A stretch of 64,000 bases of DNA from Octopus bimaculoides (GCF_001194135.2 NC_069008.1:12594830-12658829), one strand, 5' to 3'; counted from the first letter of the stretch, positions 1 to 64,000 are shown. Notes: generated by a model not told the origin, from the sequence alone. Program-made: numbers and translations.

Positions 1-183
1 CATACATGCGAAGAAATACATACATGACAACACACACACCTTCACTCACACATACACGTCTGTCAGCCAGCTGGCTTTGTATGTATATATATATACATGC
101 ATGCAAAAAAATACATGTATGACATCACACACACACACATATATATATATATAAATTCATATAACCACACACACACACATATA

Positions 184-472
184 TATCATCGTCGTTTAAC
201 GTCCGCTTTCCATGCTAGCATGGGTTGGACGATTTGACTGAGGACTGGTGAAACCAGATGGCTACACCAGGCTCCAATCTGATTTGGTAGAGTTTCTACA
301 GCTGGATGCCCTTCCTAACGCCGACTCCGAGAGTGTAGTGGGTGTTTTACGTGCCACCGGCACGAAGGCCAGTCAGGCGGTACTGGCAATGGCCACGCTC
401 AAAATGGTGTATTTTACATGCCACCTGCACAGGAGCCAGTCCATCGGCGCTGGCAATGATCTCGCTCGAATG
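184..472 (-). mobile_element. RTE-LINE 3' UTR fragment (or RTE-tailed SINE)
   Basis: (CAT)n tail plus conserved tail sequence; the same sequence follows RT-coding DNA at 39722-41065. Confidence 0.8.
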
Positions 473-728
473 TCATATATATATATATAAATTCATATAC
501 CCACACACACACAGACATATATAATATATGTGTGTGTCTATGTAGATATAGATATATATACAAGTTTCCAAACCTGTTGTCTCTCTGGAAAATCACTCCA
601 AGGCTTTGGGTGATCCAGGGTTAATAATGTAATAATATAGGGAACAGCTGCCTTATGCACCACACAGTGGAACTGAAACTCACACACATAGGTGGCAAGC
701 AAGCCTCTTCACCATAGACCCATGCCTG

Positions 729-762
<34 letters not shown>

Positions 763-1307
763 ACACACTATCATATAGATCTTGAAACTAGAGGGAAACA
801 GTTCAGTTGTACAGGTAAATGTCTAGTTCTACAGTTTATCTCTATAAGAAATATACAAAAATTTCCACTCTTGTATTTTCAGTAACCCTTGTACCTTATA
901 CTCTTGTTTTTCTACTATTTCAGAATAACAATCAGCATCGAAAAAGTTTTCTTGCATCTTAAACTCTCAAGGAAAATGTTATACAAATCTATACCAAATG
1001 ACAAGCAAATATTTTTTGTATACTGAGATTGATTGCAATAACTGTTTTCTTAACTGTCTGGAATGTAACCAACATGACTTTGCATTTGAGTTAAACTTGC
1101 ACAGATTTAAAAAGGAGTTTACAACTGAATCCATGTATTGACAGAAATCACAGAAGAAGAAATATTTATTAGGAATAAAATATAGAAATGTAAAGAAGAT
1201 ACACATCTCTATATTGCCATGAGAAAAGAAAAAGAATGCAAGATGGATGATGTGTGAATAAGTTTCAATATAAAACACAGTTTAAAAGAATTGATTTACA
1301 TAGTGAC

Positions 1308-2681
1308 ATGAATAAAGAGAAAAGGAAAAAATTATACCACTGTGATATTTGTGGGAAATTACTCTGTGACAGTCGTACATTAATAACACACAAATACATT
1401 CATACTGGAGAGAAACCATATAACTGTGATGTTTGCGGTAAATCATTTGTTCATCAGTCTAGCTTCAGAAGACACAAACGTATTATTCATAGAGGAGAGA
1501 AACCACATCACTGTGATATCTGTGGTAGATCATTCTCTCAAAATCAAAATCTAATTGAACACAAACGTGTTATTCATACTGGAGAGAGACCATATCACTG
1601 TGATATTTGTGGGAAATCTTACCCTCTCAATTATTACTTAAATAAACACAAATGTTTTCATACAGAACAGAAACCATTTTATTGTAATATCTGTGGTAAA
1701 TCATTCTCTGAAACTAGTTACTTAGCTAGACACAAACGTATTCATTCAGGAGAGAAACCACATCACTGTGATATCTGTGGTAGATCATTCTTACGAAATC
1801 AACATCTAACTAAACACATACGAAGTCATACAGGAGAGAAGCCATATCACTGTGACATCTGTGGTAAATCATTCTCTCAAAATCATCATCTAACTGAACA
1901 CAAACGTATTATTCATACAGGAGAGAGACCCTATCTCTGTGATGTTTGTGGGCATTCATTTTCCTTCAATCATTTCTTAACTAAACACAAACGTATTCAT
2001 ACAGAAGAGAAACCGTTTTATTGCAATATTTGTGCTAAATCATTCTCTGAAAATAGTGAACTTCTATCACACAAGCATATTTGCACAGGAAAGAAGCCAT
2101 ACCTCTGTGATATCTGTGGTAAATCATTCTCTCTTAATCATAACTTAACTCAACACAAACGTATACATACAGGTGAGAAGCTATATCATTGTGATATCTG
2201 TGGTAAATCATATTTTGATAATTATCACCTAACTGAACACAAACGAATTCATACAGGGGAGAAGCCATATCATTGTGATATTTGTGGTAAATCATTTACT
2301 GGAAGTGGTAACTTTGCGACACACAAACGTGTTCACACAGGAGTGAAACGTTATTGCTGTGATATTTGTGGTAAACCATTCTCTGAAAGCAGCAGCGTAA
2401 CAGTTCACAAGCGTATTCACACAGGAGAGAAACCTTATCGCTGTGAAATCTGTGGTAGATCATTCAATCAAAATCAGCATCTGATTGACCACAAACGTAC
2501 ACATACAGGAGAAAGACCATATTGCTGTAATATCTGCGGCAAGTCATTCCTTCGACGTGGTGAAGTAACTATTCACAAACTCATGCACACAGGAGAGAAA
2601 CCATATCATTGTGACATCTGTGGCAAATCTTTCTATGTAAAGAGCCGCTTGACTAAACACAAACATATTCACACGAGGTAG
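1308..2681 (+). CDS. C2H2 zinc-finger array protein ZNF-A (16 fingers, no effector domain)
   Basis: Uninterrupted ORF of CxxC-x12-HxxxH repeats with TGEKPY linkers. First in-frame ATG at 1308 in the agtgacATG context shared by paralogs (the track start at 1254 is a GTG). Polypyrimidine/ttcAG acceptor at 922-923. Ends TAG TAA. Confidence 0.92.
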   Translation: MNKEKRKKLYHCDICGKLLCDSRTLITHKYIHTGEKPYNCDVCGKSFVHQSSFRRHKRIIHRGEKPHHCDICGRSFSQNQNLIEHKRVIHTGERPYHCDICGKSYPLNYYLNKHKCFHTEQKPFYCNICGKSFSETSYLARHKRIHSGEKPHHCDICGRSFLRNQHLTKHIRSHTGEKPYHCDICGKSFSQNHHLTEHKRIIHTGERPYLCDVCGHSFSFNHFLTKHKRIHTEEKPFYCNICAKSFSENSELLSHKHICTGKKPYLCDICGKSFSLNHNLTQHKRIHTGEKLYHCDICGKSYFDNYHLTEHKRIHTGEKPYHCDICGKSFTGSGNFATHKRVHTGVKRYCCDICGKPFSESSSVTVHKRIHTGEKPYRCEICGRSFNQNQHLIDHKRTHTGERPYCCNICGKSFLRRGEVTIHKLMHTGEKPYHCDICGKSFYVKSRLTKHKHIHTR

Positions 2682-2877
2682 TAACCACATCACTGTGGTA
2701 AATTGTTCTCTTAATATATGATTGCTTAACAGAAATAAAGTCATACAAGAAAGAAGCTATATTCATACAAGGAGAAACCATATTAGCATATCTTTAGCAA
2801 ATCATTCTTTCGAAGGATTCATTTAATAAAACATGTAGGTATTCATATACTACAATAACTATGTCAATAATGGTTTA

Positions 2878-2883
2878 AATAAA
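2878..2883 (+). terminator. poly(A) signal of ZNF-A
   Basis: AATAAA in the aataaatgatgaatt context conserved at the 3' end of the paralogs. Confidence 0.55.
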
Positions 2884-2971
2884 TGATGAATTGATTTTGT
2901 TTTGTTTTTTAAGATAACTTTATTTCCATTTTTTGTCCAAATTCATTCTACTGCTTACTCTGAGTTACTTC

Positions 2972-3357
2972 TTTTAACTCTTTACTCTTTTACTTGTTTC
3001 AGTCATTTGACTGTGGCCATGCTGGAGCACCGCCTTTTAGTCAAGCTAATTGACCCCAGGACTTATTCTTTGTAAGCCTAGTACTTATTCTATCGGTCTC
3101 TTTAGCCGAACCGCTAAGTTACGGGGGATGCAAACACACCAGCATCGGTTGTCAAGCGATGTTGGGGGGACAAACACAGACACACAAACATATACGATGG
3201 GCTTCTTTCAGTTTCCGTCTACCAAATCCACTCACAAGGCTTTGGTCAGCTCGAGGCTATAGTAGAAGAGACTTGCCCAAGGTGCCACACAGTGGGACTG
3301 AACCCGGAACCATGTGGTTGGTAAGCAAGCTACTTACCACACAGCCACTCCTACGCC
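2972..3357 (-). mobile_element. tRNA-headed SINE, near full length
   Basis: Minus-strand A/B-box-like head (TGGCTGTGTGGTAAG...GGGTTCAGTCCC), CCTTGGGCAAGT body, central (CA)n and (GTAAAAGA)n-like tail. Further copies at 31.4, 50.6 and 52.2-52.9 kb. Confidence 0.85.
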
Positions 3358-3384
3358 TTTGGTTTTTTTTTATTGTATCTGTGT

Positions 3385-3590
3385 CAGCATGGAGAAATAA
3401 CTTGACAGAAGCCCTATGTTTTGTATCTGGCAGTTGCTGTACAATTTAGGGATAGATGAATGACTGATGAGAACCATCGAAGCCATGTACTGTGGTGTGT
3501 CTGTAAGGTGACAGTCAGTAATATGAATAGCAACGAATTCAGTGTGCAGGTAGGAGCTCACCAGGGCTCAGTACTCAGCCCCTTATTTAT
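3385..3590 (+). mobile_element. ancient RTE reverse-transcriptase relic downstream of ZNF-A
   Basis: Degenerate NEFSVQVGAHQGSVLSPLF RT motif. Homologs lie downstream of ZNF-C, D' and E. Confidence 0.7.
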
Positions 3591-4560
3591 CTTTTATTCC
3601 GAAAGTGTCAAAATCCAGCTCAAAATTTTCATGGCAAAGGCACCGAAATGACCATAATAACTTAGTCATATTTAAATGAGAATTTTGCTGCAAATTTCAA
3701 TACATTCATGAAAACGTGATTTCACCACGTAAACAATTCAGATACAGTAGCTGACATTATTTGGTGTGATATCTGACCTCTGTGAATTTTTGGAGATTTT
3801 TTTCAAAGATTGGAACAAAAGTCTGTGAACTGGTTCTCTTACAAATGTTTCTGAAGAGACTCCACCTAGCCACAGTCATTCCCAGGAGGCAAAACCTTAG
3901 ACTATCTATTTTTCCTCCTATCTTGTTTGAAGCAATCACTTCGTAAAATAATTGTTATGGAGAAATAATCCAATGGCAGATCGGAAACTTGCTGGCTATT
4001 GCATACAGAGACAGAAGGTAAATCAGTTTTCTATCTACCTGTGCACAGTCACATGTAGATAAAAATGGCACTTCATTTGTGAACCTCAATTGTAACAAGT
4101 ACATGAGAGATGGAGATCAGCTAAATCAGGTGAGCTATTACCAGGTTTACTAATTAGGAAATAAATGATGATGATACTTGATACAGTAAATATAAGTATT
4201 GTTAATGCATTTATACTGTATACCAAATCAGGAGAGGCTCAAAAGTGGTGCAACCATCTGCAGTTCCAAGCAGATGTGGCAACGCAATTGACAGCTGGTT
4301 TTCATTCCAAAATAAATAAACTGATGGGAGAAAAAGTAAAGCCTGCCAGAGGGACAGCCCTCTAACTTTAGCCGATATCCATAAATTAGAGAAAATCAAG
4401 AGTCATAACGGCAGTGTCATAAATGTCTTCATCAAAATTGGAAAGGTCTCAGTGGACAGGCTGTTGCAGCGGATTTCGAATGTGCATTCTGCAAACTTGC
4501 ATTATGTAGAGTGGGGTGCTTTACAAGGTACCATGATTGAAACATTGTGTGATGTATATA
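3590..4560 (+). mobile_element. piggyBac-like transposase relic
   Basis: IVNAFILY motif and C-terminal Cys-rich ECAFCKLALCRVGCFTRYH. The left end is homologous to a TTAACCCT-terminated end at 29690-29871. Confidence 0.65.
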
Positions 4561-4760
4561 TATATATATACATCATTTGATGTTATAAATCTTTATTTTT
4601 TTAAATTTACCTCGTTTTTATTATATATTTATCAGTAAGGTGAGTGACAAATTTTGATCAGTTTGCATTGTGAAACAAGAAAACTAGATGTATTCTATGA
4701 AAATGAAAAAAACACAAACTGAAACTGAAGCACACAAAAAAAAAAAAAAAGTAGAACATA

Positions 4761-4952
4761 ATGGTACAAATAACAATAACAAAAAACAATAACACTCCAT
4801 TACCTACACATAATAATTGTGATTGTAGAGACCCTAACACATGGAAGTTAGACAGAGATTGTGAAAGAAAGAATGTAGTATACCAAGCAACAATCATAAC
4901 ACAGGATTTTTCAAAATATCATTATATCGGATCAACACAAAGTTGTTACTGA
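4761..4952 (+). mobile_element. Penelope-like GIY-YIG endonuclease fragment
   Basis: CDCR...DC..KNVVYQA...HYIG pattern in the 63-aa ORF. Confidence 0.55.
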
Positions 4953-5265
4953 ATGGCACAAGGAATATTCTAGTGAAGCTGAACATCTTATCTGGCCACC
5001 AACAGTCTCCAGATCTCAATATTATTGAACATTTACGGTGCATTTTAGAAAAACAAGTAAGGAGTTGATATCCTCCACCATCATCACTACAAGAACTAGA
5101 GACTGAAGAATGGACAAAAATTCCTTTGGAAACAATTCTAACTTTGTACAAGTCCATACCTCGTAGAATTCAAGCTGTAATTACTGCCAAAGGTGGTCCT
5201 ACCCCATAGTAAAATAAGTTTGTTTGAAATTTTAAGGCGTTTCCATCATTTTGTCCAACCCCTGT
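4950..5265 (+). mobile_element. Tc1-like transposon 3' end
   Basis: Frameshifted WPPQSPDLNIIEHL motif, IQAVITAKGGPT C-terminus, and a TIR-like end ttttgtccaacccctgTA. Confidence 0.75.
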
Positions 5266-5414
5266 ATGTATGTATGTATATATATATAATATATATAAAT
5301 TTAAATAATAAGGGTGAAAAATTGAATATTAATTTGAGTAATATCAATTTAAAACCAGTGGCCTAGCAAATAGAAAAATCTGAAGATTCAGAAAAATTAT
5401 GTTACATATATATA

Positions 5415-5604
5415 AGAGGGATGACCACTAAATGGACATCCCTTTTGCTAGAAGAAGACCACCTACGAAAAGATTGTTCTCAAGAAAATTCAGCAAACAC
5501 CAGCTGTTTGCTGAATTTTCTTCAGAACAATCTTTTCTCAGTGGTCAGACCGTAGGTGGTATTCTTCTAGCAAAAGGGATGTCCACTTGGTGGTCATCCC
5601 TCTT
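5415..5604. mobile_element. MITE with ~50 bp terminal inverted repeats in TA context
   Basis: agagggatgaccactaaatggacatcccttttgctagaagaagaccacctacg is mirrored at 5551-5604. Confidence 0.75.
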
Positions 5605-5905
5605 ATATGTATGTAATATATATGTGTGTGTGTGTTTGTTTGTCTATGTAGCCTGTGCCCCTCCACTGCCAGTATATAGTGTATCTGCCTATATACACAC
5701 ACATTAGAATATTCGGACTTACACTTATAGGTGTGTACCTGCGTAATTATATGTATAAGAATACCTATATGTGTATAAGTGTAGGTACCTCCTTTTAATT
5801 ATATGCATATAGGTGTATGTATACGTATGTGCAGGGGTATATGTATATATGAGTACACATGTGAATCTATGTATTTATTTATGTATATGCACGTATATAA
5901 TCAGA

Positions 5906-6091
5906 GGTAATTTTTCAGATTAACACCCGCACGAATACCTGAACCTAACCCTAATCCTAACCGTAACCCTAACACTAACCCTAAACCCTAACCCTTACCC
6001 TAACCCTTACCCTAACCCTGACGCTAAAACCGTAACCCTTACCCTAACACCCTAGTGAAAATCGTGCGGGTGTTAATCTGAAAAAATTACC
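5906..6091. mobile_element. TIR element enclosing degenerate (CCCTAA)n
   Basis: ~30 bp TIR ggtaatttttcagattaacacccgcacga (one indel) around ~120 bp of telomere-like hexamers. Confidence 0.75.
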
Positions 6092-6630
6092 AAATTTATT
6101 GCTTGTGTTTCTCACCCCCAATCTGGTTATCGTGGATAATCTACATATTTCATTGGCATTCAAATGCAACTAAACTTTCACAACACAACTTACAGTACCG
6201 ACATGGAGAAAACGAAACGTACTACAATCTCTGTACGTTGCCACTTTGTGTCCTCATTCTTACTTTTGAGAATCACATTTCAAGTGAGAATCATACTTCG
6301 TTTGTATTTTGTGCTCATTTAAAGCTAGATCCCTACTTCATTCTTGTTCAGAAACATATTCAGAATCAAATTACATTGTATCTTTCTACATTGTTCTGCG
6401 ACCGTCAGACATTACAGTTGGAGAAATTTACAGAATTACATTATTGTTTTGATTTGAAATAAAATTTAAACAATTCTAGTATATTTAACAACGACGTTTC
6501 ACATATTTCAAGTAAAGTTTTTTTTTTTTTAGAAATAATACTTATGTATTTTTCTAGGATCATATAAGCAAAAGTGAGTACATTTCGCCACCTCTTTCCG
6601 AGTCTATTTTTATAATTTCCTTTATGAAAG

Positions 6631-6719
6631 GTCACTTAGTGTTGAATGGTGTCATGAAATTGTCATTTTGTGTAATTCCTGATATTTCACAAGAAACACA
6701 GATTTTTGTAGCATAACAG
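6631..6719 (+). other. putative non-coding internal exon of ZNF-B
   Basis: Ends in ACAG|GTAAGA. The same donor is present in the homologous blocks at 27085 and 57196. Acceptor choice less certain. Confidence 0.55.
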
Positions 6720-8992
6720 GTAAGATAAAATAATACAGATATTCTAGTAAAAGTAATCGGACATGAGTAATGTAAAATCTTTTGATGTTGCTTGTTACAT
6801 ATTAATTCTATTCTCCACTGCTTTGTCTAAAATCAATGATGAAACAGATTTAGACATAACTATTCGGGTGTGAAAACTAAGTATTTTAAAATAGAACTGT
6901 CATCAAAATACCTCTCAGATGATGTACATTACGACTTTATCAGGAATGTGTTGAAAGCAAATAAATAAGGTTGGTGATAATTCACGCAAAATCGAGAATT
7001 GTGAATTATCAGACATCAAATTCCCACATAATTGTAAATCTACTTTTTTCGGAAACCTGGTTGTAGGAAATTTTATTTAAAAATACTCAGTTTTCAGAAA
7101 GTTGTGAGGGAAACAAATCGAAACTCTTCTACAGTCTTCCGAAAAGCTTTTTTCACAATAGATTCTGATATTATAACACCAATCTGCACCATCTAATATA
7201 TCTCTGGAAAATTTCCGTATTCAGAAAATTATGAACACGCACATATGGTGGGGCACACATCTGTAAGTATGCCTATTGTTAATCAATAAGAAGATAAATC
7301 AACAAGCTTATTCTTCACCATTCTCTTAACTACGATCTGTGATTTTATAGAACTATAATGTCAAGTTAGTTACTGCCAATGGACGTGTAATAAAAGATAG
7401 ATAAACACATTCAATATTTATCTATTTGGATTTTCTTAATAAAGACAAGATATGACCTTAATCCCAGTCCTCTCATCACACGAAGCTCTTTGACACACCA
7501 TGCACCGATCATTTGTGAATTATAGTTATTAAATTTGAAAATATCTTTGAGTAAAAGTAAGTCAAGACTATCAGTAGAATAAGCTTGTTATTTGATAGGT
7601 TTCGGCCCGTACTATGATGGAAAATAGAATTACTATTGATGTTACTCTAGCACCATGAAATTTGGGGAATTATCAATGTTCGCCATAACTTTTACGTTTC
7701 TTTTACTTATTTCATCAGATTATGGTCATGCTGGGGCATCGTCATGAAGGGTTTTAGTCAAACCAATCAGCCCCAATACTTATTTATTTCGAAATATGGT
7801 ACTTAATCTCTCATTGTCTTTTCCTGAGCCGCTAATGTTACTGTGACGTAAACAATCCACCTTCGCATTATTTCTACCTCAAATTGTGAGAGGTGACGAC
7901 AAACACAAATGCACACACACATACACATTATATCACAAACTATGTTTTGTTTCATCATATAAAAGGGGGTTAATACGATTTTCCCCAGAAATCACGTTTT
8001 CAAAATTTTTAGTTTCCTCACCTAAATTTCTAATTTGTAATTTGAAAAATACAGATTACGAATCTGGAATATATATATTTAATTTTTCTGAAAGAAACAC
8101 TCAATGCCCCTTCCTTCACCTCGCTCACCCATCGCCCACGCCCACAAATTACAGAATAGAAAAATGTAATTTCAATTGGATTTGAGCTGTAATTTTGCGT
8201 GTGCACATAGCAAGAAATAACAATTCATACAGAGGTTTTACCTAGAGTGTGTGTGTGTGCCAAAGGGAGTTATTTTATGGTATTCTTTTGTTTGAAGCTG
8301 GAAAGTTTTTAATTTCTTTACGCTTTGAAGAAAGGAGAAAGTGAAAAGGTGACATTTGCTTTGAAGGGAGAGCAGAAAGTGAAAGATGTATGTACATGTA
8401 TATGAAATGTATGTGTATGAGAGAGAGAGAGAGAGTGAAGGTGTGTGTTGTTGTGTATGTATTTTTTGCATGTATGTGCGTCACTCACTCACTTTCTATC
8501 TCTCTCTCTCACATATACACACATTATCTTTCAAATACACATACATAAATACATATGCAGACATCTTTTTTGATGTGTGTGTGCATGTGAAAGGAGGAAA
8601 CTAAAACAGCAAGAGGGATGGAAAGTGAAGAACACTATGTTATTGTGAAAGAGCCTGGTGAGGAGTATTTAGATCACGTTTCCCCAGATAATGGAACAGC
8701 TTGTTGCATCACAGAAGAAATTATTACTTTTTTAATTGATTATTATGTGATGGCACTCCATTAAGCACCTGTAATTTAGGAGGAGTAATTAAGATAATTG
8801 AATTATACTTAAATAAACCACTTTAGTGGCTGATATGCTTGCTACATACAAATGAGCTTCCCCAGATAATGGAACAGCTCTCCAAGTAACCTTGTACCTC
8901 CTCTACAGCAATACATCTGTTTTTGTCTCTGTCTCTTTATTACCTTTCATCATCTGACACAAGATCACCCTGTCCAATGTTCTCTCTCCTCA

Positions 8993-9295
8993 AAGGATCG
9001 AGATCGTTGCCAGTGCCCCTGGACTGGCTCTTGTGCGGGTGGCACATAAAATACACCATTTTGAGCGTGGCCGTTGCCAGTACCGCCTGACTGGCCTTCA
9101 TGCGGGTGACACGTAAAAGCACCCACTACACTCTCTGAGTGGTTGGCGTTAGGAAGGGCATCCAGCTGTAGAAACTCTGCCAAATCAGATTGGAGCCTGG
9201 TGTTGCCATCCGGTTTCACCAGTCCTCAGTCAAATCATCCAACCCATGCTAGCCTGGAAAGCGGACGTTAAACGATGATGATGATGATGATGATG
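8993..9295 (+). mobile_element. RTE-LINE 3' UTR fragment
   Basis: Hairpin modules, conserved tail and (GAT)n. Confidence 0.8.
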
Positions 9296-9599
9296 AAGTT
9301 ACTTGGTGACCATGCTAGTGCTGATGTCATGTTAGAAGCATCCAGTCCACACTGTAAAACTGTGAAAACTTTACCAAAACTGACCTCGTTATGCTTGTGT
9401 CACGTAAAGAGCACTCAGTTCATTCTGCGAGGTGGTTGATATTAGGAAGGGCATCCAGCCATAAAAACCATGCCAAAACAGACACAGAAGTCTGGTGCAG
9501 GCTCCTGCTTGACCACCTCCTCTCAAACTGTCCAACCCATGCCAGCATGGTGATGCTCATATATGTATGTATATATATGTATATATATATATATCACAT

Positions 9600-9845
9600 G
9601 CTCAGACTATCAGATGTTGTTTACACATCACTGGTCACAATGTGTTTTGCATTGTTTTAGCGATCAACTGACTCCACCCTGCTCCCTAGGCCGAGCAGGC
9701 CAACATTTCCCCCTGTTCAAAAGTGGGACTGGAACAATGTGAAATGAAGTGTTTTGCTCAAGAACACAACACACCGCCCAATCAGGGAATTAAACCCATG
9801 ATCTAGCAATTATGAGTGCAACAGCCTGACCACTAGGTCACTTAT
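9600..9845 (-). mobile_element. degenerate tRNA-headed SINE
   Basis: Eroded A/B-box-like head at 9780-9840 and a GTGTTCTTGAGCAAAACAC body motif. Confidence 0.45.
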
Positions 9846-10948
9846 ATATGTGTGTGTGTGTATATATACATATATATATATATATGTGTGTGTATATATA
9901 CATATATATATNNNNNNNNNNTGCATCAAACTGTTTATACACCTGTCTTTGTCATTTGTTTTTCTGTAAATTTCAACTATATATATATATACATACACAT
10001 ACACACACACACACATATATATAGGCAGTATTTTGGTTGTAATCTTTCTTCGTTTATAAATGCCCATTTTTTAAACAATTAAATTTCATTTTATTTGCTT
10101 TACTTCATGTTTTCTATTATTGATGTTTCATTCATGTTGCATGACTTGCCAGCATTCTTCCCACATTCATGTCATATTCTCACACTATGTGTGAGTGTGT
10201 GTGTAAATACAGATATATACAACAGGTTTCCATTATATATATATATATATTATCATTCACAAGACTTGTGTTGACCTGGGACTATAGTGGAAGACATGTC
10301 CAAGATGCCACTCAGTGGAATTGAACTTGAGACTACATAGGTCTTCACAACTCACCCAATCCTATTCTATACATATATTCATTTATCTACACTATTATAT
10401 TATACATCTTCAAAAGAGGTAGAGTACAGTTCAGTTATTCAGGTAAATGTTTATTCCTACAGCTTAACTCTAAAAATATACTAGAATTTATCCAGTTGTA
10501 TTTTAAGTATTCCCTTTATCTTATACTGTTGTTTCTCTGGTATTTCAGGCATTGGCACCAAAGAATTCTATACATCGTCAATGTCTATCATCTTTTGGAG
10601 ACCGAAAGAAAATGTCAGACAGGAAAGCCATAACTCTCCTTATGTAAGTCTATGGCAACTTACAGGCAAATATATTTTGTAAACTGAGATTGATAGCAAT
10701 AATTCTTTTGTTGACTGTCTGGAATATGAACAAGATGACTTTGCATTTGAGTTAAAAAAGGACTTAACAACTTGTTCAAGATATTGACAAAAATCATAGT
10801 AATAGAAATATTTAATAGCAATAAAATATAAAAATGTAAAGAAGATAAATATCTCTATATTGTTATGAGAAAAGATAAACAATGGAAGTTGAATGTTGTG
10901 TGAATAAGTTTAAATATAAAACACAAAAGAATTGATTTGCCTAGTGAC

Positions 10949-12145
10949 ATGAGTAAAGAGCAAGGGAAAACATCACACCACTGTGATGCTTGTGGGAAAT
11001 CATTTTCTAACAGTCGTACATTAATAACACACAGATACACTCATACAGGAGAGAAACCATATAATTGTGATATCTGTGGCAAATCATTCTCTCATAATCA
11101 TAACTTAACTAGACACAAGCGTATTCATACAGGAGAGAAACCATATTGCTGTGATATCTGCGGTAAATCGTTTTCTGAAAATCATCACTTAACTGAACAC
11201 AAACGAAGTCATACAGGAGAGAAGCCATATCATTGTGATGTTTGTGGAAAATCATTCTCTGTAAGTCGTAAATTAACAACACACATACGTATTCATACGG
11301 GGGAGAAGCCATATCACTGTGATATCTGTGGTAGGTCATTCTCTCAAAATGGTGAATTAACTTCACACAAACATAGTCACACTGGAGAGAAACCATATCA
11401 CTGTGATGTTTGTGGTAAATCATTCTCTGAAAGTTGTAAGTTAACTAAACACAAACGTATTCACACAGGAGAGAAACCATATCACTGTGATATCTGTGGT
11501 AAATCATTCACTGAATCTCATCACTTAACTGGACACAAGCATATTCATACAGGAGAGAAACCATATTGTTGTGATATTTGTGGTAAATCATTCTCTGGAA
11601 GTAGTAACTTAACTAGTCACAAACATGTTCATACAGGAGAGAAACCATATCAATGTGATATCTGTGGAAAATCATTCTCTCAGAGTGGAACCTTAACTAA
11701 TCACAAACGTATTCACACAGGAGAGACTCCATATCATTGTGATATCTGTAGCAACTCATTCTCTAAGAGTCGTGAATTAACTATTCACATGCGCGTTCAC
11801 ACAGGAGAGAATCCATATCACTGTGATATCTGTGGTAAATCATTTTCCAGAAATCAACACTTGACTGAACACAAACGTATTCATTCTGGAGAGAAACCAT
11901 ATTGCTGTAATATCTGTGGCAAATCATTCTTTCGAAGTGGTGATTTAACTATTCATATCCGTATTCACACTGGAGAGAAGCCATATCATTGTGATATTTG
12001 TGGTAAATCGTTCTCTCAAGGTCATCACCTAACTGAACACAAACGAAGTCATACAGGAGAGAAACCATATCACTGTGGTACCTGTGGTAAATCATTCTCT
12101 GAAAGTGGTAAGTTAACTAGACACAAACGTATTCACACAGGATAA
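10949..12145 (+). CDS. C2H2 zinc-finger array protein ZNF-B (14 fingers)
   Basis: Intact finger array. ATG at 10949 (agtgacATG). Conserved acceptor AG at 10547-10548. Ends TAA TAG inside a linker. Confidence 0.92.
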   Translation: MSKEQGKTSHHCDACGKSFSNSRTLITHRYTHTGEKPYNCDICGKSFSHNHNLTRHKRIHTGEKPYCCDICGKSFSENHHLTEHKRSHTGEKPYHCDVCGKSFSVSRKLTTHIRIHTGEKPYHCDICGRSFSQNGELTSHKHSHTGEKPYHCDVCGKSFSESCKLTKHKRIHTGEKPYHCDICGKSFTESHHLTGHKHIHTGEKPYCCDICGKSFSGSSNLTSHKHVHTGEKPYQCDICGKSFSQSGTLTNHKRIHTGETPYHCDICSNSFSKSRELTIHMRVHTGENPYHCDICGKSFSRNQHLTEHKRIHSGEKPYCCNICGKSFFRSGDLTIHIRIHTGEKPYHCDICGKSFSQGHHLTEHKRSHTGEKPYHCGTCGKSFSESGKLTRHKRIHTG

Positions 12146-12292
12146 TAGCTATATCACTGTGATATCTGTGGTAAATCATTCTCGTTCATACAGCAGAGAG
12201 TCCATATATTTTTAGCAAATCATTCCCTCAAAGGATTCACTTAACAAAATATGTACTACAGTAGGTGTATCAGTGTGAACATTTTGGTTCTC

Positions 12293-12298
12293 AATAAA
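12293..12298 (+). terminator. poly(A) signal of ZNF-B
   Basis: tcAATAAAtgaagaatt at the homologous position. Confidence 0.55.
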
Positions 12299-12883
12299 TG
12301 AAGAATTTCTCTTGTATGGTATTTGATTGTACTTTCTTTGCTTATATTATTATAAAGATGAACTGAACTACTGCTTCCTCTACATATGGTTATATGTATA
12401 TTGAGAGAATATAGATACATACACTGTGAATTTTGACGAAAAAAATCAATTTGTTGTTGTCATTAAAATGTTTGAACATCTTAAGATATTTTTATAATCA
12501 ATCAAAATAGATTCTTCATTAGATGTTTGATATGCTACATGTGTCATTCTTGATGTAAACATATGGACACATACACCTTTGGGTACAAGCATTTATATAT
12601 ATATGGGTCTTTGTCCATATGTTCATGTGTGTGATTGTGCATGTGTAGTTATCCACCTCCTTCACATATTCTCTCTCTCTTTCTCTCCCCTGCAGACACT
12701 CATTCTATTTCTTTCCATTTGTGTAGTGGTGAGTTTGCATGAATGTACATGTATGAAACAATGTGTTTGTGTATTTATGTACAAGACATACACACTCATA
12801 AAATTTTATTCATCCGCATGAAATGCCTAAGAATCTAGGAGAATACCTCTACATTTTAGCTTGTGACGAGAGGGTATATCAAC

Positions 12884-13330
12884 ATCATCGTTTAACGTCT
12901 GCTTTCCATGCTAGCATGGGTTGGACAGTTTGACTGAGGACTGGCAAGCCAGATGGCTGCACCAGACTCCAATCTGATCTGGCAGAGTTTCTACAGCTGG
13001 ATGCCCTTCCTTATACCAATCACTCTGAGAGTGTAGTGGGTGCTTTTACGTGCCACCAGCACGAGGGCCAGTCAGGCGGTACTGGCAACGGTGATATTAC
13101 GTGCCACCTGCACAGGAGCCAGTCCAGTGGCACTGGCAATGACCTCGCTCGAATGTTGTTTTTCACGTGCTACCAGCACAAATGCCAGTAAGGTGACGCT
13201 AGTAATGATCACACTTGGATGGTGCTTTTTACGTGCCACCGGCACGGGAGCCAGTCAGCGGCCCTGGCAACGATCACTCTCGGATGGTGCTCTTAGCGCT
13301 CCACTAGCACGGATACCAGTCATGTGGTGC
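12884..13330 (-). mobile_element. RTE-LINE 3' UTR fragment with about 5 hairpin modules
   Basis: Conserved tail plus tandem ~60 bp GTGCCAccGGCAC / GCCAGT..ACTGGC modules. Confidence 0.8.
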
Positions 13331-13353
13331 TGTCATTGAATTTGATTTTGGGA

Positions 13354-13722
13354 TCATCATCATCATCGTTTAATGTCTGCTTTCCATGCTAGCATGGGTT
13401 GGACGATTTGACTGAGGACTGGTGAACCAGATGGCTACACCAGGCTCCAATCTAATTTGGCAGAGTCTCTACAGTTGGATGCCCTTCCTAATGCCAACCA
13501 CTCTGAGAGTGTAGTGGATGCTTTTATGTGTCACCAGCACGAGGGCCAGTCACACGGTACTGGCAACGGCCATGCTCAAAAAGGTGTTTTTTACATGCCA
13601 CCTGCACGGCAGCAAGTCCAGCGGCACTGGCAACGACCTCGCTCGAATGATTTTCTAGCGTGCCACCAACACAAGTGCTAGAAGGCAATGCTGGTAACGA
13701 TTACGCTCTAATGGTGCTCTTT
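13354..13722 (-). mobile_element. RTE-LINE 3' UTR fragment (second tandem copy)
   Basis: (CAT)n tail and the same body; runs into an N gap. Confidence 0.8.
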
Positions 13723-14084
13723 ANNNNNNNNNNNNNNNNNNNNNNNNNNNNNNNNNNNNNNNNNNNNNNNNNNNNNNNNNNNNNNNNNNNNNNNNNNNNN
13801 NNNNNNNNNNNNNNNNNNNNNNNNNNNNNNNNNNNNNNNNNNNNNNNNNNNNNNNNNNNNNNNNNNNNNNNNNNNNNNNNNNNNNNNNNNNNNNNNNNNN
13901 NNNNNNNNNNNNNNNNNNNNNNNNNNNNNNNNNNNNNNNNNNNNNNNNNNNNNNNNNNNNNNNNNNNNNNNNNNNNNNNNNNNNNNNNNNNNNNNNNNNN
14001 NNNNNNNNNNNNNNNNNNNNNNNNNNNNNNNNNNNNNNNNNNNNNNNNNNNNNNNNNNNNNNNNNNNNNNNNNNNNNNNNNNNN

Positions 14085-14115
<31 letters not shown>

Positions 14116-14130
14116 TATATATTTATTTAT

Positions 14131-15740
14131 TTAAGCAACCAAATTTCCCTTAACAAAATGATTCTGCATGCATGCGTGTGTGTGTGTGTGTGTGAATAAG
14201 GGGTCACAAAGCAGCCTTCACATAATAACCAAATCTCCTTCAAATCTTTATCGTAAGCCTAATGATTGAAATAAATTTCAATATCTTAATTTTCTCATTA
14301 AGATGTTGCTGCTTTCATGACCCAGTAGGTAAGGGTGATCAGAAGTGGAAGCTTCAAATTTCTGCCAGGAATTACAAGGGACCTTATTAAATATTTTTTT
14401 AAGCAACCAGTTTTCCCTCAACAAAAAGATTGTGTGTGTCTATGTGTGAAGAAGAGGCTACAAAGCAGCCTTGATATAGTAACCAAATCTCCCTCAAAAT
14501 TTTTATAGTAAACCCAATAATTGAAATAAATTTAAATATTGTAATTATCTCTTTAAAGTTGTTACTTCTTTGATTGTCCAGTAGGTAAGTGTGCTTAGAA
14601 GTAGTAACTGAACACACCAGTAGAGTTTCAGGTCTCTGCCAGGAATTACATGGGGTCTCATTAAATATTTTCATTTAAGCAACCAAATTACCCTGAACAA
14701 AAAGATTGTGTGTGAAGAAGTGGCCACAAGGCAGCCTTCACATAGTAACCAGATCTCCCTCATATATTTATAGTAAATACAATATTTGAAGTAAATTTAA
14801 GTNNNNNNNNNNNNNNNNNNNNNNNNNNNNNNNNNNNNNNNNNNNNNNNNNNNNNNNNNNNNNNNNNNNNNNNNNNNNNNNNNNNNNNNNNNNNNNNNNN
14901 NNNNNNNNNNNNNNNNNNNNNNNNNNNNNNNNNNNNNNNNNNNNNNNNNNNNNNNNNNNNNNNNNNNNNNNNNNNNNNNNNNNNNNNNNNNNNNNNNNNN
15001 NNNNNNNNNNNNNNNNNNNNNNNNNNNNNNNNNNNNNNNNNNNNNNNNNNNNNNNNNNNNNNNNNNNNNNNNNNNNNNNNNNNNNNNNNNNNNNNNNNNN
15101 NNNNNNNNNNNNNNNNNNNNNNNNNNNNNNNNNNNNNNNNNNNNNNNNNNNNNNNNNNNNNNNNNNNNNNNNNNNNNNNNNNNNNNNNNNNNNNNNNNNN
15201 NNNNNNNNNNNNNNNNNNNNNNNNNNNNNNNNNNNNNNNNNNNNNNNNNNNNNNNNNNNNNNNNNNNNNNNNNNNNNNNNNNNNNNNNNNNNNNNNNNNN
15301 NNNNNNNNNNNNNNNNNNNNNNNNNNNNNNNNNNNNNNNNNNNNNNNNNNNNNNNNNNNNNNNNNNNNNNNNNNNNNNNNNNNNNNNNNNNNNNNNNNNN
15401 NNNNNNNNNNNNNNNNNNNNNNNNNNNNNNNNNNNNNNNNNNNNNNNNNCGAGACCACCAAGACACCCAATATTAATGTAGTAAATTAAGAGATATTTAA
15501 ATTGATCATAACTAAAGATAAAAAACAAAAACTATCTCATCACAGCTGTAGCTCAGTAATTAATCCCAAATTGGGGAGCTGTTTAGATGCCTTTGTAGGT
15601 AAGGACATTGATTAGTAAGTAGGGATTTAATGCACTGGGAGAGGGTTTCAATCTGTAACTCTCCCAAGGAATTACATGAGCAGTGGAGTGCGGGGAGTAA
15701 ATATTTTATTTTTAAAAATTTCAAATTTTTATAAACACCA
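14131..15740 (+). repeat. diverged ~270 bp tandem repeat array (partly in gap)
   Basis: Units start taagcaacca at ~14131, 14401 and 14677. Shared blocks AAGCAGCCTT, CCAGTAGGTAAG and GCCAGGAATTACA. A more diverged unit follows the gap; a solo partial copy lies at 54265-54425. Confidence 0.75.
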
Positions 15741-16084
15741 AGGATAGTGCTCCTATATATATATATATATATAAAATATATACATGATATATATATAATA
15801 TATATATATATATAGTATATATATATATATTGTTTAAACTGCATGTCCCATATAAAACCATTTTATTTGTAAATTAAATTTGTACAAAAGTTATATCACA
15901 ATATTTACATAATTATACAAATGCTTGCCAATAGTGTGCATGGAAAAGTACATTAAAGATGAAGCAATACTTTTAAACACAGATCGTTGCAGAGACCAAG
16001 AATCTTCTTGCGTTCATCCATACCCTCTGAAACATTCTGTAATGTTTGTGCTGATTCTGGTGCACTTTTGCTTTCATAAACTGT

Positions 16085-16265
16085 ATTTGCAAGACCCCTT
16101 TTGTCAGTTTTCTTGGGTGCTTGATCTTGATAGCCTTTCGTAATTGCCTCACCAGCTTGGCCTTGTACTCTCCATCGATGGTGTAGCCCTTTTGAAGACT
16201 GTCAATAAACAATGCCTTCTGTTTCACCTTCTCTGCAGTAAAAGACCCTGTTGCACACAATTGGT
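16085..16265 (-). mobile_element. mariner transposase fragment
   Basis: FIDSLQKGYTIDGEYKAKLVRQLRKAIKIKHPRKLTKGVL, typical of the mariner DD34D catalytic region. Confidence 0.7.
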
Positions 16266-16404
16266 CAGCATTCTAAAAGTCTGTAAAATAAATTGTTTTA
16301 TTAGAACATAACAAGAAATTATTGTCTTCTGATTCTTTCTGCACAAAGTTGATTTTCTTTATTATGAGATTCTTGAATGAAACTGATGTTTGTACCAATT
16401 GAAT

Positions 16405-16763
16405 TTATTATGGGTGGCACATGAGATGCACCATTTTGAGCGTGGCCGTTGCCAGTACCGCCTGACTGGCTCCTGTAGGATTTTCGAGCGAGATCGTTGC
16501 CAGTGCCCCTGGACTGGCTTGTGCGGGTGGCACATAAAAGACACCATTTCGAGCGTGGCCGTTTTCGTGCGGGTGACACGTAAAAGCACCCACTACACTC
16601 TCTGAGTGGTTGGCGTTAGGAAGGGCATCCAGCTGTAGAAACTCTGCCAAATCAGACTGGAGCCTGGTGTTGCCATCCGGTTTCACCAGTCCTCAGTCAA
16701 ATCGTCCAACCCATGCTAGCATGGAAAGCGGACGTTAAACGATGATGATGATGATGATGATGA
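16405..16763 (+). mobile_element. young RTE-LINE 3' UTR fragment
   Basis: Nearly identical to 60207-60432; (GAT)n tail. Confidence 0.85.
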
Positions 16764-16789
16764 TTTACATGTATATTCTGACAACCTTT

Positions 16790-18040
16790 GTATATTGATT
16801 TACAAGGTGTTTAATAACTTTCTGTACCGTGTCATATTACTGACTATTGTACTTTTTGCTAAAGCACTTTCACATGGTTTGGCATAGAATCCACCAATGT
16901 TGAACATATTTTTTCAGTTCTTCGTCATGGTATCAAGCCTTAATAACAGCATAGATTAGCTTCTGCATCATCGAATAGTCATCTTTTCTGATTTTGCATT
17001 TTCTATGGGGTTGATATCAGGAGAATTTCTAAGCCAATCGAGGACGCTTATTTCACTTTCTGTGAAGAACATGTGCATTTTTCTGAAAGAATGGTATGGA
17101 GCGAGATTGCAGGAAAATAACATCTCCACTAGGAAAACCCTTTTGCATCACGGGAAGTGAGCCTGTAGGATCGCTTTTTATTTATCGCTTTCCATCAATC
17201 TGTAGCAAGGAAGTTATGTTCCCTCATTCTGTTGTCGGTAGTTGGTACTTTCATGGCACTGTACTCACAGCAGTCTTTGCAACATAACATTTTCAACATT
17301 AATAAGCCGTCCTGGACCGTCAACAGTAGAAAAGCTCCCAAAATATTACCTTAGGTATGTGTTTGTCACTCTGTCTCACTACCACTGACCTGTACCCATG
17401 CATTTCAAAACACAATTCATCTTAATATATCACCTTCTACCTTCCATTCAGCATAAATGCGTGTCCAATGCAGACGTTTTCTTTTCATAACAGCAGTCAA
17501 TAAATGTCTACACACCGGCTTTCTGGCACATCTGCTAACTCCAAGGAACCTTCGTCAGACATTTGACGAGGAAACATTTACACCTGCTGAAGCCAAATGT
17601 CCCTGAAGGTCGTTACTGGTTATCCTTGAATCCGTCATGCTATTTCTGATCAAAACCTTATCATCGTAAGGTGTTGTCTTGTGCTGTCTTCCACATCTTC
17701 TTCAGCGCAGTGTTGCTTGTATACCAGTGTCTTCATTCAGCTCTCTTCACAGTTGACTTTGCCACATTCATTTCTTCAGCACTCTGTCTTATACTAAAAC
17801 CAGCCTTTTTTCTAAGAGCTACAATCTTCGCATGTTTCATGAATTTCAGGACTAACAATGAACACACGCAGGAACACAGAAAGAACTCTAGTGTAGTACT
17901 GAAGGAAATGTTCAAGTGAATTCACAACTGATTAGATGCTTGGTGTTGCCGTAATGGCATCTAACAAGAAAAACTTCATTAGTTTAGTCAAAGATTACGA
18001 CATGTAAAAGTCCTGTCCAGATTAATTTGCGCACTACTGT
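16790..18040 (-). mobile_element. Tc1-like transposon, degenerate
   Basis: N-terminal HTH ORF (17733-17915), SPDINPIEN motif near 17000-17035, and one TIR-like end cagtagtgcgcaaattaatctggaca at ~18040. Confidence 0.7.
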
Positions 18041-18063
18041 ATGTATGTATGTGTGTGTGTGTG

Positions 18064-18221
18064 TCATCATCATCATCATCATCGTTTAACGTCCGCTTTC
18101 CATGCTAGCATGGGTTGGACGATTTGACTGAGGACTGGTGAAACCGGATGGCAACACCAGGCTCCAGTCTGATCTGGCAGAGTTTCTACAGCTGGATGCC
18201 CTTCCTAACGCCAACCACTCA
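18064..18221 (-). mobile_element. RTE-LINE 3' tail fragment
   Basis: (CAT)n plus conserved tail; truncated by a gap. Confidence 0.8.
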
Positions 18222-18329
18222 NNNNNNNNNNNNNNNNNNNNNNNNNNNNNNNNNNNNNNNNNNNNNNNNNNNNNNNNNNNNNNNNNNNNNNNNNNNNNNN
18301 NNNNNNNNNATATATATATATATATTACA

Positions 18330-18612
18330 GTTCTATATTTAAGAGATGAGGAATTATTTACATTATTTACATTATTTACATTTGACGGATATTTGTCCTC
18401 ATCTTGTTTGTTGTCAACACGTTTCGGCTGATATACCCTCCTCAGGTGTCTTGGGGAAATTTCGAACCTGGGTTCTCATTCCTAACGATGTTACTATTAT
18501 TATATTATTATTATTATTACTATTATTAATCAGGTTGCTGCCATGAATTGAACTCGGAACCTTGGGGTTAGTAGCCCGCGCTCTTAACCACTACGCCATA
18601 TGCCCGTGGGCA
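18330..18612 (-). mobile_element. tRNA-headed SINE (different family)
   Basis: Head GGCGTAGTGGTTAAGAGCGCGGGCTACTAACCCCAAGGTTCCGAGTTCAATT, then (AAT)n and a (TAAATAATG)n tail. Confidence 0.7.
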
Positions 18613-20256
18613 TAAGTTCTGTCCGAATTTTGAATGAAAAAAACAAGTGATCAACTGTTATATTTAATTGAAGTTTAATCATCAATGTGCTTTCCCTGAT
18701 TATCTATGACTTCCTTCCATCTATTTACAAGCTTTTTAATCCCATCAATATAAAACTCTTTTGGCTTCAAAGCGAAGAACTCTGAAATGTCAGCTTCGAC
18801 CTCCTCCTGGCTTGCGAAAGTTATGTCCCCCAAAATGATTCTGTAAACTACGAAACAAATGGTAGTCTGAAGGGGCAAAGTCAGGAGAATAAGGTGGATG
18901 AGGAATTTTTTCCAACCAAGCTCTTTGATCTTCTATGATGTGATCTTTGCAGTGTGGGGTCAATCATTGTCCTGATGAAACATCACTCCTTTTCGGTTCA
19001 CTAAAGTGGGTCTTTTCTTCTTCAAAGCTTGGTTCAAACGCTCTAGTTACTGACAGTAGACTTGAGCATTGATTGTTGCATTAGGTGGTAACAATTCAAA
19101 GTGAATTACTCCTTTGCAATCCCACCAGATAAAGAGAAGAACCTTTTTCTCATGAAGTTCCCTTCTTGGTTGTGGTTGAGCTTTTTCACTTTTACCAAGC
19201 CACTGTTTACAATGTTTAACATTTCGATAGAAGATCCATTTTTCGTCACCAGTCACAAGTCTATCCAAAAAAGGTGAAATGAGTTCGCGAGAATGGAGAG
19301 AAGAGCAGATGTCAACTCGGGATTTGTGGTTGCTTTTGGACAATTCATGAGGCACCCATTTTCCAAGTTTAGGAACCTTTCCAAGTTGTTGAAATGACGA
19401 TGAACAGTTGTATNNNNNNNNNNNNNNNNNNNNNNNNNNNNNNNNNNNNNNNNNNNNNNNNNNNNNNNNNNNNNNNNNNNNNNNNNNNNNNNNNNNNNNN
19501 NNNNNNNNNNNNNNNNNNNNNNNNNNNNNNNNNNNNNNNNNNNNNNNNNNNNNNNNNNNNNNNNNNNNNNNNNNNNNNNNNNNNNNNNNNNNNNNNNNNN
19601 NNNNNNNNNNNNNNNNNNNNNNNNNNNNNNNNNNNNNNNNNNNNNNNNNNNNNNNNNNNNNNNNNNNNNNNNNNNNNNNNNNNNNNNNNNNNNNNNNNNN
19701 NNNNNNNNNNNNNNNNNNNNNNNNNNNNNNNNNNNNNNNNNNNNNNNNNNNNNNNNNNNNNNNNNNNNNNNNNNNNNNNNNNNNNNNNNNNNNNNNNNNN
19801 NNNNNNNNNNNNNNNNNNNNNNNNNNNNNNNNNNNNNNNNNNNNNNNNNNNNNNNNNNNNNNNNNNNNNNNNNNNNNNNNNNNNNNNNNNNNNNNNNNNN
19901 NNNNNNNNNNNNNNNNNNNNNNNNNNNNNNNNNNNNNNNNNNNNGTTGTTTCATTCAAACATTCTTTCCCATAAACTGAATGTATGTTTCCAGTCGCTTC
20001 GGCTGCAGAGTTTCCTTTTTTGACTCATAAAGCATTATGTGCCTTAAATGCTCTTTGGATACTTCCATGTTAGAAAGGGTTTTAATCAAAGACATTTTAA
20101 TTTTATTATTCTGTAAAGTAATATTTAATTAGTTTAAATGTACACAAATGCATAAAAATAATTTTTAATTCTATTAGACATTCTAAAATACTATTAAATT
20201 TCATTCAATTTAAAAAAAAAGGTAAAATCGGACAGAACTTATGGGATGACCTGATA
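18613..20256 (-). mobile_element. mariner (Mos1-like) element, defective
   Basis: WVPHEL, LVTGDEKWIFY and LLFIWWD motifs. TIR cataagttctgtccga at both ends, the left one clipped by the SINE. Frameshifts and a gap inside. Confidence 0.9.
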
Positions 20257-20867
20257 TATAAAATCAGGGGAACTAACTCACACCGCTTAAAGAAAAACTT
20301 TCTATATTGTTTATCACGTCTTTAATGTAGTCTATGTCGATTAGTGGTAAAGGACACGATACAAAGTTACAACTGGCTGTAATAATCAGAAAGAACTGTG
20401 TATGATTTATAAGTGATATGTTATTCTGCATTGTTGAGATACAAATGATGTTCTTATGTTTTCATGAAATAATTAAGTCAATAAGCTAACTAAAAGCTAC
20501 ACTTAATGGAATATGTGTCTCTTAAATTTCTAGGCATAGTTCCGTTGACTTATTTCCCATTATAAAGCAAAATGTCTAGTCAGGAAGTACTCAGTCCAGA
20601 CTTGAATAAATGACGGTAGACGACAAGTGTATGACGTTTAAATGTAATTCTCTGTTAAATCTGTTCCAACGAAACTACAGTGGCTGTCATAGAGAAAGGG
20701 GAAACATTGCAGGTTATAAACGAGGTAGTTGTTTACAGCGTTTGCTGTTACTGTGTGACGTAATGGAAGACTTGTAGTAGCGAGACCAATTAGTATTGAG
20801 TTTGGTTTATATAGATTCACCACACTAATTTGTTGTGATTGGTAAAATATCCATTACTAGTTTTTGG

Positions 20868-21714
20868 CGGTAATCTTCCAGTTTCGAGAGGTTAAAAAAG
20901 TAAATAAAATACAAGGGAAATAACTGAACGTCTTACCAGTATTATCCGTATTACTTTGTTTATAAATAAATCACGTGATTTGATTGACGTTAACTGTTTA
21001 TATATAAATCACACACGTGATTGAATATCATAGTTTCTTATGAGAAATCGAAAATGCCTCGTGGAAGACTGGCTGCACAACATCTTATTGTTGCTGAAAA
21101 CGAAATCCTAACTCGTGAATTAATATTAGAGGAAAAATAGAAAATCTGTGATTTAATCAGTNNNNNNNNNNNNNNNNNNNNNNNNNNNNNNNNNNNNNNN
21201 NNNNNNNNNNNNNNNNNNNNNNNNNNNNNNNNNNNNNNNNNNNNNNNNNNNNNNNNNNNNNNNNNNNNNNNNNNNNNNNNNNNNNNNNNNNNNNNNNNNN
21301 NNNNNNNNNNNNNNNNNNNNNNNNNNNNNNNNNNNNNNNNNNNNNNNNNNNNNNNNNNNNNNNNNNNNNCGACTTATTAGAAATAAGTTTACCTGCGACG
21401 ACTGTCTAGTACCATGCGGACTTATTACACGTGGTGACAGAATAGACGGAAAAGAATGGTACTGTAAACAGTGTAAAAAAAAGAAATCTGTCCGCTACGG
21501 TTCATGCTGTTTGTAAAAAGAAAAAACATTTAAAACTTTTATAAAAAAAAAAAATTCCGTCGCATGCTGTTTTAGATTCTTTTCTGCCTGTTAAAATTCC
21601 GTCGCATGCTGTTTTAGAGAAAAAGTAGTACGGATAATACTGGTAAGTCGTTCAGTTATTTCCCTTGAATATTTTTATTTATTTCTTTTAGCTCTCGAAA
21701 CTAGAAGATTACCG
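20868..21714. mobile_element. non-autonomous DNA transposon with ~95 bp TIRs and a 7-8 bp TSD
   Basis: cggtaatcttccagtttcgagag...attatccgta is mirrored at 21620-21714; tttttgg repeats directly on both sides. Confidence 0.75.
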
Positions 21715-21849
21715 TTTTTGGCTAGTTATTGAGTCTTGTGTCGTGATTAGTTAAGCGTTGCCCAGGAATTGGATTGAAAGTTCAATCACGTTGCATGTAA
21801 CATTGTAAGCGACAATTCTGCATGTGTTGTGGGGCCTTTCACTCAGAGT

Positions 21850-23380
21850 GAGAGGCTCTTTGTTCGTAACAATGTTAATAGCGCTCCAAACTTTGCCCAG
21901 CGAGTTTTAATTCTGGTAGCTACACTTTCAGAGCATTCTCCTCCACTGTTAATTAAGTCACTTACATAACAGAAACTACTGCTACCTCTAAAGATCCTCC
22001 TGGGCATTCCAGGAATTCTATTCCCAGTGTGTCTTTAGTGTTCGCTGGTCCTACAAATCTGCCACAAAACTGTTTTGTCTGTTAACTTTTCTTTGTTTCC
22101 ACAACATCCCTTATCTGTCCATTGCTTGCACTGGATATACCAGAACGAATTTGTGTGTATTGGCACTTCGTCGCTTACGCCATCGAGCGTTCCAGTTGAT
22201 CCAATCAACGGAACAGCCTGCTCATGAAATTAACGTGCAAGTAGCTGAGCATGTACCCTTAACGTAGTTCTCAGGGATATTCAGCATGACACAGTGTGAC
22301 AAGGCTAACCCTTTGAATTACAGGCGCAACAGAAACAGGAAGTAAGAATGAGAGAAAGTTGTGGTGAAAGAGTACAGCAGAGTTCGCCACCATCCCCTGC
22401 CGGAGCCTCGTGGAGCTTTAGGTGTTTTCGCTCAATAAACACTCACAACGCCCGGTCTGGGAATCGAAACCGCGATCCTATGACCGCGAGTCNNNNNNNN
22501 NNATGAAATTAACGTGCAAGTAGCTGAGCATGTACCCTTAACGTAGTTCTCAGGGATATTCAGCATGACACAGTGTGACAAGGCTAACCCTTTGAATTAC
22601 AGGCGCAACAGAAACAGGAAGTAAGAATGAGAGAAAGTTGTGGTGAAAGAGTACAGCAGAGTTCGCCACCATCCCCTGCCGGAGCCTCGTGGAGCTTTAG
22701 GTGTTTTCGCTCAATAAACACTCACAACGCCCGGTCTGGGAATCGAAACCGCGATCCTATGACCGCGAGTCCGCAGCCCTAACCACTAGGCCATTGCGCC
22801 TCCACACCAGAACGAATTTACATACACCATTTTGACATATCGAGGAAGCGATTACTATTCAGCTTGTTTTCCTGTTTATTACCACTTTGCCTTTTGCTAA
22901 GTTAAACTCTCAGATCCCTTGATTCTACACCTGAAATTTCTTCTGTAGATTAGCATAAAGGAGCTTCCACGTGCCATAGATCTTACCACCTCTATTACAG
23001 ACTGCAGGATTTTGATAAATAAAGGGAGGCTGAGAAATGAATTCTTTCTGCACATTGAATCCATTGCTTCATACATCAGTGACTTTCACCTGACTGTCAG
23101 CACCACCATACATGGTTTTGAGGTCTCTCACCTATTATTCATCGACCCCTAGCTTTGACAACAAACACCAGATATGGGATACAAGACTTTTTCCACACCA
23201 ACATATACTCATTACAAAATAAAATAATTAAGAAAAATAACTAAGAATGGGTAGTAAGATGAATTTGGGCAAATCTTACAGACAACACCACAGTACATGG
23301 CTTGGATGGTTCTCACCAGTCATTTGTCTATCCCTAGCTTCTGTAGCAACTGACATATACAAGACAGGGTTGCTGTCAAG
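21850..23380 (-). mobile_element. ancient RTE RT/post-RT relic downstream of ZNF-C (interrupted by a SINE, partly tandem-duplicated)
   Basis: Degenerate homology to the RT region and to the Cys-rich post-RT region seen at 40260-40660. Confidence 0.6.
22153..22805 (-). mobile_element. tRNA-headed SINE with a 14 bp TSD
   Basis: Head GGAGGCGCAATGGCCTAGTGGTTAGG...GGTTTCGATTCCC. TSD accagaacgaattt at 22139-22152 and 22806-22819. The internal duplication across the 10-N gap is probably an assembly artefact. Confidence 0.85.
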
Positions 23381-23515
23381 TTATATATACAATAAAAAAT
23401 ATATATACAATAAAAAAACCAAGAGTTAAGAAAATAATTCAGTGAGCAGTAGAATGAACTTGGATAATAATGGGAAATAAAGGTATATTAAATGCAATAC
23501 GAAATAAATTCATCA

Positions 23516-23521
23516 TTTATT
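23516..23521 (-). terminator. poly(A) signal of ZNF-C
   Basis: tcAATAAAtgatgaatt on the minus strand. Confidence 0.55.
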
Positions 23522-23934
23522 GAAACTATCACTAATGACTTGAATTTTCACAGACAGTTACTGTGGTATATGAATACCGACGTTTTGTTAAGTGAATCCT
23601 TTGAGGAAAGATCAGCCATAAATATCATACATCGTTTCTCATATGTAGCTAAATTACTTGATCTAGACAAAGATTTACTAGAGATAACAAATTTATATGG
23701 CTTCTCTCCTGTATGAATAAATATGAGTGAAGTGAAGTGACCATTTTGAGAGAATAATTTACCACAGATATAATAGAGATATGGCTACTACGTTGTGTGA
23801 ATGTTTGTGTTTAACGTAAGACTGTGTTGAGTCTGAGAAGGATTCTGAGAGAATGATTTACCACAGGATCTCTTGCATGAATACATTTGTGAATGGTAAC
23901 ATCTCTACTTTGAGAGAATAATTTTCTACAGATA

Positions 23935-25311
23935 TCACTGATATGATTGCTCTCCCATGTGAATTTGTTTGTGTTTAGTTAAATTACCTCTAAAAGAGAA
24001 TGATTTGCCACAGATATCACAATGATATGGTTTCTCACCTGTGTGAATACGTATGTGTGTTGTTAAGTTACAACTTTCTGAGAATGATTTACCACAAACA
24101 TCACAGTGATATGGCTTCTCTCCTGTATGAGTTCGTTTGTGTTCAGTTAGGTGATGACTTTGAGAGAATGATTTACCACAGATATTACAATGATATGGTT
24201 TCTCTCCTGTATGACTTCGTTTGTGTTCAGTCAAGTGACAATTTTGAGAGAATGATTTACCACAGATATCACACTGATATTGTTTCTCTCCTGTATGAAC
24301 ACGTATGTGTTTAGTTAAGCTGTTACTTGTAGAGAATGATTTACCACAAATATCACAATATGATTTCTCTCCTGTGTGAATGTGTTTGTGTTTATTTAAG
24401 TAACACTTTACAGAGAATGATTTGCCACAGATATCACACTGAAATGGTTTTTCTCCTGTATGAATACTTTTGTGTATCACTAACTTACAACTTTCAGAGA
24501 ATGATTTATAGCATATATTACAGTGATATGGCTTCTCTCCTGTATGACTTCGCTTGTGTATAGTTAAATTACTACTTTGAAAGAATGATTTGCCACAGAT
24601 ATCACAATGATATGGTTTCTCTCCTGTATGAATGCGTTTGTGTTTAGTTAAGTCGTTACCTCCAGAGAATGATTTACTACAAACATCACAATAATATGGT
24701 TTCTCTCCTGTATGAATATACTTATGTCTAGTTAAGTAACTCTTTACAGAAAATGATTTGCCACACACATCACAATGATATGGTTTCTCACCTGTGTGAA
24801 TACGTTTGTGTGTCATTAAGTTACAACTTTTAGAGAATGATTTGTCACATATATCACAGTGATATGGTTTCTCTCCAGAATGAATACGTTTGTGGTCAGT
24901 TAAGTGATGATTTTGAGAGAATGATTTGCCACAAATATCACAGTGATATGGATTCTCACCTGTATGAATACGTTTGTGAACAGTTAAATCCCCACTTTGA
25001 GAGAATGATTTGCCACAGATATCACAGTGATATGGTTTCTCTCCTGTATGAATACGTCGGTGTTTAATTAAGCTGCTACTCACAGAGAATGATTTACCAC
25101 ATATATCACAGTGATATGGCTTCTCTCCTGTATGAATGCGTTTGTGTGTTTTTAAGTTACCACTTCCAGTGAATGATTTACCACAGATATCACACTGATA
25201 TGGTTTCTCTCCTGTATGAGTGTATCTGTGTGTTATTAATGTACGACTGTTAGAAAATGATTTCCCACAAGCATCACAGTGGTGTGATGTTTTCCCTTGC
25301 TCTTTACTCAT
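23935..25311 (-). CDS. C2H2 zinc-finger array protein ZNF-C (16 fingers)
   Basis: Intact finger array on the minus strand. ATG at 25311. Acceptor at 25712-25713. Candidate upstream donors at 27084 and 27815. Confidence 0.92.
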
Positions 25312-26152
25312 GTCACTAGGCAAATCAATTCTTTTGTGTTTTATATTTAAACTTATTCACACAACATTCAACTTCCATTGTTTATCTTTTCTCATGACAA
25401 TATAGAGATATTTATCTTCTTTACATTTCTATATTTTATTGCTATTAAATATTTCTATTACTATGATTTTTGTCAATATCTTGAACAAGTTGTTAAGTCC
25501 TTTTTTAACTCAAATGCAAAGTCATCTTGTTCATATTCCAGACAGTCAACAAAAGAATTATTGCTATCAATCTCAGTTTACAAAATATATTTGCCTGTAA
25601 GTTGCCATAGACTTACATAAGGAGAGTTATGGCTTTCCTGTCTGACATTTTCGTTCAGTCTTCAAAAGATGATAGACATTGACGATGTATAGAATTCTTT
25701 GGTGCCAATGCCTGAAATACCAGAGAAACAACAGTATAAGATAAAGGGAATATTTAAAATACGACTGGATAAATTCTAGTGTATTTTTAGAGTTAAGCTG
25801 TAGGAATAAACATTTACCTGAACAACTGAACTGTACTCTACCTCTTTTGAAGATGTATTATATAATGGTGAAGATATATTATATGTACAGAACAAGAAGC
25901 TTGTTTTGAAACTATGTGGGTCTTGTGTTCATTTTCACTGTGTGACATGTTGGATATGTATCTTCTCCTCTAGTCCCAGGTCAACCAAAGTCTTGTGATG
26001 TATATTATGGCATACCTTTCTCGCCTACGCTCTAAGAAATAGAGTCTTAATCTCTTGAGTCTTTCCAATAGCTTATATGCTGCATAGAGGCTATCTTCTT
26101 CGTGTAGCTTCATTGGATTGCCTCAAGTTCTGAGATTAATTTATATACCACA

Positions 26153-26512
26153 CATACAATGTGGTATCAAAAAGTTTCCAGACTCTGTAGCATGCAAGTA
26201 GATGGCAGCACGTGGTTGTATGTGCAGTGAGAGCTAGCGGTGACATTGTTGTGTTTACTTCAGAAGTTGTGAAATTTATGTTTTCATGATCATGTGTGTG
26301 TTGTAGTCGGCAATTTTGAAATGGCCAGGAACAATGAGCCAATGTGAAATTTTGCGTTAAGCTTAGTAAGTCTGCTAGAGACACTGACCATGTTTCAGCA
26401 AGCTTACGGGAATGAGGCAGTGTTTTGAGTGGCACTAGCAGTTCAAAAGTTGAAGAATGTCCCTGGAAGACGATGAGCAATCTGGAAGCCCTGCCTCGAG
26501 AGTCACTCTCAG
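26153..26512 (+). mobile_element. mariner element 5' part
   Basis: TIR tacaatgtggtatcaaaaagtttccagact and an EQ*ANVKFCVKLSKSA N-terminus; same family as 43329-44205. Confidence 0.75.
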
Positions 26513-27084
26513 ANNNNNNNNNNNNNNNNNNNNNNNNNNNNNNNNNNNNNNNNNNNNNNNNNNNNNNNNNNNNNNNNNNNNNNNNNNNNNNNNNNNNNNN
26601 NNNNNNNNNNNNNCCCGTTTTTTTTTTTTTTTAGTATAAAGTTTTTTAAAATGGATGAATCTTTAAGTTTTTGCATACATTATTTATTTTGTATATATTT
26701 CCCATTTTCATAACTCTTCTTCATTGCATGTCATTTAATTCGAGAGGTGCATTTCTCATTTCTTTTCCAGCTGGGTTTTTATTTTCGTGACGGGCTTAAA
26801 CTGTATATTGACCAACAAAACATTTGCCCCTTGTTTTTTTTACACCTATTACACTTTTTTCTTTTGTTGTTTTGGTGACCGAGAGTTAAAGTAAACTTTA
26901 ACCGTTTTATTTTACAATATCCAGTTTTCACAAACCTGTAATTACGTCTAAACCTGTTTAATCATTGATTTTAGACAAGGTGGAGAATAAAATTTATATC
27001 AATGTCTGACACACTACATCAAACGGTTTTACATTACGCTTGTCCAAATACTTTTACTAAAGTAACTGTATAATTATGTCTTAC

Positions 27085-27166
27085 CTGTTATAAAGCTCTG
27101 TTTATAGTGGAATATTTGCAATTACAACCAAAATATGTTTCATAGCGCCATTCTAACTGAAGTAAA
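27085..27166 (-). other. putative non-coding internal exon of ZNF-C
   Basis: ACAG|GTAAGA donor on the minus strand inside a block homologous to 6170-7200. Confidence 0.55.
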
Positions 27167-27371
27167 CTTTCGCAATGGAAATTATAAAAATAGACTCGGA
27201 AACATAAATGGCAAAATGCACTTTGATTCTGTTTTTAAAAGCTAGAAGAAAAACACATGCGTTTTATATCTCAAATTATTAACGTTAAATATACTGGAAT
27301 TTAAAAAATTTTATTTCAAATAAAAACTATGATGGCGTTCAGTAGATTTCTGCAGCTACAATATCTGAAAG

Positions 27372-27550
27372 GGTACTACTAAATCAGAATGGTCCCGAAC
27401 GCGCACCCGGGCAAGCTAATCGTGAGTGGTCGAGCCTACAAAAAGTGCGCGTGTGCAAATGAATACGTGTTTAGGGTTAGGGTTAGGATCGACCACTCAC
27501 GACTAGCAAGCGCGGACGCGCGACTGAGACGACTCTGCTTTAGTAGTACC
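27372..27550. mobile_element. palindromic MITE with internal TTAGGG repeats and an 8 bp near-TSD
   Basis: TIR ggtactactaaa(t/g)caga plus inner tcgtgagtggtcga/tcgaccactcacga. Flanks tctgaaag / tctgcaag. Core tttagggttagggttagg. Confidence 0.7.
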
Positions 27551-27815
27551 TCTGCAAGATATAGTGCTGTGACGGTAGTTACAATATAATTTTATTTTAA
27601 ATATGTTTCTAAAGAAGAATGATGTATCAGTCTTGCTTTAAATGAGTTCAAACAATAAATGAAGTATCATTCTCACTTCAAATTTGTTTCTTAAAAGTAA
27701 TTACACAGATGAAGAACGTGGATACTAGCTGGCAATGACCAGAGGTTTTACTACGTCTCGTTTCGCCCTTCCAGCTGAATGACTGTGGTTTGAAGGTACA
27801 TAAAATTGTTCTTAC

Positions 27816-28339
27816 CTCGACTTGCAATCGGGTACCGCCGGCAGAGTGATCATTTCTTCACCCGTGTTGTCACGACCTTTCTTTCTTCGCGACAGGCATC
27901 TGTCACTGCTCGTGTCCCCAGGAAGAAACCAAACGCAGAGAAAAACTTTTCTTCTCAATCGCTGACGTGACGTCATCTCTCGTCGCTTCCACCACATGCC
28001 GCCTGATCTAAAGATCACTGCGCCCTTGTTCTGTCTCGTAATCATCCATCCACCTGGTGGGGACGGCGTTCCCTTAGAGATCTCCGTAGTGTCTCTCGGC
28101 CGCCGTTCCCCTCCCTTTCGTCATCGGAACAGCTAATCAGTCTTCGAATATCTGGGACGTGACGCGGCGTTCCATCCACTGATACATTATTCGAAGTACT
28201 GATTGTATCAACTTTCCATTTTCCTACTGCGTTGTGCACCGAGTGTTAGGAGGCTTCACCCACACTTCATCTCCAACCTGCACACTTCTCGCTGCTGCGG
28301 CACCACGCTCGCGTGTCTCCATTTGTATGGAGGGGGACG
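27816..28339 (-). promoter_or_regulatory. CpG-rich putative promoter and non-coding exon 1 of ZNF-C
   Basis: Clearly GC/CpG-rich single-copy-looking island. TGACGTCA (CRE) near 27969. Strong minus-strand donor GAG|GTAAGA with GT at 27815-27814. CCAAT/octamer motifs just upstream. Confidence 0.55.
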
Positions 28340-28881
28340 CGAAATTTTCTCTCCCCACGAGAGTTCCGGACCCCAGTAATGAACTTATTTGCATACAGCC
28401 AATCAGAGCAGTGCTACCTTTATCCTTTCTTCTTTTCTAGTCAGCATCGTGTATTCCTTACTCTTTCCCTCTCTATTGGCAGACAACAACTGTAGGGGCT
28501 TTAAGGTTTGATCATTTTCATTCAGTCAGGAAACAGGATCACACTTTAAACCTCTATAAATTTTTAAAAACATTTTTCTGGACAAAATGAAATAACTCCA
28601 GCAATTCAGTCTGGGCAAGTGTATTATTGTGCCAACGTTGGAGTAACCAGTGAACATCGAAGGATCAACACCAAGAAGGAAGAAATATTATTTACATATT
28701 CGTTTGCCCGACAGGTAGTAAGGGGACGGAGAAGTTGCTGTCTGCCAGTAGAGTGGGAAAGAATAAGGAATGCACAGTGCTGACTAGAAAGGAAGAAAGG
28801 ATAAAGGTGGCTCTGCTCTGATTGGCTGTAAGCAAATGAGTTCCTTACTGGGATCCAGAACTATCGTGGGGAAAAATTTCG
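28340..28881. mobile_element. inverted-repeat element with ~150 bp TIRs carrying octamer + CCAAT
   Basis: 28340-28491 is mirrored by 28733-28881. A third arm follows at ~28890-28960. Consensus arm motif ATTTGCATacagCCAATca (the second arm has ATTTGCTT). Confidence 0.7.
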
Positions 28882-29207
28882 TATGTGGAACACAAAATTT
28901 TTTTCCCACAAGAGTTCCAGACACGAGTTATGAACTCATTTGCATACAGCCAATCAAAGTTCAACTATCAAACNNNNNNNNNNCTGGGATCCAGAACTAT
29001 CGTGGGGAAAAATTTCGTATGTGGAACACAAAATTTTTTTCCCACAAGAGTTCCAGACACGAGTTATGAACTCATTTGCATACAGCCAATCAAAGTTCAA
29101 CTATCAAACTAATTTATGAGTGCATAACAAGTGATGGGCGATAGAATAAGGTCACTTGGGTAAGGAATGACCATGCTTCTTTCCTCTTTTAATAATGCTT
29201 ATTATTA

Positions 29208-29425
29208 AGGCGGCGAGCTGGCAGAACCGTTAGCACACTGGGCTAAATGCTTAGCGGTATTTCGCCTGTCTTTACGTTCTGAGTTCAAATTCCGCTGAGG
29301 TCAACTTTGCCTTTCATCCTTTCAGGGTCGATAAATTAAGTACCAGTCGCATACTGGAGTCAATCTAATCGACTGGCCCCCTTCCCCGAAATTTTGGGCC
29401 TTGTGCCTTGAGTAGAAAAGAATAA
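29208..29425 (+). mobile_element. tRNA-headed SINE with a conserved central domain
   Basis: A/B-box-like head and a central GTCAACTTTGCCTTTCATCCTTTCAGGGTCGATAAATTAAGTACCAG segment; superfamily not assigned. Confidence 0.75.
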
Positions 29426-29689
29426 TGTTTGTTGTTCTTGTCCTTGTTTCAACCATGGCTGCCTCTGTGTAGTTATTTGTATTGTTGTTTACCTTGTAAA
29501 ACAGTAAGGGGAAAGGGTTGCTAGCACACTCTCCCCAATGGGACCCTAACAAAAATCCAATAATAGGTATAGATGCAAATCTATCTAATTACTTGTCTCC
29601 TAAAATCAGGCATAACTTGGCGAAATTTCATGTTGGTTCTTTGTTCCAACTTCCTGTCCATGACAAAATCAGACTACAGTATACATGTG

Positions 29690-29871
29690 ATCACATAAAC
29701 ACAAATTTCATTTAATTGTTTACATAGTGAAATCACATTTTTTCATGAATGTACTGAGATTTGCACCAAAATTCTCACTTAAATATGGCTAGGCTATTTA
29801 GGGCCATTTTGGTGTCATTTGCCATAAAAATTCTCAGCTGGATTTGGGTGGTTTAAAACAAAAGGGTTAAA
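29690..29871 (-). mobile_element. piggyBac-like terminal fragment
   Basis: Begins TTAA CCCTT on the minus strand; homologous to 3590-3740. Confidence 0.6.
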
Positions 29872-30115
29872 CTCCATTCCTATAACATCAACGACTAAGG
29901 CAAATAAGAAGGTGTTAAAAACTGATCCATTGTGAGCTCCTACCAGCATACTGAATGCATTGCTATATGTATTACTGACTTTCACCTTATAGAAAACAGC
30001 ACAGTACACAGCTTGGAAGTTTCTCTCTCCAGTCATTCGTCTATCCCTAGCTTCCACGACAACTGCCAGATACAAGACAGAGGGTTGCAGTCAAGTAAGT
30101 TCTCCATGCTGACAT
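29872..30115 (-). mobile_element. ancient RTE RT relic downstream of ZNF-D'
   Basis: NAFSMLVGAHNGSVFNTFLF motif; paralog of 3385-3590. Confidence 0.7.
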
Positions 30116-30299
30116 ATATACAATAAAAAAACAAAACCTAAAACAATTAGCTCAGTGTAAACAATGCCATGAAATAGAATCAAAAGGCAAATAAAGTTAT
30201 ATTAAATACCACACAAAAGAAATTCATCATTTACTGAAACTATTATTGACAACCTGAATTTTCACATTGATACAGTTACTGTAGCAAATGAATACCTAC

Positions 30300-31690
<1,391 letters not shown>

Positions 31691-32309
31691 CAACAATAAT
31701 GATACATGCAGCATATCAAACATCAAATGAAGAATGTTCCTGGCTTTGGGTAAAAGAAAATACAATAGGATTAGTTAATTATGATTTTATTCAACATATT
31801 CCCCTCTCAGATTCACACACTTATTGCAGTGGTCCTTCAGTTTTTCTAAGCCCTGCAAAAGAACTCAGAAGGTTGGGCCTCCAACCAGGCCTTTGCAATA
31901 TCCTTAAAGCCAGGAACTTTTCAGTATTCCTTCATAGATATATCAGGGATAGATGCCCAGTCATTTTAATAACAACAAATTTATTTTTTATCAAAATTCA
32001 CAATGTGTATATCCATATTCTCATGATACAGAGGAAGCAGTATTTCTGTTCATCATCTTTATTAATTTAATGTCACATTCTCTTTAAAGACAAAATTATT
32101 TACAATACATACATTGTGTGAGTCTATTGACAGTTTGGAATGTGTTACTGGTTGGAACCCCCAGGTTTCCTGTCCTGAAATTGTTTGGTTAAGATATCAT
32201 GCTGATATAGTTTCTCTTTGTATGAATATGGCTTCTTTCTTATATGACTTTGTGTTAAGCAATTATACTGAAAGAATGATTTACCACAGATACCCCAGCA
32301 ATGTGGCTA

Positions 32310-34181
32310 CTATCCTGTGTGAATACATTTGTGTTTAGTCAAGGAGCTCTTTACATAGAAAGATTTGCCACAGATGTCACAATGATACGGTTTCTCTCCT
32401 GTGTGGATGCGTTTGTGAATAGTTACTTCACCACTTCGAAGGAATGATTTGCCACAGATATTACAGCAATACGGTCTTTCTCCTGTATGTATACGTTTGT
32501 GCTCAACCAGATGATGCTTTTGAGAGAATGATTTACCACAAATATTACAGCAATAAGGTCTCTCCCCTGTATGAATGCGTTTGTGCTTAGTTACGCTGCT
32601 GCTTACAGAGAATGATTTACCACAAATATCACAGCAATAAGGCTTCTCTCCTGTGTGAATACGTTTGTGATCAGTTACGTTGCTGCTTGCAGAGAATGAT
32701 TTACCACAAATATCACAGCAATAAGGCTTCTCTCCCGTGTGAATACATTTGTGTGTCGTTAAGCTACTACTTCCAGTAAATGATTTACCACAAACATCAC
32801 ACTGATATGGCTTCTCACCTGTATGTACACGTCTGTGTTTAGTTAACTTACAATTAAGAGAGAATGATTTGCCACAGATATCACATTGATATGGTTTCTC
32901 TCCTGTGTGAATACGTTTGTGGATAGTTAAGCTGCTGCTTACAGAGAATAATTTTCCACAAATATCACAGCAATAAGGTTTCTCTCCTGTATGGATGCGT
33001 TTGTGTTTAATCAAGGAACTTTGTATACAGAAACATTTTCCACAAATGTTGCAATGATATGGTTTCTCTCCTGAGTGGATGTGTTTGTGAATAGTCACAT
33101 CACCACGTCGAAGGAATGATTTGCCACAGATATTACAGCAATATGGTTTTTCTCCTGTATGTACATGTTTGTGGTCAATCAGATGATGCTTTTCAGAGAA
33201 TAATTTACCACAAATATCACAGCAATAAGGTTTCTCTCCCGTGTGAATACGTTTGTGTGTCGTTAAGCTTCCATTCTGAGAGAATGATTTACCACAAACA
33301 TCACACTGATATGGCTTCTCTCCTGTATGAATACGTTTGTGTTCAGTTAGGTGTGGATTATGAGAGCACGATTTACCACAGATATCACAATGATATAGCT
33401 TTTCTCCTGTATGTATACGTCTGTGTTTAGTTAAATTACAATTAAGAGAGAATGATTTGCCACAGATATCACATTGATATGGCTTCTCTCCCATGTGAAT
33501 ACGTTTGTGCTTAGTTAATTCGCTGCTTACAGAGAATGATTTACCACAAATATCACAGCAATAAGGTTTCTCTCCCGTGTGAATACGTTTGTGCTTAGTT
33601 AATTCGCTGCTTATAGAGAATGATTTACCACAAATATCACAGCAATAAGGTTTCTCTCCTGTATGGATGCGTTTGTGAATAGTCACATCACCACGTCGAA
33701 GGAATGATTTCCCACAAACATCACAGTGATATGGTTTCTCTCCAGTATGACTTCTTATGTGTTCAGTTAAATGGTGATTTTGCAAGAATGATCTACCACA
33801 GATATTACAGTGATATGGTTTCTCTCCTGTATGAATACGTTTGTGTCTAGTTATGCTACTAGTTGCAGAGAACGATTTACCACAGATATTACAACTAAAT
33901 GGTTTCTGTTCTGTATGAATATATTTGTGTTTATTTAAGTAATCATTTAGAGAGAATGAACTACCACAGATATCACAGTGATATGGTTTCTCTCCTCTAT
34001 GAACAATACGTTTGTGTCTGCTGAGGCTAGACTTATGAGCAAATGATTTACCACAGACATCACAATTATATGGTTCCTCTCCTGTATGAGTGTATTTGTG
34101 TGTTGTTAATGTACGACTGTTAGAGAATAATTTCCCACAAATATCATAGTGGTGTGGTGTTTTCGCTTTCTCTTTATTCAT
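32310..34181 (-). CDS. C2H2 zinc-finger array protein ZNF-D (22 fingers, first lacks Cys1)
   Basis: Intact 632-codon ORF. ATG at 34181. Acceptor at 34556-34557. Ends TAG TAG. N-terminus and last fingers closest to ZNF-A. Confidence 0.92.
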
Positions 34182-35399
34182 ATCACTACACAAATCAATT
34201 CTTTTCAACTGTGTTTTATTTAAACTTATTCACACATCATTCAACTTCTATTCTTTTTCTTTTCTCATGACAATATAAAGATGTTTATCTTCTTTACATT
34301 TCTATATTTTATTCCTTTTAAATATTTCATCTATGTGATTTTGGTCAGTACATGGATTGGGTTGTAAACTCGTTTTTAAATCTGTCCAAGTTTGATTCAA
34401 ATGCAAAGTAATGTTGTTTACATTCCAGACAAAAGAATTATGGCTATCAGTCTCAATATGCAAGAAATATTTGCATGTTGTTTGGTATAGATTTGTATAA
34501 AATTTTCCTTGAAACTTGAAGATGTAAGAAAAATTTTTCGACACCAATTGTTATTCTGAAATAGAAAAACAACAGTATAAGATACAGGGGTGACTTAAAA
34601 TAAAAGCATGGAAATGTTTGTATATTTCAGATAGAGATAAACAGTAGAAATAAACATTTACTGGAACAACTGAACTGTTTCCCCCTATTTTCAAGATCTA
34701 TATGGGATTGTAGATATGTGTGTGTGTAGTGGGCATCTGACTATAAAATTTGCCTCAACAAATTCCATGCAAAGATGGAAGATTGGAAGGTAAATGATGA
34801 TGATGATTGTAAAATAGTAAATAAATTTAAATATATTAAAATATAAAAGATAAATATTAGTTTAATATGAATTCATCTTTCATGTTAAACAGATTATTGT
34901 TTGAATGGATTGAAAGAAAGCCTTCTTTTGGTGGTCTTTATCAATGGTAGCCTTTAGTCAATATCCAGTTGAATTAGGTGTCTGATGAAATGTCAGAAGA
35001 CAACCATCTCACTTCACTTTTACACACATATATCATTTTATATGAGGATATATTCACGGTGATATGATAAGAATATAAATTTGCGAATTGAATGTATTGA
35101 TTGTAATATGGAGTCCTATATTAATTTCAACAAGTTTAGAAGTGTTTTGGATGGGGAATATAAAAATCTATATATTGTAAGACTCCCAATGGAATAATCA
35201 TTACAATGTTAAATTTTTGTAAGACAATATCATCATCATCATCATCACTAAACCTCTAATTTCTATGTTGGCATGAGCTGGCCACCATGTATCTCTTTTG
35301 ACAGGTTGGCATGAGCTGGCCACCATGTATCTCTTTTGACAGGTTTTCTCTAACTAGAAGCCCTTCCAAATGCCAACCAACTGACACAGTGTATTGGAA

Positions 35400-36600
35400 G
35401 CTGTTTCAATGTGCCACTGGCATAGGCACCTACAAACCTGCAAGATTATAATCAATCACTTGGCTGAAAGAGGTATGTAGAGGACATACCTGTACCACAA
35501 TTTTACTTAGTATCATGTGATTTCTCAAGCACAGCAAACTGCTAAAAGTCTCAGTCCTTTTCATCTTGTTTGTGAGGCCCAACATCTGAAGATCCTTTCT
35601 CACCAATTTATCCCACGTCTTCCTGGGTCTACCTCTTCCACATATTGCCCCACAATTAGAGATCAGCACTTCTTGAGGCAGCTACCCTAATCACATGACC
35701 ATGCCAGTGCAGTCTTCTCTAATACTACGTCTCATGCCTTGTATAAACAATTTTTCTCTCAAATCACTTACACTCTATCATACATGCATACTGACATTAT
35801 CCATCCAGTGAAGTATGCTGGTTTCATTTCTTTCAATCCTTTCCATGTCCTCAGAAATTGCAGTCCATGTCTCACTGCCATGTAGCATAGTGTTTGTAAA
35901 CAAGCATCATACAATCTGCCTTTGTGTGAAGGTGGGGCCCTTTCTTATTAACAGAGGTAGAAGCTCTCTCGACTTTACCCCGGCCCACCTGACAAATGGA
36001 AACTATCTGCAACTGCTAAGGACTTCCTGGACATTTCACAGAGTCTATCTTCAATACATGCCTAGTGTTTAATATAACTGCATATCTGCTATATACAAAC
36101 GCAATTTTCTCTGTCAAGCTTCCTGTGATACCGCTGCACCTCTTACGTGTCCATAGCTTGCACTGGATACACTGTATGGAGTTTCTACTAACACCTTTTC
36201 TACATATCAAGCAGGGCCATCTACTTGAATGGATCAATGATTTCTCTCCTTTTCAACTTAAGATTTTGGTCTTTACTAAATTAACTCCAAAGCTCTTTGA
36301 TTCCAGTTCTCTGGTGTTGCTAGTAATTCAGCAATAAGGACAAGGCCATCAACATAGAGGATCTCCCAAAGGAAATCTGTCTTGAATTCCTTTATGGCCT
36401 GGAGGACAATGATAAACAGGAGGGGCTTGAGAACTGATCTTTGGTGAACTCTTGTCTGTACATTAAATTTGTTGCTACATTCATTGCCGACTTTTGCCTT
36501 AATGATAGCATCCTTGTACATGTCTTGTACAGCTCTTACCAACCACCTGTCTATCCCTAGCTTTCACATTGCATACCAGATAACAGAATGGGGGAACCTT
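35400..36600 (-). mobile_element. RTE-LINE RT/C-terminal fragment in the ZNF-D intron
   Basis: VHQRSVLKPLLFIIVLQ, ILYVDGLVLIAE, WPCLICRKGVSRNSIQC and GRGRPRKTW motifs. Confidence 0.8.
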
Positions 36601-39089
36601 GATTAAATTCAGCTCATTCTAATGACATCTTCCTGGGATGTCACCATCATCTTCATTTAACATTCACTTTTCTGTGCTTGCATAGATGAAGCAGAATATG
36701 TTGAAGCATATTTCCTGTAGCTAGATGCCTCTTGTTGCTAACCCTATTTCCAGAGAAACCACTATTTCCCATGGCCTGACATGTTTTTCCCAGAGGTTAT
36801 TCTCATTTATTAGCATCACATAATGTCAAGACAAGAGTACACACGAGCACTGACGCGCGGACACACACACACATAACCATAAAAACCATGCCGAAATGGA
36901 CCGCACTGATGCTGGTGCCATGTAAAAAGCACTCAGTCCTCTCTGATTCGCCAGAATCAGCACGAATGTTAGAGAAGGTTTCTGAGAGCAGGGACGAAGA
37001 AAAGCATCCAGTTATTTGTGATGAAAATTTTTGCTGAAGAGTTTAGAGAAGTTTCGATTTGTTTCCTCATAACTTTCTGAAAACTGGATGTATGTTTGTT
37101 GAATGTATGCAATAGTACACCATCATTATGGTATACTAGGAAGATAGATTTACTGATTGAGTATATAAATAACCATTGAGAGTGTGAATCTTGGGGCACA
37201 GAGAGGTCATTTGACACCAAACACTATTATAAAATGCCTTGCCATCCATCCAACTTTGGACATAATTATCTTTAACATAATACAATAAAGTGTCCTCTGA
37301 GGAATACATCTATATGCATTTAGAATACCTATCACATGGCTCCAAACAACCATAATGGTGAAACAAGGGTCAAAACTTGAATATAAATTCATGTTTATTC
37401 TTATTTCAGCCTCTCGGTATCTTGTGTAACAGAGGAAATCTTCAAATAATGGCATTGGATTGCTGGGAACTCCACTGTTTCCCTTGTGGTGACCCCAATT
37501 CAGGACAGTCATGCAGCCAATTGAGAACTAATGTTCTCCATAGGAGCAATAATGGATTCTCTTTCACCTGCACAGAATGGTCCCACAATCTAGGATGCCA
37601 TCTGCCTGCACATGCTGGCCATTTTAGTAATTTGCATAAAGTTGGGATGCATCATTACTCATGTGGATTCCCAGATCACAAACTGGGAATATAACCAATC
37701 AGCTTGCAGAAATATCGACACATGAAAATTTTCAGCCAATTCTGTGCAAATATGGTTTATAAAAGCAAAGTTCACCAGAATCAACAAAAACAACTCATTC
37801 TAATGACATCTTCCTGGAATGTCACCATCATCCTCATTTAACATTCACTTTTCTGTGCTTGCATAGATGAGGCAGAATATGTTGAAGCATATTTTCTGTG
37901 GCTAGATGCTTCTTGTTGCTAACCCTATTTCCAGATACTTGGTTTCTGCGTGATCTGTGTTTAACAGAATTACTTTATCTTTAATGCACTTCTCCATGCA
38001 TGTACCATGAACACTACTGGCAATCATCTATATAATTATGTAAATATTGTGATATATATAACAACTGTAATAATAAATGTTATTTAAAACATGTTTAAAT
38101 TAGTTTTATATGAGACAACACACAGGCTAAACAATATACCAATATATCAACATCCACATAACTTCTCTCCACATACTAAAATTCACCTACGTCGATATTC
38201 ACTCTACATACACATCTAGAATGAAATAGAATACATGTCTGCAAGGAAAATAAAGAGAGAGAGGAAATATTTTGTGGTTATAGACATAACATCCCTGTGG
38301 GATTAAAAAGAAGACTCATCGGACTTTTATAAAAGAGTAATGTGCCCTATGGAGAGAGTAGGAGGTCTTTAGAGTCTTGTCTGTTCGTAGTTGAAAGTTT
38401 ACGTCTGTGAATACATTACTTTACTCCCTCTTAGTTAAAATCATATATCCACAACAAAAGGATATAAAAGAATATGTTGGGAAACAGACAGTTACACACT
38501 TCATACACAAAAACACAACATATACAGACACATTGCCATACACAAATATGTTTATACCAAAACGTGTATGTGGCCATATGTTTCTAACAATAATGATTCA
38601 TGTAGCATATCGAACATCTAATGAAGAATCTACTTTGATTGATGATAGAAACATCTTATAGCAAATTTATTTTTTATCAAAATTCACAATGTATATATCT
38701 ACATTCTCATGACACAGATATGACTATATGTAGAGGAAGCAGTAGTTCTGTTCATCATCTTTATAATTTAATGTCACCAAATTGTTTACAATAAATACAA
38801 TGTGTGAGTCTATTGACAGTAAGGTGTGTTTCTGGTTGGAATCCCTAAGTTTCCTCTCCTGAAATTGCTTGGTTAAGAGTTCCTATGGGTACAAGAACAA
38901 GACCAAACACCTTGTAACTATGTTATGGTGCCATCCAGCATGTCATAGATGGTATTTAAGAACTCAAACGTGAATAAAACAAGATTCACATGCAGTTTGC
39001 TGTTGTAAAAGAAATTAAAGCAAATGGCAGAGAAACCAAAAATGACAACAGTGACATAACTTACATATATTTAATCGAAATCAAACCAG

Positions 39090-39588
39090 ATTCAACGACT
39101 GGCACCCATGCCAACCTTTCCTTCATTGAGAAGACCTGTTGGGGCAATCGAAATCGTAATTGAACCAAATTCAATGACTGGCACCCGTGCCAGTGGAGCG
39201 CTAACAGCACCATCCAAGCATGATCATTGCCAGAGCAGCTGTCTGGCTTCCGTGCCGGTGGCACCATCTGAACGTGATCATTACCAGCGTTGCTTTACTG
39301 GCACTTGTGCTGGTGGCACGTAAAAAAACATGAGTGAGGTCGTTGTCAGTAAAAAACACCATTTGAGCGTGGCCGTTGCCAGTACCGCCTGACTGGCCCT
39401 CGTGCCGGTGGCATGTAAAAGTACCCACTACATGCTCGGAGTGGTTGGCCTTAGGAAGTGCATCCAGCTGTAGAAACTCTGCCAGATCAGATTGGAGCCT
39501 GGTGTAGCCATCTGGTTCGCCAGTCCTCAGTCAAATTGTCCAACTCATGCTAGCATGGAAAGCGGACATTAAACGATGATGATGATGA
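39090..39588 (+). mobile_element. RTE-type 3' UTR / RTE-tailed SINE with hairpin modules
   Basis: Several modules plus the conserved tail and (GAT)n. Confidence 0.8.
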
Positions 39589-39721
39589 TATTTCATATAA
39601 CATGAATGCCATACATACATTGATATACAATGAAAACAATCACATTTAGGGAAAAAGCTAATAGTTATTGATGCATGAAATGAAATTCATGGTTTCTAAA
39701 TTTGTTTTGTTTGCATTTAAT

Positions 39722-41065
39722 GAGGTTGCAAAGAGAAAGACTTGGAGATGCCACTAGAAAAGGTTACTAAATGAAGAGAATGAATGGGAGAACGAGAGTC
39801 TGCCGAATGTTGACCCAACAGAGGGAAAAGCACAATTGATGCTATATTTCTGGCAAGACAGCTGCAGGAGAAATACCTAGCCAAAGATAAACCTCTGTAC
39901 CTGGCTTTTGTTGACATGGAGAAAGCCTTTGACAGGGTCCCCTGATCCCTTATCTGGTGGTCACTGCAGAAACTAGGAATAGATGAGTGATTAATGAGAG
40001 CTCCACAAGACATGTACAGGGATGCTGTCAGTAAGGTGAAGGTTGGCAACAAGTACAGTGAAAAATTCTTGGTAGGATCACTTCTCAGTCCCCTCTTATT
40101 CATCATAATCCTCCAGGCAATAACAGAGGAATTCAAGACAGGATGCCCTTGGGAGCTTTTCTATGCTGATGACCTTGCTCTAATAACTGAGTCACTATCA
40201 GAAGTAGAGGAAAAGTTTTGGGTGTAGAAGCAAAGTCTAGAATCAAAGAGCCTTAAAGTCATTCTAGCAAAAACCAAAGTCTTAATAAGTAGAAAGGCAG
40301 ACAAACCACAATTCCCCTCAGGTAGATGGCCCTGCTCAATCTGTAGAAAAGGCGTAGGTAGAAACTCCATAAGATGTAGCCAGTGTAAGCTATGGAAACA
40401 TAAGAGGTGCAGCAATATCAAAGGAAGGCTAACTGGGAAGAGAGTTTTTGTATGTGGCAAAGGCTCAGGGGCAATAAACACTGAAGATGTGCAGAAAACA
40501 GCTTCCGTCACATTCCAGGGGGGAAAAACTACAAGTAGTTGATAGCTTCTGTTACCTAGGTGACCAAGTCAGGAGCAGGGGTGGATGTTCTGAGAGCATA
40601 GCTGCTAGAATAAGAATAGCCTGGGCAAAGTTCAGAGAGCTCCTATCGCTACTGACAACAAAGGGCAATAAACTGCGCTTGCAAAAACCTGTTGAGTCAA
40701 GTGAAGTTGTTGTTGTGGCTGATGACAAAACCGCCTGATTGACACCCGTGTTGGTGACATGTAAAAAAGTACCATTCATGTGTGGTTGACGCCAGTGCCG
40801 CCTGATTGGTCCTGTGCTGGTGATACATAAAAAGCACCGTTTGAGCGTGATTGTTGTCAGTGCTGCCTTAATGGCCCTCATGCCGGTGGCATGTAAAAAG
40901 CACCCACTACACTCTGAGTAGTTGGCATTAGGAAGGACATCCAGCTGTAGAAACTTTGCCAGATCAGATTGGAGCCTGGTGCAGCCTTCTGGTTTGCCAG
41001 CCCTGTCGAACCGTCCAACCCATGCCAGCATGGAAAGCGTACATTAAACGACAATGATGATGATG
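39722..41065 (+). mobile_element. 5'-truncated RTE-clade LINE (RT region + 3' UTR)
   Basis: QLQEKYLAKDKPLYLAFVDMEKAFDRV, LFYADDL and SFCYLGD motifs with stops and deletions, followed by the module-containing UTR and (GAT)n tail. Confidence 0.9.
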
Positions 41066-41599
41066 ACACATGTTCAGAAAGATATGATGTAAATAAGTCT
41101 TCACTAGTCCCACATTGCTGTCTGAATTTGTTCATAGCGAACATTCATTGCTTTTCAATAATCTGAATGGATGCTGTTGCAGTTTGGATCAAGAAAATTG
41201 AGTGAACAGTTGATAACTTCAACTGCACGTTAACCTAAAACAATCCCACAAACATCAAAAACAAGATGAAATGACTGTCACTTCATACTAGTCATCAGAT
41301 ATCTGGTACATATATCCCCTAGCATTTAATTAATGCAAAAAGTTGAATGAGACTGAAGGTTTATGAAAGCAAAATACTGTGACATCATGAACACAATACA
41401 GAAAAATTAAAATTTCATTGTACAAAACAAATGATTCTTAAATCAATTTCACAATTTCCTCAGATCTCTCCCCCTTTCTCTAAAATTCATAAACATTTTC
41501 ACCTTGTCTTATAACTTACATCTTTCTCACTTGTTATGTTTTTCCTCAGCAGTTAAGTCTTACAAGTCTCTCTCTGTCTCACTAGTGTCTTCTTATTGC

Positions 41600-42658
41600 T
41601 ATTTCTATTTTGTGAGGCAAAACTGGTTATTTATTTGACCAACAGAAACTGCTTGCGATATCAACGAAACATTTAGTGAGGAAATAACCAGTGAATGGTC
41701 AGCTTGAAAATGGTTTAAATGATTTTGCAGTGGAGACCTGAACCTTGAAGATTGTGAGTGTAGTGGACACCCATCTGTCATCGATGACTATCAATTAAAA
41801 ACCATCATTGAGAAAGATCCATGTAAAACCACTCGAGAACTGGCAAAAGAACTTCAAGTTAGCCAGAAAACTGCCTGCAACCATTTGCATGCGATTGGAG
41901 AATCGAAAAAGCTTGACAAATGGGTACCACATGATGTGAATGAAAATCAGAAATTGCGCAGATATGAAATTTGTTTGTCGCTTCTTCTCTGTAACCAGAC
42001 TGATCCAGTTCTCGACCATATTGTAACATGCAATGACATGTGGATTCTGTACAATAAGAAAAAACTTTCTTTGCAGTGGATGGACCAAAATGAAGCACCA
42101 AAAACCTTCCCTAAACCCAAGCTCTCCAAAAAGGTTATGATAACTGGTGGTGTACTCCACTGTAACTTCTTAAAACCAGGAAAACCATTACTGCAGAAAC
42201 ATATTGCCATGAAGTTGCCATAATGAATGAAAAACTGCTACTCCTTTATCCCAGACTGGTCAACAAAAGAGGGACAATCCCTCTTCATGACAATACTCAA
42301 CCACATGTTACACTAATGACGCTCCAGAAGTTGAGGTAACTTGGCTACAAAGTTCTTCCCCACTCAGCTTATTCCCCAGACATTTCTCCTACCGACTACC
42401 ACTTTTTCAAGCACCTTGATGGTTTCCGGTAAGAGAAGGAGCTAAAAAATCAAACCTATGTTGAAAGTGCATTCAAAGAATTCATCAGCTTCAGAACTCC
42501 AGATTTTAATGTTACCAGAATAAACAAACTTGTAACTCGTTGCCAAAAATATGTTGATTGTAATAGCACTTACTTTGATGAATAAAATTTCTGTATTGTT
42601 GAAATATATTGTAATGAATTTCATGTTTCAAAACGTTGTTTACTTTTTACTCAGCCTG

Positions 42659-42660
<2 letters not shown>
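41600..42660 (+). mobile_element. mariner (Hsmar1/SETMAR-like) element, degenerate
   Basis: KWVPHDVNENQK, HIVTCNDMWILYN and YSPDISPTDYHFFKHL motifs with stops. Confidence 0.85.
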
Positions 42661-42693
<33 letters not shown>

Positions 42694-42749
42694 TTATAAA
42701 TACATGCACACATATCACTCAACACATTTACCTTTTGTTGTATACTGAT

Positions 42750-43328
42750 AATACACATCAAGACACTTTTGAGCCTTCACATGTTCTCTGTAATTACAGC
42801 CCACATTTCACTACCAAGTAATATTGCTGTTTGTACACAAGCTTCATACCATTTACCTTTCACTTTGACGAAGAGATCCTTTGTTACCAACAAAAGTAGT
42901 AGCTCTTTCAACTTTGCTCAGCCATTTCTTATAAACATCAACTATGTTTACTGACCATCCTCCGCGTCTCATAACAAGGTCTCCTACATTAAAGAAACTA
43001 TCTACAACACTAAGGTCCTTTCATTCCCGGCTTTGCTTCCTCACCTGATATTTCTTCTTATTTCATTATAGATTCAGCTATAAGAACAAGGTCATCAGCA
43101 TAAAGAGGCTCCCACTGGAAATCAGTCTTAAACTCCTTTCTTATAGCGTTGTGAACTAAGATAAATAAGAAGGGCCTGAGAACTGAGCCCTGGTGAACTT
43201 CTATCTGCCAACTAAATCTGTTGCTTTACACATTACTGAACTTCACCTTACTGACAGCACCACTGCACATGGCTTGGATGTTTCTCACCAGCCATCAGCT
43301 AGTCTTCAATTCAGCAGCAACCACCAGA
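42750..43328 (-). mobile_element. ancient RTE RT relic downstream of ZNF-E
   Basis: EVHQGSVLRPFLFI and LLYADDLVLIA motifs; continues on the other side of the mariner at 44206-44240. Confidence 0.7.
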
Positions 43329-44205
43329 TACAAAGTGATATCGAAAAGTTCATGAACTGGTTCTGTAGTGTGCTGCCAACAGAAGGTAGAACATAGTTGC
43401 GTGCACAGTGAGAGCTAGCAATGACCTTCATGAGATAGTGTTTCAAGTGACAATGCTGTGTTTACTTCGCAAGTTGTGAAATTTGCATTTTCTTGTGATC
43501 ACGTGCATGCTGTTGTCTGCAATTTTTATCACGGATAGGAAGTTGGAACAAAATGCAAATGTGAAATTTTGAGTTAAACTTGGGACATCTGCTACAGAGA
43601 TATTGAGCATGCTTTGGAAAGCATATGGTGACAATGCAATGGATTGTATGCAATGTTTCAAATGGCAGAGGCATTTTAAAAGTGGAAGAATGTTTCTGGA
43701 AGACCTGCCGTAAGCTGCACCCCAGGAAATGTGGAGAAAATTCATCAGCTTGTGTATGAGGATTGTCAGACGACAATCAACAACATTGCTGATGTTGTTG
43801 GTCTGTCGAATGGGTTCCTGCAGGCAGTCCTAACATCTGGATTCTTCATGAAGACAATGCAACAGATGAGTTACTCAACAAAAACAACATTGTATGGCTT
43901 CCACAAACCCCTTTTCGCCAGATTTAGCTCTTATGAAATTCCATCTCCTCCTCAAGATGAAAATGCATCTGAAAGGTCGCTGTTTTAACATCTTTGCCAA
44001 GATCCAGAGTGAATCACAGAAGGTCCTTGATTCACTTGCGGAAAACAACTTCCAGGCTGGATTCCAAAAGTGGCAGGAACACTGGGACTGGTGTCTTGCT
44101 ATGCACGGAGACTATTTCAAAGGAGATGATGTTAAATCTTAGGTAGATAACTTATTCTTTTATTAAACATAACTAGTCCGGCAACATTTTGATACCATTT
44201 TGTAT
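43329..44205 (+). mobile_element. internally deleted mariner element inserted at TA in the RTE relic
   Basis: TIR-like ends tacaaagtgatatcgaaaagtt / aacattttgataccattttgta, an EQNANVKF N-terminus and a WQEHWDWCLAMHGDYF C-terminus. Confidence 0.8.
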
Positions 44206-44369
44206 GAGACTATAGGATGCTGTCAAAGACTTTCTCCATGTTGACATATACAGAATATAAAACAGAAAAATAAAAATTAAGAAAAATAACTCAGAGAAGG
44301 TAGTAGAATGAATTTGGACAATAAAGGCAAATAAAATTATATTAAATAGCAAACAAGATGAATTCATGA

Positions 44370-44375
44370 TTTATT
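44370..44375 (-). terminator. poly(A) signal of ZNF-E
   Basis: tcAATAAAtcatgaatt on the minus strand. Confidence 0.55.
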
Positions 44376-44661
44376 GACACTATCATTGAATGACTTGAAG
44401 TTTCACACTGATACTGTCACTGTAATATATGAATAGCAACATGTTTTGATAAGCGAACCCTTCAGGAGAATGATTTGCCACAGACATCACACTCATATGG
44501 TTTCTGACTTGTTCAAGAGAAAGATTTACCAAAGATATCACACTGATATCGCTTCTCTCTTGTGTGAATATATTTCTGTTTGGTTTAGTAACCACTTACA
44601 GAGAATGTGTTCAGTTAAATGAGCTTCAGGAGAAAGACTTACAGATATCACACTGGTATGG

Positions 44662-46026
44662 TTACTCCCCTGTGTGAATATGTTTGTGATTAATTAAGGA
44701 ACTTACTACAGAGAAGCATTTCCCACAGATATCACACTGATAAGGTTTCTCTCCTGTGTGAATACGTATGTGAATAGTTAAATCTCGACTTCGAAGGAAT
44801 GATTTTCCACAGATAATACAGCGATGTGGTTTCTCTCCTGTATGAATCTGTTTGTGGTTAGTCAGGTTGTGATTTCGAGAAAATGATTTACCACAGATAT
44901 CACAGTGATATGGATTCTCTCCTGTGTGAACGCGCATGTGAATAGTCAAATCACCACTTCGAAGGAATGTTTTGCTACAGATATTACAACAAAATGGTTT
45001 CTCTCCTGTATGAATACGCTTGTGTGTGGTTAAATTGCCCCTTAAAGAGAATGATTTGCCGCAGATATCACAACGATATGGTTTCTCACCTGTATGAATA
45101 CGTTTGTGGGTTATTAACTTACCATTTACAGAGAATGCTTTCCCACAATCACAGTGATATGGCTTCTCTCCAGTATGAGTTCGTTTGTGTTCAATTACAC
45201 GTTGATTTTGAGAGAATGATTTACCACAAATATCACAATGATATGGCTTTTCTCCTGTATGAATACGTTTATGTACAGTTAAGCGAGGGTTATGAGAGAA
45301 TGATTTACCACAGATATCACAGTGGTAAGGTTTCTGTCCTGTGTGGGTATACATGTGAACAGTTAATTCACCATTCTGAGAGAATGATTTACCACAGATA
45401 TCACACTGATATGGTTTCTCTCCTGTGTGAATATGTCTGTGTGAGGATAACTCCCCAGTTTGAGAGAATGATTTACCACAGATATCACACTGATAAGGTT
45501 TCTCACCTGTGTGAATACGTTTGTGTCTCGTTAACTTACCACTTTCAGAGAATGATCTGCCACAGATATCACAGTGATAAGGCTTCTCACCTGTATGACT
45601 TCGTTTGTGTTCGGTTAGGTGATGACCTTGAGAAAATGATTTACCACAAATGTCACAATGAAACGGTTTCTCTCCTGTATGGATACGTTTGTGTCTAGTT
45701 AAGTGAGGATTATGAAAAAAGGATTTACCACAGATATCACAATGATATGGTTTCTCTCCTGTATGATTAAGTTTGTGTTTAGTTAAGCTACTATTTGCAG
45801 AGAAGCATTTATCACAAATATCACAGTGATATGGCTTCTCTCCTGTATGACTACGTTTGTGAATCGTTAAGTTACCAGTTCCAAAGAATGATTTGCCACA
45901 GATATCACAATGATATGATTTCTCGCTTGTATGAATATATTTGTGCTTCATTAATTTACGACTTTCAGAGAAGATTTTCCCACAAATATCACAGTCGTGT
46001 GATGTTTTCCCTTTCTCTTTATTCAT
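44662..46026 (-). CDS. C2H2 zinc-finger array protein ZNF-E (16 fingers)
   Basis: Intact finger array. ATG at 46026. Acceptor at 46424-46425. TAA replaces the Lys codon of the last linker. Confidence 0.92.
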
Positions 46027-46609
46027 GTCACTATACAAATCAATTCTTTTAAACTATGATTTATATTTAAACTCATTCACACCCTATTCAACTTCCATTG
46101 TTTGTCTTTTCTCATAATAATATACAGATGTTTATCTTCTTTACATTTCTATATTTCATTCCTATTAAATATTTCTACTACTGTGATTTTTATCAATATC
46201 TGGATTGATTTGTAAACCCCATTTTAATTCAAATGCAAAGTCATCTTGTCCACATTCCAGACAGTCAACAACAGAATAATTGCTATCAACCTCAGTTTAT
46301 ATCATTTGCCGTAGATTTATATAAGGAAAGTTATGTCTTTCCTGTATATGATTTCTCTCGAGTCTTTAAACAATAATAAAAATGCATGATGTATCTGATG
46401 TATACAATTTTTGGTGCCAATGTCTGAAATATTAAAGAAACAACAGTATAAGATACAGAAGATACTAAAAATAAAACAGTACAAATTTTAGTATATTTCT
46501 TATAGAGATAAACTATGGAAATAAACATTTACCTAAACAAGTGAACTGCATCCCACACTTTTGAAGGTGTATATTATTATACTCAAGAGAAATAAATACA
46601 TGTATAGAA

Positions 46610-46910
46610 TAAGCATGTATGTGTGGTGAAGACACTTGCTTTCTAACTATGTAATCTTAGGTTCAGTTCCACTGTGTAGTACCTTGGGCATGTGTTTTCT
46701 ACTATAATCCCAGGGCAATCGAAGTTTTGTGAGTGAATTTCAACAGAGATAACATTTGTGTCGAAGCCTATTGCATCATCATCATCATCATTGCACTGGC
46801 AACGATCTCACTCTAATGTCTTTACTCGTGCCACCGGCACAAGTGCCAGGAAGGCGACGCTGGGAACAGATGCCATCATGATTTCGCTTGCCCCAACAGG
46901 CCTTCGCAAG
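46610..46910. mobile_element. degenerate SINE head (+) followed by an RTE-UTR module fragment (-)
   Basis: GGTTCAGTTCCACTG...CCTTGGGCA at 46660-46690; (CAT)n and gtgccaccggcac at 46775-46850. Confidence 0.55.
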
Positions 46911-46914
46911 CCGA

Positions 46915-46972
<58 letters not shown>

Positions 46973-46992
46973 ACATACATATATATACACAC

Positions 46993-47570
46993 ACAGCAGT
47001 GAGACATGGGTTCTGACTGCAGAGGACATGCGAAGGTTTGAAAGAAATGAAGTATGCTTCACAGGATGTGCATTGTCAGTGTGCATGTAGAACAGAGTAA
47101 AAGCGTCTTGAGAGTAAAGTTGGGCATAAGAAGCATCAGATGTGGTGTGCAAGACAGATGGCTGTGCTGGTATGGTCATGTGATGTGTGTGGACATGGAC
47201 AACTGAGTAAAGAAGTGCTTATGCCTAACTGTGGAGGGAAAGTGTGGAAGACGTAGACCCAAGAAGACATGGGACAAGATGGTGTAGCATGGTCTTTGAA
47301 TGTTAGTCTGCATGGAGATGATGACAAGTGACCTTTGGTGATTGGCTGCGCTTGAGCAGATTCATCAAGCCAAGTGAAACCATAGTTGTGGCTGATGCCA
47401 GCATCACGTAACTGGCACCTGTGGTTGTGGCATGAAAAAGTATCCATGCAAGTGGAACAGTAAAAGCACTCGTTACACTCTTGGAATGGTTGGTATTAGA
47501 AAGGGCATCCAGCCATAGGAACTTTGCCAAATCAGACTGGAATCTGGTGGAGCACTCCAGCTTACAAGTT
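46993..47570 (+). mobile_element. RTE-LINE ORF end plus 3' UTR, degenerate
   Basis: HSSETWVLTAEDMRRFERNE and later RLR.CGHV / GRPKKTWD-like motifs, followed by UTR modules. Confidence 0.75.
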
Positions 47571-47589
47571 TCAATCAAACCATCTATAT

Positions 47590-47804
47590 ATGAGGCCCCA
47601 GAAAATGTGATGTATATGTATGCATATGCGAACACGCACACACACACGTTTAGATAAACATATATATTTTTTACTATTACATATATACATATAAACACAC
47701 ACACATATTCATATATACATACATACGCACATGCATATACAAACCCATATATATATATATATATATATACATATGCACATACATACATACACACNNNNNN
47801 NNNN

Positions 47805-47853
<49 letters not shown>

Positions 47854-48019
47854 GCACATACATACATACACACACACACATATTCGTACATATATACATA
47901 CACATACCCATACAAACACATATTTCCATATATACATATATACACAAACAAGTGTAGAAGGATGCATATATGCATGTACATATATACACATCCACACCTA
48001 AGTATATACACACACGCAC

Positions 48020-48050
<31 letters not shown>

Positions 48051-48230
48051 CATACATATATACACACACACATATGCTAATGTTAATAGACATATACGAT
48101 TACATGCTAACACACATACTTACATACGCTGACACTTGCTTAGATAAGCACATACACACACATGTGTACACTAACATAGTATACACACATACAGGGACAA
48201 AACCAGATATACATGCATATATATACATAA
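47590..48230. repeat. compound (TA)n/(CA)n microsatellite field
   Basis: Directly visible low-complexity tract. Similar shorter tracts occur throughout the window. Confidence 0.9.
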
Positions 48231-48941
48231 ATAGAAACATTATTATTTCTAAATCTCTCAAAGAGAGATATTCAGTAACATTTCTTTAAAGTAAAGACTA
48301 TTTACCAACATAACATGGCTGTCCTGAAAGGGACGATCATTACTGTTGTTTAGCTCCAGGAAACATCATTTCCAACTAGCTATACGACACAATATCTGTG
48401 TCCTTATATTTTCAAACAGGGAGTCCAGCACCCCCATCCAGCACAGAGCAACAACATCAGTGGACTGGTTTCTGGGTTATTGCTCTTTATCAAACCGTGT
48501 AGTTTTATTATTATTATTATTATTGTTCAGTAGTTTTATTTTTATAAGGTGCTTTCACTTCACTACCAAGCGCAGCTCTGTGCGCCTTGGGTATGTGCTG
48601 TGGTTTGCTGTGGTGCTCTTATGTTTACTGTATTGAAAGTGTTTTGCATAGAATGTGTGCAGTACCCAGTAGTGCAATTTTCTGTATGTTATATTATTAT
48701 TATTATTATTATTATTATAGTAGTAGTAGTATAGATTACAGTATCTAGTGGTAATACAATCTAAATTTTTCAAAACCATGTTTAATTTTAATCTCTGCTC
48801 AATCTCTCATTGGTGATATGTGTATATTAGACACAAAGAAGATATTTTTGTACATATTTTAGGGAAAAACTGCATCCAGTAGCTATTTCAAGTGTTTTGC
48901 TGAGTATTGTGTTTTCTGCAGCATGTTATTAAAGCCCTAAG

Positions 48942-50484
48942 ATGCAACCCAAACACCCTACACCTTCTAAGACTTCTGGCAGTGAACCTAACTGCCAGAA
49001 AAAGGTTATGACGTTCCTTAAGAAGGTACAACTGATAGATAATCACCAACAACATGAAAGTTATGCTGCAGTAGATCACTGTTACAGCGCTTTGTGTAGC
49101 ACTACATGCTACGAGGTAGCGATCAGGTCTACTGAAGAAGTAAGTTTCTGTGAAAGTGCCAAAACAACAGTGAGAAATAAACACTTGGTCGGGATGGAAT
49201 CTCCCTTGGCATTGTGGATCAGTAACTGCAAGAAGAAAAACATTCCCTTGAGTGGTAACATCATCTGCGAGAAAGCGTGGAAATTATATACCAGCAGTTC
49301 GACAGAGGAGGTGGAGCAGAAGACATCGAAGAACCACAACCAAGACCACTGACAACACCGGAACCCAAAGATTTTCAAGCCAGCAAGGGATATTTTGACC
49401 ATTTCCAGAAACAGTTTAAAATAAAGTGTTTCCCTGCATGGAGAGACAGCATCAGCCAACAAAGAAGCCAGTGAGAAGTACCTTGAGACCTTCAGGCAGA
49501 CCATTGAGAACAAGGGATACAAGCCGGAACAGGTCTTCAATATAGTCAGGATTGGCTTGTTCTGGAAGAAGATGCCTTCCAGAACGTACATCATGAAGGA
49601 CGAAGCCAGAGCCCCACGATTTAAGGACAGAGTGATGCTAATTATGTGTGGCAATGCTGTTGGCTTCACGATGAAACCAGGACTTACCTGCAAGTCCACG
49701 AACCCGAGGGCCTTCAAAAATAAGAATAGCATGCTCCCTGCTAACACCACCTCCCTCATCCAGCCTATGGATCAAGGCATGATCCATGTCTTCAAGGCAC
49801 TTTACACTTGGAACTCTCTCCAACACATTGTGGACACAATAGATGCAGATGAGAATTTCAAGTTAAAGGAGTACTGGCCTAACTTCACGATCGCAATGTG
49901 CCTGTCAGTCATCCATGCTGCTCTTAAAGAGATGAAAAATGAAAACCCTCATTGCATGCAGGAAGAATGTGTGGCCAGAGAGTGTCCAGGACTATGAGGG
50001 CTTCTCACCTGAAAATATTCAGCATGAGGCTGTCAAAAATGCAGTGAAACTGGCAAAAGTACTTAGAGACAAAGGTTTTGATGACATCACACAAGATGAG
50101 GTCAACAATCTCATCGATGCCCACTCTGAAACGCTGACAGACGAAGATTTGTTGGAGTTAACCAAGTCTGCCAGCGAAGAGGAGGATGAGGATGAGGTGG
50201 GCCTGAGAATCGAAGGTCTGTCTGGCCTTTTAAGGACAGCAAAGGAATTGCAAGGGAACGCAGAGGCATGGTATTCCTATATGGTTTGGTCTCTCCAATT
50301 TAAAAATGCCTTCAAAACTCTCCTCACTACCATGAAGAAACAACGACAGCAACTTCTCCTCACAATGATTTTCAAACCTATCAAGAAAGCCTTGCAGGAA
50401 GATATGATATACTCTAAAACACTTAAAGAAAAAGCGTCACCTGGTCGCCTACTGTGGAATATAAAAAGAATCTATTTCTGCTAA
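48942..50484 (+). mobile_element. Tigger/pogo (TIGD1-like) transposase pseudogene
   Basis: CENP-B-type HTH (LALWISNCKKKNIPLSGNIICEKA), FQASKGYFDHF, FWKKMPSRTYI and PANTTSLIQPMDQG, in several frames with an internal deletion. Confidence 0.85.
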
Positions 50485-50639
50485 TCATTTTTCGATAAGG
50501 AAAATTTATCAGCAACCTTCCGTCTTGATAAACCACTATTGTTTCTGAAAGTTTGTTTTCTTTCATATCTACTACAGATTGCGATTACTCAAAGCTAACT
50601 TTCTTCCTAAACCTCAATCCCTGGAGCTTATATATCTCT

Positions 50640-50831
50640 TTCTCTCTTTTACTTGTTTCAGTCATTTGACTGCGGCCATGCTGGAGCACCGCCTTTAGTC
50701 GAGAAAATCGACCCCAGGACTTGTTCTTTGGAAGCCTAGTACTTATTCTATCGATCTCTTTTTGCCAAACCGCTAAGTTACAGGGACGTAAACACACCAG
50801 CATCGGTTGTCAAGCGATGGTGGGGGGACAA

Positions 50832-50880
<49 letters not shown>

Positions 50881-50918
50881 CACAACAGGCTTCTTTTCAG
50901 TTTTCATCTACCAAATCC
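50640..50918 (-). mobile_element. tRNA-headed SINE, 3' half (head in gap)
   Basis: Same family as 2972-3357. Confidence 0.85.
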
Positions 50919-51747
50919 NNNNNNNNNNNNNNNNNNNNNNNNNNNNNNNNNNNNNNNNNNNNNNNNNNNNNNNNNNNNNNNNNNNNNNNNNNNNNNNNNN
51001 NNNNNNNNNNNNNNNNNNNNNNNNNNNNNNNNNNNNNNNNNNNNNNNNNNNNNNNNNNNNNNNNNNNNNNNNNNNNNNNNNNNNNNNNNNNNNNNNNNNN
51101 NNNNNNNNNNNNNNNNNNNNNNNNNNNNNNNNNNNNNNNNNNNNNNNNNNNNNNNNNNNNNNNNNNNNNNNNNNNNNNNNNNNNNNNNNNNNNNNNNNNN
51201 NNNNNNNNNNNNNNNNNNNNNNNNNNNNNNNNNNNNNNNNNNNNNNNNNNNNNNNNNNNNNNNNNNNNNNNNNNNNNNNNNNNNNNNNNNNNNNNNNNNN
51301 NNNNNNNNNNNNNNNNNNNNNNNNNNNNNNNNNNNNNNNNNNNNNNNNNNNNNNNNNNNNNNNNNNNNNNNNNNNNNNNNNNNNNNNNNNNNNNNNNNNN
51401 NNNNNNNNNNNNNNNNNNNNNNNNNNNNNNNNNNNNNNNNNNNNNNNNNNNNNNNNNNNNNNNNNNNNNNNNNNNNNNNNNNNNNNNNNNNNNNNNNNNN
51501 NNNNNNAATTAAGGGATCAGCAAATATTTGCTTCACCACATACCGAAGTTCAGAAATAGCAGCTAAAAAAGCTGAGACTCCAACAGATAGCATTACCCTT
51601 AATTATGTTTATAAATGTATATGAACTTTTAAATAAGTTCTCCACCGATAATGGTGCTTACATACCGAAGGGCTTGGTAAAAATGATTAATTGTTGATTT
51701 ATTAATAAATTAATAAATTGATAAACCTTTACCCTTTTAATTTGTAA

Positions 51748-51784
<37 letters not shown>

Positions 51785-52211
51785 TGGAGGAACATATTAT
51801 CCAGGCAGACACTGTGTTAGTTCTTCATTAGGTTCCAAATACCAGCTAACCACAATGGTCACTATCAACTGTCTGTGTCTACTATAAGTTGTTAGTCATT
51901 TGGTGAATTCTTCCGTTGGGTAATTCCATGTGTCCTGCTCACAATTGTAAAGCCTCCTTAGAGTGTATAATAATATTAATAGTAACTAGTTGCCCCCCTC
52001 CACATTCCAGGACTTGTGCCTATAGTAGAAAAGTATATTGCGACAGTTACAGAATATAGAAAGAAGTGTAAAACCAATAACTATATAATTCAACCAAAAT
52101 ATTTCAGTTACGCAAACGTAAACGGAATTACTATTTAGCCTAAAAATACATTGTACATATTCAGGGAACCAACTTGGTTTAGTGGTACAGAACCCCCCAT
52201 TTTTTGTATTC

Positions 52212-52417
52212 TTTTACTTATTTCAGTCATTTGATGGGGGCCATGCTGGAGCACCACCTTTTAATCAAAGAAATTGACTCCCGGACTTATTCCCTGTAAG
52301 CCTGGTGCTTATTCTACCAGTCTCTTTTGTTGAACAGCTAAGTTACAGAGAAGAAAACACTCCAGCATTGGTTGTCAAGCAATGGTGGTGGGGGGAAAAA
52401 CACAGGCATAAACACAC

Positions 52418-52420
<3 letters not shown>
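52212..52420 (-). mobile_element. SINE 3' half
   Basis: Diverged copy of the same family. Confidence 0.75.
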
Positions 52421-52460
<40 letters not shown>

Positions 52461-52524
52461 NNNNNNNNNNNNNNNNNNNNNNNNNNNNNNNNNNNNNNNN
52501 NNNNNNNNNNNNNNNNNNNNNNNN

Positions 52525-52893
52525 GTAAGTAGCTTGCTTACCAACCACATGGTTCCGGGTTCAGTCCCACTGCGTGGCTCCTTGGGTAAGTGTTTTCTAC
52601 TATAGCCTTGGGCCGACCAAAGCCTTGTGAGTGGATTTGGTAGACGGAAACTGAAAGAAGCCTGTCATATATATGTATATGTATGTGTGTTTGTGTGTCT
52701 GTGTTTGTCCCCCCACCATCGCTTGACAACCAATGCTGGTGTGCTTACGTCCACATAACTTAGCGGTTCGGCAAAAAGAGACCGATAGAATAAGTACTAG
52801 GCTTACAAAAAATAAGTCCTGGGGTCGATTTTCTCGACTAAAGGCAGTGTTCCAGCATGGCCACAGTCAAATGACTGAAACAAGTAAAAGAGT
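52525..52893 (+). mobile_element. tRNA-headed SINE, near full length
   Basis: B-box GGGTTCAGTCCC, body, and a tail ending gaaacaagtaaaagag. Confidence 0.85.
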
Positions 52894-54491
52894 ATATATG
52901 ATGGGCTTGAAGGTGGTGGTGATGCTGGCAGGTGCAATTCCATGGTGTGCTGGCATGCCAAGAGAGATCCAGCTCTGTTTCTCATATTTTCTAAGTACAG
53001 CTACCTTTGCTCTTGACACGTGTTCTCCATTCTGTTGCTCTCTGTCTCCCTTATTTTGAAAATACACTTCTCTTTGGTCCTGGCTCATTTGTTTTATCCT
53101 TTGTTGATTTCTCTCCCTTTTATGGTGTAGGATACAACCCCTCTCGGCTTATTTCGTTTCTGCCCTGTCTCATCTTTATTTCCAGCCGCTGTCCCTCACG
53201 CAACCGTTCTCTCCTTCTATGTTGACGCTCTTGTGCTGCATCTCTCATGCGATTATCCCTATTTTAAAACTTGTTATTAAAACAATAAATCTCCAAAATG
53301 ATTCAGAGTGTTTCAATTGAAAAACATATACGAATGTATTAGACAGTTTTTGTTTAAAAGGTGAAAATATTTCTGAAACACTCACCTAATATGCAAGGAC
53401 ACAATATATAGGATACAGTAATTAATTATATTGTAGGAAGGTAAAAAGTAAAGGAAAAAAATAGAATTAATATTTTTGATTTTGTTTGGTTCTATGAGTT
53501 TAATTTTTTTTTAATGCTTTCGTCAATTGCTTGATACAAGAAAAGAGAAATGGGAAAAATTCTGACCAAAACAGAGAAATTCTAACTTAACAAAAAAATA
53601 CAGAAAGAGTAAGTTGTGTTTATTTCCACCACACAACACTTATCGCACATACACACACACATTCATATACATGTGTGTGTGTGTGTCTTTTAGTTTTTGT
53701 TTACCTATACACATCAACAAATGAGCCAATTGAACAACTGTGTGGTTGTTCAATTTGCTAGAAATAACAGCCAAATCTCTCTCATACTCTGCTCTTGTTA
53801 GTATTAAGTAAAGGGAAAAAATAGAATTAATATTTTTGATTTTGTTTGGCTCTATGAATTTTTTTTTTTTTTTTTAAATGCTTTCATCAATTACTTGATA
53901 CAAGAAAAAAAGAAGTGGGGAAACTCCTGACCAAAACAGAGAAATTTTAACTTAAGAAAAAATATAGAAAGAGAAAGAAAAGGTTGTATTCGAAAGCCAA
54001 AAGATGTTTTCTTAGCTGAAGTGCAATTTTATAATTAAAACAAATTCAAAATTTAAATTTTGGAACATATGGCTTAACATGTTATTTGGTGTAGGGCTGA
54101 AATTCAAATGGGTAGAAGACCTAAAACAAATGAGTGTGTGGTTGGGCCTTTGATAGTCAGGTGTCAATTTCAGTTCACTCATAGAAAGGAATTCAAATAC
54201 TTATCAGCAATTGCTTCTCACCCTCTCACTTCCTTTCTCCCTTGCTCAACACAGCATCAACTTTAAGTATTTTAATTTTCTCATTAAGATCGTTGCTGCT
54301 TTGGTGGCCCAGTAGGTATAGGTGTTGAGAAGTAGCAATACAACATATAGATGGTGTTTCCAAATTTCTTTCAGAAATTACAAGAGATCTAGTTAAACAT
54401 TTTTATTTAAGCAACAAAATTTCTTTCAACACTTTCTTTCTCTTAAGTGTGACACATGCATCAGGTACATACAAAAAACCAAATTGGCAGA

Positions 54492-54808
54492 TTAATATTA
54501 TTGGTAAGGAGTATGGAGACTTGAACATCTACAATATTTATTTTATAGCTATATACAGCATATTACAATGACCACTACAGCAACAGCACATTGTGGCAAA
54601 TGCAATCTTACAATACTGTCAGTGCAGGTACATCAGGGCACAAATGGATGGACCCTGATGTAACTGCACTAACAATATTGTCAGGTTGCATCTGCAACAA
54701 TGTGCAGTCACTGCAGTGGAAGCACAAATAGGTCATTGTAATATGGTGTGAATAGCTATAAATTAAATGTTGATGTACAAGTCTTCATGATCCCTATTAT
54801 TAATATTA
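54492..54808. repeat. ~315 bp imperfect fold-back palindrome (MITE-like)
   Basis: Arms pair along their whole length around a short loop near 54642-54652. Confidence 0.75.
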
Positions 54809-54986
54809 TTAGGTTGGTGCATAATTATTGCGGCTTTTTTCAATAAATTTTATTCAACAAAAACATCTTTCAATGATTATTCTGGAGCATATTCACCCTC
54901 TACCATTTCTTCTAGACGTTTTGTTTAAATCTTTTGTTGAATAAAATTTTTTGAAAAAAAGCCGCAATAATTATGCAACAACCTAA
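54809..54986. mobile_element. MADE/Hsmar1-like mariner MITE with TA TSD
   Basis: ~50 bp TIR starting TTAGGTTGGTGCATAATTATTGCGGC; TA on both sides. Confidence 0.85.
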
Positions 54987-55009
54987 TACATACATATATA
55001 TATATATAT

Positions 55010-55125
55010 ATTGTTGTTGGCACTCCGTCGCTTACGACGTCGAGGGTTCCAGTTCATCTGATCAACAGAACAGCCTGCTCGTGAAATTAATGTGCAAGTG
55101 GCTGAGCACTCCACAGACACGTGTA
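55010..55125 (-). mobile_element. SINE 3' fragment (family of 22153-22805)
   Basis: tggcactccgtcgcttacgacgtcgagggttccag match; runs into a gap. Confidence 0.7.
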
Positions 55126-55844
55126 NNNNNNNNNNNNNNNNNNNNNNNNNNNNNNNNNNNNNNNNNNNNNNNNNNNNNNNNNNNNNNNNNNNNNNNNNNN
55201 NNNNNNNNNNNNNNNNNNNNNNNNNNNNNNNNNNNNNNNNNNNNNNNNNNNNNNNNNNNNNNNNNNNNNNNNNNNNNNNNNNNNNNNNNNNNNNNNNNNN
55301 NNNNNNNNNNNNNNNNNNNNNNNNNNNNNNNNNNNNNNNNNNNNNNNNNNNNNNNNNNNNNNNNNNNNNNNNNNNNNNNNNNNNNNNNNNNNNNNNNNNN
55401 NNNNNNNNNNNNNNNNNNNNNNNNNNNNNNNNNNNNNNNNNNNNNNNNNNNNNNNNNNNNNNNNNNNNNNNNNNNNNNNNNNNNNNNNNNNNNNNNNNNN
55501 NNNNNNNNNNNNNNNNNNNNNNNNNNNNNNNNNNNNNNNNNNNNNNNNNNNNNNNNNNNNNNNNNNNNNNNNNNNNNNNNNNNNNNNNNNNNNNNNNNNN
55601 NNNNNNNNNNNNNNNNNNNNNNNNNNNNNNNNNNNNNNNNNNNNNNNNNNNNNNNNNNNNNNNNNNNNNNNNNNNNNNNNNNNNNNNNNNNNNNNNNNNN
55701 NNNNNNNNNNNNNNNNNNNNNNNNNNNNNNNNNNNNNNNNNNNNNNNNNNNNNTACTTTGAAGTTTCGTCTTTAACGATTAAACACACCAATTAATTAAT
55801 CAATCAAATGTATTAAACCATCTATGGCTCATCAGCAAGAATTG

Positions 55845-56175
55845 CTAACTCGGCTTGTTGGGGCAAGCGAAAGCAAAATCGTGATGGCACCTGCACCAGT
55901 GGAGCGCTAAGAGCACTGTTCGAGTGTGATCATTACCAGCGTCGCCTTCCTGGCACTTACGTGAAGTCATTCGAGCGAGATCGTTGCCAGTACCGCCTGA
56001 CTGGCCCTCATGCCGGTGGCACGTAAAAGCACCCACTACACTCTCGGAGTGGTTGGCGTTAGGAAGGACATCCAGCTGTAGAAACTCTGCCAAATCAGAT
56101 TGGTGCCTGGTGTAGCCATCCGGTTCACCAATCCTCAGTTAAATCGTCCAACCCATACTAGCATGGAAAAGCGGA
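55845..56175 (+). mobile_element. RTE-type 3' UTR fragment
   Basis: Modules plus the conserved tail. Confidence 0.8.
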
Positions 56176-57195
56176 AACTATAATTACATTACATTTCTAT
56201 TAAATTATAGATCGTATTTTAGAAAATTATGAAGAATAAGTTGGCTGACTTATTTTATTATTCATCAACTCTGGCCATATCTACAGATGTGTAGCCAACC
56301 GAGGCATAACTACTACAGAGTTGTACCCCCGCCCCCGACTTTGGAAGGTCATAACTTTCAGAAAAATGAATATTTTTTTAATGAAATTTTCTATGCATAT
56401 ATTATTTATTATGTAGATTCCGAATATACAAAAATTTTCGGTGAAAGTGTTTTGGAATGGGGGTGGGGGGACAATTTTCGGAAATTCCAACAAGAGTCCA
56501 CTTAAATTCCTCTTAACTTCCAGCAAAATGAATATTTTTTCGTGAAATTTTCTACAAATATACCTTGATGTATGTACATTACGAGCATGTAGGAATTTTG
56601 AAGGAAACAACTACAGGGTATTTTTGAGAAGTGTTCCCCACTCGGTGGTGTTTCGGAGCAAGTCGTCCATAATTGTTTCATTTTTCTCTATTATGTGCGT
56701 ATGTATAGTTATGCCGCCAACCGAATTTGTTTCTTTATAATTTTCAAAAAAATACCATATTTTCTCACAACTTTGAAAATTAAATATTTTTAAATAGTAT
56801 TTTCTACAAATCTGTTTTTGATAGTGTAGATTACGACTATGTGATGTGAAGACAAAATTTAGAGTGAAGTCGGATAATTCACAAATCCCGAGTTTGTTTC
56901 TTCACACGTTTTCAACAAGTTTATGAATTACCGGGACCCTCATTTTTCGCCCACCCATCAAATGTCGAGAAAATCAAAATGTTCACCATATAAAAGGTAT
57001 TTACTTGTTGAGCGTTTTATTTTAAAATATCCAGTTATCACACGTGTAGTTACGTCGAAATCTATTTAATCATTGAAATCAAACAAAATGGTGAAGAATA
57101 GAATCAATATCAACGTGTGTATAGCAACATAAAATCATTTTACATTATTCATGTCCAAATACTTTTACTAAAATATCTGTATTATTATATCTTAC

Positions 57196-57308
57196 CTGCT
57201 CTGCTACATAAATATGTGTTTCTAGTGAAATATTTTGAAATTACACCAACAGTCACATAACGCCATTGAAATTGAAGTAAACAGATGTTATAAAAATAGA
57301 ATCGGAAG
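57196..57308 (-). other. putative non-coding internal exon of ZNF-E
   Basis: GCAG|GTAAGA donor inside the homologous block 56700-57550. 5' boundary uncertain. Confidence 0.45.
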
Positions 57309-58902
57309 CTGAAATAACGAAATGTACTTAGTACCTGTATATAAGCGCCTAGTAAAAATAGATAACTGTTATTTCTAAAAAAAAATTCACTTCTAATATA
57401 CAGAATCATTTTCAAATGTATTGAAACTTTTTTAAAATTATTTCAAATAAAAATAATAAAATAAATCTATAAATTACTCCATCTGCAAAACCTGATAGAT
57501 TTAGTACTAACAAAATAATTTGATCTAAATGTTTCTAAAGAAAAATGGGATCTTTTCCCTTTGAACGGCACATCGAGAAATTAATTTTTTGTCACTAAAC
57601 ACTTTCAAACTTCGGACACTGGTAAAATGTGTCATATAAAACATATTTTACTCTTAGTGCTGTTGAGAAAAGTTTATATTTTCAAAGTTATTTCGTGTTA
57701 AAGTTGTCGTATTTCGGTAATTTCAACCAATCAATAACGTGTATTCAGCTGAATAAAATTACTGCCGTTGTTTGTCAACAACTATCGGCGGTGTATATTT
57801 CGTTTGTCACTTATTTATGACATCGTTCGTGCGTTTGTACTGGTTTNNNNNNNNNNNNNNNNNNNNNNNNNNNNNNNNNNNNNNNNNNNNNNNNNNNNNN
57901 NNNNNNNNNNNNNNNNNNNNNNNNNNNNNNNNNNNNNNNNNNNNNNNNNNNNNNNNNNNNNNNNNNNNNNNNNNNNNNNNNNNNNNNNNNNNNNNNNNNN
58001 NNNNNNNNNNNNNNNNNNNNNNNNNNNNNNNNNNNNNNNNNNNNNNNNNNNNNNNNNCTGGATGGTTGTACATTTACAGATTTTTATTATGTCACATGTA
58101 TCACTTATACTTATTTTGCAAATCATAATATTTATTGCTTATTTACATTTCATACAACATTTTCATGAAACTAATTGAGCCATCGAATTTAGAAATATTT
58201 TACAGGTTTCATTGTTTATGTTCGATTACTTTTAATACTGATTTTTTTGTGCGTCCAATTTCTAATTTTTGCAGACAATATCACTTTTATACTTTGACAT
58301 GTGAGTAGAACTCATGTCTGGAAACTTCGTGACATACTTAGATTGTTGAAAAAAAATCAATAATAGGTCCCTTCAAATGGATCCTTCTATCTACTGCATA
58401 TTACTAATATTATATTTAAACAACCCAAGGGAAATAACCCATACCACCTGAAGTTTTTAGTGAAGCGATCAATATTTGATTCTTTTGATCAGCTAACCTA
58501 ATTCTGCATTTCACTACTCAGTTTTGAACTGCTAAACATTATTATTGCGCTTCTTTGATTTGAATCTTAAACAATTCATTCATATATTTCTATACATACA
58601 TACTTTTTTGAATGCCCATTACTCCAATAATTCTGCATTTTTACAGTTACACTTTTTCCATGACAGTAGATAAATTTTTTATTCCACAACATATTTGTAG
58701 TGGGTTCAGACTGTCTGATTATAACTGAGGAATTGTCTGCAACAGCCAGCCACCACTAATAGTAGTGGTTTCAGTACAGTTCCCAGAAGTCATAATGTCT
58801 CTCCAAGGAGAGAGAGGAGGGAGACAAGACAGTCAGAAAGAGAGAGATTAACATACCCACATAACACATACAGATTGTCTGACCTACGCACATATATATA
58901 TA

Positions 58903-59032
58903 TCATCATCGTTTAACGTCCGCCTTCCATGCTAGCATGGGTTGGACGATTTGACTGAGGACTGGTGAAACTGGATGGCAACACCAGGCTCCAATCTAAT
59001 TTGGCAGAGTTTCTACAGCTGGATGCCCTTCC
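58903..59032 (-). mobile_element. RTE 3' tail fragment
   Basis: Conserved tail in reverse orientation. Confidence 0.8.
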
Positions 59033-59054
59033 TATATATATATATAAATATATA

Positions 59055-60432
59055 TTTCTAGTGAGACAGTTGCAGGAGAAATACCTAGCTAAGGATAAAC
59101 CTCTGTACCTGGCTTTCGTTGACATGGAGAAAGCCTTTGACAGGGTCCCCCGATCCCTTATCTGGTGGTCAATGAGGAAACTTGGGATAGAAGAATGGTT
59201 AGTGAGAGCTGTGCGAGCCATGTACAGAGATGCTGCCAGTAAGGTGAGGGTTGGAAATGAGTACAGCAATGNNNNNNNNNNNNNNNNNNNNNNNNNNNNN
59301 NNNNNNNNNNNNNNNNNNNNNNNNNNNNNNNNNNNNNNNNNNNNNNNNNNNNNNNNNNNNNNNNNNNNNNNNNNNNNNNNNNNNNNNNNNNNNNNNNNNN
59401 NNNNNNNNNNNNNNNNNNNNNNNNNNNNNNNNNNNNNNNNNNNNNNNNNNNNNNNNNNNNNNNNNNNNNNNNNNNNNNNNNNNNNNNNNNNNNNNNNNNN
59501 NNNNNNNNNNNNNNNNNNNNNNNNNNNNNNNNNNNNNNNNNNNNNNNNNNNNNNNNNNNNNNNNNNNNNNNNNNNNNNNNNNNNNNNNNNNNNNNNNNNN
59601 NNNNNNNNNNNNNNNNNNNNNNNNNNNNNNNNNNNNNNNNNNNNNNNNNNNNNNNNNNNNNNNNNNNNNNNNNNNNNNNNNNNNNNNNNNNNNNNNNNNN
59701 NNNNNNNNNNNNNNNNNNNNNNNNNNNNNNNNNNNNNNNNNNNNNNNNNNNNNNNNNNNNNNNNNNNNNNNNNNNNNNNNNNNNNNNNNNNNNNNNNNNN
59801 NNNNNNNNNNNNNNNNNNNNNNNNNNNNNNNNNNNNNNNNNNNNNNNNNNNNNNNNNNNNNNNNNNNNNNNNNNNNNNNNNNNNNNNNNNNNNNNNNNNN
59901 NNNNNNNNNNNNNNNNNNNNNNNNNNNNNNNNNNNNNNNNNNNNNNNNNNNNNNNNNNNNNNNNNNNNNNNNNNNNNNNNNNNNNNNNNNNNNNNNNNNN
60001 NNNNNNNNNNNNNNNNNNNNNNNNNNNNNNNNNNNNNNNNNNNNNNNNNNNNNNNNNNNNNNNNNNNNNNNNNNNNNNNNNNNNNNNNNNNNNNNNNNNN
60101 NNNNNNNNNNNNNNNNNNNNNNNNNNNNNNNNNNNNNNNNNNNNNNNNNNNNNNNNNNNNNNNNNNNNNNNNNNNNNNNNNNNNNNNNNNNNNNNNNNNN
60201 NNNNNGGCACATAAAAGACACCATTTCGAGCGTGGCCGTTTTCGTGCGGGTGACACGTAAAAGCACCCACTACACTCTCTGAGTGGTTGGCGTTAGGAAG
60301 GGCATCCAGCTGTAGAAACTCTGCCAAATCAGACTGGAGCCTGGTGTTGCCATCCGGTTTCACCATTCCTCAGTCAAATCGTCCAACCCATGCTAGCATG
60401 GAAAGCGGACGTTAAACGATGATGATGATGAT
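59055..60432 (+). mobile_element. young 5'-truncated RTE LINE (middle in gap)
   Basis: Clean RT frame LVRQLQEKYLAKDKPLYLAFVDMEKAFDRVPRSLIWWSMRKLGIEEWLVRAV before the gap; 3' UTR and (GAT)n after it. Continuity across the gap is assumed. Confidence 0.75.
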
Positions 60433-61419
60433 GTATACAAACAGTAGCAGTTTCAGTAGTTCCCAGATAGAATATCTCCTCAAAGGGAGACAGGGTGAGA
60501 GAAAAAAGGACAAGACAGATAGACAGGAACTTGCAATGTATATGGCCCAGCCCTTTCTGTTGATGCAGAGAGTCAGATAGATATTTCATAGAGAAGCTCC
60601 TCCTTTTGTTTTCCATAGTTTGTTTTGAGTCCTTCTAGCCTCAATTCCTAAGTTATTAACTGCTAACCTATGAACACCCCCTGTGCCCATTTCCAGAGAG
60701 AATGTAGACAATCTGGCTTGTGTGCTGCCCACCAAATTGTTTGGTGGTCAAATAGCTGTCAGGAATTCTGTGGTTAGTATTGCGAAAAAGCAAGTCATTA
60801 GCATCACGTAACTCCAGCAAGCTTACTCGTTTCTCATTTCAAGAACCAAAACTGTAACCTCCATGCAGACCAGGAAATCCACTGGAGTACTGCCCAACAT
60901 GTCCAGATGTCACCAGCCATGAGGATAAGGTCAGTTTTTGTTGTTAAAAATTGTCACAAACGCAAAATTATGCAAAAATAAACATTAAATAAATTATTGT
61001 TTTTGCATAATTAGCATTTTTATTAGACCGACCTAATAATTTAGGATGGTAAAAATTATGCCTATTAACAAAAATGGCTGTTGTTTCATTACATATGGAC
61101 GGATCAGAGTTATTTTGGTACAGTACATGCAGATGGGTGTTATCATGATGCAATGGGAAAATATCTGGATTCCAATGAATAAATACTCTATCATTGTGAA
61201 AAAACTGAGCTGCCTAATAATTTGACATGCAGTGTACATGCAAGGATGAGAGTGGTTGACTGAGTAAAATTTGGCAAAAGCTTTGTTCCAACCATAGATT
61301 TGGTTATCCTTTAAGAATTCCCAGTTTTTCCGTCATATGACACTATCTATTCCCCCTTCTCATCAAATGCTTCAATTAGAACATCTCTAAATCTCTGACA
61401 ATTTGAAAGATCCTTCAGC

Positions 61420-62200
61420 TTCCATCTGGGTTTGTGTTCTGGATCTTTCTGGCCTTAATTAGTAAGTTATTAACCACTAGCTTAAAATGAGTTGTACATT
61501 CTTCACGCAGGAAAAGCAGACAACCTCTTGTACTTGTTTCTGGAGAGAATATAGATAATCTGGTTTGTATGCCCACTAGATTGTTGGTTCCTCAAATAGC
61601 TGTCAGGATTCCTGAAGTCATTGTTTCATCATCAACATATTCTGCAAAAAAGACTTGTAAAAGTGGTCCCTCTGTTCATCTGCCAGTCTAGTGTAGAAAA
61701 TATGCAGATATATGTTACATCGTTCAACATCAATCTTAGCTTCATAATGCTATTATACACCCTGTCTGTCATCTTACCTATCTGTTTCTCTGCCAAAAGA
61801 ACAATCCCTATACTTCCTAATGTCCCCAACATAAGAATTTCTATGTTCCTTGCCCACAAGCAGCCTAGATGAAACTCCCCTTCAGCTTCCCTCTTACTCA
61901 TCTACATGCCCCTGCTTCAGCATTTCAACAATCTTACCCGACCTACCTTTCAGCATGTCAATGTTGGCCGTGGCAGCTCTAAGGTTGTGGACCTAGAAAG
62001 CATGAGAGAGTAGTTTGGGGGTAGTTTTCAGCATCTAGAGAAAAAGATTTTTATGGGTACTTGCCTGATGGCAATAGGTCCTCATGCATGAGATAAACAG
62101 GTATTGGCTGAAGCATGAATTGCAATTACCAACAGTCCCACAATGCCTTTGTGGGCAAGCAACTGCTTAATGGGGCAGGGACGGTCTGCTGTGAGTAAAT
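61420..62200 (-). mobile_element. RTE-LINE 5' region with degenerate APE endonuclease
   Basis: ATANIDMLKGRSGKIVEML and GIVLLAEK..IMKLRLML motifs. Confidence 0.7.
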
Positions 62201-62345
62201 GCGCTTAGATTTTGGCAACGGTGAAGGTGTAGAATGCACTTTGGCGATATATACATATAAATTATCATCAATTTACATCCACTTTCTACGCTGTCATGGG
62301 TTGTATATACATAAACAGATATACACTCATATGTGTATTTACATC

Positions 62346-62378
<33 letters not shown>

Positions 62379-62533
62379 CAAGGAGATAGATGTACACATA
62401 TGCATAATACATGCACAGATACACAATAAAAAACTAAATAATAAAGAAAAATATCTCAGAAGTGCCATAACATGAATTTGGACAAAAAAGGTAAATAAAG
62501 TTATATTAAACACCATACAACATAAATTCATCA

Positions 62534-62539
62534 TTTATT
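62534..62539 (-). terminator. poly(A) signal of ZNF-F
   Basis: tcAATAAAtgatgaatt on the minus strand. Confidence 0.55.
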
Positions 62540-63026
62540 GAAACTATCATTAACTTTAATCTTTATATTGATACAGTTACTGTAGTATATGAGTGCATAC
62601 ACGTTTTTTAAAGTAAATATTTTGAGAGAATAATTTGCCACTAATATGGCTTCTCTCCAGCATGAATATGTTAATGAACAGTTAGGTGTTGACATTGAGG
62701 AAATGATTTGCCATCAATCTCAGTGATGTGATTTCTCACCTGTATGAATAAGTTCATGTCTAGCTAACTTAGTGCTCTCAGAGAATGATTTACAACATAC
62801 AGTGATATGGTTTCTCTGTATGGATACGTTTCTGTGAAGTTAAGTTACCACTTCCAGAGAATGACTTAACATAGATATCACAATGATATAGGCATAGTCT
62901 CCCACCAGTATGAATACAGTTGTTAATTTTGAGAGAATGTGTTACCACAGATATCAATAATATGCTTTGTTCCATGTATGAATAAGGATGTGCTTAATTA
63001 GTTATTAATTTCAAGATAATGATTTA

Positions 63027-64000
63027 CTATATATCACAATTTTCTTGTTTCCCTCCAGTATGCTTCCTGTGGTGTTTAATTAGTTGTTCATTTTTAGGGA
63101 AGGAGCTACCACAGATATAACAGTGATATGGATTCACGTCCATATGACATTGTCTGTGTTGAATTAGATGTTGTTTTTGAGAAAATGATTTACCACAAAT
63201 ACCACAATCATATAGATTCTCTCCTGCATGAATTTTTCTGTGTTGATTTCTTTGTTGTTTTTGAGAGAAGAATTCACCACAGAAACCACAACTATACAGT
63301 CTCTCTCCTGTATGAGTTTGTTTGTGTTGAATTAGTTTTTGATTTTTAGCGAATGATTTACCACAGATATCACAATGATATGGTTTCACTCCTGCAAGTC
63401 TTTCTATGTGTTTAATTAGACTTTCATTACTAGAGAATGATTTACCACAGATATCACAATGACATGGTTTCTCTACTGTATGACCTTCTCTGTGTTCAAT
63501 TTGTCGTTGTTTTCGAGAGAATGATTCACCACAGATATTGCAATAATATAGTTTCTTTCCTGTGTGAGTTTCACTGTGTTGAATTAGTTTTTGAATTCCA
63601 GAGAACACTTCACCACAGACACTACAAAAATACAGTTTCCCTTCTGTATGAATTTGCTTATGTTGAATTAGTTGTTGATTTCCAGAGAATGATTTACCAC
63701 AGGTATCACAATCAAATGGTTTCTCAACTTTATGCTTATGCTGGTGTTTCTTTAGCTGTAGATTTCGAGAGAATGATTTATCACAGATCTCACAATGATA
63801 TGGTTTCTCACCTGTATGCTTGCGGTTGTGTTTAATTAGTTGCTGTTTTTGAGAGAACGATTTATCACAGGTATCACAATGATATGGTTTCTCACCTGTA
63901 TGCTTGCGGCTGTGCTTATTTAGTTGTTGTTTTTGAGAGAATGATTTACCACAGGTATCACAATGATATGGTTTCTTACCTGTATGCTTGCGGCTGTGTT
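63027..64000 (-). CDS. C2H2 zinc-finger protein ZNF-F, partial (5' end outside window), divergent Gln-rich helices
   Basis: Manual translation shows the frame of the 63027-63608 ORF stays open to the window edge ([29 protein letters not shown]...). About 11 fingers visible. Ghost fingers and the shared 3' block follow at 62400-63020. Confidence 0.85.

Follow-up and report, generated by a model that had tools for sequence, protein, structure and literature searches.

The tandemly clustered zinc-finger genes ZNF-B and ZNF-C of Octopus bimaculoides, which lie in opposite orientations within the 64 kb of DNA analysed here (the window), shared a tract of 661 nt that differed at only nine positions and contained no indels (98.6% identity). 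This tract was very probably produced by recent ectopic (i.e., non-allelic) gene conversion between two old, inverted paralogs. Its identity exceeded that of the homologous sequence on both sides; the excess extended to silent and non-coding sites, was absent from the other paralogs of the cluster, and took the form of a collinear replacement. Outside the tract, the paralogous unit was old everywhere.

Chromosome CM046628.1 of assembly GCA_001194135.2 carries gene calls for the ORFs of both ZNF-B and ZNF-C, and the loci fetched from it were exact substrings of the window. According to its description, the chromosome-scale version 2 of this assembly combines new Hi-C data with the earlier shotgun assembly (PMC9068888); since version 2 is therefore a Hi-C scaffolding of that shotgun assembly, the underlying sequence is short-read based. 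The window contained 15 N-runs. Five complete units (A to E) with a common leader, placed directly before a long C2H2 ORF, were present, besides fragments at approximately 30.3–31.5 kb and from approximately 62.5 kb to the end of the window. Several C2H2 paralogs were therefore clustered on one chromosome segment of 64 kb, and ZNF-B and ZNF-C are members of a tandem cluster of C2H2 poly-zinc-finger genes. The coding ORFs of the two genes and the comparators were as follows:

10949 to 12145, plus strand: coding ORF of ZNF-B, 398 aa, with 14 C2H2 fingers and no further domain
23935 to 25311, minus strand: coding ORF of ZNF-C, 458 aa, with 16 C2H2 fingers
740 to 1307 (leader, with the ORF extending to 2681), plus strand: paralog A, leader 79% identical to the tract
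34182 to 34702 (leader, with the ORF from 32310), minus strand: paralog D, leader 79% identical to the tract
46027 to 46736 (leader, with the ORF from 44662), minus strand: paralog E, leader 82% identical to the tract

Both ZNF-B and ZNF-C had canonical C-X2-C-X12-H-X3-H fingers joined by TGEKPY-type linkers, and their finger arrays had a period of 84 nt (Tandem Repeats Finder). Pfam matched the called proteins to zf-C2H2 and zf-H2C2_2 (E 1e-70 to 1e-139); C2H2 families were the only ones returned, and none of KRAB, SCAN, BTB and ZAD was found by Pfam in these proteins. Just 10 residues followed the Met ahead of finger 1. This first finger was a positionally conserved 'anchor' in all five paralogs, with the helix SNSRTLITH or near variants of it, and the fingers after it varied among the five. 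The leader was likewise a family-wide feature, not peculiar to B and C; its last 300 nt were the best-conserved part of the unit (0.77–0.93 among all paralogs). The A-D pair provided an internal control, since it had the look of a plain younger duplicate; identity was 87%, and was uniform (84–93%) across leader, fingers 1–2 and 3' flank.

A near-identical inverted tract had been claimed in the first-pass annotation of this DNA, at 97–98% identity, slightly under the measured value, and at positions 10402–11063. The start of this interval stood, but its end did not, because the tract stops at 11062. The two copies and the intervals containing their breakpoints were:

10402 to 11062, plus strand: putatively converted tract, ZNF-B copy, comprising 547 nt of non-coding leader and codons 1–38
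25198 to 25858, minus strand: putatively converted tract, ZNF-C copy, the reverse complement of the B copy
10381 to 10402, plus strand: 5' breakpoint interval, pairing with 25858–25879
11035 to 11063, plus strand: 3' breakpoint interval, pairing with 25197–25225

The copies aligned in a gapless inverted register (position p with position 36260-p) over all 661 nt, and both were collinear with the A, D and E leaders. The mismatches were at 10437, 10479, 10497, 10507, 10598, 10603, 10607, 10831 and 10864 (B coordinates), and the exact-match runs included two of 223 and 198 nt. In the coding part, which ran from the Met through 10 further residues and finger 1 to the first linker (TGEKPY), all 38 residues were identical between B and C, as had been stated, and so were 114 of 114 bases; the value for these codons was 1.000, against 0.82–0.90 in the other pairs. 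The 547 non-coding bases gave 0.984 for B and C, against 0.79–0.87 in the nine other pairs of paralogs. Since the same columns were 79–87% identical in those nine pairs, local constraint cannot explain the identity of B and C.

A sliding-window comparison, one of the checks proposed with the original claim, showed the same contrast along the unit. When the gapless register was divided into 50-nt bins, identity was 0.96–1.00 within the tract and 0.64–0.94 downstream (mean approximately 0.80), and was at the random level upstream. Uniformly high identity along the unit had been named as an observation that would count against conversion; instead, both flanks and arrays were diverged. A repeat finder reported a single inverted pair (10381–11904 and 24356–25879) with an overall identity of 88%, which the 50-nt profile split into the near-identical tract and then sequence at about 0.80.

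Both breakpoints were sharp. At the 5' end, four mismatches within 21 nt (10381–10401) gave way to near-identity in an AT-rich stretch adjoining an indel, some 550 nt 5' of the ATG. At the 3' end, the breakpoint interval corresponded to the codons YTHTGEKPY after finger 1; the last state limited to B and C was a G at 11034, in an Arg codon, while the first downstream mismatches were at 11063 and 11065, and the first codon after the linker was AAT (Asn) in B and CAG (Gln) in C. The TGEKPY linker, at the 3' breakpoint, was the most conserved sequence of the array. Neither terminal repeats nor target-site duplications were found at the edges of the tract, and there was no insertion relative to the leaders of A, D and E.

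The segments beyond the breakpoints, which show no sign of homogenisation, were delimited as follows:

10253 to 10401, plus strand: unconverted upstream flank of B, matching 25859–25998 of C at 74–81% with indels
25859 to 25998, minus strand: unconverted upstream flank of C
11063 to 12145, plus strand: unconverted finger array of B, fingers 2–14
23935 to 25197, minus strand: unconverted finger array of C, fingers 2–16

Homology across the family began about 150 nt 5' of the tract, near 10253, and in this upstream segment B was no closer to C (74–81%) than to E. The segment did, however, carry a 13-nt deletion common to B and C, relative to A and E, and B and C were therefore considered to be true but old sister copies. 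Past both stop codons were decayed finger relics, and then a homologous tail with an AATAAA signal; these 3' tails were approximately 75% identical between B and C and included several indels. Thus, the upstream and 3' flanks were far more diverged than the tract, as the first-pass annotation had held.

It had likewise been noted that identity ends in the first linker, and the helices of finger 2 indeed differed (SHNHNLTRH in B, TGSGNLKTH in C). Over fingers 2–13, in-register identity (0.798) was close to the out-of-register value (0.790), and the similarity of the two arrays (approximately 80%) was that of any two fingers in the family. The first fingers of B and C were the only pair to be 100% identical among 2,781 finger pairs. 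By the method of Nei and Gojobori, dS was 0.54 and dN was 0.18 for codons 39–318 in register, while dS and dN were both 0 for codons 1–38; third-position identity was 0.72 and 1.00 respectively. Finger 2 of C was closest to finger 2 of E (0.87), against 0.79 for the B2-C2 comparison. Because this finger of C resembles E while upstream sequence places B and C as sisters, the family was already a mosaic.

Formal tests isolated the same region. A Sawyer-type test (i.e., of the kind implemented in GENECONV, which had also been proposed as a check) was applied to 671 polymorphic, ungapped columns; the longest concordant run between B and C covered 58 sites (10608–10823), where permutation gave a mean of 15 and a maximum of 39 (P ≤ 1e-4), and no other pair of paralogs stood out in this test. 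A two-breakpoint maximum chi-square analysis placed the tract at 10402–11089, with a value of 134.8 against a permutation maximum of 27.4. Given the divergence of B and E over the same columns (17.9%), the binomial probability of nine or fewer differences was 2e-43. Taken with the sharp breakpoints, the diverged homologous flanks and the contrast in dS (0 and 0.54), these permutation results upheld the earlier proposal of a recent conversion between inverted paralogs.

Jukes-Cantor distances were 0.014 for B and C within the tract, 0.20 for B and E over the same columns, and 0.33 for B and C upstream. From the ratio of the first to the other two, the event would fall within roughly the last 4–7% of the time since the paralogs separated. 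Eight of the nine differences in the tract were transitions, compared with transition to transversion counts of 16:17 and 96:74 in the flanks. When polarised with A, D and E, there were 4–5 derived states in B and 3–4 in C. As to which copy served as donor, segment-by-segment identities to A, D and E, nearly equal over the tract, and the affinities of finger 2 gave conflicting or faint indications. The transition bias, and the presence of derived states on both copies, are as predicted by independent mutation after homogenisation. Mismatches were unevenly distributed, however, with seven in the 5' 206 nt and two in the 3' 455 nt (Fisher P = 0.005; P = 0.03 when three clustered changes, spanning no more than 10 nt, were counted as one). 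One simple event may thus not account for the pattern, and a second, shorter conversion may perhaps be nested within an older one.

The conversion was most simply reconstructed as follows. ZNF-B and ZNF-C would be old, tail-to-tail inverted paralogs in a C2H2 cluster, one of which suffered a DNA break that was repaired from the other, inverted copy as template, approximately 14 kb away. Synthesis-dependent strand annealing without crossover would be the simplest route. Some 0.66–0.69 kb would have been overwritten, taking in the greater part of the non-coding leader together with the start codon, finger 1 and the linker that follows it, and each copy would since have gained a few point mutations. 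We infer both the repair mechanism and the singleness of the event from this pattern. The length of the tract, about 0.7 kb, is not unusual for an ectopic conversion event.

Several features within the tract bear on what the leader might do, and were predicted from sequence:

10443 to 10444, plus strand: GT of a donor-like site (CAG/GTAAAT), kept in five of five paralogs
10546 to 10548, plus strand: CAG of an acceptor-like site, with a polypyrimidine tract, kept in five of five paralogs
10942 to 10944, plus strand: TAG immediately 5' of the ATG, a putative signal kept in five of five paralogs

Ten upstream ATGs lay in the 400 nt before the start codon, where every frame also had stops; for this reason, much or most of the tract may be intronic and not a 5' UTR that is scanned. 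The exon model of the first-pass annotation, in which an acceptor precedes the whole leader and the start codon, is compatible with the splice-like signals, but is one of at least two models that fit them. Alternatively, the conserved 300 nt before the ATG could be a candidate promoter, and that the tract acts as a regulatory leader is best treated as a hypothesis. The family-wide homologous region upstream of 10402, another possible position for a promoter, was left unconverted. Searches of the leader returned no Rfam family at the gathering threshold and no tRNA (ARAGORN). A structured RNA was rejected, since RNAalifold applied to the five leaders gave -19 kcal/mol with unfavourable (positive) covariation and compensatory changes at 1 of 62 pairs. 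A coding leader, or hidden N-terminal domain, was rejected also as far as the tract itself is concerned; it had an in-frame TGA at 10901, many other stops and non-triplet indels, and Pfam found zinc fingers only.

The probable conversion thus homogenised leader and finger 1 and left the finger arrays different, which agrees with the description given beforehand. The first-pass annotation had gone on to see in this a way for new specificity to arise under an old control region, and here its logic was reversed. The arrays were already different long before (dS = 0.54); therefore, conversion created no new specificity and merely made the 5' ends alike.

Among the alternatives to conversion, an assembly artefact was the only serious rival, although quite an improbable one. 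It would require one gene's tract to have been assembled from reads belonging to the other gene, or to the second allele of the other, through a chimeric de Bruijn path or a gap closure with mis-recruited paralogous reads, such that the true leader is missing. This is a short-read assembly with many gaps (the 15 N-runs noted above), and unmerged perfect duplicates occur at 10-N gaps elsewhere in the window (22224–22492 repeated as 22503–22771, and 28848–28973 repeated as 28984–29109); furthermore, the two long exact runs in the tract are hard to resolve with short reads. However, a single source of reads would have produced no differences, where nine were seen, eight of them transitions and with derived states on both copies; a second allele would have to differ by 1.4%, which in our judgement seems too high for allelic variation here. 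A chimera also requires two junctions, both of them in register, and the 5' one has no long k-mer in common with the other paralogs. Each tract lies within a single contig, free of gaps, and is bordered by unique sequence on either side; there is no gap within 480 nt of either copy, the nearest N-runs being 9912–9921 and 26514–26613. An unlikely elaboration is that the exchange was resolved as a crossover, which inverted the 14.1-kb segment 11063–25197 and so swapped the arrays between upstream regions, leaving the tract as a patch of conversion or heteroduplex. The geometry permits this, as both arrays lie between the inverted repeats that the tracts make up, and the affinities of the flanks are incongruent, B and C being sisters upstream while finger 2 of C is nearest that of E. 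Yet such incongruence is equally expected from finger gain and loss or from older exchanges, and is not resolved by a swap; moreover, a crossover alone leaves the copies non-identical, so that conversion is needed anyway, and a single haplotype cannot reveal a past inversion.

Explanations that dispense with conversion fared worse. That ZNF-B and ZNF-C arose by recent inverted duplication of a whole gene, about 1.4% ago in divergence, with arrays that then diverged through positive selection and flanks that were overwritten or decayed, was thought highly unlikely. Poly-zinc-finger arrays do evolve fast under positive selection (PMC2604467), but silent sites in these arrays are approaching saturation (dS of 0.54, third-position identity of 0.72), the upstream flank and 3' tail are 20–26% diverged with indels, and the arrays lack any in-register signal; several extra events would be needed on both sides of the tract. 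A recent whole-gene duplicate was ruled out on the grounds of dS and flank divergence. Least credible of all was the absence of any transfer, with the tract maintained by extreme purifying selection in B and C only, or introduced by independent insertions of the same mobile element. Conservation of the last 300 nt of the leader across all paralogs (0.77–0.93) is in keeping with constraint, but other paralogs differ at 13–21% of the same columns, and identity at silent and non-coding sites is confined to B and C. A mobile-element origin was rejected, given collinearity with the leaders of A, D and E, the lack of terminal repeats and target-site duplications, and the restriction of the sequence to five gene-linked copies in the window.

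Recent ectopic conversion between ZNF-B and ZNF-C has consequences beyond the two genes. Any phylogeny or dS-based dating of C2H2 expansions that takes in 5' regions or finger 1 will be misled, and short-read mapping and expression estimates cannot separate B from C over the first 660 bases. Octopus C2H2 genes number roughly 1,800. As an inverted repeat, the two tracts are now able to mediate inversion, and thereby to exchange arrays between upstream regions. It is conceivable, if doubtful, that such 661-bp inverted tracts are a recurrent recombination substrate, in which conversion keeps a constant 5' module alike and an occasional crossover swaps arrays as a germline polymorphism. The constant module would in this case comprise the leader, the start codon and the anchor finger 1. 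The uneven density of mismatches, with its hint of nested events, is compatible with recurrence. Were such tracts found to be enriched at the 5' module across the family, this would amount to a maintained architecture of constant and variable parts.

A search with the full-length ZNF-B protein returned only vertebrate and other poly-zinc-finger proteins, at 61% identity or less, with the query itself absent among the matches, and a 42-aa N-terminal query produced no ortholog candidate. Exact look-up in a clustered protein collection matched none of the five paralog proteins, whether or not the stop codon was included. Contigs encoding ZNF-B and ZNF-C were found in the source assembly alone; both copies of the tract are known from this one short-read-based assembly. 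The literature contained no description that we could find of conversion, or of an individual tract, among octopus C2H2 genes.

This tract is very probably an instance, clean and well bounded, of ectopic conversion at work inside the greatly expanded C2H2 clusters of octopus. Short interlocus conversion tracts are routinely found with GENECONV among clustered poly-zinc-finger paralogs (Emerson & Thomas 2009, PMC2604467). In those cases, as here, clustered C2H2 paralogs had short segments homogenised while their arrays diverged, and the signature was a run of the Sawyer type. Theirs were vertebrate and insect genes, mostly of KRAB, SCAN or BTB types, whereas the present genes are from a cephalopod, have no effector domain that was found, are inverted relative to each other and were affected mainly in non-coding 5' sequence and finger 1, not in the array. 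Conversion is known to disturb the alignment of zinc-finger genes (bioRxiv 10.1101/2022.11.29.518450). Within cephalopods, conversion has been invoked for species-specific similarity in protocadherin clusters, by Albertin et al. (2022, PMC9068888), where squid C2H2 genes are also said to show no phylogenetically related subclusters. The protocadherins are encoded in the same genome and, like the C2H2 genes, make up a large tandem family specific to the lineage; that evidence was phylogenetic, however, did not concern C2H2 genes and, as far as the accessible text goes, described no individual tract.

The process itself is a known and ordinary one in gene families of this kind, and no new mechanism is implied. 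The human fetal globin genes HBG1 and HBG2 were reportedly described by Slightom, Blechl and Smithies in 1980 as carrying a sharply bounded conversion tract at their 5' ends. Like ZNF-B and ZNF-C, these are old duplicates with a near-identical 5' part, which in the globin genes takes in upstream sequence and the first exons, an old 3' divergence and a discrete breakpoint between the two. The globin genes lie as direct repeats at a distance of about 5 kb, and their boundary coincides with a simple-sequence repeat in an intron; by contrast, the octopus copies are inverted and 14 kb apart, with a boundary in a conserved, linker-coding motif. A parallel for the orientation is provided by the palindromes of primate Y chromosomes, where conversion occurs from arm to arm between inverted repeats. 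Both systems involve exchange within a chromosome, non-reciprocal in the palindromes and presumably so here, through which inverted copies stay near-identical and the spacer is not deleted. The arms of Y palindromes, which extend from tens of kb to Mb, are homogenised over their whole length, whereas only 0.66 kb of a paralogous unit of approximately 2.3 kb was homogenised in ZNF-B and ZNF-C.

Three of the nine differences between ZNF-B and ZNF-C, within the near-identical tract shared by these two C2H2 zinc-finger paralogs (B and C hereafter), fell within only 10 nt (10598-10607), where B reads GGAGACCGAAAG and C reads GAAGACTGAACG. The B states at these positions were absent from all three paralogs compared, i.e., A, D and E, which carry the same upstream leader. 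This cluster could represent a multi-nucleotide mutation, or else a micro-patch copied from a paralog outside the window. Across the first 38 codons (10949-11062 in B, with homologous positions in A, D and E), non-synonymous differences between paralogs greatly exceeded synonymous differences; for instance, there were 14 versus 2 between A and B, and 16 versus 5 between B and E. Such an excess is suggestive of either relaxed or positive selection acting on the N-terminus and on finger 1, even though both are conserved in position; the counts are small and the comparison is informal.

At the opposite end of the gene, decayed zinc-finger relics were identified beyond the stop codons of both B and C:

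12146-12270, relics past the B stop codon
23780-23934, relics past the C stop codon

Both arrays have therefore been shortened by nonsense or frameshift mutations. Downstream of the relics, B and C have in common a 3' tail with an AATAAA motif, which lies at 12293-12298 in B. Two further zinc-finger arrays were found, neither of them with a copy of the shared leader in the window:

30187-31525, minus strand
62493-64000, minus strand, extending past the window end

The first of these includes a 220-aa ORF (30863-31525) that is called as a gene; the array is likely to be a gene fragment or pseudogene.

The window also contained an interspersed repeat of approximately 300 nt, present in at least 11 copies with 76-99.6% identity and in both orientations, which is probably a young SINE-like element:

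copies 1-6: 185-467, 8996-9296, 12875-13156, 13353-13649, 16483-16763, 18064-18221
copies 7-11: 39350-39589, 40791-41066, 55970-56175, 58902-59034, 60206-60433

Runs of N, i.e., contig ends, adjoined several of these copies. The largest 'family' returned by the repeat finder (D1; 503 copies at 8-nt spacing, in the region 13700-14100 and at other N-runs) coincided with N-runs, at 13724-14084 and elsewhere; rather than a genuine repeat, it seems to be an artefact produced by N matching N. Two perfect direct duplicates directly flanked 10-N gaps:

22224-22492 and 22503-22771, 100% identical, either side of the gap at 22493-22502
28848-28973 and 28984-29109, 100% identical, either side of the gap at 28974-28983

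Both pairs resemble contig overlaps left unmerged, which would make them assembly artefacts, not biology.

Individual fingers in C, D and E look broken. The repeat finder's 165-nt spacing arose because the linker at the junction of C fingers 11 and 12 (within 23935-25311) is short by one residue. In finger 1 of D (34181 region) the first Cys is replaced by Tyr (HHYDICGK), and finger 11 of E (within 44662-46026) has C-X1-C (CDCGKAF). D (32310-34181) and A (1308-2681) are a younger paralog pair, being 87% identical in the leader, 88% in finger 1, 91% in finger 2, and 84% across a stretch made up of the final 250 nt of coding sequence and some 120 nt of 3' flank. Within the D array, fingers 7 and 8 were 95% identical, fingers 9 and 16 94%, and fingers 13 and 21 93%; these internal duplications indicate recent expansion of the array by unequal exchange.
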